IMG/VR virus record: IMGVR_UViG_3300031949_000046
Span: 1-56,118 of that record
Direction: 5' to 3' (one strand)
DNA from: a virus
Taxonomy: Duplodnaviria > Caudoviricetes
DNA: 56,118 bases
Position 1 is the first letter of the stretch. Each line of letters opens with the position of its first letter. Positions 1 through 56,118 of this stretch are shown here, in pieces. The translations under genes were made by a program, and so were the position numbers. Under the pieces are notes generated by a model that ran no database searches, was not told the origin of the DNA, and saw nothing but the letters and a program-made list of their open reading frames with translations.

Positions 1-1
1 A

Positions 2-496
2 TTAGTAGCTGCTAAGCTTCTCCCTCAGTGCTTTTGCCCCTGGTGTGGTTGATGTGCGAACAACGTCCATAACTTCATTAATAAAGGCGCAGATACCAAC
101 AGAGACGCCCTTGCGCTTGCGGAGCGCCGTAACCTCGTATTGCATCCGTTCATGCGCCTGCGCCCATTGTTTGCACGCCTCGCGCCACCGGTCTCGATCT
201 TCTGCCAAATCCCGCATCGTCTCGGGATAGTCAGCGCAAGCTGTATCAGCAAGCTTAACCTCCATGTCATCAACCATGCGCCCCAACTCAATAGCCTCCG
301 CTTCAAGCTCTTTGAATTCGGCCTCTAGCTTGGACTGACTCTCCCTCATCTCCGCCAGCTCGGTAAGCGCGTCATCGCGTGTATCGGTGTGGAAGTTAAT
401 GCCGGTTGGCCACATGGTCAGGCCGTCAATATTCGTTTCTGTCAGATCGTGGCAGCGCACGCCGAAGACTAAGGCTCGTAGGGTTGAAATGGTCAT
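2..496 (-). CDS. hypothetical phage protein with coiled-coil
   Basis: 164-aa ORF with heptad-rich E/L/A middle; co-oriented with the early array. Confidence 0.7.
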   Translation of the reverse strand: MTISTLRALVFGVRCHDLTETNIDGLTMWPTGINFHTDTRDDALTELAEMRESQSKLEAEFKELEAEAIELGRMVDDMEVKLADTACADYPETMRDLAEDRDRWREACKQWAQAHERMQYEVTALRKRKGVSVGICAFINEVMDVVRTSTTPGAKALREKLSSY

Positions 497-525
497 AATT
501 TAGTAATGGTGAGTAAAACGGTCAT
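493..525 (-). CDS. 10-aa minigene MTVLLTITKL
   Basis: ATG 4 nt after a CCCGCAAC motif; its TGA overlaps the next ATG (ATGA). Confidence 0.4.
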   Translation of the reverse strand: MTVLLTITKL

Positions 526-537
526 TTCAGTTGCGGG

Positions 538-741
538 TTATTTCCGTTTGGTTGGTTGTTTCGTTTTGCAAATCCATGTGGTCGATCCGCCAAATTGCGG
601 ATACTTGGCCCAAGGTGGACAGGCCGGACATGTGCTGAATGTGCCCCAGCTGTAGGTTTCCCCGTAGTGGTTGGTTGACTTGCTGACGACATGGCCACAA
701 CGTTTGCAGGCGTATTTTTTGAGTGAGATTTTAGAGATCAT
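538..741 (-). CDS. small Zn-ribbon protein (67 aa)
   Basis: ATG at 741 just after the upstream stop; CKRC and CPAC pairs; C-terminal part of track ORF 538..1065. Confidence 0.65.
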   Translation of the reverse strand: MISKISLKKYACKRCGHVVSKSTNHYGETYSWGTFSTCPACPPWAKYPQFGGSTTWICKTKQPTKRK

Positions 742-742
742 C

Positions 743-1177
743 TTATTTAACCTCCCGCACGTTGGTAATATGGTCATGAGTTTCATAGAGCCGGAGATTG
801 GCCGCTTCCAGATCGGCGGCGCGGACAGTCTGCTCAAATTCATTAAACACGCCGATTGCTCCGCGAAGCCGTCCATTGAAACGGAGTGTGTAAAGTGTTC
901 CGCGCTCCTGCGGCAGAAACACAAACACATAACGCCCGTCAGGAATTTGTCCTGCCGCTTTTGGTAACGCCCATGTGTTGCGCTCGCTCGTGCCGTACTT
1001 GGCTGCATCCTCTTTGATGAACGAAGCGCACAAAGCCTCACAGGCTGCGCGGTGGTTGCCCTCAACGTCTAGGCCATCGTCCCATGACAGGATTATTGAA
1101 CCGCGTTCACATTTGGCGCGGACTCGCGACGGCTTGTAATTCGTCGCGCTGATATATTTTGTGATGATTGCTTGCAT
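743..1177 (-). CDS. hypothetical phage protein
   Basis: 144-aa ORF (MQAIITKYISATNYKPSRVRA...), tightly packed in the array. Confidence 0.75.
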   Translation of the reverse strand: MQAIITKYISATNYKPSRVRAKCERGSIILSWDDGLDVEGNHRAACEALCASFIKEDAAKYGTSERNTWALPKAAGQIPDGRYVFVFLPQERGTLYTLRFNGRLRGAIGVFNEFEQTVRAADLEAANLRLYETHDHITNVREVK

Positions 1178-1388
1178 GTTATTTCTCGCCGTATTTTTAG
1201 GCCGTGGCTCCCGGCTGTTGTTTTTATGGGTTGTGACTAAAATTAGTTAGTGCAAATTCGCCGCGCGTTTCGATTGCCTTTTTGTCATAAGCAAAAGCGG
1301 CTTCTTGTTTTGTCAGACTAAAGTTTTCGTTGCGTCACCGCCCCGCGCCTCGGCTGGCCTCGGGACGGCTTTGCCCGCAACAGGCAAG

Positions 1389-1952
1389 TTAGAGAGGTTT
1401 ATCGTTAGTGGCTACGATGAGCCTCAGGCTGGTTTCTAGCGCCAACAGCCGCGTTTTCTTTAGGTGAGCCGCGCCATTGTCGATATACTCGCGAAGCTGC
1501 TTTTCAGTCCCGGTAAAGCAGCCGCAGAAAAACGAGATAGAGCTGTCCTTCTTAAGCTGGATAGCTGTCAGCATTCGCCCACACTCACCATGGCCAGTAA
1601 AAACGATTTGAGAATGAGCATAAAGCGCAGAGCTGAGGTCCGCAGAGCTAAGGTTCGCAGAGCTGAGGTTCGCAGAGCGGAGGTCCGCAGAGCTGAGGTT
1701 CGCAGAGCGGAGGTTCGCAGAGCTGAGGTTCGCATAGCTGAGGTTCGCAGAGCTGAGGTCCGCAGAGCTGAGGTCCGCAGAGCGGAGGTCCGCATAGCTG
1801 AGGTCCGCAGAGCTAAGGCTCGCATAGAGGAGGTTCGCAGAGCGGAGGGATTTTTTGGAAGTTAACGCCGCTTTAACAGCGTCCGCGATGCACGAAAAAT
1901 CGCCCTCGATTATCACGTCGCCGAAAATGGTTTTGAGTTGGAAGTTAGCCAT
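1389..1952 (-). CDS. pentapeptide-repeat protein
   Basis: about 15 tandem A(D/N)L(S/R)(S/Y) repeats followed by an [10 protein letters not shown]-terminal motif. Confidence 0.92.
1626..1850. repeat. 15-bp tandem repeat encoding the pentapeptides
   Basis: units of cgcagagctgagg(t/c) and variants. Confidence 0.9.
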
Positions 1953-1970
1953 GGGATTAATTCGGGTTTT

Positions 1971-2342
1971 TTATTTGTTTAGGGTGGCGAGCGCGAGGGC
2001 GGATGAAGCAGCGTCAATTCTAGCCTTGCGCAAGGCGCTAAACTCTTCACCAGAAAGCCCGGTTTTCTTCCCGTCGTTTCCGCAGCCGTTGCCATGGACC
2101 ATGGCGGGACCGGTGATTTGGGCAAGGAGGTCAGATAGCGCACTCACTAGCGCGGCATGGGAGTTGCAGGCTTGCACAATAAACTCGGCGTTGGCCTCAT
2201 ACGTTGCTCTATCCCGGACTCCAGCGCGGTCTAAATATGCGACCGTCAAATCATCCGCGCCGTCGATAAATAGCTTTGTTCCTTTGGCTTCGTATGAATA
2301 CGGCGTAGGCGTATGCTTCTGTTCTGTTGCGGGGGTTGGCAT
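1971..2342 (-). CDS. hypothetical phage protein (HTP...ANAEFIVQACN type)
   Basis: likely start MPTPATEQKHTPTP at 2342; ANAEFIVQACNSH motif recurs in small phage proteins. Confidence 0.7.
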   Translation of the reverse strand: MPTPATEQKHTPTPYSYEAKGTKLFIDGADDLTVAYLDRAGVRDRATYEANAEFIVQACNSHAALVSALSDLLAQITGPAMVHGNGCGNDGKKTGLSGEEFSALRKARIDAASSALALATLNK

Positions 2343-2346
2343 GGGA

Positions 2347-2700
2347 TTAGTTATTAAGGGTTGACCAAACAGAAGCGGCGCAATCTGACTTTGCCGAGTA
2401 AGGCAACAGATCGAAGCCAAAAAACTTTTCATGCTCAGAAGTCATGGCGAACATGTAGCGGATGCGGTTGTCGCTTTGAAGAAAGCACGAAACGAAAAAC
2501 TTGGATTGGCCGGGATTCGCCACAAGGAACACGAACGGCGTTCCGTCTGCTTTCTTGAATAGCACGCCGTTTTTGCGCTTGGAATAAATACCGGACGCGG
2601 TGCCGCCGGATTGGAAAAGTGAATCAACGAGCGCGGATGCACTCGGGGCAAATCGGATGCCGTTGACGGTTAGCGTCTCGGGCTTTGTTTTTGTGTTCAT
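2347..2700 (-). CDS. hypothetical protein
   Basis: 117-aa ORF preceded by CCCGCAAC. Confidence 0.75.
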   Translation of the reverse strand: MNTKTKPETLTVNGIRFAPSASALVDSLFQSGGTASGIYSKRKNGVLFKKADGTPFVFLVANPGQSKFFVSCFLQSDNRIRYMFAMTSEHEKFFGFDLLPYSAKSDCAASVWSTLNN

Positions 2701-2776
2701 CTGTTGCGGGATGTGAAGTTAAGCGGTTTTGCCTCTGCTTCTGACCGTCGCCCCTTGCGAAGAGACGGGGGAAGGG

Positions 2777-3169
2777 TTAGCTAAGATAGATTTCCCCATC
2801 GTCACCCATATACATATCGCACGATCCGGCTGCATGGGACGCATCAGACAAGCGATGACATGCTACACAGCGGTCATCGGATCGCGAATATTCATCCCAG
2901 AAGCCAGACCCGTGTCCGTTGCGATTAAGCCAGAAACAATGTCCGGCGCGTTCGTCCGTCAGCTCGGCTAGTTCAATGTCGGCCGCATTATCGGCCTGAA
3001 ACTTTTCGCAGTCGGCAACGGCCTTTTGGATAGCTTCGTTGGCAATGTCGGAGATTGAATAATTGTCGTCGAACGGTTCGCCGCCTTGCGGCGTTGATCC
3101 GTCGCTTGATGACCAAAGGGCGCAAGCTAGGTAAGCCTGGCAGAATTTTGTGAGGGTTGGTGTTTTCAT
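2777..3169 (-). CDS. conserved hypothetical phage protein
   Basis: AYLACALWSS...AGHCFWLNRNGHGSGFWD pattern; preceded by CCCGCAAC. Confidence 0.8.
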   Translation of the reverse strand: MKTPTLTKFCQAYLACALWSSSDGSTPQGGEPFDDNYSISDIANEAIQKAVADCEKFQADNAADIELAELTDERAGHCFWLNRNGHGSGFWDEYSRSDDRCVACHRLSDASHAAGSCDMYMGDDGEIYLS

Positions 3170-3239
3170 GTTGCGGGATGTTGATTTGTTATTTTCTGCC
3201 CGTCGCCGCAGTGAAGGGAGATAGGGGAAAGGGTTAGCG

Positions 3240-3813
3240 TTATTTTGGAATAATGATTGGCATCATGACGCCCATAGCATCCATGCACTCAGGCGAGTAG
3301 TGAGCATTTCCGCCTTTGGCCTTTTCCGCCCTTAGATTCCCGCAAGGCTTCACACGAAAAGCCTTTATCCTGACCGATAAATTCCGGCGTAACACCACGG
3401 GAAGCGCCGATTGCCTCAGCCAATGAGAGCAGCAATTCAGGATCAAGTGAGACACTGTAAACCGTTTCATCCTTCGGAATTACTTGGTCACAGTTTGGAT
3501 AGTTGCCAAGCTCTGGCCGGCTGAAAGTCTGGCCGTCCTTTATGGTGAGCGCGCTATTGCACGAAAATTCCATGTCGTTAAGCTTGGCCGCTGCTTTGCG
3601 CGCTGCTTTCAAGGCGTCTTGCGTTACATAGCCCGCTGAATCGTGTTCACCGATCAACACCGGTACTACGGCCAAGATTCGGCCATTCGTCGCAAGCAGC
3701 CTTGCCGGATGAATTTGGTTTTCCAACTTTTGCAGATAGGCGCTATTCAAGATAGCGCGTGCTGCGTCACCTGAGCAGGCTTTTTCTATGAGGATATTTT
3801 TAGGGAGTTTCAT
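3240..3813 (-). pseudogene. DNA polymerase III beta-clamp-like protein, frameshifted near 3362
   Basis: ILNSAYL...LLATNGRILAVV...GNYPNCDQVIP in one frame; clamp-type end GVMMPI in another; removing one A joins them. Confidence 0.6.
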
Positions 3814-3854
3814 GTTGTTGCGGGTTGGTTTGAGGTTTAAGCGTGAGGGGAAAG

Positions 3855-4112
3855 TTAGGCTATCTCCCATTCATAGAGCGAGAATGAGAGTCCTTTAAGG
3901 TCATAGAGCGCGCAACCGGCCGACTCATCGTATCCGGGGTGAAATCCAGCGGGCTTACCTGTCGCGAAAAACTCCTTGGCCGGCATGTAGCGCGTTGCAA
4001 TGGCGGATACAGTAAGCTCGCGGGCACGCCATTTTTCGCCGTAGGGCACAAGCGACTCTTCCGTTAGGCGGATTTTTGCGCCGATTTTATGTTTGGGTTT
4101 TTGCGTTGTCAT
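3855..4112 (-). CDS. hypothetical protein
   Basis: 85-aa ORF in the array. Confidence 0.75.
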   Translation of the reverse strand: MTTQKPKHKIGAKIRLTEESLVPYGEKWRARELTVSAIATRYMPAKEFFATGKPAGFHPGYDESAGCALYDLKGLSFSLYEWEIA

Positions 4113-4130
4113 TTTCGTATGGGCGGAGGG

Positions 4131-4436
4131 TTAGAGCGTGCCAGTAATACGGGCATAACGAAAGTGTGCTGACCAATTTGCGCGGGAAATTGCGCTAACG
4201 CCAAACCCCATATCTAGTTGCGTTGCAAGTTTCGCCACCAAACAAGCGTTACGGATTCTTGCGGCATTCTCAGAATGTGAATTCGGACGCAATGCCTTTG
4301 GTGTGTCTGCATGGGTAAGCTGAGTATATGCGCCCATATGATCCGACGGCCTGACCATTGGCCGTGCATTAGCGAACGTTTGGGCCGGCTCAGCATAGAG
4401 CTGACGTGAGATGGAGCGGAGGTCTTGTGTTGTCAT
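4131..4436 (-). CDS. hypothetical protein
   Basis: 101-aa ORF preceded by two CCCGCAAC copies. Confidence 0.65.
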   Translation of the reverse strand: MTTQDLRSISRQLYAEPAQTFANARPMVRPSDHMGAYTQLTHADTPKALRPNSHSENAARIRNACLVAKLATQLDMGFGVSAISRANWSAHFRYARITGTL

Positions 4437-4463
4437 TGCGTTGCGGGCTTTGAGGGTTGCGGG

Positions 4464-4727
4464 TTAGGAGAGCAAAATTTTACCTTCGCCGAGTTCTGAA
4501 AAATCAAATACGAACCGGCCGGCGCTCATTGGATCGCCTGATTTTTTCAACCAAGTGCAATCGCAAGTGCTACTCCAAAGTATAAGCAGTTTGTGAGTTG
4601 GAAAGCCTTCCGGCACATTCGTGATTTGCTTCACACTCACATTTTCATTCTGCTTGCCTGGCTTCGCTAGCGGATGTGCAAGCGAGCATGAACCGGTGAT
4701 ATGGTTATCTTTTATCAGTATATTCAT
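4464..4727 (-). CDS. hypothetical protein, first gene of the leftward array
   Basis: 87-aa ORF preceded by CCCGCAAC. Confidence 0.6.
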   Translation of the reverse strand: MNILIKDNHITGSCSLAHPLAKPGKQNENVSVKQITNVPEGFPTHKLLILWSSTCDCTWLKKSGDPMSAGRFVFDFSELGEGKILLS

Positions 4728-4794
4728 TTTATTTTTTAGTTGCGGGTTGAAATGTCAGAGGCTTTGAGCGGGATTGCTCGGGCTGCTTCTGACT

Positions 4795-4830
4795 CCGGTA
4801 ATATACAACAAGCGCTTGCTATTTCATAGC
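4795..4830 (-). promoter_or_regulatory. putative leftward promoter with overlapping palindromic operator
   Basis: minus strand reads ATGAAA-TAGCAAGCGCTTGTTG-TATATT-ACCGG; CAAGCGCTTG palindrome at 4809-4818. Confidence 0.5.
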
Positions 4831-4864
4831 ACTATTTTTGCGCACACAACTCAACCGCCAATCA

Positions 4865-5044
4865 TCAAGCGCTTGCAACTGATTTTAGTTTCAGTCTTTT
4901 GTTTCTTCTTCGCGCAATAACAGACTTTTTTTGTGCCGCTTGCTTCGCTTCCCTTGATCCTGCTAGTCCGCCTCTCGCCCCCATTGCCCCCATTACTTCG
5001 CTAATCTGCTCTGCTGTTAGTTGGATCGGCTGCGTCTCATTCAT
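4865..5044 (-). CDS. small basic protein (59 aa, MGAMGARGG motif), absent from ORF track
   Basis: manual translation MNETQPIQLTAEQISEVMGAMGARGGLAGSREAKQAAQKKSVIARRRNKRLKLKSVASA. Confidence 0.65.
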   Translation of the reverse strand: MNETQPIQLTAEQISEVMGAMGARGGLAGSREAKQAAQKKSVIARRRNKRLKLKSVASA

Positions 5045-5205
5045 ATTGCTAGCGGTTGCTCAGGTCTTGCTGTCTGTCAAGCGCGAATATTTGTAGCGCC
5101 AGTATGCGAAAAAAGTATACTCACTTGGCATGCCGGCCTTCCGTGCTCGAAACTTTCTTTCCTAATTAGCTTGAATAACCAGACCGCTTAGGTTTCTATC
5201 TGCGC

Positions 5206-5433
5206 ATGAAATCCGAATTTGATCCCATCGCCCGGCGCATCGTGAACGCGCAAAACAACTTCGTGGCGAACGTCCAGAACATCGCCAACTGCACGAAGGC
5301 CGAAGCCGAGAAGGTGCTCGCGGTCTATCGCAAGGCGAAGGTGCTAAAGAATGATTTTGTGAATGGCCGCATCGACGTGAAGCACGGCGCCTTCCTCGAT
5401 GCCAAGACGATCCGCAACGCCATCGCCTCCTAA
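5206..5433 (+). CDS. hypothetical protein
   Basis: 75-aa ORF with GC3-rich codons; first gene of the rightward cassette. Confidence 0.75.
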   Translation: MKSEFDPIARRIVNAQNNFVANVQNIANCTKAEAEKVLAVYRKAKVLKNDFVNGRIDVKHGAFLDAKTIRNAIAS

Positions 5434-5434
5434 C

Positions 5435-5698
5435 GTGAACAAACCGACGCACCATGACATCGAAACCGCACTGAGCCACGGTCTGTGGCTCGTGGGTGAA
5501 GTGAGCACGGGAGAGGGCCGAATGCTCGCCGATCTAGCGACTGAAGTTTGCGCTCTGCGCGCGCTACTCATAAAGGAAAACGCCCGCATGGAATGGCTGC
5601 TTCCAAAGCAATACTCTCACACCACGCGTGCGGCCATAGATAGAGCCATCGAAAACGAGGCCATCGCTGAAAGCCAAACAGAAGCGCCCATCTGGTAA
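5435..5698 (+). CDS. hypothetical protein
   Basis: GTG start right after the previous stop; part of track ORF 5399..5698. Confidence 0.6.
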   Translation: MNKPTHHDIETALSHGLWLVGEVSTGEGRMLADLATEVCALRALLIKENARMEWLLPKQYSHTTRAAIDRAIENEAIAESQTEAPIW

Positions 5699-5704
5699 AA
5701 CATC

Positions 5705-5950
5705 ATGCCGACTAAATACCTAATCCTGCGATCCGCTGGCGACGTGTGCAAAAACACGGAAGTCGTATTCTACGACTCAGACAAGCAAACCCGCGAAGTC
5801 ATGTTCACTGGCAAACGCTGGTATGCGCGCCGCTTCCTTCGCGATCTACGGACCAGCATCGGATGGGAAACCGTATCGGCATACTGCGAGAAGCAGGGCC
5901 GCAACGGCCAACCAGGCTCCTGCGTCGAAATTCCGCTCGGAAAACTATGA
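5705..5950 (+). CDS. hypothetical protein
   Basis: 81-aa ORF; ATGA overlap with the next gene. Confidence 0.65.
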   Translation: MPTKYLILRSAGDVCKNTEVVFYDSDKQTREVMFTGKRWYARRFLRDLRTSIGWETVSAYCEKQGRNGQPGSCVEIPLGKL

Positions 5951-6102
5951 AGCGCAAGAACCCCGCAGCGGTGGCATTGGGTCGCAAGGGCGGCAAAGCA
6001 AACTCGGCCGCACAGAACGCGGCGCGGCGCGCGAACGGCGCTCTTGGGGGGCGTCCAAAGACCCCAGCGCGTTCGCCCGGCAAGCCCGAACACCGTGGAT
6101 GA
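5947..6102 (+). CDS. small basic nucleic-acid-binding protein (KNPAAVALGRKGG family)
   Basis: MKRKNPAAVALGRKGGKANSAAQNAARRANGALGGRPK. Confidence 0.75.
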   Translation: MKRKNPAAVALGRKGGKANSAAQNAARRANGALGGRPKTPARSPGKPEHRG

Positions 6103-6180
6103 CGCACGGCCCGGAGGCTCGGCGTAGGGGCGTTGCGTCTGGCCACATGTTAGGAATTTCAACCTCAAATCACGAATACT

Positions 6181-6654
6181 ATGGGCTGCGATATACACAC
6201 GATCACCGAAGTGAAAACACCGGACGGCTGGAAAGCCGCCCTGCTCGACAAACCCGCCTTCGACTGGCGGACATACCGCATGTATGGATTTCTGGCAGAC
6301 GTGCGGAACTACTCTGACACGCCCCCAATCTGCGCTCGGCGCGAATGGCCGGAGGACATCACGCAAGAGGCGAGAGACCTCCGCGAACGATGGGAAGGCG
6401 ACGCGCACAGCTTCACGCACCTGACGCTGGCCGAACTGCAAGCCTTCGACTACGCGCAGCCGGTGGAGGATCGCCGCGTGACCAAGCAAATCGGTCCGAA
6501 CGCATGGGACGGCGGCGCGACCGCTGAACCGGGCGGAGGGAAGATGACCACATACCGCGACTTCCTCGACACGGGATTCTTCGATGAGCTTCGCCGGCTC
6601 TCTGAGCTGGGCAAACCGGAAGACGTGCGCGTGCTCATGTTCTTCGACAACTGA
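6181..6654 (+). CDS. conserved hypothetical phage protein (MGCDIH...RVLMFFDN)
   Basis: MGCDIH N-terminus and FDN C-terminus typical of a widespread phage family. Confidence 0.85.
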   Translation: MGCDIHTITEVKTPDGWKAALLDKPAFDWRTYRMYGFLADVRNYSDTPPICARREWPEDITQEARDLRERWEGDAHSFTHLTLAELQAFDYAQPVEDRRVTKQIGPNAWDGGATAEPGGGKMTTYRDFLDTGFFDELRRLSELGKPEDVRVLMFFDN

Positions 6655-6656
6655 AG

Positions 6657-6760
6657 ATGCCCGCTCTTCGAAAGCCAAAGAGAAGCGCAAGAACCCCGCC
6701 GCCGTCTTAAAGCGATGGGAAAACCAAGCCCGGCAAGCCCGGCCAAGCCCGACTATGTAA
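6657..6760 (+). pseudogene. degenerate copy of the KNPAAV gene
   Basis: gaagcgcaagaaccccgc and cccggcaagccc repeated from 5949/6076; reads KRKNPAAVLKRW out of frame with the ATG at 6657. Confidence 0.55.
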
Positions 6761-7595
6761 TATCCAAGCGCTTGCTTGTATGCCCCAGAAATGTAGTTGC
6801 TAATTAAGCACAGACTTAATTAAGCTGGCACTTAAGTGGGATTTTTTGGGGTGAGTTATCAGGATCGGGCTTTTTTGCGGGCTGTTACCAGCACCTACTC
6901 TAATTAGAGTAGAATTAGGCGCTATATTGATGGTTATTTGCGGTAAAGTGTGGCGCTATATAGGTGGAAAGCGGGTAAATGATGGAATATGAGGATTTTA
7001 CAAACAAAAGCCACTTACTCTAACGTTAGAGTGGGATTTGCACTCATATCATCATATACAGATATGTTGATATGTTTTCTCTCGCTTCCTATTGATCTCC
7101 AGCTTTTTAAGTACATATCAATCTGGTCGATTTATTTGACCGCAATTTTGCCTGACAATGGAGTATTGTACGCAAGTCAATTGTCAACCACTTACACAGG
7201 TGACATGAGACATAACGTATGAGCGAGCTGAAACCAGGACTCAATCTCAGTTAAAGGCCGGCGGGGTGTTCCGGGGAATACCCTGGCGCGCTTTCCTACT
7301 ACATATGGGGACCGTCTCTCCTTTTTGCCATTCAGAAAAGATACAGACCCCGTAAAAACGCATTAGCCCTCGATTCCGTTCGATTCTAGGGGTTGAGCCT
7401 GTCGTGGTAGCCATCGAGGCCGCAAAGGGGCTAGGAATTGATCTGGCGGAGGCTGGAGTGATGCCTGATGAGGTCACGGCCGCCTTAATTAAGATTTTCT
7501 GTAATTAAGGGAGTGGGATGAAGTGTACTCGTTTTCAGATATACTTTGGTAGAGACGGGTATTTTTAGAATTCAGCGGGAATTAAAAACAGGTAT

Positions 7596-7985
7596 CCCCA
7601 TAACTCAATCCCCCGGACTTATGAAAAGCCCTACCCCATAAACGTCGGCCCCCATAAGTATTGGCCTATGTATATAGGCCATTATGGGGGCGACTTATGG
7701 GGAGTCCCCGAAAGTATACTTATGGGGACTTATGGGGACTTATGGGGAGTGATGCATATTGGAACACAAATAATGCCTATTTCGCTGCATATTAATAACT
7801 TGCCATACTCAAATAAGTTATTACATGGTATTTTTAAGCAGATGTATGTCATTATTTATTACGACCATTTTCACAAAAATAGTGTAAGAAAAAAGAACTT
7901 CCCCATAATGAAATATCTCGCAAAATGTTATTAATCAATGACCCCCATAAGTCGCAATTTGATCTACTATGACGCGACTTATGTT
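7596..7985. repeat. iteron-like (AC)TTATGGGG repeats, putative replication origin
   Basis: about 10 copies in both orientations, a central palindrome, an AT-rich block, and adjacency to the primase-helicase. Confidence 0.75.
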
Positions 7986-7997
7986 GCAAAAATACAG

Positions 7998-10031
7998 TTA
8001 TTTGTGGTCAGCAATCCTGAATAACGTCTCGCCATTTGAAGCCGGTTCTTTGATTAAATCTCCGCAATCGACCGCATCTTTTACAAGCCGTCTAAAGGTT
8101 TGGTCTTTGAGCCCAACCGACAATGCATCACGTAAGGCTTGATTAAATGGACGCCCGACTAACCCTCCTTTCTGGAAAACACATTCAATATCTTTAAACC
8201 CATACTTTGGTGGGCGTCCCATATTTTGATTTTTTGGAACAGCCTTACAAGAGACATGCCTGCCCTCCATATCTGACCATTGGAAAGCTACTCCATCTGA
8301 TTCTGTTATAGGGGCTTTGCGCTGTTTCTCTGAAGTAACCACTGTGATTTCGCCGGTCTTTTTCAAAAGTAGGTTTGATTCAGCTTTTCGGGTGAGTTGT
8401 TTCCCGAGGTGCCCGCGTCCGTCGTCGCCTGTCTTTACTCCTTCGTTTGAGTGGATGACACAGATCACCGGGCAGTCATATGTGACCGATATTTCCCGTA
8501 TCCATCCGACAAGTTGATTGCATTCAGCCTCGTCATTTACTGAGGAAGCGAAGTCGGCAATGCCATCCAAAATAAGCATAAACACGCCACCGTGCTTTGC
8601 TTTGGCTTTTTCGAGTACATAGACCAAGCCCTTTTTCAGCTTTTCAACCGCGTACCCGACGAACGCATAATGGCAGAGCCAGTCCATATCGTCTTTCTGC
8701 TGGGCTCGCGATAAGGCTCGCTGGTGACAAGTAAAGGCATCGTATAGCGCCTGCTCAGTGTCGATCATCACGACCGCCTCTTTAGTATGGGGAGATGTAA
8801 AGCCAAAAGTATCTAAGCCTGATCGGTCGTGGTGGGCGGCGATAATAGCTGCGACTGCGGCCCCAATCGTAGCCGTCTTACCGGTCTTGGCGCGGCTAAT
8901 CAGCGTCGTTATATTCCCAGGGGTGCAAATCGGCTTGCCGGCTAAGAATAACCGGGTGATTGGCTCTGGCGGGGCTAACGCAATGGTTACACGCCGGCTG
9001 TCGATATCTTTAGCGAACTCATCCACGGTTTCGGGGGGGTTATCAGCTTTGGGTTCTCCCCGGACATCTTTAATCATTTTATCAAGCGGTAGCATCGGAG
9101 CCGGCTTATTGTGTTGTTTACCAAAGCCACGCTCCCCTAGTTTTTTTGCCGCAGCTTTAAAGTCCCCACCGCATTCCAATAGCGCGTAAATGTGCCACGG
9201 GTGGTAAACCTTGCCTGTTTTAAATTCAGTGGATGAAGAGAAGCAGAAAAAAGTCCTTGGGAATTTCTCCACCTTGTCCCATGTCGCTGATATTCCATCT
9301 GTTTTATCTGGTCTGCGCCATCCATTCCTTCCGACCTTTGACCAGCCTTTGTTGAGAAGCACATTTTCCCAGTCGCCGCGTTCATTGTACTCATCGCCGG
9401 GCGATGTTCCGGTTCCTGTCCCATTTGTGTACTGCTGTGGGGTAGGCTTAAATTCAGTTACTGGAGGCGGGTAGGGGATGACCTCGGCATCGTCGGCGAT
9501 AAATATCTCCGGGTCATGGCTGACGTAGCAGATTCTGGATACGTTGTCGCAGGCCCCGTCGATCTCCAGACCGAACCGCTCCATCATAAACTGCTCGGCG
9601 GCGATAAAAGACTCTTTCTTGTGATCCTTGGTCGGGTCAACCTTCAGGACTACTTTCAACCCGGTTCCGGTTGGGCTCCTGAACGCGGCTAAGACATGCG
9701 GATCGGCGCATACCTGCTCTTTAATATTGTCAACCGCTGCGCCAAGGTGGTCGAGGTCGCAGCAGAGTAGCCCAGAGTGCTGGATAAGTTGGTCGTCAGC
9801 GCGCTGCTTGAATGTGCCGGAGAAGAGGAAGCCAGGGAGCCGGAGTTTAAGGGGTGCCGTAGCGGCCTTGCCATCTTCACCTCCGCCGTTCGCGTCATAT
9901 ACCTCCCTAATTCTAGCAACTTCCTTTGCCCAGCGATTGCTGCCGATGTCTTTTAGGGCCTGATTCAAATCAATCGGCGTCGTGTCGGTGGCCTTCCCGT
10001 AAGGGATCATTGAGATGGTGGAGTTATTCAT
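7998..10031 (-). CDS. primase-helicase (VirE-N/BT4734-like primase domain plus RecA/AAA_25 helicase)
   Basis: KLRLPGFLFSGTF...HSGLLCCDLDH...FRSPTGTGLKV...D..RICYVSHDP; Walker A SRAKTGKT, IDTEQ, LILDGIAD, VIH, RGHLG. Confidence 0.88.
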   Translation of the reverse strand: MNNSTISMIPYGKATDTTPIDLNQALKDIGSNRWAKEVARIREVYDANGGGEDGKAATAPLKLRLPGFLFSGTFKQRADDQLIQHSGLLCCDLDHLGAAVDNIKEQVCADPHVLAAFRSPTGTGLKVVLKVDPTKDHKKESFIAAEQFMMERFGLEIDGACDNVSRICYVSHDPEIFIADDAEVIPYPPPVTEFKPTPQQYTNGTGTGTSPGDEYNERGDWENVLLNKGWSKVGRNGWRRPDKTDGISATWDKVEKFPRTFFCFSSSTEFKTGKVYHPWHIYALLECGGDFKAAAKKLGERGFGKQHNKPAPMLPLDKMIKDVRGEPKADNPPETVDEFAKDIDSRRVTIALAPPEPITRLFLAGKPICTPGNITTLISRAKTGKTATIGAAVAAIIAAHHDRSGLDTFGFTSPHTKEAVVMIDTEQALYDAFTCHQRALSRAQQKDDMDWLCHYAFVGYAVEKLKKGLVYVLEKAKAKHGGVFMLILDGIADFASSVNDEAECNQLVGWIREISVTYDCPVICVIHSNEGVKTGDDGRGHLGKQLTRKAESNLLLKKTGEITVVTSEKQRKAPITESDGVAFQWSDMEGRHVSCKAVPKNQNMGRPPKYGFKDIECVFQKGGLVGRPFNQALRDALSVGLKDQTFRRLVKDAVDCGDLIKEPASNGETLFRIADHK

Positions 10032-10344
10032 GGGGTATCCAGTCCTTGTGTATCCGGGTATGGCAGTCGCGGCAGACCGCTATGAGTTCAAAAAGCAACT
10101 CGTCAAAAATATGGTCGTAGGTTAGGTGGTGGACATCCTCGGCCTGCTTGTGCCCACATCCCTTGCATTGATACTGGTCACGGGTCATCACCACATCATC
10201 CTTGTCTTTCAGCAACCACACCTTGGGCTGCACATAATCTCCAACGATTAATCCGCCGCATAACACGAGGTGGAGGTTTGATTTGTCAGTCAGTTCTGCG
10301 CACGATTTGCAGAGCGTTGGCTTGGGTGGTTGTTGCTCGTTCAC
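10024..10344 (-). CDS. HNH endonuclease
   Basis: RDQYQCKGCG...DVHHLTY...LIAVCRDCHTRIH. Confidence 0.85.
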   Translation of the reverse strand: MNEQQPPKPTLCKSCAELTDKSNLHLVLCGGLIVGDYVQPKVWLLKDKDDVVMTRDQYQCKGCGHKQAEDVHHLTYDHIFDELLFELIAVCRDCHTRIHKDWIPHE

Positions 10345-10671
10345 GTCAGTCTATTCATAAAAAGATTGGTTCGGGGTAAGTTAAACGGTGTTCGGTAAAA
10401 AATAGGCCCCCTCACCAACGGGCGTCGAAACTCGTCCACGGTTTTAAGGCAGATCGCCACGCATAGCGCAGCAGCGTCGGTGAGGGAGAAGTGAAAAGAC
10501 GGGTGTACATGGGTGTGAGTTCGACGCTCAACTAAACTCACATAAATTTTACGCTAAATGTAAAGTGTGAATGTCACAAATAGACGACAAAAACAAAAAA
10601 CAACTTATACCTGCGCAAAAATCAGGCGCAAAAAAAACCCGACGACTCTCGCGAGCTACCGGGATTAGTAA

Positions 10672-10914
10672 TTATTCCACAACCGTTGCCCAGTTAACCG
10701 CCATAAAATCTTCCAAGTGGCGAGCGTCGTCGCCCATGGTTGGCCTACCCTTTTGTTTTGCGGCAGCGCGGCTCATATTGATACAGTCATGAACGGTGGC
10801 GCGAAGTTCGATATGCGCGGTAAGTTCGTTGCCTTCGGGTCCGCAGGCGGTGAACGGTTGGGCCCAGACAAGTTTGAGCGTCATGCGCTGCTCCAGCATT
10901 TCGTCGGTGATCAC
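10672..10914 (-). CDS. hypothetical protein
   Basis: 80-aa ORF; GTGA overlap with the upstream gene. Confidence 0.65.
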   Translation of the reverse strand: MITDEMLEQRMTLKLVWAQPFTACGPEGNELTAHIELRATVHDCINMSRAAAKQKGRPTMGDDARHLEDFMAVNWATVVE

Positions 10915-11117
10915 GGTGATGCCTCGACCTTGCCTGAGCGATAACTTGCCTGCATGTGGTACGCGATAATAACCATCCTGCTCCAGTCATAGGTCCCTTT
11001 TTTAAGTTGCTCAGGCATAAGGTCGAGGTCGTACAGCAGGCTTTGGGTTAGCAGGTCTTCGTTGATCCATTCCAAAGTCGCAGCCTCCGCCTCTTCGTTT
11101 GTTTTTGGCAGGCTCAT
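10911..11117 (-). CDS. hypothetical protein
   Basis: probable start MSLPKT at 11117 (ATGA overlap). Confidence 0.65.
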   Translation of the reverse strand: MSLPKTNEEAEAATLEWINEDLLTQSLLYDLDLMPEQLKKGTYDWSRMVIIAYHMQASYRSGKVEASP

Positions 11118-11407
11118 GATTTTTCCTCCCATTTATCGCACAGATAATCCCAGCGTGTGGCGTGTTTGGCTATTGGGCATTCACCCCAGAATCCGCCTGT
11201 ATCCAGCCAGTATGCAGCAGTTGATTGTGTGCCTTTCCAGTGTTTGCACTCAGCGCACTTAGCGTTAAGTGGAGGCTCGATTTGTTTTTCAATTACGAGC
11301 GATGGAAACTCCTGGGCCGGGCAGGTCGCCTGGTGCGTGCCGTCAGTGCGACCACAGTCGTGGCAGATTTTGGCCAGTGTCAGGCCGGGGGTGATTTTTA
11401 GGATCAT
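11114..11407 (-). CDS. Cys-rich hypothetical protein
   Basis: CHDC, CAECKHW, WGECP...CDKWE motifs; start MILKIT. Confidence 0.7.
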   Translation of the reverse strand: MILKITPGLTLAKICHDCGRTDGTHQATCPAQEFPSLVIEKQIEPPLNAKCAECKHWKGTQSTAAYWLDTGGFWGECPIAKHATRWDYLCDKWEEKS

Positions 11408-11460
11408 GGCGTATTCTCCCAGCCCGGCAGCACGCGGTTTAGCAGCGCCACCCATCGAAG

Positions 11461-11685
11461 TTAAGGCCGCACACAGCCGGGAAGCGCCTTCCCAAGCAGT
11501 TTAATAACCTTGGCCTTGCCGCGTTTATTCACCTCGCGGGCGACGGCGAGAGCATATAGCGAATATCTCTTCTTGGTCAGCGTCGGCAACTCATCCCAAG
11601 TCGCGTGTGCATAAAACTTATAAGTGAAATTTTTTGTCACAGCCTCATACGCGATCTGCCCGAGCGGTTTTGGTTTAGTATTCAA
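11461..11685 (-). CDS. hypothetical protein (GQIAYEA motif)
   Basis: PLGQIAYEA...WDELP motif; likely TTG start; possibly truncated by a premature TAA. Confidence 0.6.
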   Translation of the reverse strand: MNTKPKPLGQIAYEAVTKNFTYKFYAHATWDELPTLTKKRYSLYALAVAREVNKRGKAKVIKLLGKALPGCVRP

Positions 11686-11854
11686 AGTTAGAAAAGCGTG
11701 TCGCAGGAAGGCGGATAATTTCACCGACATTTCCTGATAATTTATAGGGCAGTTCTTTCATGGTTTTCTCGATTATTTTTTTGCGCGCATCCAGCTTCGT
11801 CTCATCGTACTCGATGGTGAATGGCACGCTAACGTAAATGGTTTCGGTTTTCAT
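11675..11854 (-). CDS. small hypothetical protein (59 aa), absent from track
   Basis: MKTETIYVSVPFTIEYDETKLDARKKIIEK...; ATGA overlap with the upstream gene. Confidence 0.55.
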   Translation of the reverse strand: MKTETIYVSVPFTIEYDETKLDARKKIIEKTMKELPYKLSGNVGEIIRLPATRFSNFEY

Positions 11855-12024
11855 TTTTTATTCCACTTTTTCTTACACGCCTTACATGTCACGTTCCTCC
11901 ATTGCCACGCGCCCTCTAGTTTGCTTAATTCTTTACCGCCATAAAGGCATTTTCTATTCCAGCGGTCGTCTTTTGCTCCACAGTAATAAACCTCGCTTTG
12001 TGGGTATATTTTATGAATTTTCAT
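11851..12024 (-). CDS. small Zn-finger protein
   Basis: start MKIHKI at 12024; YCG...VTCKACKK. Confidence 0.6.
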   Translation of the reverse strand: MKIHKIYPQSEVYYCGAKDDRWNRKCLYGGKELSKLEGAWQWRNVTCKACKKKWNKK

Positions 12025-12218
12025 TTCAGTAAAGCCTCGGCGGCGAGTTTGCGGGTTTTGTAAGTAAGCGTAGTCCGGTTGTTCATCCACAAAATACGGC
12101 GGTGTCCCATGTGAGTAGGATAAACCTCACCGCGCAACAGCATAAAATCACGCTGTTTTACGGTCCATACGGAATAGACGCGGGTTTTGGTTTTGGATTT
12201 TGAAAATCTTATTTTCAT
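12021..12218 (-). CDS. hypothetical protein
   Basis: 65 aa; ATGA-coupled chain. Confidence 0.6.
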   Translation of the reverse strand: MKIRFSKSKTKTRVYSVWTVKQRDFMLLRGEVYPTHMGHRRILWMNNRTTLTYKTRKLAAEALLK

Positions 12219-12520
12219 GTCTTCATTGTCCGTGCAATGGCCTTGAGTTCATCGGTGTTCAAAGACCAATGGTTAGTTCCTGCTTTTGCACAGTAGTCGA
12301 AAATAGCTTCGTCCTCGGTGTCGCCACCACCGAAATGATTGGAGTGTTGGAGTCCGGTTTCTTTGCGGCAAACCCAACGCGGAACAATGTCGCCTGTTTC
12401 TGGCACCTCCATCCCGACCCATTCGGCAGCAGTTTTGAACGTGCAGAGTTTTTCATTCTGCAACCACGCGAGACGAGGGCTCAGGCTTCTGGCTTCGGGG
12501 AACATGTCGTCTGTGGTCAT
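12215..12520 (-). CDS. hypothetical protein
   Basis: 101 aa; ATGA-coupled chain. Confidence 0.7.
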   Translation of the reverse strand: MTTDDMFPEARSLSPRLAWLQNEKLCTFKTAAEWVGMEVPETGDIVPRWVCRKETGLQHSNHFGGGDTEDEAIFDYCAKAGTNHWSLNTDELKAIARTMKT

Positions 12521-12744
12521 TTCTTACTCCTATTAATCCTGCCAAGGATCGACCCTGGCGTGGTGTGGTGTTTTTCTGCTGTACGAGAGAGTGAGCCCCA
12601 AGGTTTGGGAGAGGAGATTGCTTGGTAGGCTTTGACGGCGGCGGTGACGTTGGGCATGTTGGGGTGGCGTCCGGCGTCTTGGCGCACTGTGATTAACACG
12701 CCTTCGCGTCGGATTTGGTCGCGGTCTATGCGGGGGAGGATCAT
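12517..12744 (-). CDS. small protein with possible HTH
   Basis: SLSRTAEKHHTTPGSILGRI resembles an HTH; ATGA-coupled. Confidence 0.55.
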   Translation of the reverse strand: MILPRIDRDQIRREGVLITVRQDAGRHPNMPNVTAAVKAYQAISSPKPWGSLSRTAEKHHTTPGSILGRINRSKK

Positions 12745-13028
12745 GATACAGGCGTAAGCTTATCACGAAGGGTGGCGCTTTCTTTAAGCATCCTCTTCCT
12801 GTCGGCCTTACTGGCGCGTTGGAATTGCAAAACCTCTTGGTCGTATTCAATGTGCGTGGCGTTTTTAAGTTCGCGCTGGAACCAAGTTATCCATGCCTCT
12901 GTTTTGAAATCATCCCCGTTGCGATGAACAACAAGCCCGCCACCTGATTTAGTGTTCATGAAATTAATAGCCCATGACACACAGGCCGCAAGTGCGGCGA
13001 TTTTCTCCTCGTCCGTCTTGCTTTTCAT
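12741..13028 (-). CDS. hypothetical protein
   Basis: 95 aa; ATGA-coupled. Confidence 0.7.
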   Translation of the reverse strand: MKSKTDEEKIAALAACVSWAINFMNTKSGGGLVVHRNGDDFKTEAWITWFQRELKNATHIEYDQEVLQFQRASKADRKRMLKESATLRDKLTPVS

Positions 13029-13432
13029 TTAGCCTCCTTATCTATTGGCCGCTCCAAGCGCCCCATAGCATCTTTGATGGCATCTCTGTAGGTGTCCCCT
13101 TCGCCAATGCAGCTCCATCCATTGTGGCCATGCGAGAGGTCTGGGATCATAACTTTAGCATAAGGAAGCGATCCTTCGTCTTCGGTGTATGGACGGACGT
13201 ATGCGCTATATTTTTCCAGCCAATCCAGCATGGTTTTATCTGGAAGGAAGGAATCAACATGTTCGCGAATGTCTGCCGCACAGGCGCGCATGTTCTCACG
13301 GTATTGTTCCCGTGTCACAAACTCCTTGCGGGGTCCGGCGATCATGTGAACCAAGTGAAGCTCTTCGCTCGTTGCGTCTTCAGCCGTGGTGTTGCTCCAC
13401 CCGGCGCGTTCTGTGTTTGGGTATTTGTCCAT
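13025..13432 (-). CDS. hypothetical protein
   Basis: 135 aa; first gene of the leftward replication operon. Confidence 0.7.
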   Translation of the reverse strand: MDKYPNTERAGWSNTTAEDATSEELHLVHMIAGPRKEFVTREQYRENMRACAADIREHVDSFLPDKTMLDWLEKYSAYVRPYTEDEGSLPYAKVMIPDLSHGHNGWSCIGEGDTYRDAIKDAMGRLERPIDKEAK

Positions 13433-13538
13433 CCCCCACGTTCTGGTCGCGAGAAAAAATTAAGCAAGCATAAATAACCAAAAAGGTGAAAATAGTTATT
13501 GACGCTAGGCAAGATTAGATACTTGCTCTTGGCTCAAG

Positions 13539-13724
13539 ATGACAAAAACAACCAAGATGCCGCGCCGAACGCTTTCATTTCCGCCCGATACGGAGAAATA
13601 CTTCAAGGCTTTTATGAAGGACAAGAAATCCAGATCATTTCAAGTCGGGTTCGAGGAGTTAGTTTCAACCCATGCAGTCATGAAAAAGTCATGGGACATG
13701 GCGCGGGCCAATGAAGCGAAATAA
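13539..13724 (+). CDS. putative ribbon-helix-helix regulator
   Basis: RRTLSFPPDTEKYF strand-helix pattern; first gene of a divergent operon. Confidence 0.45.
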   Translation: MTKTTKMPRRTLSFPPDTEKYFKAFMKDKKSRSFQVGFEELVSTHAVMKKSWDMARANEAK

Positions 13725-13728
13725 TCTT

Positions 13729-13956
13729 ATGAGCAAAACCTACAAATCAAAATCCAAGAGAACGTGCGAAGTATTCCGCCCTGCGACTGGCTATAACCCA
13801 AAAGACTGCAACCCGCCGTCGTGGTTCTTCCGCGTAAAGCGCCGCGAGAACGGCGAGATTATCGCCCAGTCCGAGGGCTACTCCCGCCGCATCGACTGCA
13901 TCAACACCGCCAAGCTCGTCACAGGCGGAAGTCTGAAAATTACGGTGATTAAATAA
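13729..13956 (+). CDS. YegP/DUF1508-like protein
   Basis: WFFRVKRRENGEIIAQSEGYSRRIDC. Confidence 0.75.
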   Translation: MSKTYKSKSKRTCEVFRPATGYNPKDCNPPSWFFRVKRRENGEIIAQSEGYSRRIDCINTAKLVTGGSLKITVIK

Positions 13957-13958
13957 TC

Positions 13959-14162
13959 ATGAAGAAAGAAGAGCATATGCAAGAATCTGCGCGAATAGGA
14001 AGGGCTTTATGGGCTCTCCAAAATTTCGATCAGCTTCCAAGGCGTGCAAGTAAAAAGGCACAAATCGAGGCTTTGTTGGCGGATAAACGCTGGCAAGATG
14101 ACCACGCTAACGAAATAGCGAAACGAATCGACCGGCTGATCGGTCAGATCGAATATAGCTGA
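13959..14162 (+). CDS. hypothetical protein
   Basis: 67-aa ORF in the operon. Confidence 0.6.
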   Translation: MKKEEHMQESARIGRALWALQNFDQLPRRASKKAQIEALLADKRWQDDHANEIAKRIDRLIGQIEYS

Positions 14163-14239
14163 ACCATTTTATATCCCACTCCAAATCCAAATCCGAATCC
14201 AAATACACCCCGCATGTCGGGAAGAAACAATAACAACCT

Positions 14240-14563
14240 ATGTCAATAATCCGCTGTAAGCTAAACGTGTCAAAGGTCGAGAAATCCAAACTCTTCAAGG
14301 GCGAGAAAGGTGTGTACATGGACATCACCCTGCTCGAAAACCGCGATGGGCCTGACGAATACGGAAATAATTTCATGGTAGTCCAAGACCTCGGAAAGGA
14401 ATCCCGCGAGGCTGGTGTAAAAAATCCAATTCTAGGCAACGGCAAGTATGTCAGTGGCGGTCCTGCCGCTCCTGCTGCTCGTCAGCCTGCGCCGTCTAGT
14501 TCGTCACAGCCGGCGTTTAAGCAGGAGGCTGCTGCTGCGGCGGAGGATGATTTGGGTTTTTGA
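14240..14563 (+). CDS. single-stranded DNA-binding protein (putative)
   Basis: LNVSKVEKSKLFKGEKGVYMDITL...PILGNGK core, P/A/Q linker, acidic EDDLGF tail. Confidence 0.7.
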   Translation: MSIIRCKLNVSKVEKSKLFKGEKGVYMDITLLENRDGPDEYGNNFMVVQDLGKESREAGVKNPILGNGKYVSGGPAAPAARQPAPSSSSQPAFKQEAAAAAEDDLGF

Positions 14564-14566
14564 TCC

Positions 14567-14911
14567 ATGCGCTTCTCCCGACTACTCAAAACCAAGGCGG
14601 CGAAAAAAGGCCGATACAAATCCATCACGAAAAAACTGGTTGATGGCCGTGAAATGACTTTAGGTGTGGAGCGTTCTAAACGCAGCCGCAAATACAAAAC
14701 CAAACAACTGTTCGATAAACCAATTTTTTTAGATGAGTTACCACACCGAAGGGCCGAAAAAAGAGAACGCGACCGACTCGCCGCCGAATCAGGATCGCTC
14801 GCCACGCGAGATGATCGAGCAGGCGATGGCGGCAACAGTCATGGAGGTGTTACAGCTTCGCCGGACGCTGTGGCTGATCCTGAAGCAAGCGGGCAAGCCG
14901 ATGATAGTTGA
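14567..14911 (+). CDS. basic hypothetical protein
   Basis: starts 3 nt after SSB; overlaps the next ORF by 179 nt. Confidence 0.4.
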   Translation: MRFSRLLKTKAAKKGRYKSITKKLVDGREMTLGVERSKRSRKYKTKQLFDKPIFLDELPHRRAEKRERDRLAAESGSLATRDDRAGDGGNSHGGVTASPDAVADPEASGQADDS

Positions 14912-15212
14912 TGAACGTGAGTGTCATCCCCTCTGGCGAATGAAAGCGACCCGACTTGGTGATGGACGGGCGCAGCTTGAGGCTGTGCAGTTGCCTGATC
15001 CGACTGAAGCGGAGTTAACTCATTTGACTGAGATGCTAAACGGCACGCGTATGGAGCTTGATGCAGCGATGGCGCAGACTCCGCTTAAGGATCATCCGCC
15101 GCAGTATATCCAGATGTGCCTTCATAACCGCGTGCGCCTCGCTGAAAGCGGCTACTGGGTGAACGCAAAGCTGCTGGATATTGGCGACTCGAAACCGTCA
15201 GGAAACAATTAA
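14733..15212 (+). CDS. hypothetical protein
   Basis: 159-aa ORF of globular composition. Confidence 0.7.
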   Translation: MSYHTEGPKKENATDSPPNQDRSPREMIEQAMAATVMEVLQLRRTLWLILKQAGKPMIVDERECHPLWRMKATRLGDGRAQLEAVQLPDPTEAELTHLTEMLNGTRMELDAAMAQTPLKDHPPQYIQMCLHNRVRLAESGYWVNAKLLDIGDSKPSGNN

Positions 15213-15227
15213 CCTAAAACCGCCCCC

Positions 15228-15599
15228 ATGCCACTAGACCGAATACAAGCCAGAAAACTCTGCGGTGCCGCGCAATCCCATTACGGGCGCGGACTGCATT
15301 CTGAGTTTATCAACAAGATCGCCGACCAGCTCAGGGATGCGCTGGACGTGCTTGATTCCAATACGCTCGATGTGACGCGGGCGAAGAACGACTCCGCCAG
15401 GTTGCAGCGCGAACTGGATGAGGAGAAGACACACTATCGGAAGCTTCGGGAGTCGAGCGAGCATGTGCCGGCGATGGTGGATGCGCTGAAGGCGATTGCT
15501 GCCAGCCCGAAAGGTGCGGCCAAGAAGGCGGAGGAGTTGTTGGTTAAAATGGGCCTGTCGGTTGCGCCTACTGAGGCTCAAAAGGTGGTGGTGCCATGA
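15228..15599 (+). CDS. coiled-coil hypothetical protein
   Basis: 123 aa; ATGA overlap with the next gene. Confidence 0.7.
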   Translation: MPLDRIQARKLCGAAQSHYGRGLHSEFINKIADQLRDALDVLDSNTLDVTRAKNDSARLQRELDEEKTHYRKLRESSEHVPAMVDALKAIAASPKGAAKKAEELLVKMGLSVAPTEAQKVVVP

Positions 15600-16243
15600 G
15601 TAATTTGAATTCTAGAATTGCAGCACTGATCCCAACCATGGGCGGTTGGTGTACGGTGCAAAAGGCTCAAGAACTGGCGCTGGCTGTGCTAAAGTCCAAA
15701 GCGCAGGTCGTCGTGGAACTTGGCGTTTTCGAGGGAAGGAGCTGTCTGCCGGTAGCTATGGCACTAAAAGAACAAGGCTCAGGTGTTGTCTGGGCCGTTG
15801 ACCCATGGTCAAACGATGCGGCAAAAGAGGGCTACGATGGAGAAAACGAGAAGTGGTGGGGTTCGATTGATCTTGAGGCTGTGCATCAAAAATTCCTTGG
15901 ACATGTGGAGAAAGCGGGTGTGCAGGATCAGGTTCGCGTGCTACGTCGAAAATCTGACGACGTGATCCCGCCGCATGAGATAGACCTTGTTCATCTCGAC
16001 GGCCAACACACGGATCAAACCATCAAGGATGTTGAGCGATACGCCTCCAAGGTGCGCGTCGGCGGATTTGTATTCGTCGATGACATCCAGTGGCATGGCG
16101 GTGGGGTTGGCCGAGCGGTTGAAAAACTCCTCACGATGGGCTTCGTCAAACTCTTCGACCGCGACACCGGAGCCATGTTTGAGCGCGTGCCGATGAGAAA
16201 GCCTGTGCCAAAGAAGAAGGCTAAAAGGAAGGGGAAGAAGTGA
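15596..16243 (+). CDS. class I SAM-dependent methyltransferase (Methyltransf_24-like)
   Basis: VVELGVFEGRS, WAVDPW, IDLVHLDGQH, VGGFVFVDD. Confidence 0.9.
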   Translation: MSNLNSRIAALIPTMGGWCTVQKAQELALAVLKSKAQVVVELGVFEGRSCLPVAMALKEQGSGVVWAVDPWSNDAAKEGYDGENEKWWGSIDLEAVHQKFLGHVEKAGVQDQVRVLRRKSDDVIPPHEIDLVHLDGQHTDQTIKDVERYASKVRVGGFVFVDDIQWHGGGVGRAVEKLLTMGFVKLFDRDTGAMFERVPMRKPVPKKKAKRKGKK

Positions 16244-17316
16244 TAAGTATCGCCTACATCACCGGGCGCTCCCAGCCTCACTGGGAGTGGTTCGTTCATT
16301 CCTTCTGCGCGCAGACCACGCCTGAACAGCGCAAGCAAACCCAAGTCATTTTCATTGACGGCAAACTCTGGCCCCAGTGCGCGCTTCCAGCTAACGGTGC
16401 GACTGAAATAAATCTGGCTGACCATTTCTATCACGACCCCAAGCGCCGTTACGATCTGGAGATGGTAGTGAATAAACGGTTTCCGTATCTTCATATCCCG
16501 CCTAAGCCAAACGTGCTGCAAGGTCCGTTTAAGCTAACTAAGCGTGATTTTTTCTGCGCTTCAAACACGCGCAATACTGCGATCATTGCAGCGAAGGGCG
16601 ATTACCTCCTGTGTGTCGATGATCTTTCTGTGCTGATGCCAGGATGGATAGACCAAGCCATGCACGCGGCCTCAAGCGGGTACTGCGTTTGCGGCGCGTA
16701 CAAGAAGGTGAAGAATATGTCTGTTATCCCGTATGTGGATCAATACATGGATGACGTGCCGGATAGGAATCCATTGGTGCAGTGCGATGAGTTTAGTGGA
16801 GGCGTTGACTCTCGCTGGTCTCGCGGGGATGATAGCGGTATTGTGCCGTGGAGCGGAGCTGGACTATTCGGCTGCTCATTCGGATTGCCAATCGAAACCG
16901 CGCTGGCGGTCGATGGATTTGAGCCAGCCTGCAATGGCGAAGGTGGGGAGGATTTTGACTTTGGTATTCGAGTTGAGCGATCAGGCATCAAGATTTTCTA
17001 CAACCGGAACATGCTCACGCTGGAATCTGAGGAGGGGCATCACGACGGCGAATCGCTTCCTCGTGAACGGCGGATCGTGAATCGTGACAGGCTGCCGGCT
17101 GGATATGACGCTTACCAAATGCCGAATCAGGCTGAGAAATATTACAGCGATCACGTTTTACTGAACCGGGTTTGCAATGAGACTTCGCGGATAACGCCGA
17201 TCTTGCCGGAAGGGTTGCGGACTATCCGCGAGAGATTTATGATGTTTGGCATGGTGCCGATACCGAGGGGGCCTGCGCTTGACTGGCGCGATAATACACC
17301 GCTGGAACTGTTATGA
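16240..17316 (+). CDS. GT-A fold glycosyltransferase (family 2-like)
   Basis: TRNTAIIAAKGDYLLCVDD, VDGFE, GGEDFDFGIR. Confidence 0.85.
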   Translation: MISIAYITGRSQPHWEWFVHSFCAQTTPEQRKQTQVIFIDGKLWPQCALPANGATEINLADHFYHDPKRRYDLEMVVNKRFPYLHIPPKPNVLQGPFKLTKRDFFCASNTRNTAIIAAKGDYLLCVDDLSVLMPGWIDQAMHAASSGYCVCGAYKKVKNMSVIPYVDQYMDDVPDRNPLVQCDEFSGGVDSRWSRGDDSGIVPWSGAGLFGCSFGLPIETALAVDGFEPACNGEGGEDFDFGIRVERSGIKIFYNRNMLTLESEEGHHDGESLPRERRIVNRDRLPAGYDAYQMPNQAEKYYSDHVLLNRVCNETSRITPILPEGLRTIRERFMMFGMVPIPRGPALDWRDNTPLELL

Positions 17317-18002
17317 GCACCGTCGCACTGAACATCATCGGTAGGTTCGGCAACGCCTGCTTCCAGTGGGCACACGCCAAAGCATTCTGTGAGCAGAACG
17401 GGCACGAGCTGCGAACAACCGAGTGGGCTGGAGAGAAAATATTCACGCTTGATGGCTATGAGCCGAGGCGACCGGACGGAACGGAGAGTGTTGTTTTGTC
17501 AGGCTATTTTCAGAACCAAGACTCCCTAATCTATTCCCGTGCGGATTGCCGGAGGTGGTTTACTTTAAAGCCGGAGGTAAAGGTTAAGCTCTCAAGCTTT
17601 AATTTGTATCATCTTCCGCATGCTCATTTCAGGCGAGGCGACTACGTTGGATCATCCTACCCGCTGATAGGCAGAAAGGCAGTGGAAGCGGCTATGATGC
17701 AGTATGGAATATATGATCCGTGTATTTCGGTGTCCGACGCCAATCCAGAGGACAATTCCGTGTTCCCGGAATTCCCATTCTTGCACGACTTCTATCATCT
17801 AATGAATGCCCCGGTGCTTTTTAGAAGTAATTCCAGCTTCAGTTTTTGGGCCGGCGTCCTGTCCCATGGCCGCGTCTTCTCCCCCGTCATTACAGGCTTG
17901 GCTGGCGGGATCGAGCATGACAATGTGCCGTTTGTGGAGGGGAATTGGGCCAAGCTCGCTGAACTACCGAATATTACAGAACTTCACCTGAGAGAACAAT
18001 GA
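17313..18002 (+). CDS. alpha-1,2-fucosyltransferase-like (GT11)
   Basis: GRFGNACFQ, GYFQ, HFRRGDY, SNSSFSFWAG. Confidence 0.88.
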   Translation: MSTVALNIIGRFGNACFQWAHAKAFCEQNGHELRTTEWAGEKIFTLDGYEPRRPDGTESVVLSGYFQNQDSLIYSRADCRRWFTLKPEVKVKLSSFNLYHLPHAHFRRGDYVGSSYPLIGRKAVEAAMMQYGIYDPCISVSDANPEDNSVFPEFPFLHDFYHLMNAPVLFRSNSSFSFWAGVLSHGRVFSPVITGLAGGIEHDNVPFVEGNWAKLAELPNITELHLREQ

Positions 18003-18574
18003 AACCATTTACCGAAGAAATGCGCTACGAGTACGACCTCACGCCTGACAGCGTGGTGCTGGACTGCGGGGGATACGAGGGCCGGTGGGCTGCTGGCATT
18101 CACGATAAATACGGCTGCCATGTTTACGTTCTCGAACCGATCACCAAATTTTTCGACAATATTGCGAAACGTTTCTCAGGTAATCCGAAAATCCATCTCT
18201 GGAATTACGGCATATCCATGGAAGGACAGCCGGAAACAATGAGTATAAAAGGCGACATGACGGGCAGGTATGCTAACAACCCGGAGTGTGTAGAGGTGAA
18301 GACGTTTTCTCCTCAGCAGATTTTTGGAATTATCAATAAAGACATCGACCTAATGAAATTGAACGTGGAAGGGGCCGAGTTTGGAGTGATTGAAATAATG
18401 ACTGTTTATTCTCCAGAACTGATTAAGTGTGTGCGTAACCTCCAAGTCCAATGGCATGATGTGGCGCCCAACGCTCAATCTCGTTACGACGTGCTGCAAA
18501 AGAAGCTGGCTGAGACTCACCATCTGACCTTTGATCACGGCTGGGTTTGGCAGAACTGGGAGATCAACCAATGA
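17999..18574 (+). CDS. FkbM-family methyltransferase
   Basis: VLDCGGYEG, LEP, IDLMKLNVEGAEF, LQVQWH. Confidence 0.88.
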   Translation: MKPFTEEMRYEYDLTPDSVVLDCGGYEGRWAAGIHDKYGCHVYVLEPITKFFDNIAKRFSGNPKIHLWNYGISMEGQPETMSIKGDMTGRYANNPECVEVKTFSPQQIFGIINKDIDLMKLNVEGAEFGVIEIMTVYSPELIKCVRNLQVQWHDVAPNAQSRYDVLQKKLAETHHLTFDHGWVWQNWEINQ

Positions 18575-19227
18575 CTCCATTCGAGCAATTCTTTGATAGT
18601 AATATCATCTACATCAACCTCGCACGTCGGGAAGATCGTCGCCGAAATTTCGAGAGCCAGATGAAGCAGATCGGCATTAAGAATTACGAGCGTTTTGATG
18701 CTATCGACGCAGGGCCGGGCGACGGTAACACAGGTTGTTGCGCATCACATCGGGCGGTGATGAAGCTGATTGTTGATCGCGGGCTACCTCGCTGTGCGGT
18801 TTTCGAGGACGACAGTGTTGTTCGTGAGCAATTCCGAGACTCGTTCCATGAGGTTGTCGCGCAGCCTTTGCGGGAATTACCACCAGACTGGGATTTGGTT
18901 TATTTCGGCGGAGGGTATGGCGATGATCCGCAGGGATGGCACTCGCGCCACCTTATCAAGATCAACGCAATGAAGACGACAAGTAGCTACGCAGTGACAG
19001 CTAAAGCCGCCAAAGAACTGTACAATTACATCCCTGAAAAATGCGGCGACGGAATCGACAACATATTCTCTGGATATGCGCCTGGGCACATGTCATTCAT
19101 TACCGAGCCGAGATTCTTTTACCAGTACGGCAACTATTCAAACCTTCAGGAGCGGGAAATGTCTAATCAGGATTCGATGGAAAATATTCATCATGTCACC
19201 CGCCTCGGCAAATACGTCCCGCGATAA
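18571..19227 (+). CDS. glycosyltransferase family 25
   Basis: IYINLARREDRR, ERFDAID, GCCASH, VFEDD, DWDLVYFG. Confidence 0.9.
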   Translation: MTPFEQFFDSNIIYINLARREDRRRNFESQMKQIGIKNYERFDAIDAGPGDGNTGCCASHRAVMKLIVDRGLPRCAVFEDDSVVREQFRDSFHEVVAQPLRELPPDWDLVYFGGGYGDDPQGWHSRHLIKINAMKTTSSYAVTAKAAKELYNYIPEKCGDGIDNIFSGYAPGHMSFITEPRFFYQYGNYSNLQEREMSNQDSMENIHHVTRLGKYVPR

Positions 19228-19234
19228 TTTATCT

Positions 19235-19612
19235 ATGAAACTAACCGATCCAAACGAATACAAGAATTACAACCCCATTGGCGACAAGGTGTTGCTGGTG
19301 ATGCCGATTATTGAGCCAACGAAGCTCGAAAACGTGGGAGGCATTCTGATCGACCATGCCGCTCATTTGAAATCCAGCCCGATGCGTGAGACCGTTGTGG
19401 TTTCTGCTGGCCCAGAGTGCAAGCAGGTCAAAGCTGGGGACGTGGTTTTGTGGAACATGGGTAACGCGAATCCATTTCCTTTCGGCGACAACAACCTGTA
19501 TTTTCTGCCTGAGCAGCATTTAGTGTGTATAACAAAGCAGGCAGAGCCCCGTTGCGTGACGGAGGCGGATATTCAGGAGGCTCTGAGACCCAAGCAGTGT
19601 GCCTGTGATTGA
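19235..19612 (+). CDS. groES: GroES/Cpn10-like co-chaperonin
   Basis: PIGDKVLL, GGILI, VVSAGPECKQVKAGDVV. Confidence 0.8.
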   Translation: MKLTDPNEYKNYNPIGDKVLLVMPIIEPTKLENVGGILIDHAAHLKSSPMRETVVVSAGPECKQVKAGDVVLWNMGNANPFPFGDNNLYFLPEQHLVCITKQAEPRCVTEADIQEALRPKQCACD

Positions 19613-19877
19613 TGAAAAAGAGCACAACGAACTACTCCTCCGCTGCAATCGTCAGGCGGAGTTGCTTCGCCATGTGCGCGACGTAATCCTGCCGTTTAAT
19701 CCAAAGCACTACTTCATCGAGCAGGAGCAATTACTGACAGACGGAATGGATTCCGAATGGTCGGAATTGATGGGGCTCAGGCGATTGAGGGATGCCCATG
19801 AAAAGACTATAGGAGAGCAGCTATCGACGATACGGAAGCTAAAGGATCAATTGAATGAACTGGCTCCGAAGGCTTAG
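19599..19877 (+). CDS. coiled-coil hypothetical protein
   Basis: 92-aa ORF. Confidence 0.6.
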   Translation: MPVIDEKEHNELLLRCNRQAELLRHVRDVILPFNPKHYFIEQEQLLTDGMDSEWSELMGLRRLRDAHEKTIGEQLSTIRKLKDQLNELAPKA

Positions 19878-20235
19878 GCAGTGGCTCTACGCCCTGAAAC
19901 TAGCCGGCGTTCGCAACGTTCCGTGGCTTGGCCTGATTAGTGCGATCCTGTCAGGCCCGGTGCCGCGTGATGTGTGGCGGCAGAGGATGCGGACGTGCAT
20001 GACGTGTCCGCTGTATTCAAAGGGCAATGGCGTGATGCTGTGCCGAAGTACCCACCCGGACATGCTGGGGCTTGGCTGCGGCTGTTTTTTGCCGTTTACC
20101 GCAATGACTGCCAAGGTCTATGAAAAAGGCTGCTTCGGGCGCGATCTTGAGGATACTCTAGGCTGGCCAAACCACGTCTGGCCAACCCGTTGGTCACGCA
20201 TCAAATCGGTGATTGATTTCGTTCTGCGGAAATAG
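19855..20235 (+). CDS. Cys-rich hypothetical protein
   Basis: RMRTCMTCP...C...GCGCFL motif. Confidence 0.7.
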   Translation: MNWLRRLRQWLYALKLAGVRNVPWLGLISAILSGPVPRDVWRQRMRTCMTCPLYSKGNGVMLCRSTHPDMLGLGCGCFLPFTAMTAKVYEKGCFGRDLEDTLGWPNHVWPTRWSRIKSVIDFVLRK

Positions 20236-20276
20236 GATAAGGAGTGACACACTAGGAACCGCCCCACGTTTCCAAA

Positions 20277-22445
20277 GTGTCCAGAACTTTTTCTATACCA
20301 GTCATCCAAGGCGGGCGATTAGTCACAACCCTATCGAAGAACACTGTGGGGCCAGCCGACTATGTGGAAAAAACAAACTGGATGAGGATCAGGGATGTTG
20401 AGGCACGAAGACACGGATGGCTGGATTTCGCGCCCCTTGCTGCAATCGCAAATCAGGGGGTTTACGACGCAGCCCTCACCTGTACTCGCATCATCGAGTT
20501 GGTCCGTCCAGATGGCACCAAGGCGCTGATCGGTTTCTCTCGTTCTGCTGTCAGGCTTTTCTCCAACACGCTCGGCACATGGTCAACCATTGGCAGCGGG
20601 TATTCAGCGAGCGGGAAACGGTGGCAGGTGAGAACAATCAACGGAATCCTGATTGCGAATAACACCATTGATCTTCCGTTTTATTATGAAGTAGGCGATG
20701 CCGCAGTAACACCAATGTACGAGTTGCGCGAAGTGGGGGTTGCGAGCGTGGGTCGGATCGAAGAAAATAATGGTTTCCTGGTGATCGCGGACATTACTGA
20801 AATCTTCGCGGAAGTGTTGCCGTTGATGATGCGCGGGTGGAGTACGTTCACTACGGATGCAACGCAGGCAAAGGCCGCTAGTTTTTCGATCAACAACACG
20901 ACAGAGAACCAAGACTTATTTAATGTCACGACTGGAGCGACTACGAGAACCGCAACGCTGCCATCCGCACCGCCAACTGATTTCTACGTCATTATCGCAA
21001 AAGTGGACGCGGGTGTTGGCACGGTTATCACGTCTCCAGTCATTGCAGTATCTCCAGTGGTTCTGACAACTAACGGGGACAAAGCACTGGTGTTTTGGGA
21101 TGCGACGTTTGAGCGTTGGACTTCGGTCACATTCCCTTTAGGGGGAGTGCCGGCCGATACCCAATACGGTATCCCGCCATCGTATATCACGCAGCGTTTG
21201 CCTTGGTCAGTTGGCAACGGCGAATTTGGCGCACCGACTCAATGGGCACCGACGTACACGGTGCTGATGGCGGCTGCATCTACGACTATCACGCTGCCGT
21301 TTGCTTCAACTGTATTTGTCGCCGGCCAAACTCGCGTGGCAGTAATCAGTGCAGGTCCGCTTGGTGGCACGCTGGGAGGACAGGAGGACAGTCCTTACGG
21401 TATTTTGATAACGGCGGTATCAGGCCGGACGCTGACGCTGGAGACCACAACCGACGTGACGCTAACCTATCCGAGAGTCGTGCAGATCCTGCGCTGGACG
21501 GATGTGAGTTCGTTGGTTGGGCGGTATTTCTTACAGGGCGATAATTCCGAAATCACTTCGCTCGTCAGTCTGCGCAACTGGCTCGTGGTTTGCCGCACGA
21601 CTGGATTTTATCTGGGCCGGTACACAGGTGACCCAGGCGCGCCATTCGTGTTTACGCCCGCGTACTCAGGGCCGGATGTGCCGCTGTGGCCTGATGCGAT
21701 TGCAAACGTCAAAAGCGACTATCTTTTGTACCCAGCGAGAGGCAATCGAATGTACGCCTACGATGGTGTTACGTTGCCTAAGCTACACGAGGTAACAGAC
21801 GACGCCGGCTCGCTTTTCTTCGGAACGGATTCGCAGTCGGCTGAGATTTACGTTGTCGATAATACGATCACAAGAGAGTGGTGGTTTTGTTATCCTGACC
21901 GCACGATTGCGTTTGATTACGACACGGCGGGCGGGACGGTATCTAAGATCGACCAGTTGTTCGATGCGGCTGCGATCATTCATAAGCCGGGTACGACTGA
22001 CGTTTGGTTCGTGATGGCGATTGGGCGGTTTATTTATACTTACGGTCTCGTTTATGGGATCACCCCGATTCAAACTTGGTTGCGCGATGGCGTGGCAGTG
22101 GAGAGCGTAATGAAGTTTGGGTTGATTAGTTTCGGAGATCAAGCGAATGAAAAACTTTTGCTCAATTTTTGTCCGATCATTGCCAGTTCGTCTCCAGATG
22201 TTGATTTGGAGGTTCAGATCTATTCCGCGCATAACCCAAGCGTGACCCCAATTGCGTTGCTTTCTCCGGTCGAATCTCTGCCAACGCCGCAGGGCAACAA
22301 TTTTGTTACGCTTTGTTTCCAAACTCTCTATGCGCAGGACGAGATTACTTTGGTCGAGGCGACCGATATTGACGCCCGGTTCTCGATGCGAATCTGGGAG
22401 GTGGAATATATCGCGGGAAGGGGAGTGACGCGCTCCATAAACTAA
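20277..22445 (+). CDS. tail nozzle / head-stabilisation protein (P22 gp10 or T7 gp12-like role)
   Basis: 722 aa, beta-rich, EWWFCYP motif; precedes fibre and ejection genes. Confidence 0.6.
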   Translation: MSRTFSIPVIQGGRLVTTLSKNTVGPADYVEKTNWMRIRDVEARRHGWLDFAPLAAIANQGVYDAALTCTRIIELVRPDGTKALIGFSRSAVRLFSNTLGTWSTIGSGYSASGKRWQVRTINGILIANNTIDLPFYYEVGDAAVTPMYELREVGVASVGRIEENNGFLVIADITEIFAEVLPLMMRGWSTFTTDATQAKAASFSINNTTENQDLFNVTTGATTRTATLPSAPPTDFYVIIAKVDAGVGTVITSPVIAVSPVVLTTNGDKALVFWDATFERWTSVTFPLGGVPADTQYGIPPSYITQRLPWSVGNGEFGAPTQWAPTYTVLMAAASTTITLPFASTVFVAGQTRVAVISAGPLGGTLGGQEDSPYGILITAVSGRTLTLETTTDVTLTYPRVVQILRWTDVSSLVGRYFLQGDNSEITSLVSLRNWLVVCRTTGFYLGRYTGDPGAPFVFTPAYSGPDVPLWPDAIANVKSDYLLYPARGNRMYAYDGVTLPKLHEVTDDAGSLFFGTDSQSAEIYVVDNTITREWWFCYPDRTIAFDYDTAGGTVSKIDQLFDAAAIIHKPGTTDVWFVMAIGRFIYTYGLVYGITPIQTWLRDGVAVESVMKFGLISFGDQANEKLLLNFCPIIASSSPDVDLEVQIYSAHNPSVTPIALLSPVESLPTPQGNNFVTLCFQTLYAQDEITLVEATDIDARFSMRIWEVEYIAGRGVTRSIN

Positions 22446-22446
22446 A

Positions 22447-25400
22447 ATGCCAACCATCCCAACAAGAGTACAGCAGCCATCGCCTGTAGCCGCGCAGGTG
22501 GAGATGCCATCGGAGTTCCCGCCGATCCCGAAAGAGATTCTGAATCGGTTTCCATCAGCGAAGGACTGGAATGAGAAGCTGAAAGAATTTTGGACGCGAT
22601 CGACAGCGGCGATCCAATCAGCGCAGGAGACGGTGGCGAATTACTCGAATAGCCGTGTGGTTTATAGCGTGGACTCCTTCTTGATCTACGCCAAGAACGG
22701 CATCCCGCAGCCGATGTTCGCCCTGGACAGCACAGGCGTTAAGCTCGGAAACGTCCTTACAATTAGCACTCCCGGACGGAAGATTTTTATTGGTGAGGGG
22801 GTGTTTAATTCCGCCAACACGCCATTCTACGTTGATGCCCTTGGCAACTTTAGCCTTGGCGATTCGCTGGTTTGGGACGCGGCGACAAGTTCGCTGACGA
22901 TTGTTGGCTCAATTACGGCGACTACCGGCACAATCGGCGGTTTCGACATCGGAACCGATTACATCCGCGACACGGCGAATAGCATGGGCATGGCGAGCAC
23001 GGTTAGCGGCGGAGATGACGTTCGGTTCTGGGCTGGCGATACGTTTGCAAACAGGGCGACGGCTCCGTTCAGGGTGACGGAGAGCGGTATCCTGAACGCG
23101 ACGAACAACGCGGTTATCGTTGGTTCAGTCTCGGGCCGGCTTACAGCGACATTAGCTGCTGCGATTAATGCGGCGGGCAACCTGATAACCGATGTGGTTA
23201 ATCCACGTCTCGATTCAGGATTAAAGACAATTCTTTCTGATTTCACTTTTGGTGCCGCTGATTTTTCTGGGGCGGTAAAGTCGGGAACGATAGCATGGAA
23301 CACCGCGACTGGCGCGATTACTGGCGGCAGCGGCGTGCTGCTTTATCGCAGCGGGATTGTGGGTGCTAACGCTGGAGTAGCTACGTTTACGATAGACGCG
23401 ACTACGGGAGCAGCAACGTTTGCCGGCACGCTCAGTGCGCCTAACGGTAATATCGGTGGATGGACTATCGGAGCAACAACGCTCGTTGGTGGCAACGCGA
23501 CGCTTGATAGTACAGGCGTGTTAATCTTGGGGACGGTAAACGACGTAGTGGTGTTGTCTGCAACGGATGCGACGTATCGCCTGTGGGTGGGGAATGCCAC
23601 GGCAGGTAGCGCGGCCTTTGCGGTGACCAAGGCGGGGGCGTTGACGGCAACCGGAGCCACGATCAGTGGAAGCATATCGGCAAGTAGCGGGACGATTGGC
23701 GGATGGACTGTTGGGGCGTCAACGTTGGCTGGAGGCAATGCGACGTTAAGCAGCGCAGGCGTGTTGACGCTGGGGACTGCAAACGACGTGGTGATAATTT
23801 CTGCCGCAGACGCGACGTATCGTCTGTGGATCGGGAATGTCGCAACCGGGTCGGCTCCATTTACCGTGACTAAGGCGGGCGATTTAACAGCCAGCAGCGC
23901 AGCCATAGCTGGAACTATTTCAGGGCGCTCGACAGTGACGATAGCGGGCACGATTGATGCGTCGGGCAATGTCGTGACGGACCTGATAAACGCCCGGCTC
24001 AATACATCGGCCAAGACGATGCTGAGTGATTTTAGTTTTGGTGCGGCGGATTATTCGGGCGCGCTAAAGGCTGGGACTATCGCATGGAACACGATGACGG
24101 GCGCGATTACTGGAGGCAGCGGCGTACTTGTTTTCAGAGGCGGCATTATTGGGGCGGCTGCTGGAGTGGCTACGTTCACTTTGGATGCGGCTACGGGTGC
24201 GGCGACGTTTGCCGGCGCGTTGAGTGCGCCGACAGGCAGTATTGGTGGATGGACGATTGGCGCGAGCACACTGACAGGCGGTAATGCGGTGCTCGGCAGT
24301 TCGGGTGTGCTGACGCTCGGTACTGGCAACGATGTGGTTGTATTGTCTGCTGTTGATGCGACTTACCGGCTATGGATTGGTAACGCGACGGCTGCGAGTG
24401 CTGCATTTAGCGTCACGAAGGCGGGAGCATTGAGTGCAACGGGAGCAACGATCAGCGGCTCGATAACAAGCACCAGCGGTACGATTGGCGGGTTCACGTT
24501 GGGCGCTGATTACATCCGTGATTCTGCGAACTCATTTGGGCTGGCGTCAACTGTTACAGGCGGAGACGATGTTCGGTTCTGGGCTGGAGACACGTTTGCT
24601 AACAGGGCGACAGCTCCGTTTAGGCTGACGGAGGCTGGTGCAATATTCTCAACCAGCGGCACAATCGGCGGTTTCACTCTCTCGTCTACGGCACTTACAT
24701 CTACTTCTTTGATTATTGATACTGCCTTTGCTGGCTATGGCCGGATAACACAAATTGGAGCCACGAATACTTCCATTTTAGACGGAAGTGGTTTGGTAAT
24801 ATCCGATGGCAGTGGCATTGCGAGCAACTACGGAAAAACTTCTTTAGCGTTTTCTTATCCAGCAGCCGGATACGATTACACATTTGGCACTGGTGGCTTA
24901 GTAATGAAAGCGAGTACAGGTCTTTCCACAACCACCTTACAGACTACGGGTGCATTAGGAGGATCAGCCACAGGATTTAATGTCATCGCGTCATCAGGGA
25001 GCGCAGGAATCATATTCGGTAGCGATACTGTCGCTAACCTCTACCGCAGCGCGGCGAGCACGCTAAAAACGGATGGTGGCTTGGTCGTTACTGGCACTCT
25101 CTCATCTGGCGTCCTAAATCCGTCTTCGATTTCTATTGGTTCAGGGTCGCCACTGACCAGCATCACAAGCAGCAGCTTAACATTCTCTAGTACGGGTGGG
25201 GTGCAAGGTGTATACAGCATTAATTCTTTGGCTTTTCAGGCATATTCCGCAGCGCCAACGATTACTTTCGGGATAGGTTCTGCGACCAATATATTCAGGA
25301 TTTCAACCTCTTCAGGCGTTGAGACATTGGAGTTTGGCTCCGACACCAACCTCTACCGCAGCGCCGCGAACACGCTGAAGACGGATGATGCGTTTGTGGC

Positions 25401-25695
25401 GTCAGGTACGATTTCTGGATCAGGGGTGATAAGATCGACCGACGGAACGATTATTGTGTCCGTATTAAATGACGGAGTTGGTGCATATATCGGCACGCAG
25501 AGTAATCACGATGTTGTTTTAATAAAGAACGGGGCACAGGTAGGGGTGCTGACAGCAACCGGGCTAAATGCTGCGCCGATTGGCGCAACCACCCCCAGCA
25601 CGGGCAACTTCACAAACCTTGCCGCCACTTCTTTGGCTGGCGTCGGAACCCGCAACGTAGTGGTTGACGCAAGTGGTAATTTATCCGCACCATAA
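22447..25695 (+). CDS. tail fibre protein with internal repeats
   Basis: G/A/T/S-rich; GTIGGWTIG and NLYRSAAxTLKTD repeats. Confidence 0.8.
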   Translation: MPTIPTRVQQPSPVAAQVEMPSEFPPIPKEILNRFPSAKDWNEKLKEFWTRSTAAIQSAQETVANYSNSRVVYSVDSFLIYAKNGIPQPMFALDSTGVKLGNVLTISTPGRKIFIGEGVFNSANTPFYVDALGNFSLGDSLVWDAATSSLTIVGSITATTGTIGGFDIGTDYIRDTANSMGMASTVSGGDDVRFWAGDTFANRATAPFRVTESGILNATNNAVIVGSVSGRLTATLAAAINAAGNLITDVVNPRLDSGLKTILSDFTFGAADFSGAVKSGTIAWNTATGAITGGSGVLLYRSGIVGANAGVATFTIDATTGAATFAGTLSAPNGNIGGWTIGATTLVGGNATLDSTGVLILGTVNDVVVLSATDATYRLWVGNATAGSAAFAVTKAGALTATGATISGSISASSGTIGGWTVGASTLAGGNATLSSAGVLTLGTANDVVIISAADATYRLWIGNVATGSAPFTVTKAGDLTASSAAIAGTISGRSTVTIAGTIDASGNVVTDLINARLNTSAKTMLSDFSFGAADYSGALKAGTIAWNTMTGAITGGSGVLVFRGGIIGAAAGVATFTLDAATGAATFAGALSAPTGSIGGWTIGASTLTGGNAVLGSSGVLTLGTGNDVVVLSAVDATYRLWIGNATAASAAFSVTKAGALSATGATISGSITSTSGTIGGFTLGADYIRDSANSFGLASTVTGGDDVRFWAGDTFANRATAPFRLTEAGAIFSTSGTIGGFTLSSTALTSTSLIIDTAFAGYGRITQIGATNTSILDGSGLVISDGSGIASNYGKTSLAFSYPAAGYDYTFGTGGLVMKASTGLSTTTLQTTGALGGSATGFNVIASSGSAGIIFGSDTVANLYRSAASTLKTDGGLVVTGTLSSGVLNPSSISIGSGSPLTSITSSSLTFSSTGGVQGVYSINSLAFQAYSAAPTITFGIGSATNIFRISTSSGVETLEFGSDTNLYRSAANTLKTDDAFVASGTISGSGVIRSTDGTIIVSVLNDGVGAYIGTQSNHDVVLIKNGAQVGVLTATGLNAAPIGATTPSTGNFTNLAATSLAGVGTRNVVVDASGNLSAP

Positions 25696-25698
25696 TAT

Positions 25699-26109
25699 AT
25701 GCCCAAACCCCTCACCAATTCCCAGCTTCAAAAGCTATCAGCCGGCCTGTCATCGCTTGATGGCCTTCGCACTGCTCCCGATCAATTCGAGCCGTTTATA
25801 TTCGATGCCGATACGACATGGAATCTGGCGCTGAATCACACTATTATTGCGGGATCAATGGAGGTGTTTGATCGGGCTAAGAAAACGCTGGCGGTTCAAT
25901 ATGGAATCACTGATCGCATGACCGTAACGAAAGAAAACGCGGAGCAGGTGAATGCGTTTGTGGCTGGACTTGATGTTTTGCTGACCAAAGAAGTATCGGT
26001 TGACGGGCTGCAAAAGATCGAACGCGCCAAACTCAATATCGGATCAGGCAAAGGTCAGAATAAAATCCCTGTTTCGGTGATCGGAAACTTAATGCTGATA
26101 CTGGAATGA
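25699..26109 (+). CDS. fibre-associated hypothetical protein (possible chaperone)
   Basis: position right after the fibre gene; helical. Confidence 0.55.
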   Translation: MPKPLTNSQLQKLSAGLSSLDGLRTAPDQFEPFIFDADTTWNLALNHTIIAGSMEVFDRAKKTLAVQYGITDRMTVTKENAEQVNAFVAGLDVLLTKEVSVDGLQKIERAKLNIGSGKGQNKIPVSVIGNLMLILE

Positions 26110-26600
26110 TCGAAGTAGCCGAAGTCCCGCTTCCAGTAACCGCGCTCGTGCAGCGCATGGAGGCGCATAATATAATCCTTGATCGAGAAGGATCGGAAGA
26201 CTGGCAGAGGATTAATCTGATTGAGGATGAATTAGCCGCACTCCCTCAACAAGAGATGCCGACCGACCATGTTTTTACGCATGGGCTCTATACGCGCAGC
26301 ATCTTCATACCAGCCGGTTCGCTTCTCACATCACGAATTCATCTTTTTCAGCATCCATTTATCATTTCACTGGGCTCTGTGTCTGTCTGGATGGACAGCA
26401 AAATAGGCTGGCAATTTTTACAAGCACCCTATATCGGTGTAACTGAAGCTGGTACACGCCGAATCCTCTACGCGCATACCGACGTAATTTGGACAACTAC
26501 GCACCTAAATCCAGACAACGGAATCGACCCCGATAAACTCGTAATGCAACTCACATACACAGGCGGTAAATTCAAAGAAATAGGAGGGGCGAAAACATGA
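26106..26600 (+). CDS. cupin-fold phage protein
   Basis: HVFTHGLYTRSIFIPAG...RIH...H...GTRRILYAHTDVIWTTTH. Confidence 0.75.
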   Translation: MIEVAEVPLPVTALVQRMEAHNIILDREGSEDWQRINLIEDELAALPQQEMPTDHVFTHGLYTRSIFIPAGSLLTSRIHLFQHPFIISLGSVSVWMDSKIGWQFLQAPYIGVTEAGTRRILYAHTDVIWTTTHLNPDNGIDPDKLVMQLTYTGGKFKEIGGAKT

Positions 26601-27082
26601 GCATGTTATGGGTGGGCATAGGTACTGCTGTCGTTAGTGCTGGCACATCTTTGTACGGTGCCAATAAGCAATCGAAAGACAATAAGGCCGCTCAGGCTCA
26701 AAACGCCGCCCTCCAAGGCGAACAGAACCAATCTGCATGGGCGTCGTACCTGATGAGCCGAGGCGTGAACCCAGCCGGCGCGCAGACGGGCCAGCTGCCG
26801 ACCAATCCTCAAGCGATTAATGCTAAGTTGCCTCTCTGGGCTAGCGTCAAACGCAGCCCACAAGTGGCTCAAGGGTTTAGGCTTGGTGCGCGCAAGAACG
26901 TCGCTCCTCGCTTGTCGATGACTCCGCAGAACTTTCAGAACACGAATGCGGCAGATGCAGATGCAGCCGCTGTGACTCCTTCTAAAAAAGGAAGCAGCAA
27001 TATGAATGATATTTTAATCGGCAATCCGCTTGGTATCGGCGGCAAAGACCGATCATGGTATGATCCACTGGGGATATTCTAA
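26597..27082 (+). CDS. small internal virion/ejection protein
   Basis: hydrophobic Gly-rich N-terminus followed by a Q/A-rich helix. Confidence 0.65.
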   Translation: MSMLWVGIGTAVVSAGTSLYGANKQSKDNKAAQAQNAALQGEQNQSAWASYLMSRGVNPAGAQTGQLPTNPQAINAKLPLWASVKRSPQVAQGFRLGARKNVAPRLSMTPQNFQNTNAADADAAAVTPSKKGSSNMNDILIGNPLGIGGKDRSWYDPLGIF

Positions 27083-29841
27083 TGGCCACACAAGCTGAAC
27101 AACGATGGATTGCGGAAAATAGCGGCTTGGCGCAAAGCCAGTTCGGGACGACCAATCCGGCTGATGGGCTCGTGGCGCAATTCGTTCAGCAATGGTACAA
27201 TGAGAATCCGTCTGCTCAACCCGACGCGACTGACGGCCCGATTTTGGCGGAGCTGAATGGTGGTAACGCTGGGCCGAGCGAAATATCCGAGCCGGTGCTT
27301 ACAAATGGGATGACGGTGAATGACGCGCTGAGCGAATTGAAGCTCGATCCTGATTTCGCGGCACTGCCTGAATCATGGCAGGCCGATATTGCCCAGTACG
27401 CGATCGCGAATGGGCTTGAGGCGGCGGCGAATGAGATGGCGAAGAGGGCAAGAGAGTCTACATCTGAGCCAGAGGCTACCTCGACTTTAGCGAAATGGGC
27501 CTCTAAGGCGGCAGACCAAGTGGCCGTGCTTAATTCTTCTGATACTGATTTGCCTCTGGAACAGGATCTGATGAATCAGTTCTTGCCGCAATTGCTTGCA
27601 GATGCAGAAGGCGATAAAGCGCGCCGCGCATTAGCCGACCGGCTAGGGACGCAGGCGACTACCGACTTTGATGCGGCTCGCAATGCCCTTAGCCCGGAAG
27701 AGAATGCTCGCCGACTGGCGGAAGAATTAGGTCAGGCGGATAAGACATCTGGTGAGCTATCTGACTCTGCGGCTACTTCTGCTGCTGCTCAAGCTAAGGC
27801 GCTGCAAGATTCGGTCGCGGCGATGCAGCAGAATCTAACGGGAGATTTAGCTGCAAAGGCGGCGGCACTCCAGCAACAGATCGCGACTTATACAGCCAAT
27901 CTCGGGACGCTGGATGCGACGCAAAAACTCGCGCTTGAGGAGCAGATCGCTTCAAACAGGCAGAATCTTGAGAATGCGATCGCTGTTCAGCGCGAGAGCC
28001 TGACAGCTGAAATCGCGCAGCTTAATGCGGGAGTGGATACGCAGACTCAAGCCAAGCAGAACGCGCTGCAACAGCAGTTGGCGGCACTTGAGGGCGTAAA
28101 TACGGCGGAGGGGCTTGCGAGGAAGGCGGCACTAACTCAAGAGATTGCCGGACTTCGGAGTGCGGCTGGGACGCAGAATCAGGCGCGAATCGCAGCATTA
28201 TCTCAAGAGATCGACGCGCTTCGTGCGGCAGGCGTTGCTCAGAATGACGCACGGGTGACTGCTCTTACCCAAGAGATTTCAGGGTTACAGGGCGCGGCTG
28301 GAGCGCAGAATCAAGCGAGGAAGTCTGCGTTAGAGCAGGAGATCGCCGGTTTGCGTGCGGCAGGCGTAGCCCAAAACGATGCACGGGTAGCGGCGCTCGA
28401 AAAGGAGATTACTGGCTTACAGGGTGCGGCAGGTACACAGAATGCAGCCCGAAAGGCGGCACTAGAACAGGAGATAGCTGGCCTTACTGCTGCGCAAGAG
28501 CCGATGAATCAGGCGCGGCTCGATAGCGCGAATGCGATGACCACAGGAATTAATCTTGGGCTTCAGAACACGAACGACCAACTCACAGCGACTCGCGCCA
28601 AACAGGGTTATCTCGGTGGTTCAAGTTTCGATCAGGCGAATTTAGCGCGGGCTGCGATTGGTGCGCGCCAGAATGCGGCTCAGGTGATGGGTGGAGCGCG
28701 GGAGTCGAACGCAAACGACATCCGCACTATTCAAGCCCGTGGAGCAACGGAAGGTCGCTCACTGGCTGATGAGTATGCTAATAGCCTTCAGTCTATTTCT
28801 GGGCGCAAGGCAACGGAGGGTCGGTCACTTGCTGACCTGTACGCCGGCAACCAGTACAATGTCTCTGGCCGGGAAGCAACGGAAGGTCGTTCAGTGGCTG
28901 ACGAGTATGCAAACAACCTGCTTACTATTTCCGGCAGGGCATCGACTGAAGGGCGCTCTCTGGCGGATCAGAATGCAAGCAACATCTATAATGTATCTGG
29001 GCGTGCCGCCACCGAAGGGCGAAACGTGGCCGATGAATACGCCAACAACCTTCTCTCAATTTCAGGTCGCGAATCTACGGAAGGTCGTTCGCTGGCTGAT
29101 ATTCTGGCAGGCAAGCAGGCGGGCGTCGGTATTTTCGGTGCAAATGAAGGGCGCGGGATTGCCGATACCGCCGCTGATTCTCGGCTTGCGATAAACAACC
29201 GAGGCGCGACGGGCCAAAGGACTTTGACTGATACGCTTGCCCAAGGACAGCAGCAGCTTGGGGACACCGGGGCGGCTGGCTTGGCGACGATCAAGAACAA
29301 CACTGGTACTGGGCTGTATAATATCGGCAATGCCGGCGCTGCGCAATCCTATCAAGATCAAGTAGGCGGTTCTACGAAGCTGAAAGAATTGCTTGATGCT
29401 TTGGCGCAAGGCACGGGCAGTATTGCGAATACTCAGGCAACGCAGCAACAGACGGCTCGGGACACTGGCACGACAGCCAAGCAGGGCTATTTTGATAACG
29501 CCTATACTCGCGGCCAAGGTGCAATCCTTTCACGTCCAGGATTATCCAGCCAGCTCACAAACACGCTTACTGGGTTGGATAATTACGGATCGACTGGGCT
29601 TAACAGAGCGTTATCCACGTTGAATTGGTGGTCTGGTAATGGGCAGGCTGCGCCGACTACGGGATACATTCCGACTACGGCGGCAAATACGGGGAACGAT
29701 ATTGCGGGGCTCGGTGCTGGGTTGCTTGGCGCGGGCTTAAATATAGGCAATTCCGCGAACTGGTGGCAGCCAAAAAAATCTACGGCAACTTCTTTGTTCG
29801 GGGGAGGGCAGACTGATTTATTTAAAGCCGGATTAACCTAG
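27082..29841 (+). CDS. ejection (DNA-transfer) protein with 20-aa repeats
   Basis: A/Q/G-rich; ALxQEIAGL and TEGRSLADEYAN repeats; GLGAGLLGAG C-terminus. Confidence 0.65.
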   Translation: MATQAEQRWIAENSGLAQSQFGTTNPADGLVAQFVQQWYNENPSAQPDATDGPILAELNGGNAGPSEISEPVLTNGMTVNDALSELKLDPDFAALPESWQADIAQYAIANGLEAAANEMAKRARESTSEPEATSTLAKWASKAADQVAVLNSSDTDLPLEQDLMNQFLPQLLADAEGDKARRALADRLGTQATTDFDAARNALSPEENARRLAEELGQADKTSGELSDSAATSAAAQAKALQDSVAAMQQNLTGDLAAKAAALQQQIATYTANLGTLDATQKLALEEQIASNRQNLENAIAVQRESLTAEIAQLNAGVDTQTQAKQNALQQQLAALEGVNTAEGLARKAALTQEIAGLRSAAGTQNQARIAALSQEIDALRAAGVAQNDARVTALTQEISGLQGAAGAQNQARKSALEQEIAGLRAAGVAQNDARVAALEKEITGLQGAAGTQNAARKAALEQEIAGLTAAQEPMNQARLDSANAMTTGINLGLQNTNDQLTATRAKQGYLGGSSFDQANLARAAIGARQNAAQVMGGARESNANDIRTIQARGATEGRSLADEYANSLQSISGRKATEGRSLADLYAGNQYNVSGREATEGRSVADEYANNLLTISGRASTEGRSLADQNASNIYNVSGRAATEGRNVADEYANNLLSISGRESTEGRSLADILAGKQAGVGIFGANEGRGIADTAADSRLAINNRGATGQRTLTDTLAQGQQQLGDTGAAGLATIKNNTGTGLYNIGNAGAAQSYQDQVGGSTKLKELLDALAQGTGSIANTQATQQQTARDTGTTAKQGYFDNAYTRGQGAILSRPGLSSQLTNTLTGLDNYGSTGLNRALSTLNWWSGNGQAAPTTGYIPTTAANTGNDIAGLGAGLLGAGLNIGNSANWWQPKKSTATSLFGGGQTDLFKAGLT

Positions 29842-29844
29842 TAA

Positions 29845-30765
29845 TTGTCCGTGATATCAAAATCCTGCATAAAATGCCTGCGAGTATTGCCCGTGGAAGA
29901 TTTTGTTAAAAGAGCTTCGTCGCCAGAAGGCTATCGCAATGAATGCAAGTCTTGTACTAGAAAAAATAGCGCCAATGTTTGGGTAAATAATCGGGACAAA
30001 TATAATTCCCAAAGAAGGGCGAAACGACTTCCATTGTCTTTAATAAATACAGAGAAGAAGAAAGCGGAAAAAACTGAGGCATTTAATTCAGCTTTGGATT
30101 TATATAATAAATCAAAGCTTTTATTGAATAAAAATGAATCAGGAAGAACTAAATCTGAATGCCAGTCATGCCATCTAATCTTGCCGCCAGAAATGTTCAG
30201 CAAGTGCAAAACGATGAAATCTGGATGCCATGGGTATTGCAAAAAATGTGATTCTGAAAAGGGAAGAATAAAATATGCGAAACAGCGCGTAAAGATCATT
30301 GAAGATAGAAGGGCGTACAGGGATAGTAATAAAGAATTAATTAAGGCCCAGAGAAGGACTAGGTATGAGAAACTAAAAGCGAATCCCGTGGCGTGGTCAG
30401 CGTTCATGCAATCGAGCCTGAATTACATAAATAAAAAACTCAGGACAGACGTTTCTTTCAGGCTTCTCGCCGCCGCAAGGAATCGCTTATATTACGTGGT
30501 TAAAGGCACCGCCAAAGCAGGCCGAACAATCGAGCTTCTGGGTTGTACTCCCGAGGAGCTGAAGACGCACTTAGAGAAGCAATTCAAGCCCGGATGGACA
30601 TGGGCAGATTGGGGTCCGGTGTTCGAGATCGACCACATCATTCCATGCTCCAAATTCGACATGACTAACCCTGAGCAGCAAAAGAGTTGCTTTCATTACA
30701 CGAATCTACAGCCTTTGCTTAAACAAGAAAACCGCTCCAAGTGGAATAAAATAATCGCTGCCTAA
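29845..30765 (+). CDS. free-standing HNH homing-endonuclease-like protein
   Basis: two CxxC...CxxC modules; EIDHIIPC...FHYTNLQPL...EN; AT-rich relative to flanks. Confidence 0.85.
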   Translation: MSVISKSCIKCLRVLPVEDFVKRASSPEGYRNECKSCTRKNSANVWVNNRDKYNSQRRAKRLPLSLINTEKKKAEKTEAFNSALDLYNKSKLLLNKNESGRTKSECQSCHLILPPEMFSKCKTMKSGCHGYCKKCDSEKGRIKYAKQRVKIIEDRRAYRDSNKELIKAQRRTRYEKLKANPVAWSAFMQSSLNYINKKLRTDVSFRLLAAARNRLYYVVKGTAKAGRTIELLGCTPEELKTHLEKQFKPGWTWADWGPVFEIDHIIPCSKFDMTNPEQQKSCFHYTNLQPLLKQENRSKWNKIIAA

Positions 30766-30766
30766 C

Positions 30767-32077
30767 ATGCCAGCCCAAACCGGACTCACCCAGCTAGGAG
30801 ACCAGTTGCTACGTGCATCTGGCGATTATGCGAACATGAAGGTGCGCAAGCAACGGGAAGATGAGGCGCGGGCGCAGGCTTTGGCTGATTTGGCCGATCA
30901 GCGCCAGTACGGAGAGGCGCAAGGGCAGCGAGCGCGTACCGACCGAATGGCTGATGCTACAAAAGTCGCTCAATTCAACAGCCGATTCGAGGCTTTGCAG
31001 CGGGCGATGAAGCTGGGCCTGATTGCAGCGACGGACATTGGTAACCTTGAGGTTGAGAATGTGGCCCTGAAGGAGTTGGCTGGTCGTGAGCAGGCCGAAA
31101 CCACTCGCAAGGAAGAGATGCGAAAGCGTGCGCAGGTTCGCGTGGATAAGAATGCGAAAACGGCGAAGTCGATCATGGATCAGATTGCGGATGATGAGCA
31201 AACTTTGCGGTCTCGGCCTGAAGTAGATGATAAAAAGTTAGAGGAGGAAAAGGAGCGGCTGGCGAGACTTGCAAACCCAGGAAAGAAACAAATAAGCAAG
31301 GAGGATATTGAAGGCCAGCATAACGCGGCGTTAAAAATCCTGAATGATGAGGCGCAAAAAAATTGGTTCACCCGAACGCAGGAAGCCAAAATTTCTCTCG
31401 ATAACAATAAGATGCTTTTGCGGAGTCTCGCGGACGAGAATCAGCAATTGACGCAGATGTTTGGCGTGATCGGCGATGTACCAGAGACTGTGTTGCGCGA
31501 TCCCAATGCTGGGGTAGAGCAGGCCACCCCGCCTGAATCTCCCATGGCGAAACTTCAACGGGAGAGGGCTGAAAAACTTGCTGCCGAGAAATCGGCTCGG
31601 GATGCTGAGTATGCAAGGCTGAATCCTCCGGGCTCACCCACTGATCCTAATCGCTCTTATGGCGGGGTAAAGGGGGTGGTGAATTATCTTGGGCGTGAAA
31701 CACCTAATGCGCTCGATTCCCTAAAATATAACTTTGGTCAGGCTGTTGCTCCAGTGTCGCGCACATGGGATGCTGTAGTTGGCGGAGGAAGGGGGGTTGC
31801 CGAGGGCGATGCCGAGCGAGCTGCGGCCATCCAATCTTTGGTGCAGGGGTATAGTGAAAGGAATTATCCCGCGCCATTGCCAGTAGTTCAGCCAAGTCCT
31901 CTGGCTCAACCACAAGCTCCCAAGCCTCCCAAGCCTCCCACCTACGAGCAATTCTTGCAATTCCAAGAGCCGCTTAAAAATGGCAATAGGCCGCTTCCGA
32001 AGTTAAATCAGCTTCGTAACCCTCCTTTAACTTCAGTCTTTTCATCTCCCGGTTTGTTCGGCTCAATGGGGAACTAA
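30767..32077 (+). CDS. internal virion/ejection protein
   Basis: charged helical protein within the ejection cluster. Confidence 0.6.
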   Translation: MPAQTGLTQLGDQLLRASGDYANMKVRKQREDEARAQALADLADQRQYGEAQGQRARTDRMADATKVAQFNSRFEALQRAMKLGLIAATDIGNLEVENVALKELAGREQAETTRKEEMRKRAQVRVDKNAKTAKSIMDQIADDEQTLRSRPEVDDKKLEEEKERLARLANPGKKQISKEDIEGQHNAALKILNDEAQKNWFTRTQEAKISLDNNKMLLRSLADENQQLTQMFGVIGDVPETVLRDPNAGVEQATPPESPMAKLQRERAEKLAAEKSARDAEYARLNPPGSPTDPNRSYGGVKGVVNYLGRETPNALDSLKYNFGQAVAPVSRTWDAVVGGGRGVAEGDAERAAAIQSLVQGYSERNYPAPLPVVQPSPLAQPQAPKPPKPPTYEQFLQFQEPLKNGNRPLPKLNQLRNPPLTSVFSSPGLFGSMGN

Positions 32078-32083
32078 AACCCC

Positions 32084-35000
32084 GTGAACTCATTCGTCGC
32101 ATACTATAAGAAATATTTGCAGGATACTGGTCAGAAAGATGACCTGACGGATTATCAGATAACAAAAGAGATGGGGGATTGGGCGAATAAGAACGACCCA
32201 AAATTATTTGAGGAACACCCGGACTTTGCAGAAGAGTGGGCTTCGATTCGCGAGGCCAATGCGCCGCCGCTCAGTTCTGAGGTCGGACGCGGATTCAAGC
32301 GCGCAGGCATCGGGCTTGGCTCAACGGCACTCGGCGCGGGCGCACTGGTTACGGGCTCTGATTACCTGAAGCGGAAGGCGGCGGCGCTGGATCTGATGGC
32401 GTCCGATCCCGATTTGGCTCCGACTATCGGCACGATGGATGACGTGCGCTCAGGGCGCGATGCGTTGCGCTATGGGCTATCCAAGTTTGGTGAAGCAGCT
32501 CCTTCGATTGCTGAGAGCGTTGCCGTGGCAGGCGTTGGTGCATTGGCCGGTTCGGCTGCTGCGCCTGGTGCCGGCACGATTGCTGGCGGTGTGGCTGGAG
32601 TGTTAGAGAAAAGCGCGATCAAGGCCGCGTTGCGCGAGATGCTGAAGAAGGGCGCGAAAGAAGAGGCGGAATCAATTGCGGAAGGAATGGTGAAGAAAAA
32701 GCTTTTGCGCGAGGCCAGCGAAGAAGGAATCGAAGAAGCGGTGAAGGCAGGGGTTAAGCCGGTGATCGACGCCGTGGCATCGAATGCAAAGCGCATCTCA
32801 ACGATTCGCGGTGGTATTGCGGCGAACACGGCTAACTCCTACGGACTGAGTGCGGGCGAAATCTACAACGAGACGGATGATCGCGGGCTGGCGCTTGGAC
32901 TGGGTGCGGTCGCAGCGGTGCCTGATACGATTTTGCCGGCGTACTTGCTGACCCGCATGTTTCCCGGTGTGGCGATGAGTGAAGCGCGCAAGCAGGGCAA
33001 GAATCTTGTGGCGAGGCTGGCAACCGAAGGGCTAAAGACATCCGGCATTGAGGCCAGTACGGAAGCATTTCAAGAGGGCGTGAACATCGTGGCCAAGAAG
33101 CTGAAGGACGGCACCGACCCGACTGACTTTAACGATCAGGACTGGGTGCGCGTGCGCGAGGCCGCGATTACAGGCGCGGCTGGCGGCGCGCTGACGGCTC
33201 CTGCGGCTGCGATTGGTGGACGTGCGCCGGAAGTGGATGTCGCGGCTCCGGCAGTTGTCGTTCCGCCTGCAAAGCCGGCTGTGGCCTCGCCTGTAGTTGA
33301 GCCGACCGCGCCAGAGGCTATCTCTCCCGTTCGCCGCGTGATGGCGATGTCGCCCGAGCAGCAGGCTGTGCGCGTGACCGAACTCGAATCGCGTGAGATG
33401 GTGGGCGATGAGCCGCAAGAGTATCAGCTTTTGAAGCAGGTGGCCCCGACTGCCACGCCAACGGAAGAAGTAATTCAACCAACCGCCCCCAATGAACAAA
33501 TCGTCCAGCCAGCTCCTGTCGAGCCGAGTATTCCGATCAATGAAGCGGTGGTCGGACAGGCATCCGCTGCGCCAAGAGCCTCCGCGCCTACTCAGCAAGC
33601 AGAGATTGCTGGCGCTGTACTTCCCGGAGTGGCAGGCGAAGGCGCTAATGTCGGACAGCTTCCCGTTTCTGCGGTAACTGCTACATCAATCGCCCCAGTA
33701 GAATTTGTCGGCGTACAGGAAGGTGCTGATGGTAAGCCGTTGTTCACTATTTATCGCACAACGGAAGATATTCCCGGCCATCCTAAAGGCAGTTCTGTAA
33801 CGGACAAGACTTTGGCGCAAGCCGGATACGATGTGGCCGCGCTTCCGACTGAGCCGCCTGTTGTTGCACCACCAACACCATTCGTTCCATCTTCTCCGGT
33901 CCCAGTTGTCCCGGCTTTAATGCCGACATCTCCACCTCCGCAGCAGTTGGCCAGCGTAGCCGGTAGCGCGCCCAACATTGGTTCCGGCGTTGAAACTGCG
34001 CCGACTGCTGCGCCTGTGGGATTAAGTCCACGGGAAGAGCTATCGAAGCTCATTAACGAGACACAGACCGCTGCTGGATGGGACCCCCAATGGCCGTTTA
34101 TTCCACAAGACTTCGGGAATAAGACTTTCGTTGAGGGCGTGATCGCGGATCAAACGATAGCGCCAGAACTTAAGAAGCGCATGTTCGATGCGGCAAGAAA
34201 ACTGGGCGTGGGGACGATTCCCGAAAACGCATCAACCGCACCACTTTCTCAATCTCAACCAATCCCCGCCAATGTTTCGCCATCTAATCAAGAATTTGCT
34301 CTGCCTCAAGGAACAGCCGCCACTGTCTCCGCTGATGCCTCCATTCGTGGTGGATCATCGGCCTCGCCAGCCATGGCCGATAGAGGCGGAAGCTCGGTGG
34401 CAGGCGTACTTGGCGTGGTCGAGAGAGGAGGAGGTCAGGTGGCAAGTGCACTTGGCCAGAAAATTACTTCTGTTTTCGCACTCCCCCGCGCCCTCGCCGG
34501 AGCCAAACCCCGATTCTCCGCCTTCCAACTCAACTTCGAATCCGACTTAGATAAGGCGACGTACATCTTGGCGCAGCCGAATCCGAGCGCGTCTGATGGC
34601 GCGTATCTCAAGGCCGTAACCAGTCAAACAGGAATGACCGAGCAGCAGGCGCGTCAACGCGGGCGCGAAGTAAAGGCGCGCATCAAAGAGATCGTGAATA
34701 GCGGCGGTGACGGCGGGGATGTCGTGAACGTACCGGCGACTGACAGCGAATTCGACGCGCCAGCCATGCGGTTTTCGACTGAGCCGGCTAATCCCGCCGT
34801 ACAGGCCAGCCGCACGAAAGAATTTCAGGCCGTAATGGGCCGGCTGGTATCGAACGGCGCGAACGTGCAGACTATGAGCCAAGAATTATTGGCTCAACAG
34901 ACCGGAGATATGCTGCGCCAACAGATCGCAGCTCTTGAACAGAGACTGGCGCAGGCGACGACGGCTCCGCAGCGCGACGAAATCACACGCCAACTTGAAT

Positions 35001-38000
35001 TTCGCAAGCAACGGCTGTCTGAAATCGGGCAGATGCAAGGCGTGACGTACTCGCCCTATCACATCGCCGTGGCGATGAAGGACGTGATGAGCGCGAATGT
35101 GCATGAGCTAGTCACTTTGATACATGAAGCGGCAGAATCGTTGACTATGCGGCTAACTCCTGCGCAACAGGGAGCCGTGATGCGTGCGGTTGAGGCGACG
35201 TTTGCCGACATGCATAGCCGGATGCAAGCGGCGGCTCAAAACACCGGAGCCACGGTCGCTCATGTGCCAAATCCGAGCGAACTTTTGGCGGAAAGTATGG
35301 CGCAGAAGTTCGCCGCAGAGGGCGTGCCGGAATCGAAGTCGCTCGCTGACGCAATCGTGCGTTGGATAAAGGAAATTTACTACCGCGTGGCGATGGCTGC
35401 GCAACGGGCATTTGGTGCGGAGCCAAATCCTGAGCTGGCGATTGCGTGGTTCGAGAATCAGCTACGGCGCGAGCTTGGCGGCGACTACAGTTACAGCCTT
35501 GAGAGTTTGCTCGATCGACTGATGCCCCAGAGCAATGAGACGATTGCCAAGAAGCTCACGGGCTTGACCGGAACGCCAGACGGCCTGGTTGATTTTTATG
35601 ATCCAGTGACGGAATCGCTGCGCCAGCCGATGGCTGAACCGATCAGTAGTGATGCTTTGGCGTGGAACATGAAATTCTCGACCACTCAGCCGAATGCCGG
35701 CGAGAGTTTGGGTATTCCTGCTGAAGAAGCGTATGCCCGCACGGCGGCAGCGGCGTATAATGAGCAGGTAAGGTGGATGGAAGAGATGCGGCTGAAGGTC
35801 GCTCCGAAGATGAACCCGGCTGAGTTCTACGCGATCACTGGTTACGGTCAGGAGAGCCCACAGGAACTGTTGGCTGCGCTTGAAACGCAATCCCCGGGCG
35901 TATCATCCGCCAAGATTGGCGGTGAGCGCATGACGGACATAATGAACAAACAGGCATCTTATCAGGTGCTTCAGTTTGTGCGCGGGATGCAGGCAAAGCA
36001 TCTCGATTCCATCGCCAAAACGCAGGAGACGGTTGCTGATGCGGAAGAGAAATACACCAAGCACGCGGGCGAGTTGAACCGGCTGGAGCCGGACGTGAGA
36101 AACGCTGAAATTCACGAAGGTGTGCTCAAGGACAAAGCGAAGGAGATGCTGACCGACCTGCTGAAGTCGTACAAAGACGGAATCAGGACGGCGAAGGGGC
36201 TCGGCGGCATGATGCGCACCGAGGAAGGGCTTGGCGAGTACGACCCGATGCCCAAATTCTACGAACAGGTGTTTAATAGCCTGCTGAATGGCGACATTGA
36301 ACTATTTAAGTACGTCGATGCGATTGCGGCTCTTGATTTGCCGCTCAGCACGATGAGCCCCGATGCGGTTCTGAAGGCCGTTCGCGACAATGCCGACCAA
36401 TCGCCCGCGCTGAAGGAACTGAGTCGCAATAAACCGCTCGCATTGACGCTGGCGACACTGGCAAGCGACAGTTCACGGCAGTTCGACCAAGTTCAACTGC
36501 GCAAGGCGGAAGGCTCCGCGTTTTTGGAGATTCGCAAAGATTTGGAGGCGATTCGCAACGCGACCGAGGCCCAACTGCGCGAGATGATCAAGACCGTCGA
36601 TGACCGGGCTTTAGCCAAGGGGCTTCGCCAGCGAATCAAGCATGAATACCTGCTGGAACGCCGTGCTCTACGCCTCGCCTCCGACCGGATGGCCGAAGCT
36701 GAGAAGCGGATCAAGCTTTTGACTGAGGCGAAGCCTGAAGTGGCGGCACGAGTTGCTGAAGCTGAACAGGCGATTGGCGGTATCTTCACGGACTGGCAAC
36801 CGATCAACGGCGCGGAGTTCATTGTCATGCGAAAGCGGGACGACGGCTCTTACGCGAAGGCTGTGAGGAAGCTTGTTGAAAATTCGGACGGTTCGTTCGC
36901 TGACTCTGAAGGCATTTACAATGATTTGAAGAAAAACACTCAATGGCTGAAGGCGAACAAAGAGCGCGAAGGCCAGAAGGAGTATAACCAGATCAAGCAC
37001 CAGACTGATAAGCTGAAAATACTGGATATTGGTCGCAGCTATCAGGCGGCAAACTTTGGCAAGATCATGGGCTTTATTGATTCTTTTGTTCGCCCATTGC
37101 AGGCCATAGCCAAGCAGGCGGGTGGTTCAGGATCGCGCATAGTGCAGGCGTTTAATCAGTATGTATTCATCAACCGAAGCGGTGAGAAGGCGTTGATTCC
37201 GGGTTCCCACCGCTGGCAGCACGCGATGAATCGGGCGATGAAATCTGCCGGGATAAAGGACATCGGCCAGTTTAAGGCGCAGGTGTATAATCCGGTGATG
37301 TATTACTTGGGCGTGAACCCAGGGCTCGACCAGTATCAAGCCATCCGCGAGGCAACCAAGGAAGCGCGCAACCGACTGGCGAAGGAACCGGCTGCTGATT
37401 TCAACGAGAAGTTTGAAAAATTCCTGATCGAGACCAAGGCCATCAACGAAGAGATGCTTCGGACTGCCGAGCAGTACGGCGTGATGGTTTCTGATCCCAA
37501 GATTCAGGGCGAGCTTCGCCGTGCGCTGGCCCAAGGATGGATCACGGGTATGCGCGGGATGAATGACGGCGTGGTGGTGACGCTCATAAACGAAATGGGC
37601 AAAGCTGGGTGGAAGATGGAATATGACGGCGAAGGCAAGAAGCGCCGGGCCACACACTCAACGACGTTCCGTGGCATGATTCCGCCCGCGCTCAAAGCGG
37701 ATGAGAGTAACGCCGATGCGAGAGCCGAGTATTTTGCGCAGTTAGAAAACACGGAGGTTGTTCGTGGAGCGTTAAAGCCATTTTTCACTCCGCGTATAGT
37801 AAATGACTGGCTGCTTCCGTTCATCAACAAAGCGGGCAAAGCGGTGTTCACGCACGACGGTAATAACATCCCGCAAATTGCGCTTCAAAACGCATGGGCG
37901 AAGTCAGGCGGCGACGTACTGAACTGGATCGACGAACTGGGCATGAGTATCGACATGAAGCCAGCACAGGGAGTCAGCAATTCCGCCACATTCCGCGCTG

Positions 38001-40411
38001 AGATGTTGGAGCAAATCGAGAGCCTGTACGCATGGGAGGCCCGCATGGCGTTTGAGTCACAGAAGACGCCCGACCTGTTCAATAACAGCGGGGCCAAGTT
38101 GCACGTCATGATGGATGCGCGCATGAACGATACGCTCCCGCCTGAGCACGTCAATTTTGCTAGTTATGATCCGACCTCGGTTCAACAACTGCTTGGGCAG
38201 ATAGCGTTTCACGGGGCGTTTGGCCGCAACGGGCAGGCATTGACGGCCAATCTGGGCGAACTGGCGAACACGCTGAAACTCAAGAAAGCGAATTTCGACT
38301 CGCTCCAGTCGTCCACGGTTGATGGTCGCGAGCGTGAGGCGAAGGAGCGCGGCTGGAATTACAACGACCTAAAGAACGGTGTGAAGCACTGGCAGGACGT
38401 GGAGGAATTGCGCGGCGAGATTGAGTCGGCGTTCGGCATCAACAACACCTATGGGCCGCTGCATGATGCGCGGGCGGGACTAGAGCTGCTTGGATTCGTG
38501 GTTGGTCAAGCGGTCGATCAGCCAAAAACGGCAGGGCTTAATTTCCTATCTCTTGGCGCGAGAGCATTTGCCATGCACTCGCTTGGTTTCAAAGTCATAA
38601 AAGCGACGGCTTTGAGCTACGGAGAACTGGCTAAGAATTCATTCGGCGGAATGCTTCATGATTTCGGCATAGATATTATCCGCATGAGCGACTATGCAAA
38701 GGAGGCCGGCGAAGTCGAGGGCAAGGCGTTCCGTCGCCTGCCGTGGGGCGTGGTGATGTCCGACATGGGCAAGGAGGGCTCGTTTCAGGATGGACTGGCC
38801 CAGCGATTCTTGGTGCATCCGTTGCGCGTTTTGAAGGCTATCCAGAAAAAGGGCGTTGGTCCTGGCCTGTTGTCAATTCCCGGCGCTGGCATAATGCAAC
38901 GATTCGCTACCGAAGGCGCTATCGCCAATCTCCGTGGGCAAACGTACCTGTTGGAAGGTATCATCAATGCTGGCATCAAGCATTTCGCCGCGCACCCCGA
39001 AGACCTGAACAATCCCGCATTCCGCTTCGACGCTGACAAGCTGAAAATGCGGATGGATCGCGGCGTCTATGACTGGTTTCGTAATAAAACGGTCGAGTAC
39101 AACATGGGGCCGATTGAGAATATCGTGCGCGAGTCCATGGAGCGAATGAAGACGGGTGACCGGGTTATTACTAAGGAGATGGTTGAGCAACTGGCGCAAA
39201 TGAACGGGCAGGAACTGGATGGCGCTTCGTCGATCAACACCGCTCCAGCTGGATTGGCGAATAATCCCGCGCTCAAAGTAGCTATGCCGCTCTTGCGCTG
39301 GCCACTCTGGATGATGCACGCGGCCCACGAAGGGCTGGCGGATGCGAACGGTAAGGCTGATTTCAAGTCCATGATGAAGGGCATCGGGCGGCTGGCGGCG
39401 TGGAATCTGCCGCTTGGCCTAGCGTTCACATTTCTTATCGACGAATACGATGAGAAGATTTTGGGAAAGAAAAACGCGATGCCAGAAGCGCAGGGCGTTG
39501 GCGCAATTCCGTTCATCGGCCTGCCACTGGCTTTGGCGACAACCAATCGCGGCATTCCGCAGGAGGCTATTGCAATCGGTCAACGCATGATCCGGTCTGG
39601 CAACGTTTATGGCCTTGGCGCTGACATGCTCGGCGCACTCGTGACCCCATTCGATCCCGGTTCAGGCCAGCGTGCATTCTCGCTCGACCAGCGCGTGATG
39701 GTGATGTCACAGTTTTTGAATCTGACTCAGGCGATCAGTAACATGGTCAGCCAAGGCGGCACAGCTACATGGGGCAGCGTCTATCGCCCGATGGTGGCAA
39801 GCATTGGCGGAAACGGGATGCTTAACAGTCTCGGTATCGTGAACAACATGGTTGGTCTCGACAATCAAGAGGCCCGGCTGACGATGCGAATCAACGCAGC
39901 CCGCTGGATTAACACGGCGGCGAAAGAAGTAGGCATCGAGACAAAGAAGGCATCAGGCTTCAGTAACCCGTCGCCGATGAGCGTGTGGACGCGGGAGATG
40001 CAGTTAGCTGCGATGGCTAATGACCGCATGGGGTTTGGTCAGGCTTACCAGAAGGCACTGGCGGCAGCGCGTGAGATTGTGTCTAAGAACGAGAGCATTC
40101 CGGTGGAGCGTCGCGAGCAGGAGGCGATGCAGCGCGTGTTGGCATCGTGGAAGGCGCGCAATCCGTTCTCAGGACTAGCTTCAACCCCAACGCCGGATCA
40201 GATTGCGCAACTACTGGGCGCAATGGATGAGGACGGGCGCAAGGATGTGAGTGATGCGATGCGACAATTTCAGTCGTACACGGCCTTGATTGCGCCATCG
40301 AAGACCGACCAGCTTTATGCGCGCCGACTCAACACGCTCAGGCAGCAGGCGAATCCAATGTTGCAGGTGGAACGGATGAGACGGCAGGCGGCTGGGATGT
40401 TTGCGCAGTAG
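32084..40411 (+). CDS. giant internal virion / DNA-transfer protein (2775 aa)
   Basis: Gly/Ala hydrophobic segments, EASTEAFQE motif, Pro-rich linker, TLIHEAAE...ELLAE zincin-like remnant. Confidence 0.75.
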   Translation: MNSFVAYYKKYLQDTGQKDDLTDYQITKEMGDWANKNDPKLFEEHPDFAEEWASIREANAPPLSSEVGRGFKRAGIGLGSTALGAGALVTGSDYLKRKAAALDLMASDPDLAPTIGTMDDVRSGRDALRYGLSKFGEAAPSIAESVAVAGVGALAGSAAAPGAGTIAGGVAGVLEKSAIKAALREMLKKGAKEEAESIAEGMVKKKLLREASEEGIEEAVKAGVKPVIDAVASNAKRISTIRGGIAANTANSYGLSAGEIYNETDDRGLALGLGAVAAVPDTILPAYLLTRMFPGVAMSEARKQGKNLVARLATEGLKTSGIEASTEAFQEGVNIVAKKLKDGTDPTDFNDQDWVRVREAAITGAAGGALTAPAAAIGGRAPEVDVAAPAVVVPPAKPAVASPVVEPTAPEAISPVRRVMAMSPEQQAVRVTELESREMVGDEPQEYQLLKQVAPTATPTEEVIQPTAPNEQIVQPAPVEPSIPINEAVVGQASAAPRASAPTQQAEIAGAVLPGVAGEGANVGQLPVSAVTATSIAPVEFVGVQEGADGKPLFTIYRTTEDIPGHPKGSSVTDKTLAQAGYDVAALPTEPPVVAPPTPFVPSSPVPVVPALMPTSPPPQQLASVAGSAPNIGSGVETAPTAAPVGLSPREELSKLINETQTAAGWDPQWPFIPQDFGNKTFVEGVIADQTIAPELKKRMFDAARKLGVGTIPENASTAPLSQSQPIPANVSPSNQEFALPQGTAATVSADASIRGGSSASPAMADRGGSSVAGVLGVVERGGGQVASALGQKITSVFALPRALAGAKPRFSAFQLNFESDLDKATYILAQPNPSASDGAYLKAVTSQTGMTEQQARQRGREVKARIKEIVNSGGDGGDVVNVPATDSEFDAPAMRFSTEPANPAVQASRTKEFQAVMGRLVSNGANVQTMSQELLAQQTGDMLRQQIAALEQRLAQATTAPQRDEITRQLEFRKQRLSEIGQMQGVTYSPYHIAVAMKDVMSANVHELVTLIHEAAESLTMRLTPAQQGAVMRAVEATFADMHSRMQAAAQNTGATVAHVPNPSELLAESMAQKFAAEGVPESKSLADAIVRWIKEIYYRVAMAAQRAFGAEPNPELAIAWFENQLRRELGGDYSYSLESLLDRLMPQSNETIAKKLTGLTGTPDGLVDFYDPVTESLRQPMAEPISSDALAWNMKFSTTQPNAGESLGIPAEEAYARTAAAAYNEQVRWMEEMRLKVAPKMNPAEFYAITGYGQESPQELLAALETQSPGVSSAKIGGERMTDIMNKQASYQVLQFVRGMQAKHLDSIAKTQETVADAEEKYTKHAGELNRLEPDVRNAEIHEGVLKDKAKEMLTDLLKSYKDGIRTAKGLGGMMRTEEGLGEYDPMPKFYEQVFNSLLNGDIELFKYVDAIAALDLPLSTMSPDAVLKAVRDNADQSPALKELSRNKPLALTLATLASDSSRQFDQVQLRKAEGSAFLEIRKDLEAIRNATEAQLREMIKTVDDRALAKGLRQRIKHEYLLERRALRLASDRMAEAEKRIKLLTEAKPEVAARVAEAEQAIGGIFTDWQPINGAEFIVMRKRDDGSYAKAVRKLVENSDGSFADSEGIYNDLKKNTQWLKANKEREGQKEYNQIKHQTDKLKILDIGRSYQAANFGKIMGFIDSFVRPLQAIAKQAGGSGSRIVQAFNQYVFINRSGEKALIPGSHRWQHAMNRAMKSAGIKDIGQFKAQVYNPVMYYLGVNPGLDQYQAIREATKEARNRLAKEPAADFNEKFEKFLIETKAINEEMLRTAEQYGVMVSDPKIQGELRRALAQGWITGMRGMNDGVVVTLINEMGKAGWKMEYDGEGKKRRATHSTTFRGMIPPALKADESNADARAEYFAQLENTEVVRGALKPFFTPRIVNDWLLPFINKAGKAVFTHDGNNIPQIALQNAWAKSGGDVLNWIDELGMSIDMKPAQGVSNSATFRAEMLEQIESLYAWEARMAFESQKTPDLFNNSGAKLHVMMDARMNDTLPPEHVNFASYDPTSVQQLLGQIAFHGAFGRNGQALTANLGELANTLKLKKANFDSLQSSTVDGREREAKERGWNYNDLKNGVKHWQDVEELRGEIESAFGINNTYGPLHDARAGLELLGFVVGQAVDQPKTAGLNFLSLGARAFAMHSLGFKVIKATALSYGELAKNSFGGMLHDFGIDIIRMSDYAKEAGEVEGKAFRRLPWGVVMSDMGKEGSFQDGLAQRFLVHPLRVLKAIQKKGVGPGLLSIPGAGIMQRFATEGAIANLRGQTYLLEGIINAGIKHFAAHPEDLNNPAFRFDADKLKMRMDRGVYDWFRNKTVEYNMGPIENIVRESMERMKTGDRVITKEMVEQLAQMNGQELDGASSINTAPAGLANNPALKVAMPLLRWPLWMMHAAHEGLADANGKADFKSMMKGIGRLAAWNLPLGLAFTFLIDEYDEKILGKKNAMPEAQGVGAIPFIGLPLALATTNRGIPQEAIAIGQRMIRSGNVYGLGADMLGALVTPFDPGSGQRAFSLDQRVMVMSQFLNLTQAISNMVSQGGTATWGSVYRPMVASIGGNGMLNSLGIVNNMVGLDNQEARLTMRINAARWINTAAKEVGIETKKASGFSNPSPMSVWTREMQLAAMANDRMGFGQAYQKALAAAREIVSKNESIPVERREQEAMQRVLASWKARNPFSGLASTPTPDQIAQLLGAMDEDGRKDVSDAMRQFQSYTALIAPSKTDQLYARRLNTLRQQANPMLQVERMRRQAAGMFAQ

Positions 40412-40604
40412 GCGGGATCAATCGTTCCGGCCAAAACTCGCCATTTATATTGCGAACACCGAAAGTGGACAAGCAGCAGTCGGTGCCGCACAGCCATATT
40501 GTTGTGGGCGTGTCGTTATCAATTTCTGCGATTTCGGGCTCAACGCCGGGCTCGCGATACCAGTAAAAGCCGTTTTCGGTTGGGATTGTTTTTGTCCAGT
40601 TCAT
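40338..40604 (-). CDS. cassette gene A (MNWTKT..PTExGFYW family)
   Basis: paralog of 40947..41165; C-terminus runs antisense into the giant gene. Confidence 0.75.
   Translation of the reverse strand: MNWTKTIPTENGFYWYREPGVEPEIAEIDNDTPTTIWLCGTDCCLSTFGVRNINGEFWPERLIPPTAQTSQPPAVSSVPPATLDSPAA
40392..40414 (+). repeat. 23-bp direct repeat copy 1 (CTGGGATGTTTGCGCAGTAGGCG)
   Basis: exact match to copies 2 and 3; contains the giant gene's stop codon. Confidence 0.95.
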
Positions 40605-40900
40605 GTTAGTGGTGCTGTTGGGTTATTCTGGGATGTTTGCGCAGTAGGCGTGGTCGCTCCGTAAACAACACTCAGTTCGTGTTCATCTAGGGATATGGAA
40701 CTAGGGCACCTGCGACACATATCCAGTAGGTCTCTAAGAAACACAGCATTCATTTTCAGGCATTGCCGTGTATGCAAAGCTACTTCATTATTTTGCAACT
40801 CTTTAACAGGAGGGAAAAGGTTTATGGCTTTCTCGATTTCAGCTAGCGAAATCTCAGCATAGGGCATGATCGTTTTTGAATCAAAATTGGCAGTTGCCAT
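40601..40900 (-). CDS. cassette gene B, hypothetical
   Basis: 99 aa, AT-rich, ends PTAQTSQNNPTAPLT. Confidence 0.7.
   Translation of the reverse strand: MATANFDSKTIMPYAEISLAEIEKAINLFPPVKELQNNEVALHTRQCLKMNAVFLRDLLDMCRRCPSSISLDEHELSVVYGATTPTAQTSQNNPTAPLT
40628..40650 (+). repeat. 23-bp direct repeat copy 2
   Basis: exact copy, preceded by GGTTATT. Confidence 0.95.
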
Positions 40901-40946
40901 TGTTTTATTGGGTTAAGTTTTGTTTGTTATTGGGGCGTGACTTCAA

Positions 40947-41165
40947 TTATTGTGTGCATGGTGTTTGGTTATTCTGGGATGTTTGCGCAGTAGGCGGAAC
41001 CAATTTCTCCGGCCAAAACTCGCCGTTCACGTTAAAGGCAGAAGATCCTAGCGCTATTTTCCATATCCTGTCTTCGTAGATTTCGATAATTACAGGCAGG
41101 CCCAGTTCGTTTTCACGAAACCAGTAAAAGCCACCTTCAGTTGGTTTTGTTTTTGTCCAGTTCAT
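40947..41165 (-). CDS. cassette gene C (MNWTKT family)
   Basis: 72 aa, ends PPTAQTSQNNQTPCTQ; ATG overlaps the integrase stop. Confidence 0.75.
   Translation of the reverse strand: MNWTKTKPTEGGFYWFRENELGLPVIIEIYEDRIWKIALGSSAFNVNGEFWPEKLVPPTAQTSQNNQTPCTQ
40974..40996 (+). repeat. 23-bp direct repeat copy 3
   Basis: exact copy, preceded by GGTTATT. Confidence 0.95.
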
Positions 41166-42433
41166 GTTAGTGGTGGTGTTGGGTTGCTCTGGAGCGATGG
41201 GGGCACCCCCATGATATACGGTGATGGCGTGCTCATTTGACGCCCGTAGCCCATTGTTATACTCGTATCGCTATGGCCCATCAACCGGGATATTTCCTCA
41301 ATCGACTTGCCTGATGCTGTCAGGCGCAGGCGAAACGTGTGTCGCCAGCCGTAGAAGTTCTTCGTGTTATCGACCCCGCAACGCTCAAGGACTTTGTGGT
41401 AGGGTACGAAATACTTGAACGGATGCCCAGGGTATTTTTTCTGCGCATACGGGAAGCAATAGATACTACCGGTATAGAGCTTGGCTTTCATTTCAGCAAA
41501 AATCTCTTTAAGTTCTCCGCTCCCAAGCAAGGGATCGCTCAACGGAATAATTAGTTCGCGGCCCGTTTTTTGCGGATACAGCTTTACGTAATCCTCGCCA
41601 ATAGATGACCACTCAAAGCGTGTAATATCCACCGGCCTGAGTCCGAGCCAGTAGCTAATCGCGGTGGCGTAGCGCCAGTATGGAGGCACTAGTGGGCTCG
41701 CCATGACAAGTCGGTACTCGGCTTCAGTGAACGGTCTTTCCGGCGTGACCTCGCGTTGCCGGTTCGTGAGCCGTGATTTGTTTATTCTGAGATCGGCGGC
41801 GATGTTGATCTTGCACGCGCCAATAGCCACCGCGTAGGTGAAAAACTGCCGGATGGCGATACGCCAAAGCTTGAGGGTATTTTCCTTCAGATGCCCCGTG
41901 TTCAGAAATTCATGGAGCGTGAGACGCTTGACCAGCGAAAGCCGCGTGTTCTCCAGCTTGCAGCGGGTCATGAATTGATTGACCGCCGACATATACAGTT
42001 TGACGGTTTGCTTTGAGCAGCGGGCTTTGAGTTCATCGCGCCACTGTGGTAGCGCGTGCTTGAATAGCATGTTCTCGCCCGACATGACGACAGGATATTT
42101 ATCGGTGCCGTCGCGAGCCATGTCCGAGAGTGACTTCACTCCGATGTCATCGACGACTTGAAGGGCTTCCTTGATTTCGTCAGTCTCGGTAGTCAGCCAC
42201 TCTTTCTTTTTCGTCTCTGAATTGGTGACGCCCACCCGCCAGTTGCCTGATTTATCCCGCTTGAGATTATGGCCGCGAACTTTCGGCTCCTTGACGTAGA
42301 GGTGCGGATTCTCAGTTTTATCCTGCTCGCGTAGGTGGTATTGAAAGCCCTGTGCCTTGGCGCGCATGGCTAGGAACTCGGGGGATTTGGTGGCGCGTTT
42401 GCGTTTTTCTTTAACCGGGGTTTCGGAGTCCAT
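41162..42433 (-). CDS. int: tyrosine recombinase/integrase
   Basis: GLRPVDI, PQKTG, YGWRHTF, LMGHSD, TMGY catalytic motifs; likely ATG at 42433. Confidence 0.92.
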   Translation of the reverse strand: MDSETPVKEKRKRATKSPEFLAMRAKAQGFQYHLREQDKTENPHLYVKEPKVRGHNLKRDKSGNWRVGVTNSETKKKEWLTTETDEIKEALQVVDDIGVKSLSDMARDGTDKYPVVMSGENMLFKHALPQWRDELKARCSKQTVKLYMSAVNQFMTRCKLENTRLSLVKRLTLHEFLNTGHLKENTLKLWRIAIRQFFTYAVAIGACKINIAADLRINKSRLTNRQREVTPERPFTEAEYRLVMASPLVPPYWRYATAISYWLGLRPVDITRFEWSSIGEDYVKLYPQKTGRELIIPLSDPLLGSGELKEIFAEMKAKLYTGSIYCFPYAQKKYPGHPFKYFVPYHKVLERCGVDNTKNFYGWRHTFRLRLTASGKSIEEISRLMGHSDTSITMGYGRQMSTPSPYIMGVPPSLQSNPTPPLT

Positions 42434-42560
42434 ATTCGGTGATGATGCGGCTGGCGGTGTAATTAAGGGAGCGGTTATCGGCCTTGGCGAAACGGCGCAC
42501 AACTGGCGTGGCCTTCGCGTCGAGCAGAACAGACTGCCGCCCTTTGTGGCGTTTCTTCAT
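42411..42560 (-). CDS. Arc-like ribbon-helix-helix protein (49 aa), absent from track
   Basis: MKKRHKGRQSVLLDAKATPVVRRFAKADNRSLNYTASRIITEYGLRNPG; ATGA-coupled to the upstream gene. Confidence 0.7.
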   Translation of the reverse strand: MKKRHKGRQSVLLDAKATPVVRRFAKADNRSLNYTASRIITEYGLRNPG

Positions 42561-42805
42561 GATACAATCCTTTTTATCATTTCCTCATATACCTTGCCGC
42601 CTATTTTAGTTTCCCTCGTTATTTCAATGAAAGGCGCATCATCATAGCCGGGGTCATCTGGGTTGAGAAAAACACGCACATTTTTATTCTTAGGCGGGCA
42701 GAACTGAATAGCGTAATAGACATTCAAAAACCATAAAATCGTTCGCCGAAGCGGAGAAATAGAAAAAGGTTTGAAGGCGTATCGCCTTTGTGTTGGTGTA
42801 TTCAT
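42557..42805 (-). CDS. hypothetical protein
   Basis: 82 aa; first gene of the int operon. Confidence 0.55.
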   Translation of the reverse strand: MNTPTQRRYAFKPFSISPLRRTILWFLNVYYAIQFCPPKNKNVRVFLNPDDPGYDDAPFIEITRETKIGGKVYEEMIKRIVS

Positions 42806-42894
42806 GTATCCCTAAGTATCGCACATTTTACACAAATCAAGTTTATTGTTGCTATATTACCGGCGCAAAGTCGAAATCGAACTATAGACATAAT

Positions 42895-43341
42895 ATGGGA
42901 CGCCTACCATTACGCACCGCATGGGAATACATAGCCGCCTATCCACCACCGTATTGCCGACTTCTCGCCAAGGAGAAGGGCGGCGGGCGAAAAGAGATGG
43001 CCATCACCGATGCGACACTAGCCATTCGGTCAGGCATCCCGATCAATCGGATTCGAGCGATTTCAATCCAGGCCTCGTGGGACGGGATTCCGATGGATGA
43101 AATGCACCGATTCTTTGCGGCCTGTAACTTCGATCCAACCAACTCGGGACACCGCGACCGGGTAAACAAATACGAAAAAGAATGCACGAAGAGGAAAACA
43201 GTTCCTTTCCACTATCTGAGGAGATCACCGAAGTGGGAGACAGAATTTCTCCCGCTTTTTCTGATGGTATTTCAAATTTTGAAATTGAAGAACGGGTTAT
43301 CGCCAAAGGGCGCAACTTCGATTACACACGCGAGGAGCTGA
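42895..43341 (+). CDS. putative HTH regulator
   Basis: ITDATLAIRSGIPINRIRAIS HTH-like; divergent from the int operon; ATG at 42895. Confidence 0.55.
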   Translation: MGRLPLRTAWEYIAAYPPPYCRLLAKEKGGGRKEMAITDATLAIRSGIPINRIRAISIQASWDGIPMDEMHRFFAACNFDPTNSGHRDRVNKYEKECTKRKTVPFHYLRRSPKWETEFLPLFLMVFQILKLKNGLSPKGATSITHARS

Positions 43342-43841
43342 AAGGCTTCGCCGAAAACGACACATGGTATCAGAAACTCAAAGCAGCGGCGACGGCCCAG
43401 ATCAAGATTTGCGATGCGGAGGAAGCGGAGATCAAGGAGGCGAGGATGGTGGCGAAGGAAGCGTTTCTCCATTACCAGAGACTGGTGACGCACCGGAGAG
43501 TGATGGTAGCGGAGGCGAATCTGGCGTACCGGAAGATGTACCACCAGATGATAAACATAGCGGCACGCCAAGCATCGAGGTCGATCAGGAAAATCCAAAA
43601 GATTCTCGGCATAGCGGAACTGGACATAGAAAAAGCAGCGGAAAAATCTCTAAGGCAGCTTTTCGTGCGGCGTACAAGGCCGCTGGCGGAAACGCCTCAA
43701 TTATCGCAAGAGCAATCGGACGCCATCCTAGTTCCGTTGTCGAGCGGATCGACGCTGACCCAGAACTCAGAGCCGACTACAGACGAACCGAAAAAGAATT
43801 CATCGCCCACCCTGACAGCGCGCCAAGTCGTACCGATGTGA
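43182..43841 (+). CDS. overlapping helical protein (alternative frame)
   Basis: 219 aa of amphipathic helices; overlaps both neighbours. Confidence 0.5.
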   Translation: MHEEENSSFPLSEEITEVGDRISPAFSDGISNFEIEERVIAKGRNFDYTREELKGFAENDTWYQKLKAAATAQIKICDAEEAEIKEARMVAKEAFLHYQRLVTHRRVMVAEANLAYRKMYHQMINIAARQASRSIRKIQKILGIAELDIEKAAEKSLRQLFVRRTRPLAETPQLSQEQSDAILVPLSSGSTLTQNSEPTTDEPKKNSSPTLTARQVVPM

Positions 43842-44341
43842 TGGACAGAAATGCGCAGGATATTCCGCCCGAAGTTTCGATTGAAGTAATAAAGCAGATC
43901 GAGGCGATGGATCGGGAGATGTATCTTGATTCGCTGAAGAAGGCCGGCGTGTCAGTGAAGACGCTGGATAATCTGAGGGCGATGGACGGGCTTGCCAAGG
44001 ACGCAGGTCGGCAGCTCTCAATGAGCTTGGAGATGACGCACAAGAATTTCATCCTCCAGTTGATGAAGCTGGCGGAGGTGTCGGATAGTTTAAGGAGCCG
44101 GTTAGAGGGGAAGGAGATGGAGGACGGGACGAAGGTTGCACTCGAACCAATCGAGTACGCTGCCATTTCCAGAGTTTACATCGAATGCGTCAAGGAAGCC
44201 CGCAGCGGCTACGGCATGATGCTTACCGGCACTGAGGCGATGGTGAGAATGATGACAGCGGCAAAGGGGAAGGGCGACAGCCCTGAAGGCAAAGCCACTG
44301 CCGGATGGGGGCCGATGAAGAAGGTGAGGGACGTAAAATAA
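43364..44341 (+). CDS. putative terminase small subunit
   Basis: HTH-like AAYKAAGGNASIIARAIGRHPSSV; TAATG coupling to the large subunit. Confidence 0.6.
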   Translation: MVSETQSSGDGPDQDLRCGGSGDQGGEDGGEGSVSPLPETGDAPESDGSGGESGVPEDVPPDDKHSGTPSIEVDQENPKDSRHSGTGHRKSSGKISKAAFRAAYKAAGGNASIIARAIGRHPSSVVERIDADPELRADYRRTEKEFIAHPDSAPSRTDVMDRNAQDIPPEVSIEVIKQIEAMDREMYLDSLKKAGVSVKTLDNLRAMDGLAKDAGRQLSMSLEMTHKNFILQLMKLAEVSDSLRSRLEGKEMEDGTKVALEPIEYAAISRVYIECVKEARSGYGMMLTGTEAMVRMMTAAKGKGDSPEGKATAGWGPMKKVRDVK

Positions 44342-45915
44342 TGCCAGCCATCGACACAGACGTATTTGAGGAGTTGGGTGAAATGCTGCGCCCACCGGCC
44401 AGGCCGAAAGCCGTGAAGAATAAAGCATGGCGACCGAAGCTAAACCCAATCCAGAACAAAGTATTTGAGTGCGAAGTAAGGAATGTTTTGGTTCACGCCG
44501 AAAAAGCCAGCGGAAAAACGATTGCCTGCTGCCACCGTGTCGTGCGCCACTGCTACGAAAATAGAAATGCGCTCGCGTTTGTTCTCACTACCGTCAAGTC
44601 GATGTCCGAAGATGGCGGCGCGTGGCATAAGCTCGTAACGGAGATATTGCCAGAATGGGAAAAGGGGCTTGGCCTCCATTGGAAGCGAGCCAACGACAAG
44701 CAGCACAACGAAGTGATTTGGGTGCAGAATCAGCACAATGAATGGTCGCAGATTAAGGGTATATCCGCACCGCATCCCGATCAACTTCGTGATCGGTTTC
44801 CGGGTCGCGAGCCAAGTATGGTTTTTGTGGACGAGATCACGCTTTGCGCGACAGATGAATATTTTAAAGCGGCGTCCGCACAACTTGGACGCCGGCCATT
44901 CGTTGAAGGCGTGCAGCAGTTTATGGCGGCGTGCAATCCTGCTGGTCCGTCTCATTGGGTACATAATCTTTTCTTTGTCGCTCCGTTCGATGAGGAGAAA
45001 GGCGAGTGGGATGATAACTATACCACGATTTATGTTCCGCTCTCGGACAACGAGCACAACCTTCCGCCTGGGTACATAGATAATCTTAAATCCACCTACA
45101 AACACGACCCAATCGAGTCCGCCCGGTTGATTGGTGGTGAATGGATTGATCGGCCATCGGGCGAGAGCTTGTTTCGCGAGATATACAACCAGAACCTGCA
45201 TGTGCGTCCGCTCGACACAGACGGAAATCCCGACCGCCGAAGCTGGCTTCAGCCGACCAAAGGACATTCGATGATTATCGGCCTTGATCCTGGCAGCATG
45301 AACAACGCCTTTATCTTCATGCAGTGGGTGCCGATAGATGGGCATATGAAGTGGGTGGTGTTTGACGAGTTGGTGACGCTGCGAAAGCGCATCGCCTACG
45401 AAGACTTCATCCCCATGGTCGCCCGCCGCGTTAAGTTCTGGCGCGACACGATAGGCGCTTCAGCCAAGGAGTTGCCGCAAATCTGGATTTCAGACAACAG
45501 TGCGTTCAACCAATACCGGGCGGCGAGCGGCAGTTACGACGTGCTGGAGATCGAGCGAATCTATGACGCTTGCCGGGAGAAGTACGGACTGGAACCGCTG
45601 GGCAAGATCAAGCCCGCGCCCAAGTTCAACGATTCCGTCATGATCCGTGTGCAAATGCTGCAACGGCTGCTCGCCAGCGATGAGTTTGTGGTCAGTTCCC
45701 GCTGCTCAAGGGTGCAGGGGATGCTGCTTCAGTTGGAGGCGCAGAAGCAAAAACCGGGAACCTCATTTGATCCTAAGTTGGCCCTCAGCCCAAAGCGCAG
45801 TGACCACCTCCATACTTTCGACGCCACAACCTACCCGATGATAACCGCCAGTATCAGCCCAACCGCGCTTCAGGCCGGACGCAGCATGGGGCAGTCCTTG
45901 GTCAGCATGTCGTGA
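44341..45915 (+). CDS. terL: terminase large subunit
   Basis: LNPIQ, Walker A AEKASGKT, VFVDEI, ACNP, HWV, nuclease IGLDPG and DHLHTFDA. Confidence 0.92.
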   Translation: MPAIDTDVFEELGEMLRPPARPKAVKNKAWRPKLNPIQNKVFECEVRNVLVHAEKASGKTIACCHRVVRHCYENRNALAFVLTTVKSMSEDGGAWHKLVTEILPEWEKGLGLHWKRANDKQHNEVIWVQNQHNEWSQIKGISAPHPDQLRDRFPGREPSMVFVDEITLCATDEYFKAASAQLGRRPFVEGVQQFMAACNPAGPSHWVHNLFFVAPFDEEKGEWDDNYTTIYVPLSDNEHNLPPGYIDNLKSTYKHDPIESARLIGGEWIDRPSGESLFREIYNQNLHVRPLDTDGNPDRRSWLQPTKGHSMIIGLDPGSMNNAFIFMQWVPIDGHMKWVVFDELVTLRKRIAYEDFIPMVARRVKFWRDTIGASAKELPQIWISDNSAFNQYRAASGSYDVLEIERIYDACREKYGLEPLGKIKPAPKFNDSVMIRVQMLQRLLASDEFVVSSRCSRVQGMLLQLEAQKQKPGTSFDPKLALSPKRSDHLHTFDATTYPMITASISPTALQAGRSMGQSLVSMS

Positions 45916-45961
45916 ACGAGAGAAGCCTATGTGAGTCACGCCAAATATATAAAACACTTCT

Positions 45962-46246
45962 ATGAAATACATATCTACAAAAAGGGATCGGTGGCCTCGT
46001 TGGCTGTGGCGACTCGTTCGACTGCTTCCCTTGGTTGGAAGGCCAATTGCTGAACGACATGACAGATACTTGCTAGGCGACTTCGCTAACTTTAAAAATT
46101 GCGAGTCGTGCCAGCACTTCAAAAGACGAGAAAACGTCACTAAGGATTGGTGTGATAAGAGTTTTCTTTGGTGCACCACAACTCGCGGCAATCCTTTCAG
46201 GTGCGGCTTTCGAGGCGCATGGCACAAGTCTTCGCCCAAACTATAG
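45962..46246 (+). CDS. small Cys-containing protein
   Basis: CESCQHF...C...CGFRG. Confidence 0.6.
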   Translation: MKYISTKRDRWPRWLWRLVRLLPLVGRPIAERHDRYLLGDFANFKNCESCQHFKRRENVTKDWCDKSFLWCTTTRGNPFRCGFRGAWHKSSPKL

Positions 46247-46314
46247 ACATAATGCACTTGCATAAACACCCACTTATTGCCACACAACACTCGGCCCCGC
46301 AACCACCCTAATAC

Positions 46315-46605
46315 ATGAGCACTGTAGTAATTATCCCACTTGAGAACAACAAAGACGTTGCGGCGCTGGTCGCCGACAAACAACCCGGAGACAAGCTGTA
46401 CGCTTGCGGAACAATCAAAGCGAACGATGACCAGACGCTGACGTTTCGCATCGAGGAAGTGACCGACAACAAAGCCGAGCTTCCTGACAAGGAGGACTAC
46501 GTCAAAAAAGAAGAGGGCGAAGAAGAGGAGTCTAACGGCTCAACCGAAGGCGAGGCTGACGAGGCCGCTGAACTGGCATCACCCGGAGGCATGGATGAAG
46601 TGTGA
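46315..46605 (+). CDS. small acidic protein
   Basis: 96 aa with acidic tail; preceded by CCCGCAAC. Confidence 0.7.
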   Translation: MSTVVIIPLENNKDVAALVADKQPGDKLYACGTIKANDDQTLTFRIEEVTDNKAELPDKEDYVKKEEGEEEESNGSTEGEADEAAELASPGGMDEV

Positions 46606-46955
46606 TAACGCTAACGAAAGGGTTCGTTCCGACTCTGGTAAACGAAGGAAGCGACGGGCAAACGCCGTCGTCTCTCGCAATCGACGTTCACTATCTAAAC
46701 TTGATGCTGGTCGAGCGGTGGAACTGGGAGCGGTACATCCGGCTGTGCGTGTTTCTAAAAATGACGGAGTACGAGCTGGCGTCGCTCGTGCGCCTGCCGC
46801 ACAAGTACATCCCAAAGTACGAGGAACGATATATCTTACCCTTGGCTCGTGGACATGCCGAATCAGTGGCGCTACTTTTAACGATCATCGAAACGCACTT
46901 CATGCTGGGCAAAGCAGACGACGTGATAGCCAGCATATTTCCAAGGGTGGATTGA
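46602..46955 (+). CDS. hypothetical protein, possible HTH
   Basis: GTGA overlap; MTEYELASLVRLP. Confidence 0.65.
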   Translation: MITLTKGFVPTLVNEGSDGQTPSSLAIDVHYLNLMLVERWNWERYIRLCVFLKMTEYELASLVRLPHKYIPKYEERYILPLARGHAESVALLLTIIETHFMLGKADDVIASIFPRVD

Positions 46956-46961
46956 AATAAC

Positions 46962-49331
46962 ATGAACGACCCCAAGGTACTCGCTAAATTCAAATGCACT
47001 CCAGAAAGCTTGCGTGAAATCTTCACGACAAAGGGACCGGGAGAGCCGTTGAAGGATGACGCGACCGAGGAGCAGAAGGCGTGCGAGTGCCGGCGCGAAA
47101 AGAATTACAAAATCCGTCGCAAGTTTGAGGAAGAGATTCGCAGCAACATGCTGGAGGGCGTGGCCAATAATGCGCGCAATTCCCGTCCGTGTCAGGCAGT
47201 TGATATGGCATGGGATTCAGCGCCCATCTCACGCGAGACGGTGCCGCTCATGCTTTGGGCGATGGGCAAGATTGACGTGCCTCGTCTATGGGATGTGCTG
47301 CGGGATGAGCTTGGCGAAACAACCGCCGCCACGTTTCTCAAGAAAGACCCAACGTCAGGCGCTATGCTTGCGCCAAATCAAGCGCGCATTTGCGATGTTA
47401 AAATTGACTTGGTGCGTTCCTACATGACCCGCCGTTTGGCCGCGATGGACGCGCTATGGGCAAACCAATGGCCGCTGTTCAAGTATGACCCACGCGGAAC
47501 AGAGGCGGTCGCGATGTTGCGCGCCGATGCGTTGACTCAGCGCGTGGACATCATGTCAGACGCCTATAATTACCGCCATTTCGGGACGCAGTGCCGGCGA
47601 GACATGTTGATGTACGGGCAGTCGATTGCTTTCCCGCGCAGCTCATGGGATCGGCAGATTTCATGGCGCTTCAAGCCGACGAATACGGGCGAGCCGAGTG
47701 ATGAGGTGGAGAGCTATATCACCCGCGAGGGCGTTGACTTCGTGAATCCGCATCCGAACCGCGTGGCCTACGACATGAGCGCGCCACTCGCGAACATAAA
47801 CACCGACAACGGGCCAAACTGGATATTCTACTGGGACATCACGCGCTACAGCAATTTTCACGATCATCCCGACAAGTTCTTTAATCTGGATGAAATCTGG
47901 TTCTCCGAAGGATGGACACAGATCACGGCCATGTACCCGGAGTTTTTCGGCTACTACTTCGATCCATGTGTTCTCTCGTGGCCGGACGTAAACGGGACAA
48001 ACCCGACATTGGTAAATGACCGTGTAACGCAGATCGGTGTCTATGCGACCAAGTGGAGGGACAAAGGCGTGTTGGCCGTAAACTATTTCAAGAAGGTGAA
48101 CCCGAAGGTCTGCGGCCTTGGCGATTACGATGCGGATGTTTGGCTCAAGTTTGCGGTGGCTGGTGATGGAACGATTATTGCAGCTGAATATCTGCCATCA
48201 CTCCCTGCCGCCTATGGCGCTATCAACTGGAATGACAGCAAGGTTGCCAACCAATCCATGGGCATGGCACTACTCGGCTACCAGGATCAGGCGTCGAATA
48301 TCCTCAGCCACATGCTCCAGCAGATTCGGACCAGCCTTGTTCAGCTTTGGCTGCTAGATACTGACTCGCTTGATCCTGAAGTGGTGAAGGAACTGGATAA
48401 GAACGCCGCCAATGCAAGCTGGTGGGTGGATGCGAAGGTCCTGAAGTACTCAGCGAAGAAGCTGAGTGAGCTTGGTATCCAAGACCCAAAGCAGGCGTTT
48501 ACTGTCATTCAGGCGAATGTGCAGAATGTGGTGCAGTCTGGATTAGCGGCTCTTGGCCAACTTCTAAATCTCGCCGACCGACTGCTGATTCTTTCTCCTA
48601 ATGAACTCGGCCAGCCTAACCCGCGTGAAGTGGCGGCGCGTGAAGTGCAGGAGATTGCAAACTCGGTAAACGCTGTCACCGCTTTCAACAACGAGGGGCC
48701 GCGTGAACAGGTAGCTGCGATGAAGGAGCTGATTTATGAGTCGCTGATTTGTTGCGCGGCGGAAGTTGTGACCGTGCCAATCGAAGGGCGGTACACGCTG
48801 GCGACAATTAAGAAGGCTGGATTTACGGTGCCGGACATGGAGAGCAAGGAGCAGGATAACCAGTTGATCGCGGTCAAGACGCGCATCATGGGCAGTCTGC
48901 GCAACCTTCGATACGATTACTATTTCAATAGCCGCGACGGCGCGGAGCGTCCGCAGAATACGCAGGGCGCGCAGGTCGTTCAGCAGTTGCTTGCGTCCCT
49001 CCTCCAGATTCCTGCCGTGGCTCAATCCATGGGCAAGAAGGACATTTACGATATGGTCAATACGGTCATCCGCATGTCGGGAGCACCGCTCAACTTCCAG
49101 CTTCAGATGGCGGAAGGCGAGGACGATGCTATTGCGCCAGAAGGTGGAGAAGTCCCCCCGCAGGGCGCACCGCAGCAAGGCAGCTCCGAAGGCACCGATG
49201 CCCGCATAGCCCGACTGGAGCAGATCATCATGGAGATGGCCAAGTCGCAGGGAGCAATGCCCGCACAAGGCGCGCAACCGCCCGGCCCTCCGTCGCCCGC
49301 TCAAGTCCTCGCGCCTCCGATGGCTGCGTAA
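46962..49331 (+). CDS. portal protein
   Basis: 789 aa between terminase and scaffold/capsid; DMLMYG, ELGQP..REVAAREV, Q/P-rich tail. Confidence 0.8.
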   Translation: MNDPKVLAKFKCTPESLREIFTTKGPGEPLKDDATEEQKACECRREKNYKIRRKFEEEIRSNMLEGVANNARNSRPCQAVDMAWDSAPISRETVPLMLWAMGKIDVPRLWDVLRDELGETTAATFLKKDPTSGAMLAPNQARICDVKIDLVRSYMTRRLAAMDALWANQWPLFKYDPRGTEAVAMLRADALTQRVDIMSDAYNYRHFGTQCRRDMLMYGQSIAFPRSSWDRQISWRFKPTNTGEPSDEVESYITREGVDFVNPHPNRVAYDMSAPLANINTDNGPNWIFYWDITRYSNFHDHPDKFFNLDEIWFSEGWTQITAMYPEFFGYYFDPCVLSWPDVNGTNPTLVNDRVTQIGVYATKWRDKGVLAVNYFKKVNPKVCGLGDYDADVWLKFAVAGDGTIIAAEYLPSLPAAYGAINWNDSKVANQSMGMALLGYQDQASNILSHMLQQIRTSLVQLWLLDTDSLDPEVVKELDKNAANASWWVDAKVLKYSAKKLSELGIQDPKQAFTVIQANVQNVVQSGLAALGQLLNLADRLLILSPNELGQPNPREVAAREVQEIANSVNAVTAFNNEGPREQVAAMKELIYESLICCAAEVVTVPIEGRYTLATIKKAGFTVPDMESKEQDNQLIAVKTRIMGSLRNLRYDYYFNSRDGAERPQNTQGAQVVQQLLASLLQIPAVAQSMGKKDIYDMVNTVIRMSGAPLNFQLQMAEGEDDAIAPEGGEVPPQGAPQQGSSEGTDARIARLEQIIMEMAKSQGAMPAQGAQPPGPPSPAQVLAPPMAA

Positions 49332-49337
49332 TATTTT

Positions 49338-49478
49338 ATGAGAAAAATATACAGCAACATCGCTGCGTTTTTCAGCTACATGACAGTGGTTGGAAATGCA
49401 CTGCACTCCCCCCGCATGGTCCTATTCTTTTCTCGCGCTTCTTTCGCTATGCTTGAGAGGTCGTGGAGGATGAAATAA
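49338..49478 (+). CDS. small hydrophobic ORF (46 aa), absent from track
   Basis: MRKIYSNIAAFFSYMTVVGNALHSPRMVLFFSRASFAMLERSWRMK fills the gap almost exactly. Confidence 0.4.
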   Translation: MRKIYSNIAAFFSYMTVVGNALHSPRMVLFFSRASFAMLERSWRMK

Positions 49479-49482
49479 CGTC

Positions 49483-49989
49483 ATGAGTACAATAGGATAT
49501 ACAGAGGATATTGATTTCGCCCGTAATAGGAAGGGGTTGATGTATGATACACTAGCGGACAATAATTGCGTAATAGACTTTGGCTCTAAACCACTTTCGA
49601 TTGAAATACTGAAGGAGTTTGTTTATAGCACATATCGAAACCGGGAGGCATCTGGCGTAGATTGCAATGTCATGGATTTAATGGTGTCAGACCGGAACAG
49701 CGACTTGCTCGCGATTGAATTCATAGCAGATATGCAGTCCAAATACGGGAAAGAATGCGCGAATCCTTATTTGAGCGACAAATCTGGCAATCCACTAAAA
49801 TATCTATCTGTCGATATTCCCGAATGCGGATGCGTGATCGCCATAATCCCGTCAGAGCAACTCGGATTTAAGATGAAGGACGACCAGTTGTGGGCGATTG
49901 ATTTGTCTGATATTACCGGGCATCCCCCTAAACCAATGAATCCGAATCGTCACTTAATCATAGAAAACTTTAAGGGATTTACGAAATAA
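49483..49989 (+). CDS. truncated paralog of the major capsid protein C-terminal region
   Basis: collinear motif matches to 52751..54463 (see findings). Confidence 0.75.
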   Translation: MSTIGYTEDIDFARNRKGLMYDTLADNNCVIDFGSKPLSIEILKEFVYSTYRNREASGVDCNVMDLMVSDRNSDLLAIEFIADMQSKYGKECANPYLSDKSGNPLKYLSVDIPECGCVIAIIPSEQLGFKMKDDQLWAIDLSDITGHPPKPMNPNRHLIIENFKGFTK

Positions 49990-49992
49990 TTT

Positions 49993-51378
49993 ATGCCAAC
50001 CGAAACCGCCCCCCAACCCGTCGCGGCCCCTGCCGCTGTTACGCCACCGCCTTCTCAAGCAGCGCCCAAAGTTGAGACGCCACTTAACACGGTTACGCAA
50101 AAGCCGATCAGCGAAGCTGCGCACAACCTGTTCAAGATGCTTCAGGACAGCGGTGATCCGCTGAAGGAAGCTGATGAGCCAGCGCCGAAGAAGGAAGACA
50201 AGCCAGCGGCTGTTGCGCCAGTTGAGGCCAAGCCCGCGACCGAGGATAAGCCAGTCGTCAAGGTGAGCAAGAAAACGCCGAAGCGGCCTGAGCTTCCAAC
50301 TCAAAAGGAAGAGGGCGCTGCGCCTGCGCCGGTCGCAACACCAGCTCCGACAGACAATAAGTGGAAGGATTCCCTGCTTGATGAGGAGAAGATCGCGCTG
50401 GAGGATGCGGAATTTGCCGAGAGGGTGAACCCAAAGCACAAGGGGCTCACTGAAAAGATGGGGAAATTCCTGCGCGACCAGAAGGACTATCTGGAGAAGC
50501 ATCCCGAGGCGGATAACGACGATCCTGAGTACAAGAAGATTCTCGCCCGTGCTCCGTCTCTCACCGCTGCTGACAAGCGAGAGATTGCAGAGGCACGGAT
50601 TGAGGACCGCGTGGCGAAGCGGTACGACTCAAAGTACGAATCAATCGAGCATGAGCTTTTTGTGCGTGACGAGGAACCAAAGGTGGAGGGCGAAGCGCAA
50701 CAGATTAGGAAATATCTAGCGTTCAATGCACTGCCGAAAGAAATGCTTGATGTACTAAAAGAGAAGGGCCTGCCTGAACTCCAAAAGCAGTATGCGGATG
50801 AATTGGAGGTTTCGGGTGGCATCATCAATGACGTGGTGGCTGATGCCAAGGAACTGCTGCGGATTACGCGGATTGACCCAAGGACACGCCGGCCCCTTGC
50901 GCAGGCTGCCGGAGATGAAACCCATCCAAAGTGGAAGCAACATAATCGTATTGCGGTCATGGTTAATGCTGCCTGTGATGACTTCCAGAAAAATGCTCCG
51001 CAATCCGAGCAAGTAAGAAACGGGAAGTGGTTTGTGACCCGCGAAGAATGGGCGAATATTTCGCCTGCCCAGCGCGGGCAATTCTGGACGTTCACCAATA
51101 GCCAAGATGATATGCGAGAAGTGATCCAGCGCGTACTGAGCTGGCAACCGGGATTGATCGCAGCTGAACTCAAGAAGCGTGAGGAATCCCAAAGACAGCG
51201 CGGGTGGGTTCGCCAGCGCACGCCATCGCCAGTCGTGCCTGCTGCGACTCCGCCGCAACCCGTGGCTAGTGCCGCAACACCGCGCCCTTCTCCTTCTCCG
51301 GCCCCAAGCAGCACGCTCTCAGGTCAGTTAAGTCCGGGGCAAATGCTGGCGCGTCGTCTGTCAGGCACAGGAGAATAA
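49993..51378 (+). CDS. capsid scaffolding protein (putative)
   Basis: P/A/E/K-rich disordered N-terminus, helical core, position between portal and capsid. Confidence 0.65.
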   Translation: MPTETAPQPVAAPAAVTPPPSQAAPKVETPLNTVTQKPISEAAHNLFKMLQDSGDPLKEADEPAPKKEDKPAAVAPVEAKPATEDKPVVKVSKKTPKRPELPTQKEEGAAPAPVATPAPTDNKWKDSLLDEEKIALEDAEFAERVNPKHKGLTEKMGKFLRDQKDYLEKHPEADNDDPEYKKILARAPSLTAADKREIAEARIEDRVAKRYDSKYESIEHELFVRDEEPKVEGEAQQIRKYLAFNALPKEMLDVLKEKGLPELQKQYADELEVSGGIINDVVADAKELLRITRIDPRTRRPLAQAAGDETHPKWKQHNRIAVMVNAACDDFQKNAPQSEQVRNGKWFVTREEWANISPAQRGQFWTFTNSQDDMREVIQRVLSWQPGLIAAELKKREESQRQRGWVRQRTPSPVVPAATPPQPVASAATPRPSPSPAPSSTLSGQLSPGQMLARRLSGTGE

Positions 51379-51381
51379 TCC

Positions 51382-52587
51382 GTGGCCAAAAAAAGCATTT
51401 TTGCACAGCTCAAGGCTAGTGCGGTGCCGACGCATAAGCTGCTTGAGAGTCCGCGCTACCAAAACCCCGGCCTGTTTAAGTACGCTGGGAAATACTGGCT
51501 GGCGTATCGTTATCACCGGATGGACACACCGACGAAAAGGAGCGGCATCGGCATCTGCGAAATCGACGTGGAGACAGGCGAACCAAAGTCGGCATCGCAG
51601 CGCATTCCGCTATCTAACCCAACCGACTCCGAGCATCACGAAGACTGTCGGCTGTTTGTCTTCAACGGCGATCCATTTATTTCGTACACGACCATGCAGG
51701 GCTATGTGCCGGGCGTCAATTACACCTGCGTAATGCAGTACGCCAAATTGAAGCTGACCAAAAAAAAATGGTCAGTCGTGCAGGAATGGCAACCGCGCCA
51801 CGGCAACAACACCGGCTTCGCGAAAGAAAAGAACTGGATTTTTTTCGAGCACAACAAGGCGCTCTACTGCATTTACGCGACCGATCCTGAGCACGTCGTT
51901 CTGCGCATCGAGGGCGATGAAGTGGTGGAGACGATAAAAACGCCAGGGCCATTGTGGCAATGGGGGCATGTGCGCGGAGGCACGCCGCCTGTCGATCTTG
52001 GTGATGGCCGGATGTTGTGCCTGTTCCATTCCTCAATCCCAACTGAGGAGCCTCCGCATTTCGTGCGCTACTATGCCGCCGCGTACACGTTTGAATCGAA
52101 GCCGCCGTTCAAAATTCTGCAAATATCCGAGCAGCCGGTGATGTCCGGCTCGGAAGAGGACGGCCACAAGGTTGATCCGCGCTACGTTCAGGGATGGAAG
52201 CCGTATGTTGTGTTCCCGTGCGGACTGGTGAAGGACGGCGACAGGTTCATCACTTCGTTCGGCGTGAACGATTGGCAGTGTGCAGTGGGTAGCCTGACGA
52301 TGGATCAGTTGGTGCTTGGGTCGCCAGACGGGTCATCGTTCAAGCCGCGCTTCTTCAAGACAGCCAACGGAACAATGCCCATCCGCTACATCGACGCCCA
52401 CCAAAAGCCGATCTTCATGCATTGGGAAGTTGTCAAAAGGCCGGGTATATGCGTTGCTGGCGAAGGTTATATGCACGTCTCGAATGCGCGAGAAGCAGTG
52501 GAGGTAAGCGAACTTCAGGGCGTCGAAGAGATACCCAAGGACGGCTTTGATCTGGTGATGCGCAAGCTGAAGGCTTTGCGACGATAA
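51382..52587 (+). CDS. beta-propeller glycoside hydrolase/phosphorylase/transferase-like protein
   Basis: NPGL, HEDCRLF, EKNWIFF, VRGGTP, YVVFPCGL, SFGVND. Confidence 0.75.
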   Translation: MAKKSIFAQLKASAVPTHKLLESPRYQNPGLFKYAGKYWLAYRYHRMDTPTKRSGIGICEIDVETGEPKSASQRIPLSNPTDSEHHEDCRLFVFNGDPFISYTTMQGYVPGVNYTCVMQYAKLKLTKKKWSVVQEWQPRHGNNTGFAKEKNWIFFEHNKALYCIYATDPEHVVLRIEGDEVVETIKTPGPLWQWGHVRGGTPPVDLGDGRMLCLFHSSIPTEEPPHFVRYYAAAYTFESKPPFKILQISEQPVMSGSEEDGHKVDPRYVQGWKPYVVFPCGLVKDGDRFITSFGVNDWQCAVGSLTMDQLVLGSPDGSSFKPRFFKTANGTMPIRYIDAHQKPIFMHWEVVKRPGICVAGEGYMHVSNAREAVEVSELQGVEEIPKDGFDLVMRKLKALRR

Positions 52588-52750
52588 AACAGTAGCAATC
52601 GAAAGTTTGCGGCCTATTTATCGCGCCAATGACGTATTATGCTCAGTTTTAAGATAAAGCGCATAAACCTACGGTAATCGTACTTTTGGGTGAGTGGACT
52701 GGTATTTTGGAGGGAAGAAAGCCCCGACCAAAAACTAACCCACTCATAAA

Positions 52751-54463
52751 ATGGCAGATGTACTGAACCCGGCCTGCGTTGGCCGCACTATTAACGTCAG
52801 TTCGGCCTGCGGCTGCACACTGACCGCTGCGACCATCACCGGTTTCAGCTCCGCCGACATCGTTGCTCTCGGTAATTCCGAAACCAACCTCACCCGCACG
52901 ATCCTTGCCGCTGGCGAGGCGAAGATGCTGGGAGTTCCTGAGCGTAATTTGATGACGCTCCTGAACAGCAACATTCGTGAGATCGGCAAGAAAGCCCTCA
53001 CGGTTCACAACATCGACGGCCAGTCGATCATCCAGCCGTTCATCCTGCGCGGTCAGCGTTCGTTCATCAACGCCAACTATTGGACGATTCTTACCGGCAC
53101 GCCTTCGACCACTGCTGGCGTCGGCGAGGAACCGCTTTCTTCGTGGAAAGTCACGGTCGGTCTCGGCAATTCCACGATCCAGACCACTCTTGAAGCCATC
53201 GAACGCTTCTTCACGGTCGGTTCGACGATCATCGTCAAGACGTGGGACAACGTCGCGACCAAGACGGCGCTCACTCACGTCTTCACCGTATATGCCGCTG
53301 TCAATGCTGACGCTGGCGCGGTCAAGAAAGCCACGCTGACGATTTACCCTAACGTCAACGACACCAACTGGGCTCTCCTGAGCGCCAGTGAAAAGGCGAA
53401 TTACCAGCCAACCTTCGGCATGGTGCAGAACGGAACGAATTCAACTAACGACAAGGAATCGTACTGCCCACAACAGCCTTCCGATCTCAGCAAGCGCCTG
53501 CTTGCAAGCTGGCTCCAGACCTCCCGCGAATCGTACTGCCGCGAGCAGTCTTACGAGGAAGTTTTGGACGCCATTCTCGCCGGCAAGGTAAACGATTACC
53601 TCAAGGGCTTCAAGACGCTCTCCATCGCCGACCAGCAGAAGCAACAGAAGGCGCGCTACGAAATGGAGCGCATGAACTCCGCAATGTATGGTCAGGCTAT
53701 TGACGTGGATGAGCAGACCGAAGCCAACTGGCGCTCGCTGCCCATCGTCTATGACATTGTGGACACAGACTGCCCGCTCGCCTACAAGGCCAGCGCGCTC
53801 GGCATCTTCACGCTGCTCTCGGATTGCAACCGTGTCATCGACATGAACGGCAACCGGCTTGATCTGGATGACATCTTTGAACGCATCTACTGGCTCCGCC
53901 GCTGGCGCGAGGCTGGCGGTGATCGCGTTCCGATCATCGACTCGATGACCGACCGCTTCACTTCCGCCTCCATCTTTGAGGCGATGACCAAGTATTACAC
54001 GGCCCGCTACGGCTGGGACACGGTTCGCTACGCCAAGATCAATGAGAAGATCACTCACGACGGTATCATCATGTTTACCTACAACATCTATGATGTGCCG
54101 GATTCAATCACGCAATGGGCGGTATTCGTGGATGACTTCTTCAACGATCAGGTTGATGCCGCCAATACCCGCTGGGTTGGCTGGGAGGCTTCCACTCGCG
54201 TCAACGAAATCTGGTTCCTTGACTGGTCCGACATCTTCAAGGGTGTCGCCGGTCACAAACAGGTTTCCCGAAAGACGCCGAACAGCAACACAGACCTTGC
54301 CATCTGGCAGTGCGTGATTGATCCGAACGTCAAGAGCTACGATCTGCGGAGTGAGACATGGACCATGATGGTTGACCGTCCTGAACGGCACTTGATTATC
54401 CATAATTACGCCGCTGGTTGCCCTCGCGTCACCATTCCGGGCTGCACTGTTCCTCAGTCGTAA
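52751..54463 (+). CDS. major capsid protein
   Basis: 570 aa with strongly C-ending codons; LQTSR, NSAMYGQ, LGIF motifs in HK97-like order; head-module position. Confidence 0.8.
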   Translation: MADVLNPACVGRTINVSSACGCTLTAATITGFSSADIVALGNSETNLTRTILAAGEAKMLGVPERNLMTLLNSNIREIGKKALTVHNIDGQSIIQPFILRGQRSFINANYWTILTGTPSTTAGVGEEPLSSWKVTVGLGNSTIQTTLEAIERFFTVGSTIIVKTWDNVATKTALTHVFTVYAAVNADAGAVKKATLTIYPNVNDTNWALLSASEKANYQPTFGMVQNGTNSTNDKESYCPQQPSDLSKRLLASWLQTSRESYCREQSYEEVLDAILAGKVNDYLKGFKTLSIADQQKQQKARYEMERMNSAMYGQAIDVDEQTEANWRSLPIVYDIVDTDCPLAYKASALGIFTLLSDCNRVIDMNGNRLDLDDIFERIYWLRRWREAGGDRVPIIDSMTDRFTSASIFEAMTKYYTARYGWDTVRYAKINEKITHDGIIMFTYNIYDVPDSITQWAVFVDDFFNDQVDAANTRWVGWEASTRVNEIWFLDWSDIFKGVAGHKQVSRKTPNSNTDLAIWQCVIDPNVKSYDLRSETWTMMVDRPERHLIIHNYAAGCPRVTIPGCTVPQS

Positions 54464-54487
54464 TAGGGGGATTTAACTCCTGAACAA

Positions 54488-54964
54488 GTGGCAACGCGCT
54501 ACTTCCTTACAATCAACGCAAGCCATCCGTATATTGCGGATGGCCTGACGTTTTTATTTGAGCCAGTTCAAAACCGGGGCGGTTCCTGGCTTGGGGTGCT
54601 GGCGGTGGAAGAGGACTCTGCCGCCAGTGCCCTTGCCTCGGCTTCACTTTACGGCGTGGACGAAATCACGCTGGAACGGTACGAGACGTTAAAAAAAAAA
54701 CTGACGGGGACGCCGATAGGATCAAGCGCGTCGCCGCCGCCGCGGCGAGTGCGAACGCCGGGGGCAAACGTGGCGGGTGTAAGACTTGTGGAGCCACAGG
54801 CCGGAACCCGTGGCGTCGGTAATCCTTTAATTCCGAGACCCGCTCCTGTAGTTGCGCCTGAATCGGTATCGCTTCAGACGACTGAAGCTCAGCCGCCGTT
54901 TGAGCCGTTGCTGGATGAGCCGGTTAACAAGACAAAGAAGCGGTACACCGCCAAGCCTGTATGA
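54488..54964 (+). CDS. head-associated protein with A10 slippery site
   Basis: follows the capsid gene; ATGA-coupled to the next gene; alternative -1 product. Confidence 0.65.
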   Translation: MATRYFLTINASHPYIADGLTFLFEPVQNRGGSWLGVLAVEEDSAASALASASLYGVDEITLERYETLKKKLTGTPIGSSASPPPRRVRTPGANVAGVRLVEPQAGTRGVGNPLIPRPAPVVAPESVSLQTTEAQPPFEPLLDEPVNKTKKRYTAKPV

Positions 54965-55671
54965 GCCAAACATGGACCCAGTTTATGGCGACGGTGGATG
55001 AGCATCTGAGCGTGGACGCCAACCGGCGCGGCTTGGAGGATTTTCGCGAGCGCATGATGCGCAATGCCGTGGTCGATCTTCAGCGGTATATTACAGCGTA
55101 CCAGACTGGGCACACGACCACCTATGCGGCGGCAGATATGGACACGATTGAGTATGCCATGCTCGGCAATCTGCCGGCTGGCGCAATCCCGTCTGCGCTC
55201 TACATTTATTCCAACGAACTTGATGACGATGCTGTGGCCCATCCTGACTGTAATAAGAACAGGCTGGATATGTGGCCATGGATTAGTCGCCAACAACTGA
55301 CATGCTGCCCGTGTGCAATCAAGCTGTACGCTTATGCGATCAGCCCGCAGGGCAAGCAGTTCATGATTCATCCGATTCTGAATGCGGACACCGAATTATT
55401 GCTTGTCTGGCAGGGAATCAAAATCGATTTTGCCGGAGCGGACGTGGTGCCTTTTCCCGAGCAGGCCGCTGAAGCTGTCGCCGCCTATGTTAAATGGCGG
55501 ATACTGCTGGAGGTGGACAAGAATCCGCAGCTCGCGAACGTGCAGTACGGGATTTGGAAGATGCTGCGCAGTGCGCTATATCTTGAGGAGCGAGACAAGC
55601 TCTCGGCGGAGAAGCCGGATGAACAATATCCATCATCGCAAGCCCCTGCTGCTCCGGCAGCGAACTGGTAA
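54961..55671 (+). CDS. head-tail adaptor / tail tubular protein A-like
   Basis: N-terminal helix, central beta region, FPEQAAEAVAAYV helix pattern. Confidence 0.6.
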   Translation: MSQTWTQFMATVDEHLSVDANRRGLEDFRERMMRNAVVDLQRYITAYQTGHTTTYAAADMDTIEYAMLGNLPAGAIPSALYIYSNELDDDAVAHPDCNKNRLDMWPWISRQQLTCCPCAIKLYAYAISPQGKQFMIHPILNADTELLLVWQGIKIDFAGADVVPFPEQAAEAVAAYVKWRILLEVDKNPQLANVQYGIWKMLRSALYLEERDKLSAEKPDEQYPSSQAPAAPAANW

Positions 55672-55676
55672 ACACT

Positions 55677-56060
55677 ATGGCTATTTCAAATCTAGACCAA
55701 CTCTGCACTTGCCCGATTGATTCGAGGATTCAATCGCTGGTAAAAATATCCAATAACCTCGGTAAAATATTTGCCGCTATGGCTGCTGATTACGAAGGAG
55801 AAGTTGTATCACTTATCGGACGCGATGGTTGCGGCTGCACAGAGGCCAAAATCCTCGCCGCAATCAACGCCAACCTCATTGAATTCGGTCGCACCTATAC
55901 CGGAGGCGGCGGCGCTGGGACCGGGCTCACTACTTCGGTGGCAATGCCGACTGCGACTGGTGATGCCGGTGCGGATGGCGAATATGCCATAGATGGCGAT
56001 CAATTTGCCGTATATGTCGCAGGCACCGGCTGGGTCTTCTTTGACGGCTACCAAATCTAA
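55677..56060 (+). CDS. virion protein (decoration/fibre-like)
   Basis: CxC motifs, GGGG linker, PTATGDAGADGEYAID...YVAGTGW. Confidence 0.6.
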   Translation: MAISNLDQLCTCPIDSRIQSLVKISNNLGKIFAAMAADYEGEVVSLIGRDGCGCTEAKILAAINANLIEFGRTYTGGGGAGTGLTTSVAMPTATGDAGADGEYAIDGDQFAVYVAGTGWVFFDGYQI

Positions 56061-56062
56061 CC

Positions 56063-56118
56063 ATGAAAAAACTAATATTTCTATTCGCCCTTGCATCGAG
56101 CATCGCATGGGGTGCGGA
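56063..56118 (+). CDS. partial ORF with signal-peptide-like start
   Basis: MKKLIFLFALASSIAWGA, cut by the window end. Confidence 0.55.
   Translation, partial: MKKLIFLFALASSIAWGA

Follow-up and report, generated by a model that had tools for sequence, protein, structure and literature searches.

Organization of the locus

The stretch of DNA analysed here, referred to as the window, is the whole 56,118-nt virus record IMGVR_UViG_3300031949_000046 (Duplodnaviria; Caudoviricetes). In it a giant virion-module gene on the plus strand and an integrase gene on the minus strand converge, with three small ORFs (A, B and C) between them. The junctions between these genes share a CTGG core. On the plus strand, CTGG is preceded by X (giant gene), L or L' (integrase 3' end) and followed by R or, at the integrase side, by Y. 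The features are:

32084-40411, plus strand: giant virion-module gene, 2775 aa, whose last codons are X (..RRQAA), CTGG and R (G-MFAQ-stop)
40338-40604, minus strand: ORF A, 88 aa; its ATG overlaps the stop of B (ATGA), and its 3' end overlaps the giant gene in antisense
40392-40414, plus strand: CTGG+R copy 1, encoding the tail and stop of the giant gene on this strand and the ..PTAQTSQ.. tail of ORF A on the minus strand
40601-40900, minus strand: ORF B, 99 aa, with no relation to A or C; R is translated in the A/C frame, and the ORF ends ..TPTAQTSQNNPTAPLT-stop
40612-40650, plus strand: junction J2, L (about 16 nt), CTGG and R (19 nt), separating units A and B
40947-41165, minus strand: ORF C, 72 aa; its ATG overlaps the integrase stop (ATGA)
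40958-40996, plus strand: junction J3, L, CTGG and R, separating units B and C
41162-42433, minus strand: tyrosine integrase, 423 aa from the ATG at 42433, lambda-Int-like (PF00589, 2.1e-10; PDB 1z1b)
41173-41192, plus strand: L' and CTGG in the integrase 3' end (codons ..SLQ SNPT..), where homology to relatives starts or stops
42411-42560, minus strand: 49-aa ORF just upstream of the integrase gene and overlapping it
42557-42805, minus strand: 82-aa ORF, with an imperfect direct repeat, CCTTTGTG..TTCATG, on both sides

CTGG+R (CTGGGATGTTTGCGCAGTAGGCG, 23 nt) was present in three exact plus-strand copies, at 40392, 40628 and 40974 (spacing 236 and 346), and the fourth CTGG lay at 41189, within the integrase 3' end. 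The chance expectation for this sequence was 0 (none in 100 shuffles). Scanning of the window with up to three mismatches gave no further copy. The arrangement that it had described, X-R / L-R / L-R / L-Y, was real as a formal pattern.

J2 and J3 were identical over 30 nt, and their L parts agreed at 13 of 16 positions; L' differed from L at 2 of 11. The junctions were about 40 nt long and coding on both strands. The 86% homology between 40552-40631 and 41113-41192 ended at the CTGG at 41189, in agreement with the homology stop at the core claimed before. R copy 1 was identical to copies 2 and 3 (23/23), whereas the flanking A/C sequence was only about 86-89% identical.

Each interval between junctions contained exactly one minus-strand ORF, downstream of the integrase and in the same direction. 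A and C were head-to-tail paralogues (41/72 identical, 57% at the amino acid level; E 3e-22), diverged as had been noticed from the letters while R was unchanged. The sequence that B had in common with them was limited to R and some 16 nt of L. R was translated in the same frame in each of the three ORFs, which ended in L or X. B had its own 46-nt spacer, and its start was not coupled. The G+C content of the bodies of B and C was 0.41 and 0.43, versus 0.53 for the window.

No family for ORF A was found in Pfam, PHROGs or NCBIfam. Among 5.8 billion proteins, B matched none except B and C none except C, and C had no match in isolate phages. The Atlas model of B had a pLDDT of 0.70. The nearest Atlas clusters of C were small viral hypothetical proteins (score 0.92); the model of C may resemble a DUF551-like fold (TM 0.59), which we take as a lead only.

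When X-CTGG was joined to Y by eye, the giant ORF would end ..AAGAMGAPP-stop, as had been predicted for the cassette-free gene. Both palindromes reported at the integrase side were present (41185-41194 and 41198-41213). The first, GCTC-TG-GAGC, was found at Y and was missing from the other three sites, and the second was not conserved in the relative L018. Inspection of the four junctions revealed no shared dyad symmetry or common arm sequences. Folding of both strands of each junction (8 folds) gave no attC-like single-stranded structure (z -0.43 to +1.50). In a k-mer scan of 39900-43150 for arm-type sites, the only 9- and 10-mers present at least three times were the R copies. Promoter-like and terminator-like sites occurred at chance level (3 versus 3.2 expected, and 4 versus 4.0).

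The integrase and the alleles of relatives

The best solved structural relative of the integrase was lambda Int (PDB 1z1b, E 1e-5). R266, H365, H387 and Y396 were invariant across nine sequences, and Y396, the candidate catalytic tyrosine, lies in GYGR, 18 residues ahead of the SLQ at which alignments break. The integron-integrase models scored far below their cutoffs (TIGR02249, 22.3 bits, cutoff 265; NF011946, 18.5, cutoff 435). Searches of isolate phages (tblastn and blastn) gave matches to the integrase of at most about 29% identity, and none to the 4-kb locus. The 49-aa ORF was well conserved in L018 and had no family match; it is possibly an excision or regulatory factor. The 82-aa ORF, ATGA-coupled to it, was absent from L018. 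The 82-aa ORF is a second repeat-flanked insertion, without CTGG, R or L. At a third indel between the window and L018 (45916-46294), no flanking repeat was seen.

In P0002 and P0011, the closest relatives (integrase 87% identical), R and the start of L were contiguous (SLQ-(N/S)NPT-AQTSQ-PPAA), with no gene between them and about 27 nt between the two CTGGs. P0004 (integrase 61%) had a bare X-CTGG-Y, with the integrase tail SLQ|PPAAATAP.. These three junctions were read from protein tails only. The empty X-CTGG-Y allele that the earlier note had predicted exists in a relative, and the slot was not invariant. The integrase alignments in both close pairs (87% and 80% identical) broke after ...SLQ, which corresponds to CTGG. 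The integrase tails following SLQ differed in four relatives, and all of them were phage sequence.

Protein and alignment scans of IMG/VR gave only L018/L019 (one contig), L020 (with a distant integrase) and L021. The blastn match between the window and L018 (integrase 64%, same Y-CTGG) started at 41189. The slot of L018 held unrelated genes. Its insert consisted of an R-like sequence and a 128-aa ORF, with a 15-nt repeat unlike that of the window on either side (11 nt of it exact), and the joint on the giant-gene side was AACGG, not CTGG. In the distant L021, the slot held 3.2 kb of unrelated minus-strand genes and no repeats. These alleles showed that the content of the slot varies between relatives.

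The giant gene matched no Pfam family. Its C-terminal 450 aa had 436 representative homologues, and its C-terminus had none among 50,697 phage records. The three closest homologues (P0013-P0015) ended ..RR(Q/R)AAGM(M/F).., and the tails varied in more distant ones. P0166, the giant protein of the closest relative, ended ..RRQAAGMFAP. R is native to the giant gene, whose C-terminal end and stop it encodes. The initial L codons were the integrase-tail codons of the bodiless relatives. With R native to the giant gene and the start of L native to the integrase, the apparent hybrid sites can be duplicated gene ends.

A 14-residue test on pairs whose two proteins come from contigs matching in length and source showed that one DNA can encode the tail of P0015 and, in antisense, the integrase tail of P0008 (TAQTSSQPPASASA). 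The tails of P0166 and P0002 were likewise compatible on one DNA. A 9-residue test, in which 9 of 1359 pairs were compatible and some of these clearly spurious, was set aside. More distant integrases likewise ended ..Q-PPA.A.. By these compatible tails, the tail-to-tail overlap of the giant gene and the integrase is ancestral.

Origin of the array

We consider it somewhat more probable than its opposite that the slot is a hot spot for accessory genes where two convergent genes overlap at their ends, and that it arose through insertion, through tandem duplication in the case of A and C, and through short-repeat recombination in the case of B. The phage would be a temperate one from soil, with its slot for accessory genes ('morons') at the place where a virion gene and the integrase overlap tail to tail. 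A small gene would have been inserted between R and L. The unit between two CTGG microhomologies would then have been tandemly duplicated, giving the A/C paralogues and an L-CTGG-R joint; the joint of this duplication is a 4-nt microhomology, CTGG. The unrelated B, with similar ends, may have been brought in later by one crossover (Campbell-type) or two in the joint of about 38 nt, and its entry would have copied the joint a second time. We infer this order of events, and also the enzyme: recombination would be general or illegitimate (by a host or phage recombinase, or by replication slippage), with no dedicated site-specific system. The joint would be retained because it gives the upstream ORF its stop and, for A and C, also an ATGA-coupled start.

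The native origin of R, the ancestral overlap of the two tails and the contiguous R and L of the closest relatives speak for this account, as do the different repeat around the insert of L018, the repeat-free genes of L021, the lack of site-specific anatomy at the junctions and the other repeat-flanked small ORFs of this genome, which have no CTGG, R or L. The identity of J2 and J3 over 30 nt and the 2/11 difference of L' fit a history in which A and C were duplicated long ago and the joint was copied again recently. The body of B is unrelated to A and C, and duplication alone is therefore insufficient; a further event is needed. Precedents are the T4-type phages, in which repeats mediate shuffling with mini-circles (PMC2839356), and phage recombinases that act on short or diverged homology (PMC3945230). 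It counts against the account that none of the 20 early-region ORFs scanned could be recognised as a recombinase gene, although the record is only 77% complete.

Several further observations count against this accessory-gene account. Although unrelated to A and C, B has preserved every base of R and roughly 13 of the 16 nt of L, which exceeds the 31 nt of the bodiless relatives; a rough estimate puts p for the extra bases common to B and A/C at ~1e-3 to 1e-4. A site-specific system would be expected to conserve the ends of its cassettes in this way. Crossovers seldom occur within 21-38 nt, and the perfect identity of R copy 1 stands out from its diverged flanks. That four alleles, in two independent close pairs, break at the same CTGG in the integrase gene would be a striking coincidence for non-specific recombination.

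A rival reading is catalysis by the adjacent lambda-type integrase, with X-CTGG-Y, at the 3' end of the integrase gene itself, as an attI/attP-like site and L-CTGG-R as a cassette-borne site at which units are inserted and excised. This reading, which includes the capture of a multi-unit circle in one step and which we regard as unlikely, accounts for the exact X-R / L-R / L-R / L'-Y pattern, the empty and bodiless alleles, the CTGG break in both integrase pairs and in the L018 match, and the ends that B shares with genes to which it is unrelated. It also has a precedent in Mx8, whose integrase ORF spans its own attP (PMC6070905). On the other hand, X-Y and L-R share 4 nt only, with no dyad, common arms or single-stranded fold; the integrase is not IntI; L018, with the same Y-CTGG, has another repeat around its insert and no far-side CTGG; and B and C were found nowhere else. 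Insertion at the core would also part a lambda-type attP from one of its arms. No joint, circle or deletion allele was seen among the contigs of run X1, which leave 40757-41620 uncovered. These points, together with the native origin of R, gave no support to the acquisition and excision of mini-genes by the integrase that the earlier note had put forward, and its term 'integron-like' failed on the type of integrase, the missing attC-like fold or dyad and the position of the array downstream of the integrase and co-directional with it. It is doubtful, in particular, that the integrase takes up and lets go, at a 4-bp crossover site in the 3' end of its own gene, single-gene circles of about 200-350 bp with an L-CTGG-R of about 40 nt, each event rewriting the C-terminal tails of the integrase and the giant protein; this would be an analogue of the integron in function, evolutionarily unrelated to it. 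Duplication with recombination at short repeats is a likelier source of the observed pattern than a machine of the integron type.

Selection for an expression module (an upstream stop with a coupled restart or leader, such as T4-type phages have in their regulatory cassettes) could have kept the repeat, with the array formed by duplication alone and the middle body overwritten. ATGA overlaps at integrase/C, B/A and the 82-aa/49-aa ORFs, the common frame in which R is read into L or X, the lack of Shine-Dalgarno sequences upstream of genes, and the similar leaders of two early genes are consistent with it. We think it improbable: the promoter-like and terminator-like sites are at chance, selection for a peptide or for coupling needs no 23/23 nucleotide identity, and B is uncoupled behind its spacer. 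The junctions might instead be attachment-site relics, with CTGG in an Mx8-like attP, R and L as attB half-sites, and A, B and C as DNA of the host or of a resident prophage array brought in by aberrant excision. X-CTGG-R and L'-CTGG-Y are shaped like attR and attL, B and C have a low G+C content, variable DNA adjoins the integrase as in the lambda b region, and Mx8 is again a precedent. This is quite improbable, as R is the phage's own giant-gene tail and about 27 nt between the CTGGs of the bodiless allele leave no room for host DNA. The R 19-mer had no locus in IMG/VR, and its 4 loci in JGI metagenome contigs and 10 in species-representative genomes had no matching flanks or context. The 4 metagenome loci and 2 of the genome loci (L008, L014, Thalassolituus records) were one unrelated sequence by their identical flanks. 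The others were single chance 19-mers, the best being 22 nt in the middle of a 752-aa ORF in a Pectobacterium record. No attB containing R, for which the earlier note had suggested a search of hosts, was thus found in these collections. Neither the window nor the two relatives L018 and L021 contained a tRNA, and a search with the giant C-terminus found no prophage form in 401 + 401 sampled genomes of two phyla and five named entries. An assembly artefact, in which strain variants were stitched through short repeats, is very improbable. The gap in the X1 contigs would permit it, but the repeats (30-38 nt) are below the usual read length, and the left half of the array was matched with 0 differences by the independent assembly of X1, in which one contig (39000-40756) crosses X-CTGG-R, A, J2 and 125 nt of the B unit. 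The integrase, B and C were also recorded from a second contig of 57,815 nt.

Comparison with known systems

Integrons have been reported in phage genomes (PMC9892861). As in an integron, single-ORF, apparently promoterless units lie beside a tyrosine recombinase gene, each bounded by a repeated site, with X-R / L-R / L-Y hybrid sites and an empty-site allele in a relative. The phage integrase is lambda-like and not IntI, however (22 bits against a cutoff of 265), and the junction of about 40 nt has no hairpin, its halves being the tails of the flanking genes. The array lies downstream of the integrase, co-directional with it and in its 3' end, whereas integron cassettes are upstream, divergent and Pc-driven. 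B and C, moreover, were not seen elsewhere.

The PeSL elements of T4-type phages, termed mobile regulatory cassettes, resemble the array. In both, small non-essential ORFs of a hyperplastic region lie between short repeats, which are also the limits of the indels and replacements that distinguish relatives, and recombination from repeat to repeat can loop out mini-circles (PMC2839356). The present repeat differs in having no promoter or stem-loop terminator and in being the duplicated ends of two convergent genes, coding on both strands. The phage is also temperate, and the slot adjoins its integrase.

In Mx8, attP lies inside the intP ORF, and integration changes the C-terminus of Int (PMC6070905 and PMC4383910). 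The tail beyond the catalytic Tyr is likewise exchangeable here, and the relatives differ exactly there. The alternative tails are phage DNA, however, and not host DNA, and the searches gave neither a prophage form nor an attB or tRNA target.

The b region of lambda, a moron slot with non-essential variable genes, adjoins attP-int. In the present phages, too, variable genes of lower G+C content lie between the virion module and the integrase, in the direction of the latter, and reach 3.2 kb in L021. Here, unlike in lambda, each unit has repeated junctions and duplicated gene tails at its borders.

If the accessory-gene account is true, the locus shows cleanly how phages in nature add small orphan genes at a convergent gene overlap. 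Each insertion would duplicate the overlapped gene ends and so leave short repeats for the stacking or loss of further units, a repeat-seeded 'ORFan nursery' beside the integrase. If the integrase is the agent, capture of cassettes by tyrosine recombinases would have been invented twice, independently, the second time on a virus and with a site small enough for direct testing and for reuse as a tool. Under either reading, the phage is a member of an uncultured clade of large size. The giant C-terminal domain has 436 representative clusters, and none was found among the 50,697 phage records searched.

Elsewhere in the window, two unrelated early genes share ACATCCCGCAACA upstream, without CTGG, R or L, and a similar ACATCCC..CAACA..ATG leader lies ahead of two early genes.

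Three small genes between a giant gene and an integrase

The window, a whole IMG/VR virus record, was linear, 56,118 nt long and of an estimated completeness of 77%, and no nucleotide relative of it was found among 50,697 phage records from GenBank. Its left end carried minus-strand early genes, including those for a primase/helicase, a RusA-like resolvase and HNH proteins. The last ORF of a long plus-strand virion module encoded a giant protein without a Pfam family, and next to it lay a minus-strand block.

Features of the locus
32084-40411, plus strand: giant gene, 2775 aa
40338-42805, minus strand: block after the giant gene, followed by the terminase and head genes
40338-40604, minus strand: ORF A, 88 aa
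40601-40900, minus strand: ORF B, 99 aa
40947-41165, minus strand: ORF C, 72 aa
ATG at 42433, minus strand: integrase (int), 423 aa, PF00589

On the minus strand, the block read integrase, C, B and A. Stop and start codons overlapped as ATGA at the int/C and B/A boundaries, and B was preceded by a 46-nt leader.

CTGG joined to R, the 19-nt right half of the repeat, formed a 23-nt sequence present in exactly three copies (40392, 40628 and 40974), spaced 236 and 346 nt apart. No further copy was found at up to three mismatches, and none in 100 shuffles. A fourth CTGG, at 41189 within the integrase 3' end, bounded a 215-nt unit. The two internal junctions (J2 and J3), at which the left half L (about 16 nt) meets CTGG and R, were identical over 30 nt.

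A and C were paralogues (41/72 residues identical, E 3e-22). Both ends of their alignment were conserved (5', about 85 nt; 3', about 55 nt), and a diverged middle contained an indel. What B had in common with them was limited to R (23/23) and about 13 of the 16 nt of L. No relatives of B and C were found anywhere searched (5.8 billion proteins; isolate phages for C). Their Atlas neighbours were small viral hypothetical proteins only, and C itself had a weak match to a DUF551-like fold.

Origin of the repeat halves and alleles of the slot

On the plus strand, R encoded the last residues and stop of the giant protein (..RRQAA-G-MFAQ-stop). The three closest giant homologues (P0013-P0015) shared this end motif (..RRRAAGMMMASP, ..RRRAAAGMMTGP and ..RRQAAGMMFAP); remoter tails varied. 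R is accordingly the tail native to the giant gene and no foreign half-site.

Eight integrase homologues were found among 5.8 billion proteins, and several distant integrases (40-44% identical) carried ..ATAQTSSQ-PPASA.. or similar soon after the catalytic GYGR. The giant tail P0015 and the P0008 integrase tail of this kind, both on a 21,565-nt Logan contig, were encodable by one DNA on opposite strands (by script, over 14 residues, with the frame offset of the window). The giant gene and the integrase thus overlap tail to tail ancestrally, and R antisense followed by CCAG and X antisense (X being the giant-gene side) is an old integrase tail.

The closest relatives, two integrases from two contigs (P0002 and P0011), 87% identical to that of the window, had tails reading ..PASLQ-(N/S)NPT-AQTSQ-PPAAAS.. 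In these protein tails, Y (the integrase side) and CCAG were followed by the opening codons of L, which ran on to R, CCAG and X without an intervening gene. The 6,567-nt contig of P0002 also carried a giant fragment (P0166) ending in ..RRQAAGMFAP, which was antisense-compatible with the integrase tail. In a third integrase (P0004, 61%), the protein tail ..PASLQ-PPAAATAP.. corresponded to Y-CCAG-X, an empty site.

In the related contig L018, the integrase (P0003, 64%) ended in ..SSLQ-SIAANISPLLQ, and the slot carried two unrelated genes. One was a plus-strand Lar-like (restriction-alleviation) ORF at 470-700, joined to the giant gene by ATGA coupling; it matched phrog_599 at 6e-5 and fell below the cutoff for PF14354. 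The giant tail recurred as a second copy in the last 14 residues of this ORF (..RRQSANGMFTAP), and the giant gene's own end differed (..RRQSAAQMILQ). The other was a minus-strand ORF of 128 aa. The insert comprising this ORF and an R-like sequence had on either side a direct repeat of another sequence, TATTGGC(+6 nt)GGCAATCG, of which 11 nt were exact, and the far joint of the insert was AACGG, not CTGG. In another contig, L021 (giant protein 49% identical), the giant gene was separated from a 375-aa integrase by unrelated genes on the minus strand that spanned about 3.2 kb, and no repeats were found in this slot. One of these genes, for an HNH_3 + NUMOD4 homing-type endonuclease (L021 7238-7924), overlapped the giant 3' end by about 115 nt in antisense.

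The alignment between P0003 and P0004 (80% identical) ended exactly at SLQ, and that between the window and L018 ended at 41189. The break is thus precise, and the slot is a true hot spot, sharply bounded on the integrase side, which two sub-clades have filled or emptied independently.

The feature is real, and the predictions for its architecture and alleles were confirmed. The earlier note had described the array correctly in each detail checked. The empty X-CTGG-Y site that it predicted was present in P0004, and a search of relatives for other alleles, as it had proposed, yielded bodiless (P0002, P0011), empty (P0004) and other-gene (L018) slots.

Integrase catalysis and repeat-mediated recombination as possible mechanisms

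The earlier note had also called the array integron-like and its recombination integrase-driven. The integrase scored 22.3 bits on the integron-integrase model, against a cutoff of 265, and its best solved relative was lambda Int. Single-strand folding of the four junctions, in either orientation, gave no more structure than shuffles did (z from -0.43 to +1.50). Nor did the array occupy a divergent attI; it lay downstream of int. The locus is not an integron. Dependence on the integrase was not supported. No set of arm-type sites was recognised around int, where 9- or 10-mers in at least three copies were R copies only, and the repeat in L018 was a different one. X and L had no likeness beyond CTGG. 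The small dyad GCTC-TG-GAGC occurred at the Y site only, of the four sites, and a second palindrome (ATGGGGG-CA-CCCCCAT, 41198-41213) was not kept in L018. No joints were seen in read data (a single read set mapped; contigs only).

We lean towards reading the locus as a slot for accessory genes, placed where the ends of two convergent genes overlap. First, a gene would have been inserted between R and L, and tandem duplication of the unit between two CTGG microhomologies would then have given A, C and the L-CTGG-R joint. The synonymous change between A and C, about 0.3 per site by hand count on the nucleotide alignment, would have accrued after this duplication. More recently, B would have entered via the joint of about 38 nt and thereby duplicated it. 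Recent copying of the joint on entry of B would explain why J2 equals J3 while the L at the integrase end differs from L at 2/11 positions. In T4-type phages, recombination between short repeats is documented to shuffle small ORFs and to release mini-circles (PMC2839356), and phage recombinases work on short, diverged homology (PMC3945230).

Against the accessory slot, B retains cassette-like ends beyond those common to bodiless relatives, it is a striking coincidence that four alleles meet at a single CTGG within int, and, in a genome that is incomplete, no gene for a recombinase was recognised. For these reasons capture of the units by integrase catalysis was retained, as an unlikely explanation with some weight; PMC6070905 and PMC4383910 offer a precedent in Mx8, whose integrase ORF spans its own attP. 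As a crossover anywhere in L-CTGG-R yields the same product, sequence alone does not tell the acting enzyme. R, suggested earlier as a possible attB, was not found in a plausible attB in IMG/VR, metagenome contigs or species-representative genomes, and the variant in which the repeats are an attachment-site relic is highly improbable. R read as PTAQTSQ on the minus strand, in one frame in all three small ORFs; that the repeat is an expression module we consider improbable. The stretch 39000-40756 (X-R, A, the first junction and part of B) showed 0 differences in an independent assembly of sequencing run X1, and a second contig of 57,815 nt also carried int, B and C; an assembly artefact is scarcely credible. 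The locus is best filed as a new form of the modular shuffling that repeats mediate, here in the moron slot of a phage.

Other small genes and repeats in the window

The window contained further repeat-flanked small ORFs without CTGG, R or L sites. An 82-aa ORF (42557-42805), missing in L018, was flanked by an imperfect direct repeat, CCTTTGTG..TTCATG, and was inserted, with ATGA coupling, between a 49-aa ORF and a conserved intergenic block. The adjacent early genes starting at 2700 and 3169 had a 13-nt leader, ACATCCCGCAACA, in common just before the ATG (2690-2714, 3157-3181), and BLASTP gave no alignment between their proteins. R antisense also contained the ACATCCC portion of this leader. 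Among the small minus-strand ORFs, several began with M-(N/K)-T-(P/K)-T or MNWTKT. The basic 49/50-aa ORF (window 42411-42560; L018 2344-2496) overlapped the integrase start, and its conservation between the window and L018 was far above that of the integrase. Judged by eye, it resembles a small regulator that binds DNA, or an excision factor, and it had no family match.

The C-terminal 450 aa of the giant protein had 436 representative homologues or clusters in a search of 1.84 billion proteins, with partners of 2000-6300 aa, and defines a large uncultured family. No member was found among the 50,697 phage records searched, nor was the C-terminus found in 401 genomes sampled in each of two phyla.

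No Shine-Dalgarno motif was found upstream of about 40 gene starts in the window, and the upstream regions were A-rich (..aataacATG, ..ctaaaATG). This hints at a host not dependent on Shine-Dalgarno pairing.

A 15-nt unit was repeated head to tail about 15 times (1581-1893) inside a minus-strand ORF (1389-1952, 187 aa) for a pentapeptide-repeat early protein, which matched several PHROGs of unknown function. Repeats with a period of 66 nt (22 residues) occurred at 28123-29132 within a 919-aa ORF (27082-29841), and a 1082-aa ORF had more internal repeats at 22893-23082 / 24448-24675 and 25036-25397. These two ORFs likely encode fibrous virion proteins.

What the first reader, a model, noticed from the sequence alone, without database searches (positions are those of the whole stretch)
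49338..49989. Stand-alone mini-paralog of the phage's own capsid protein
Seen: the 168-aa ORF aligns collinearly with the capsid C-terminal region. GLMYDTLADNNCVIDFGSKPLSIEILKEFVYSTYRNREASG..VMDLMVSDR matches GIFTLLSDCNRVIDMNGNRLDLDDIFERIYWLRRWREAGG..IIDSMTDR; SKYG matches ARYG; YLSVDIPE matches YNIYDVPD; LWAIDLSDI matches IWFLDWSDI; PNRHLIIENF matches PERHLIIHNY. The roughly 40-aa stretch between the last two blocks is replaced by a short linker. The gene is AT-richer than its neighbours and follows a 46-aa ORF. Inference: it retains only the axial (A) domain of the HK97 fold, so it could be a decoy for capsid-sensing defences (CapRel and Lit are established examples of such sensing), an assembly or size modulator, or an inhibitor of competing phages.
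Basis: partly seen in the sequence, partly recalled or inferred. Interest (0 to 1): 0.8.

Follow-up and report, generated by a model that had tools for sequence, protein, structure and literature searches.

The report
Stand-alone capsid A-domain gene in phage
An uncultured soil phage carries, wedged between its portal and scaffold genes, a small imported gene that encodes only the central (axial) domain of the phage capsid protein fold; it belongs to a rare family of such mini-proteins that probably mimic unassembled capsid subunits.

Summary
The 168-aa ORF (49483-49989) is homologous to residues about 352-496 and 542-555 of the phage's 570-aa protein (52751-54463). Evidence: BLASTP E 2e-4, 0 of 500 shuffles reach the score, profile-profile E 6.9e-31. 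I showed the 570-aa protein to be an HK97-fold major capsid protein.

The mini-protein folds confidently (pLDDT 82.9). All 50 listed matches of an all-against-PDB structure search are HK97-fold shell proteins. It is the A-domain, with the P-domain hairpin replaced by an 8-residue linker.

It is not a recent copy of the resident capsid gene. Identity to its own capsid is 22%. It clusters with eight other stand-alone proteins of 147-266 aa. It sits in a 661-bp low-GC cassette inserted exactly at the portal|scaffold junction. It is absent from 87 related loci.

So it is a real, horizontally moving accessory gene. Its function is inferred only: a mimic of free capsid subunits. I favour a decoy for host sensors that bind the capsid A-domain (about 0.3). 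The close rival is a protein that binds capsid subunits themselves (about 0.25; weak co-folding support).

The parts
49332..49992 (+). 661-bp low-GC cassette inserted exactly between the portal stop codon and the scaffold start codon
   Evidence: GC is 0.425 against 0.530 for the window; 20 of 1110 windows of 661 bp are as low. In 61 of 85 related loci a scaffold-sized ORF starts within 30 nt of the portal stop. The sequence was read.
49338..49478 (+). 46-aa ORF of uncertain reality at the 5' end of the cassette
   Evidence: Listed. It has no Pfam or PHROG family, pI 11.5 and no Shine-Dalgarno-like run before its ATG. Spacers of only 6 nt after the portal stop and 4 nt before the mini ATG would fit a packed operon. 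There is no Rfam match and no RNA structure signal (z -0.78).
49483..49989 (+). Mini gene of 168 aa: a stand-alone HK97-fold A-domain. The alternative start ATG 49540 (M20) gives 149 aa.
   Evidence: Public gene callers used both starts (P0001 149 aa, P0140 168 aa). Residues 1-15 have pLDDT below 50. Four homologs begin at the position aligned to M20. GGAGGA lies 9 nt before ATG 49483 and GGAAGGGG lies 7 nt before ATG 49540.
53804..54238 (+). Capsid codons 352-496: the first and larger A-domain segment, homologous to mini residues 20-145
   Evidence: hhalign. Secondary-structure elements match one for one between the two models.
54239..54373 (+). Capsid codons 497-541: a long beta-hairpin (strands 495-509 and 528-541) with no counterpart in the mini, where 8 residues (146-153) stand instead
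   Evidence: The gap in the hhalign alignment; strands in the capsid model.
54374..54415 (+). Capsid codons 542-555 (the P-x-R-H-L-I-I-x-N block): the last A-domain strands, homologous to mini residues 152-165
   Evidence: hhalign. P154, R156 and H157 are invariant in all 9 minis. R546 is invariant, and P544 and H547 nearly invariant, in 42 capsids.
52751..54463 (+). Major capsid protein gene, 570 aa, HK97 fold with a large beta-rich insertion
   Evidence: AlphaFold model with pLDDT 72.5. Foldseek against the PDB gives 176 matches at E <= 0.001, led by phage capsids. 253 homologs, none with a Pfam family.
46962..49331 (+). Putative portal gene (789 aa), the left neighbour of the cassette
   Evidence: Called portal from position and size only, after the large terminase (Pfam Terminase_6N 3.5e-11). 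Conserved in 85 related loci. No Pfam or PHROG family.
49993..51378 (+). Putative scaffold gene (461 aa), the right neighbour; its ATG lies 3 nt after the mini stop codon
   Evidence: Called scaffold from position and composition only. Conserved position in relatives. No family.
41162..42502 (-). Tyrosine integrase gene (context: the phage is probably temperate)
   Evidence: PF00589 at 42.7 bits and 40.9 bits, against a curated cut-off of 27.1.

Best explanation
What it is (shown, about 0.9). ORF 49483-49989 is an intact accessory gene. Its product is a free-standing A (axial) domain of the HK97 capsid fold. It derives from the 570-aa capsid family of this phage group, with the N-arm, E-loop, insertion domain, spine helix and P-domain hairpin all removed. 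It belongs to a rare family of stand-alone proteins of 147-266 aa. It arrived by horizontal transfer in a 661-bp low-GC cassette at the portal|scaffold junction.

How it most likely works (inferred, about 0.3). It lies in the late head operon, 3 nt ahead of the scaffold gene, so it should be made together with the capsid protein. It shows the capsomer-forming A-domain surface of an unassembled subunit. It lacks every part that would tie it to the scaffold or to the lattice, so it should stay soluble. I propose that it acts as a molecular decoy. It would occupy host immune sensors that detect free capsid monomers through their A-domain, without supplying the remaining contacts needed to switch them on. 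That would shield the real capsid protein while it accumulates.
For: Identity. Homology reaches E 6.9e-31. The fold is confident (pLDDT 82.9, pTM 0.77). All 50 listed entries of an all-against-PDB structure search are HK97-fold shells, with Z from 8.6 (rmsd 3.4, 140 residues aligned) down to 5.2. Eight stand-alone homologs exist. Eleven columns are invariant in the family. Of 20 columns conserved in at least 90% of 73 capsids, 9 are kept in at least 7 of 9 minis.

Accessory status. The A2 profile hits only capsid frames in 86 of 87 related loci; the 87th locus is cut off before the A-domain. It also hits only the capsid gene in 13 near-complete related genomes, apart from one 94-aa relative elsewhere in G009. 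Base composition is foreign. Branches are long. The junction holds other small genes in 24 of 85 relatives.

Timing. Spacers to the neighbouring genes are 6, 4 and 3 nt, and no terminator lies on the + strand.

Sensors of the right kind exist. [quoted passage not shown]
Against: No host, no sensor and no binding partner is known for this phage. Nothing here tests binding to any immune protein.

A protein that binds the same sensor surface could just as well trigger it.

The capsid protein is made in great excess, so a decoy would need higher affinity or earlier synthesis.

Six capsid-invariant positions are lost in the minis (T400, R402, Y415, Y416, Y447, F464). The mimicry of the surface may therefore be imperfect.

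The genomic contexts of the eight homologs could not be fetched. I therefore cannot show that the family travels with anti-defence genes, or even that all members are in phages.

A compendium of 268 anti-defence proteins (10.1101/2025.06.06.658234; passages read) does not use the word capsid in its main text. Its fold comparison with defence triggers reported by Nagy et al. found only Gam. There is thus no precedent.
Confidence: 0.3

Rival explanations
1. It binds capsid subunits themselves. The free A-domain docks on the A-domain of a full-length capsid protein as a neighbouring subunit would in a capsomer. Two roles are possible. It could cap or chaperone the phage's own monomers, or tune assembly. 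Or it could poison capsomers of related competitor phages or satellites as a dominant negative, a capsid-derived exclusion factor carried by a probably temperate phage.
For: Co-folding of capsid residues 266-570 with mini residues 17-168 gave 'weak support'. The median score of three runs was 0.37 and the best of 3 controls was 0.01. The partner's pLDDT was at least 75 and the runs agreed in at least 29% of their contacts. In the tool's calibration the mark was reached by 58 of 80 solved complexes and 2 of 110 mismatched pairs. At 0.60 or under, it was reached by only 7 of those 80 solved complexes and by both of the mismatches that passed. The tool says such a pass is more often wrong than right unless the guess was likely beforehand.

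From established knowledge of HK97 capsids, A-domains contact each other around the capsomer axis. The gene sits next to the scaffold gene. An integrase is present, so expression from a prophage is conceivable.
Against: The pass may reflect the model's memory of solved capsomers, as the tool warns.

Identity to the resident capsid is only 22%, and 6 of 20 capsid-invariant positions are lost.

A helper of assembly should be conserved among relatives, yet 0 of 87 related loci carry the gene.

A poison made in the same operon as the phage's own capsid would harm the phage unless it is specific for foreign capsids.

No + strand promoter-like site was found in the cassette upstream of the gene. The scan covers only sigma-70-type sites.
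Confidence: 0.25
2. The A-domain fold has been reused for a job unrelated to capsids or capsid sensing, for example binding another host or phage target. The resemblance to the capsid would then be only historical.
For: The family diverges fast, with 26-39% identity among members and long branches. No family library recognises it. Pfam, PHROGs and NCBIfam give nothing, and PADLOC gives 1 of 9 members at E 0.0086 only. One relative lies next to a DNA methyltransferase gene rather than in a head module.
Against: The residues kept are largely those the capsids also keep: 9 of 20, plus the P-x-R-H block. This suggests the ancestral surface or core is still under selection. The structure search lists no non-shell protein among its 50 entries.
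Confidence: 0.2
3. It is a minor virion or procapsid component, such as a plug or decoration sitting on capsomer centres or near the portal vertex.
For: It sits inside the head-gene block, between portal and scaffold, and is co-oriented and tightly packed with them.
Against: It is absent from 87 related loci with the same head module. Its base composition is foreign. Structural parts of a conserved head are rarely this patchy. The resident capsid already carries a large insertion domain (residues about 97-265).
Confidence: 0.12
4. It is a non-functional remnant: a piece of a foreign capsid gene left by recombination and still open by chance.
For: Only one sample holds this exact DNA, so selection could not be measured within the lineage. 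A 94-aa truncated relative exists in G009 and may be a decaying copy.
Against: Nine divergent members keep an open frame of similar length, the same precise hairpin excision with a short linker, and 11 invariant residues. The protein folds confidently on its own. The gene has its own start codon and ribosome-binding-like sequence, and it abuts the neighbouring genes cleanly.
Confidence: 0.08

Closest known systems
The 570-aa HK97-fold major capsid protein family of this phage group (no Pfam or PHROG family; 253 homologs; structural neighbours are the Vibrio phage VP1 and phicrAss001 capsids)
   Same: The A-domain shares sequence motifs (N-R-V-I-D, Y-x3-R-x-R-E, V-I-D, Y-G, D-x-P-E-x-G, L-W-x-L-D-W-S-D, P-x-R-H-L-x-I) and the same order of helices and strands.
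   Different: The mini lacks residues 1-351 of the capsid (N-arm, E-loop region, insertion domain, spine helix) and the hairpin 497-541. It therefore cannot form a shell. It is only 22% identical to the resident copy and forms its own clade.
Second capsid-protein homologs within one phage, such as the vertex protein gp24 beside gp23 in phage T4 (recalled, not from a call)
   Same: One genome holds two genes descended from a capsid protein.
   Different: Those paralogs are full-length HK97 folds that build pentons. This one is a single domain, imported rather than duplicated in place, and missing from relatives.
Capsid-sensing immune receptors Avs7, Avs8 and Avs10 (preprint 10.64898/2026.01.04.697583; passages and section 11 read).
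   Same: The part of the capsid protein these Avs sensors are reported to grip, the penton/hexon-forming face of the A-domain in monomers, is the part this gene encodes on its own.
   Different: No sensor, host or interaction is known here. No phage decoy built from a capsid fragment turned up in my searches.
Phage morons (accessory cassettes inserted between conserved genes; general knowledge, recalled)
   Same: It has foreign base composition, a clean insertion between two conserved genes and absence from relatives. The same junction holds other small genes in 24 of 85 relatives.
   Different: No promoter-like or terminator-like site of its own was found on the + strand around the gene. It looks embedded in the late operon.
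Capsid-remodelling proteins of phage satellites (Sid of P4, TcaP of PLE; seen here only as PDB entry titles and an abstract) and capsid-derived restriction factors of mammals (Fv1; recalled)
   Same: These are small proteins that act on a capsid protein to change or block assembly. Fv1-type factors are themselves derived from a capsid gene.
   Different: The satellite proteins are not homologs of the capsid protein. The mammalian examples are unrelated in fold and host.

Membership tests
HK97-fold major capsid proteins (shell-forming) | A-domain: two long helices packed on a central beta-sheet | tested here: met
   hhalign E 6.9e-31 to the capsid A-domain. The model has pLDDT 82.9. All 50 listed VIA-align entries are HK97-fold shells, Z 8.6 to 5.2. 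Foldseek ranks capsids first, but weakly (best E 0.047).
HK97-fold major capsid proteins (shell-forming) | P-domain (spine helix plus long beta-hairpin), E-loop and N-arm, which are needed for contacts between capsomers and with the scaffold | tested here: not met
   The mini aligns only to capsid 352-496 and 542-555. The hairpin 497-541 is replaced by 8 residues, and nothing corresponds to capsid 1-351. It is therefore not filed as a capsid protein.
Stand-alone A-domain mini-protein family (defined here, alignment A2) | Length about 147-185 aa (one member 266), A-domain motifs, hairpin replaced by a linker of 8-13 residues, ending shortly after the R-H-L-x-I block | tested here: met
   phmmer E-values run from 3.5e-19 to 5.1e-4 for 8 homologs. 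The alignment has 11 invariant columns. Eight of 9 members form a clade with support 0.96; P0129 falls with distant capsids.
Recent in-genome paralog of the resident capsid gene | Closest relative is the resident gene, with matching base composition | tested here: not met
   Identity is 22.0% to the resident capsid, against up to 29.1% to other capsids and 35.2% to P0122. GC3 is 0.467 against 0.734 for the capsid gene.
Moron-type accessory cassette | Inserted between conserved genes, foreign composition, absent from relatives | tested here: met
Moron-type accessory cassette | Own promoter and terminator | tested here: inconclusive
   The sigma-70-type scan found no + strand site upstream of the gene and no + strand terminator. 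The host is unknown, and the scan does not cover other promoter types.
Known anti-defence or defence proteins | Match to a curated family | tested here: inconclusive
   PADLOC gives 1 of 9 members at E 0.0086 and nothing for the window's protein. NCBIfam gives 0 of 9. No library of anti-defence proteins was available.
Decoy of capsid sensors | Binds a capsid-sensing receptor without activating it | not testable with these tools
   Host and sensors are unknown.

The most novel reading that the evidence does not exclude
A phage-encoded 'trigger mimic'. This free capsid A-domain would saturate host pattern-recognition receptors (Avs7/8/10-like or CapRel-like) that watch for unassembled capsid subunits. 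It would blind them without switching them on. That is an anti-defence strategy built from a piece of the very protein being sensed, and it would spread between phages as a small cassette.
Probability: 0.27. Interest if true: 0.9.

Novelty: new variant of a known kind. Interest (0 to 1): 0.62.

Why it matters
The HK97 fold is known as a shell-building unit. A conserved, soluble, single-domain derivative that moves between phages as an accessory gene would be a new use of that fold.

If it is a decoy, it would be the first anti-defence protein made from the sensed structural protein itself. It would also give a direct handle on how capsid-sensing immunity reads the A-domain.

If instead it binds capsid subunits, it would be a phage-borne, capsid-derived regulator or inhibitor of assembly. 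That is a mechanism known from satellites and from mammalian retroviral restriction, but not from a capsid fragment in phages.

Either way the hypotheses are cheap to test: co-expression with the capsid protein, scaffold and candidate sensors.

Tried and rejected
1. P0123, a 4941-aa hit with 17 stretches, is a eukaryote-type array of xylanase-inhibitor (TAXi) repeats by Pfam. I dropped it as a repeat artefact.

2. P0131, a 391-aa hit to the A2 profile, shares a 90% cluster with proteins of 662-676 aa. It is a capsid fragment, not a mini, and was dropped.

3. I could not obtain genomic context for the eight mini homologs.
- The A2 alignment was too divergent for pattern scans (errors).
- Single proteins and the smaller alignments A3, A4 and A5 found no confirmed relative in viral contigs, metagenome contigs or genome contigs.
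- tblastn of the mini, P0125 and P0126 against 50,697 deposited phage records found nothing. The capsid and the local DNA also found nothing there.
- The single-protein capsid scan of viral contigs also failed before the alignment scan worked.
- The look-up of encoding contigs is closed and was not called.

4. Sequencing runs: one DNA run holds the stretch. It is a soil metagenome and probably the source sample. No RNA holder is listed. P0140 is 100% identical and may come from that same sample, so it is not independent.

5. The ESM Atlas gave feature scores of at most 0.84, and its own model is poor (pLDDT 0.39). It gave no usable lead.

6. The earlier-findings index had nothing.

FastTree was used instead, so support values are SH-like only and long-branch effects are not excluded.

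8. The cassette has no Rfam match, no RNA structure signal (z -0.78) and no meaningful flanking repeats.

9. Charge and pI of the minis (pI 4.7-6.2) resemble the capsid A-domain (pI 4.8). There is no sign of a DNA mimic.

10. A profile search of PDB sequences with A2 gave 0 matches at E <= 1.

11. Literature searches were checked as listings and abstracts only, plus passages of two preprints. None showed a description of a stand-alone capsid A-domain protein. Supplementary files were not seen.
Full report
**Setting**

The window is a whole IMG/VR virus record of 56,118 bp, linear, with a CheckV completeness estimate of 77%. The only sequencing run found to hold the region is a soil metagenome, probably the source sample.

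The + strand carries these genes in order:
- large terminase, 44305-45915 (Pfam Terminase_6N, 3.5e-11);
- a 789-aa portal-sized gene, 46962-49331;
- a 46-aa ORF, 49338-49478;
- the 168-aa ORF of the finding, 49483-49989;
- a 461-aa scaffold-like gene, 49993-51378;
- a GH130-like gene, 51382-52587;
- a 570-aa gene, 52751-54463.

A tyrosine integrase lies at 41162-42502 on the minus strand, so the phage is probably temperate. Neither the local DNA nor the 570-aa protein matches any of 50,697 deposited phage records.

Yes.
- BLASTP of the two proteins gives 35% identity over 52 residues, E 2e-4.
- The local alignment score is 62, against 32.9 +/- 4.9 for 500 shuffles of the mini. None of the shuffles reaches it.
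- Against a profile of 42 capsid homologs, the single mini sequence reaches probability 97.7, E 1.6e-12 over 120 columns.
- The profile of the mini family against the capsid family reaches probability 99.85, E 6.9e-31 over 145 columns.

That last alignment pairs mini residues 20-165 with capsid residues 352-555 and leaves capsid residues about 497-541 unmatched.

**Is the 570-aa protein a capsid protein?**

Pfam and PHROGs are silent on it. Its AlphaFold model, built from 42 sequences, has mean pLDDT 72.5. The model matches solved HK97-fold capsids: Vibrio phage VP1 at E 2.7e-14 and phicrAss001 at E 2.4e-13, with 176 chains at E <= 0.001. The family has 253 detected members, all unnamed.

**What does the mini encode?**

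With the nine-sequence family alignment it folds confidently: pLDDT 82.9, pTM 0.77, and only residues 1-15 disordered. Its elements correspond one for one to capsid elements:

| Mini element | Capsid element |
|---|---|
| strand 30-32 | strand 362-364 |
| helix 40-56 | helix 372-387 |
| strand 63-68 | strand 395-400 |
| helix 70-88 | helix 402-420 |
| strand 108-112 | strand 439-449 |
| strand 117-123 | strand 454-460 |
| strand 135-138 | strand 486-489 |
| strand 158-161 | strand 548-551 |

The capsid's long hairpin (strands 495-509 and 528-541) is the piece that is missing.

An exhaustive structural comparison with 48,161 PDB representatives lists 50 entries. All of them are HK97-fold phage, herpesvirus, gene-transfer-agent, satellite or encapsulin shell proteins. 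They are aligned through their C-terminal halves, with Z from 8.6 (rmsd 3.4, 140 residues) to 5.2. Foldseek ranks capsids first but weakly, with best E 0.047.

From established knowledge of the HK97 fold, two helices on a central sheet, interrupted near the end by an excursion into the P-domain sheet, is the A (axial) domain. I infer this domain assignment from topology. I did not superpose the model on an annotated structure.

**It is a family, not a one-off**

An exhaustive phmmer scan of 1.84 billion representative proteins returned ten hits. They were the protein itself, eight stand-alone proteins of 147-266 aa (E 3.5e-19 to 5.1e-4, 30-40% identity), and one artefact, P0123, a eukaryote-type repeat protein by Pfam. 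No full-length capsid protein was among them.

The nine sequences share 11 invariant positions (L24, Y48, R52, R54, D65, E114, A120, D143, P154, R156, H157) and the same short linker in place of the hairpin. Of 20 columns conserved in at least 90% of 73 capsids, 9 are kept in at least 7 of 9 minis, 5 are kept in part, and 6 are lost.

Divergent members thus keep frame, length, motifs and the precise excision, and the protein folds well alone. This argues strongly against a decaying fragment. dN/dS could not be computed because the homologs' DNA was out of reach.

**It is not a local duplicate**

- Over 130 aligned columns the mini is 22.0% identical to the resident capsid. It is 13.5-29.1% identical (mean 24.0%) to 73 capsids, and 35.2% identical to mini P0122.
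- In a FastTree of 81 A-domain sequences, eight of nine minis form one clade (SH-like support 0.96), with the window's mini sister to P0122 (0.94). P0129 falls with distant capsids. Branches are long, so attraction artefacts cannot be excluded, and IQ-TREE did not finish.
- GC is 0.420 and GC3 0.467, against 0.54-0.58 and 0.59-0.73 for the neighbouring genes.

**Distribution among relatives**

The head module terminase-portal-scaffold-capsid is conserved in the 80 IMG/VR loci and the 7 genome-contig loci (for the first 80; for both sets).

A profile of the mini family was run against every open frame of at least 50 aa in these loci. It hits only the capsid frame in 86 of the 87 loci. The 87th, L069, is cut off before the A-domain. 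Small frames are hit only in the window itself and in one 94-aa ORF. In 13 related records (11 of them at least 90% complete) the profile again finds only the capsid gene, plus that same 94-aa ORF.

The 94-aa ORF is at G009:4093-4377 on the minus strand, next to a DNA methyltransferase-like gene. It resembles the mini family (probability 91.8, E 7.6e-7) much more than the capsid family (probability 4). It does not continue in another frame.

In 61 of 85 loci the scaffold-sized ORF starts within 30 nt of the portal stop. In the other 24, the junction holds unrelated small ORFs or a gap. The window's 661-bp cassette (49332-49992) therefore sits in a recurrent insertion spot. Its spacers to the neighbouring genes are 6, 4 and 3 nt.

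No + strand promoter-like site lies upstream of the gene and no + strand terminator-like site was found. There is also no Rfam match, no RNA fold signal and no flanking repeat of note.

**Start codon**

Public gene callers used both ATG 49483 (168 aa) and ATG 49540 (149 aa). Four homologs begin at the position aligned to M20, and residues 1-15 are disordered. The tight packing behind the 46-aa ORF fits the longer form. I leave both open.

**Mechanism**

What is shown: the gene encodes a soluble-looking A-domain without any of the parts that tie a capsid subunit to the scaffold or to neighbouring capsomers. It lies in the late head operon. It is patchy, fast-evolving and foreign in composition, which is the usual signature of genes involved in conflicts rather than core assembly.

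What is inferred: it works by mimicking an unassembled capsid subunit. Two versions are close in likelihood.

1. A decoy for host sensors, which I favour at about 0.3. [quoted passage not shown] Loss of all lattice-forming parts is what a decoy needs in order not to be built into the phage's own heads.

2. A binder of capsid subunits, at about 0.25. It could be a cap, a chaperone or a poison of competitors' capsomers. Co-folding with the resident capsid's C-terminal half gave only weak support: median score 0.37, best of three controls 0.01, partner pLDDT at least 75, and runs agreeing in at least 29% of contacts. In the calibration the mark was reached by 58 of 80 solved complexes and 2 of 110 mismatched pairs. 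At 0.60 or under, it was reached by only 7 of those solved complexes and by both mismatches that passed. The result may also reflect the model's memory of solved capsomers.

Less likely readings are an unrelated reuse of the fold (0.2), a minor head component (0.12) and a remnant (0.08).

**Comparison with what is known**

It is not a capsid protein in the functional sense, because the P-domain, E-loop and N-arm are absent (tested, not met). It is a member of a small family defined here.

It behaves like a moron in its insertion and composition. It does not show a promoter or terminator of its own.

No curated family claims it: Pfam, PHROGs and NCBIfam give nothing, PADLOC gives one marginal hit in nine members, and PDB sequences give nothing.

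Four full-text searches, checked as listings and abstracts, and passages of two preprints showed no description of a stand-alone capsid A-domain protein. A compendium of 268 anti-defence proteins does not use the word capsid in its main text. Its fold comparison with the defence triggers reported by Nagy et al. found only Gam.

**Verdict**

It is a new variant of a known kind, with moderate to high interest. The main gap is the genomic context of the eight homologs, which ten attempted scans could not retrieve: eight completed without a confirmed relative and two returned errors.

Noticed in passing
window 51382-52587 (+): A 401-aa GH130-like (beta-1,4-mannooligosaccharide phosphorylase family, Pfam PF04041, 9.1e-10) gene sits between the scaffold and capsid genes. 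Homologs hold the same position in the closest relatives (L003-L005, L007-L011). In others (L045, L046, L052, L053, L065) they lie downstream of the capsid gene, and in L058 further downstream still. A glycoside-hydrolase-fold protein inside a head module is unusual. It could be a head decoration or a carbohydrate-binding protein.
   Followed up: partly
G009:C1:4093-4377 (-), which is L083 4093-4377: A related 77.7-kb phage carries a 94-aa ORF resembling the middle of the mini family (hhalign probability 91.8, E 7.6e-7). It lies directly downstream of a 448-aa DNA methyltransferase-like gene, far from the head module. It has no N-terminal strand and no C-terminal L-W-x-L-D-W-S-D or R-H-L blocks. 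It may be a shorter form or a decaying copy.
   Followed up: partly
L070-L075, L077, L082 (about 100-aa ORFs), L020, L051/L056, L069, L045/L065, L046, L049, L052, L053: In 24 of 85 related loci the portal|scaffold junction holds other small or mid-sized ORFs (99-102 aa in one distant clade; 148, 299 and 341 aa elsewhere) or a gap. None of these ORFs matches the mini profile. The junction looks like a hotspot for accessory genes.
   Followed up: partly
window about 7300-7900 and about 29600-30100: There are two further low-GC islands (661-bp windows down to 0.39 and 0.38, against a window mean of 0.53). The second overlaps the start of a 306-aa ORF (29845-30765) with no Pfam family. These may be other imported cassettes.
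   Followed up: no
window 52751-54463 (capsid protein): The capsid family keeps many cysteines. C239, C341, C521, C557 and C565 are invariant. C9, C20, C22, C263 and C359 are nearly invariant in 42 sequences, including an N-terminal C-G-C-T-L motif in a region modelled with low confidence. This suggests disulfides or metal binding in the shell.
   Followed up: no
window 32084-40411 (+) and 41162-42502 (-): A 2775-aa ORF is followed by a divergently oriented tyrosine integrase gene, which sits between the giant gene and the terminase module. The giant protein was not analysed.
   Followed up: no
window 7998-10031 (-): A 677-aa ORF on the minus strand carries a BT4734-like N-terminal domain (2.2e-25) and an AAA_25 domain (4e-07). 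This points to a primase/helicase-type replication protein.
   Followed up: no
L084-L086, L088; P0092: Related phage contigs are binned in public genomes labelled Opitutus, Verrucomicrobia/Verrucomicrobiota, Deltaproteobacteria and Terracidiphilus. These are only binning-level hints at hosts.
   Followed up: no
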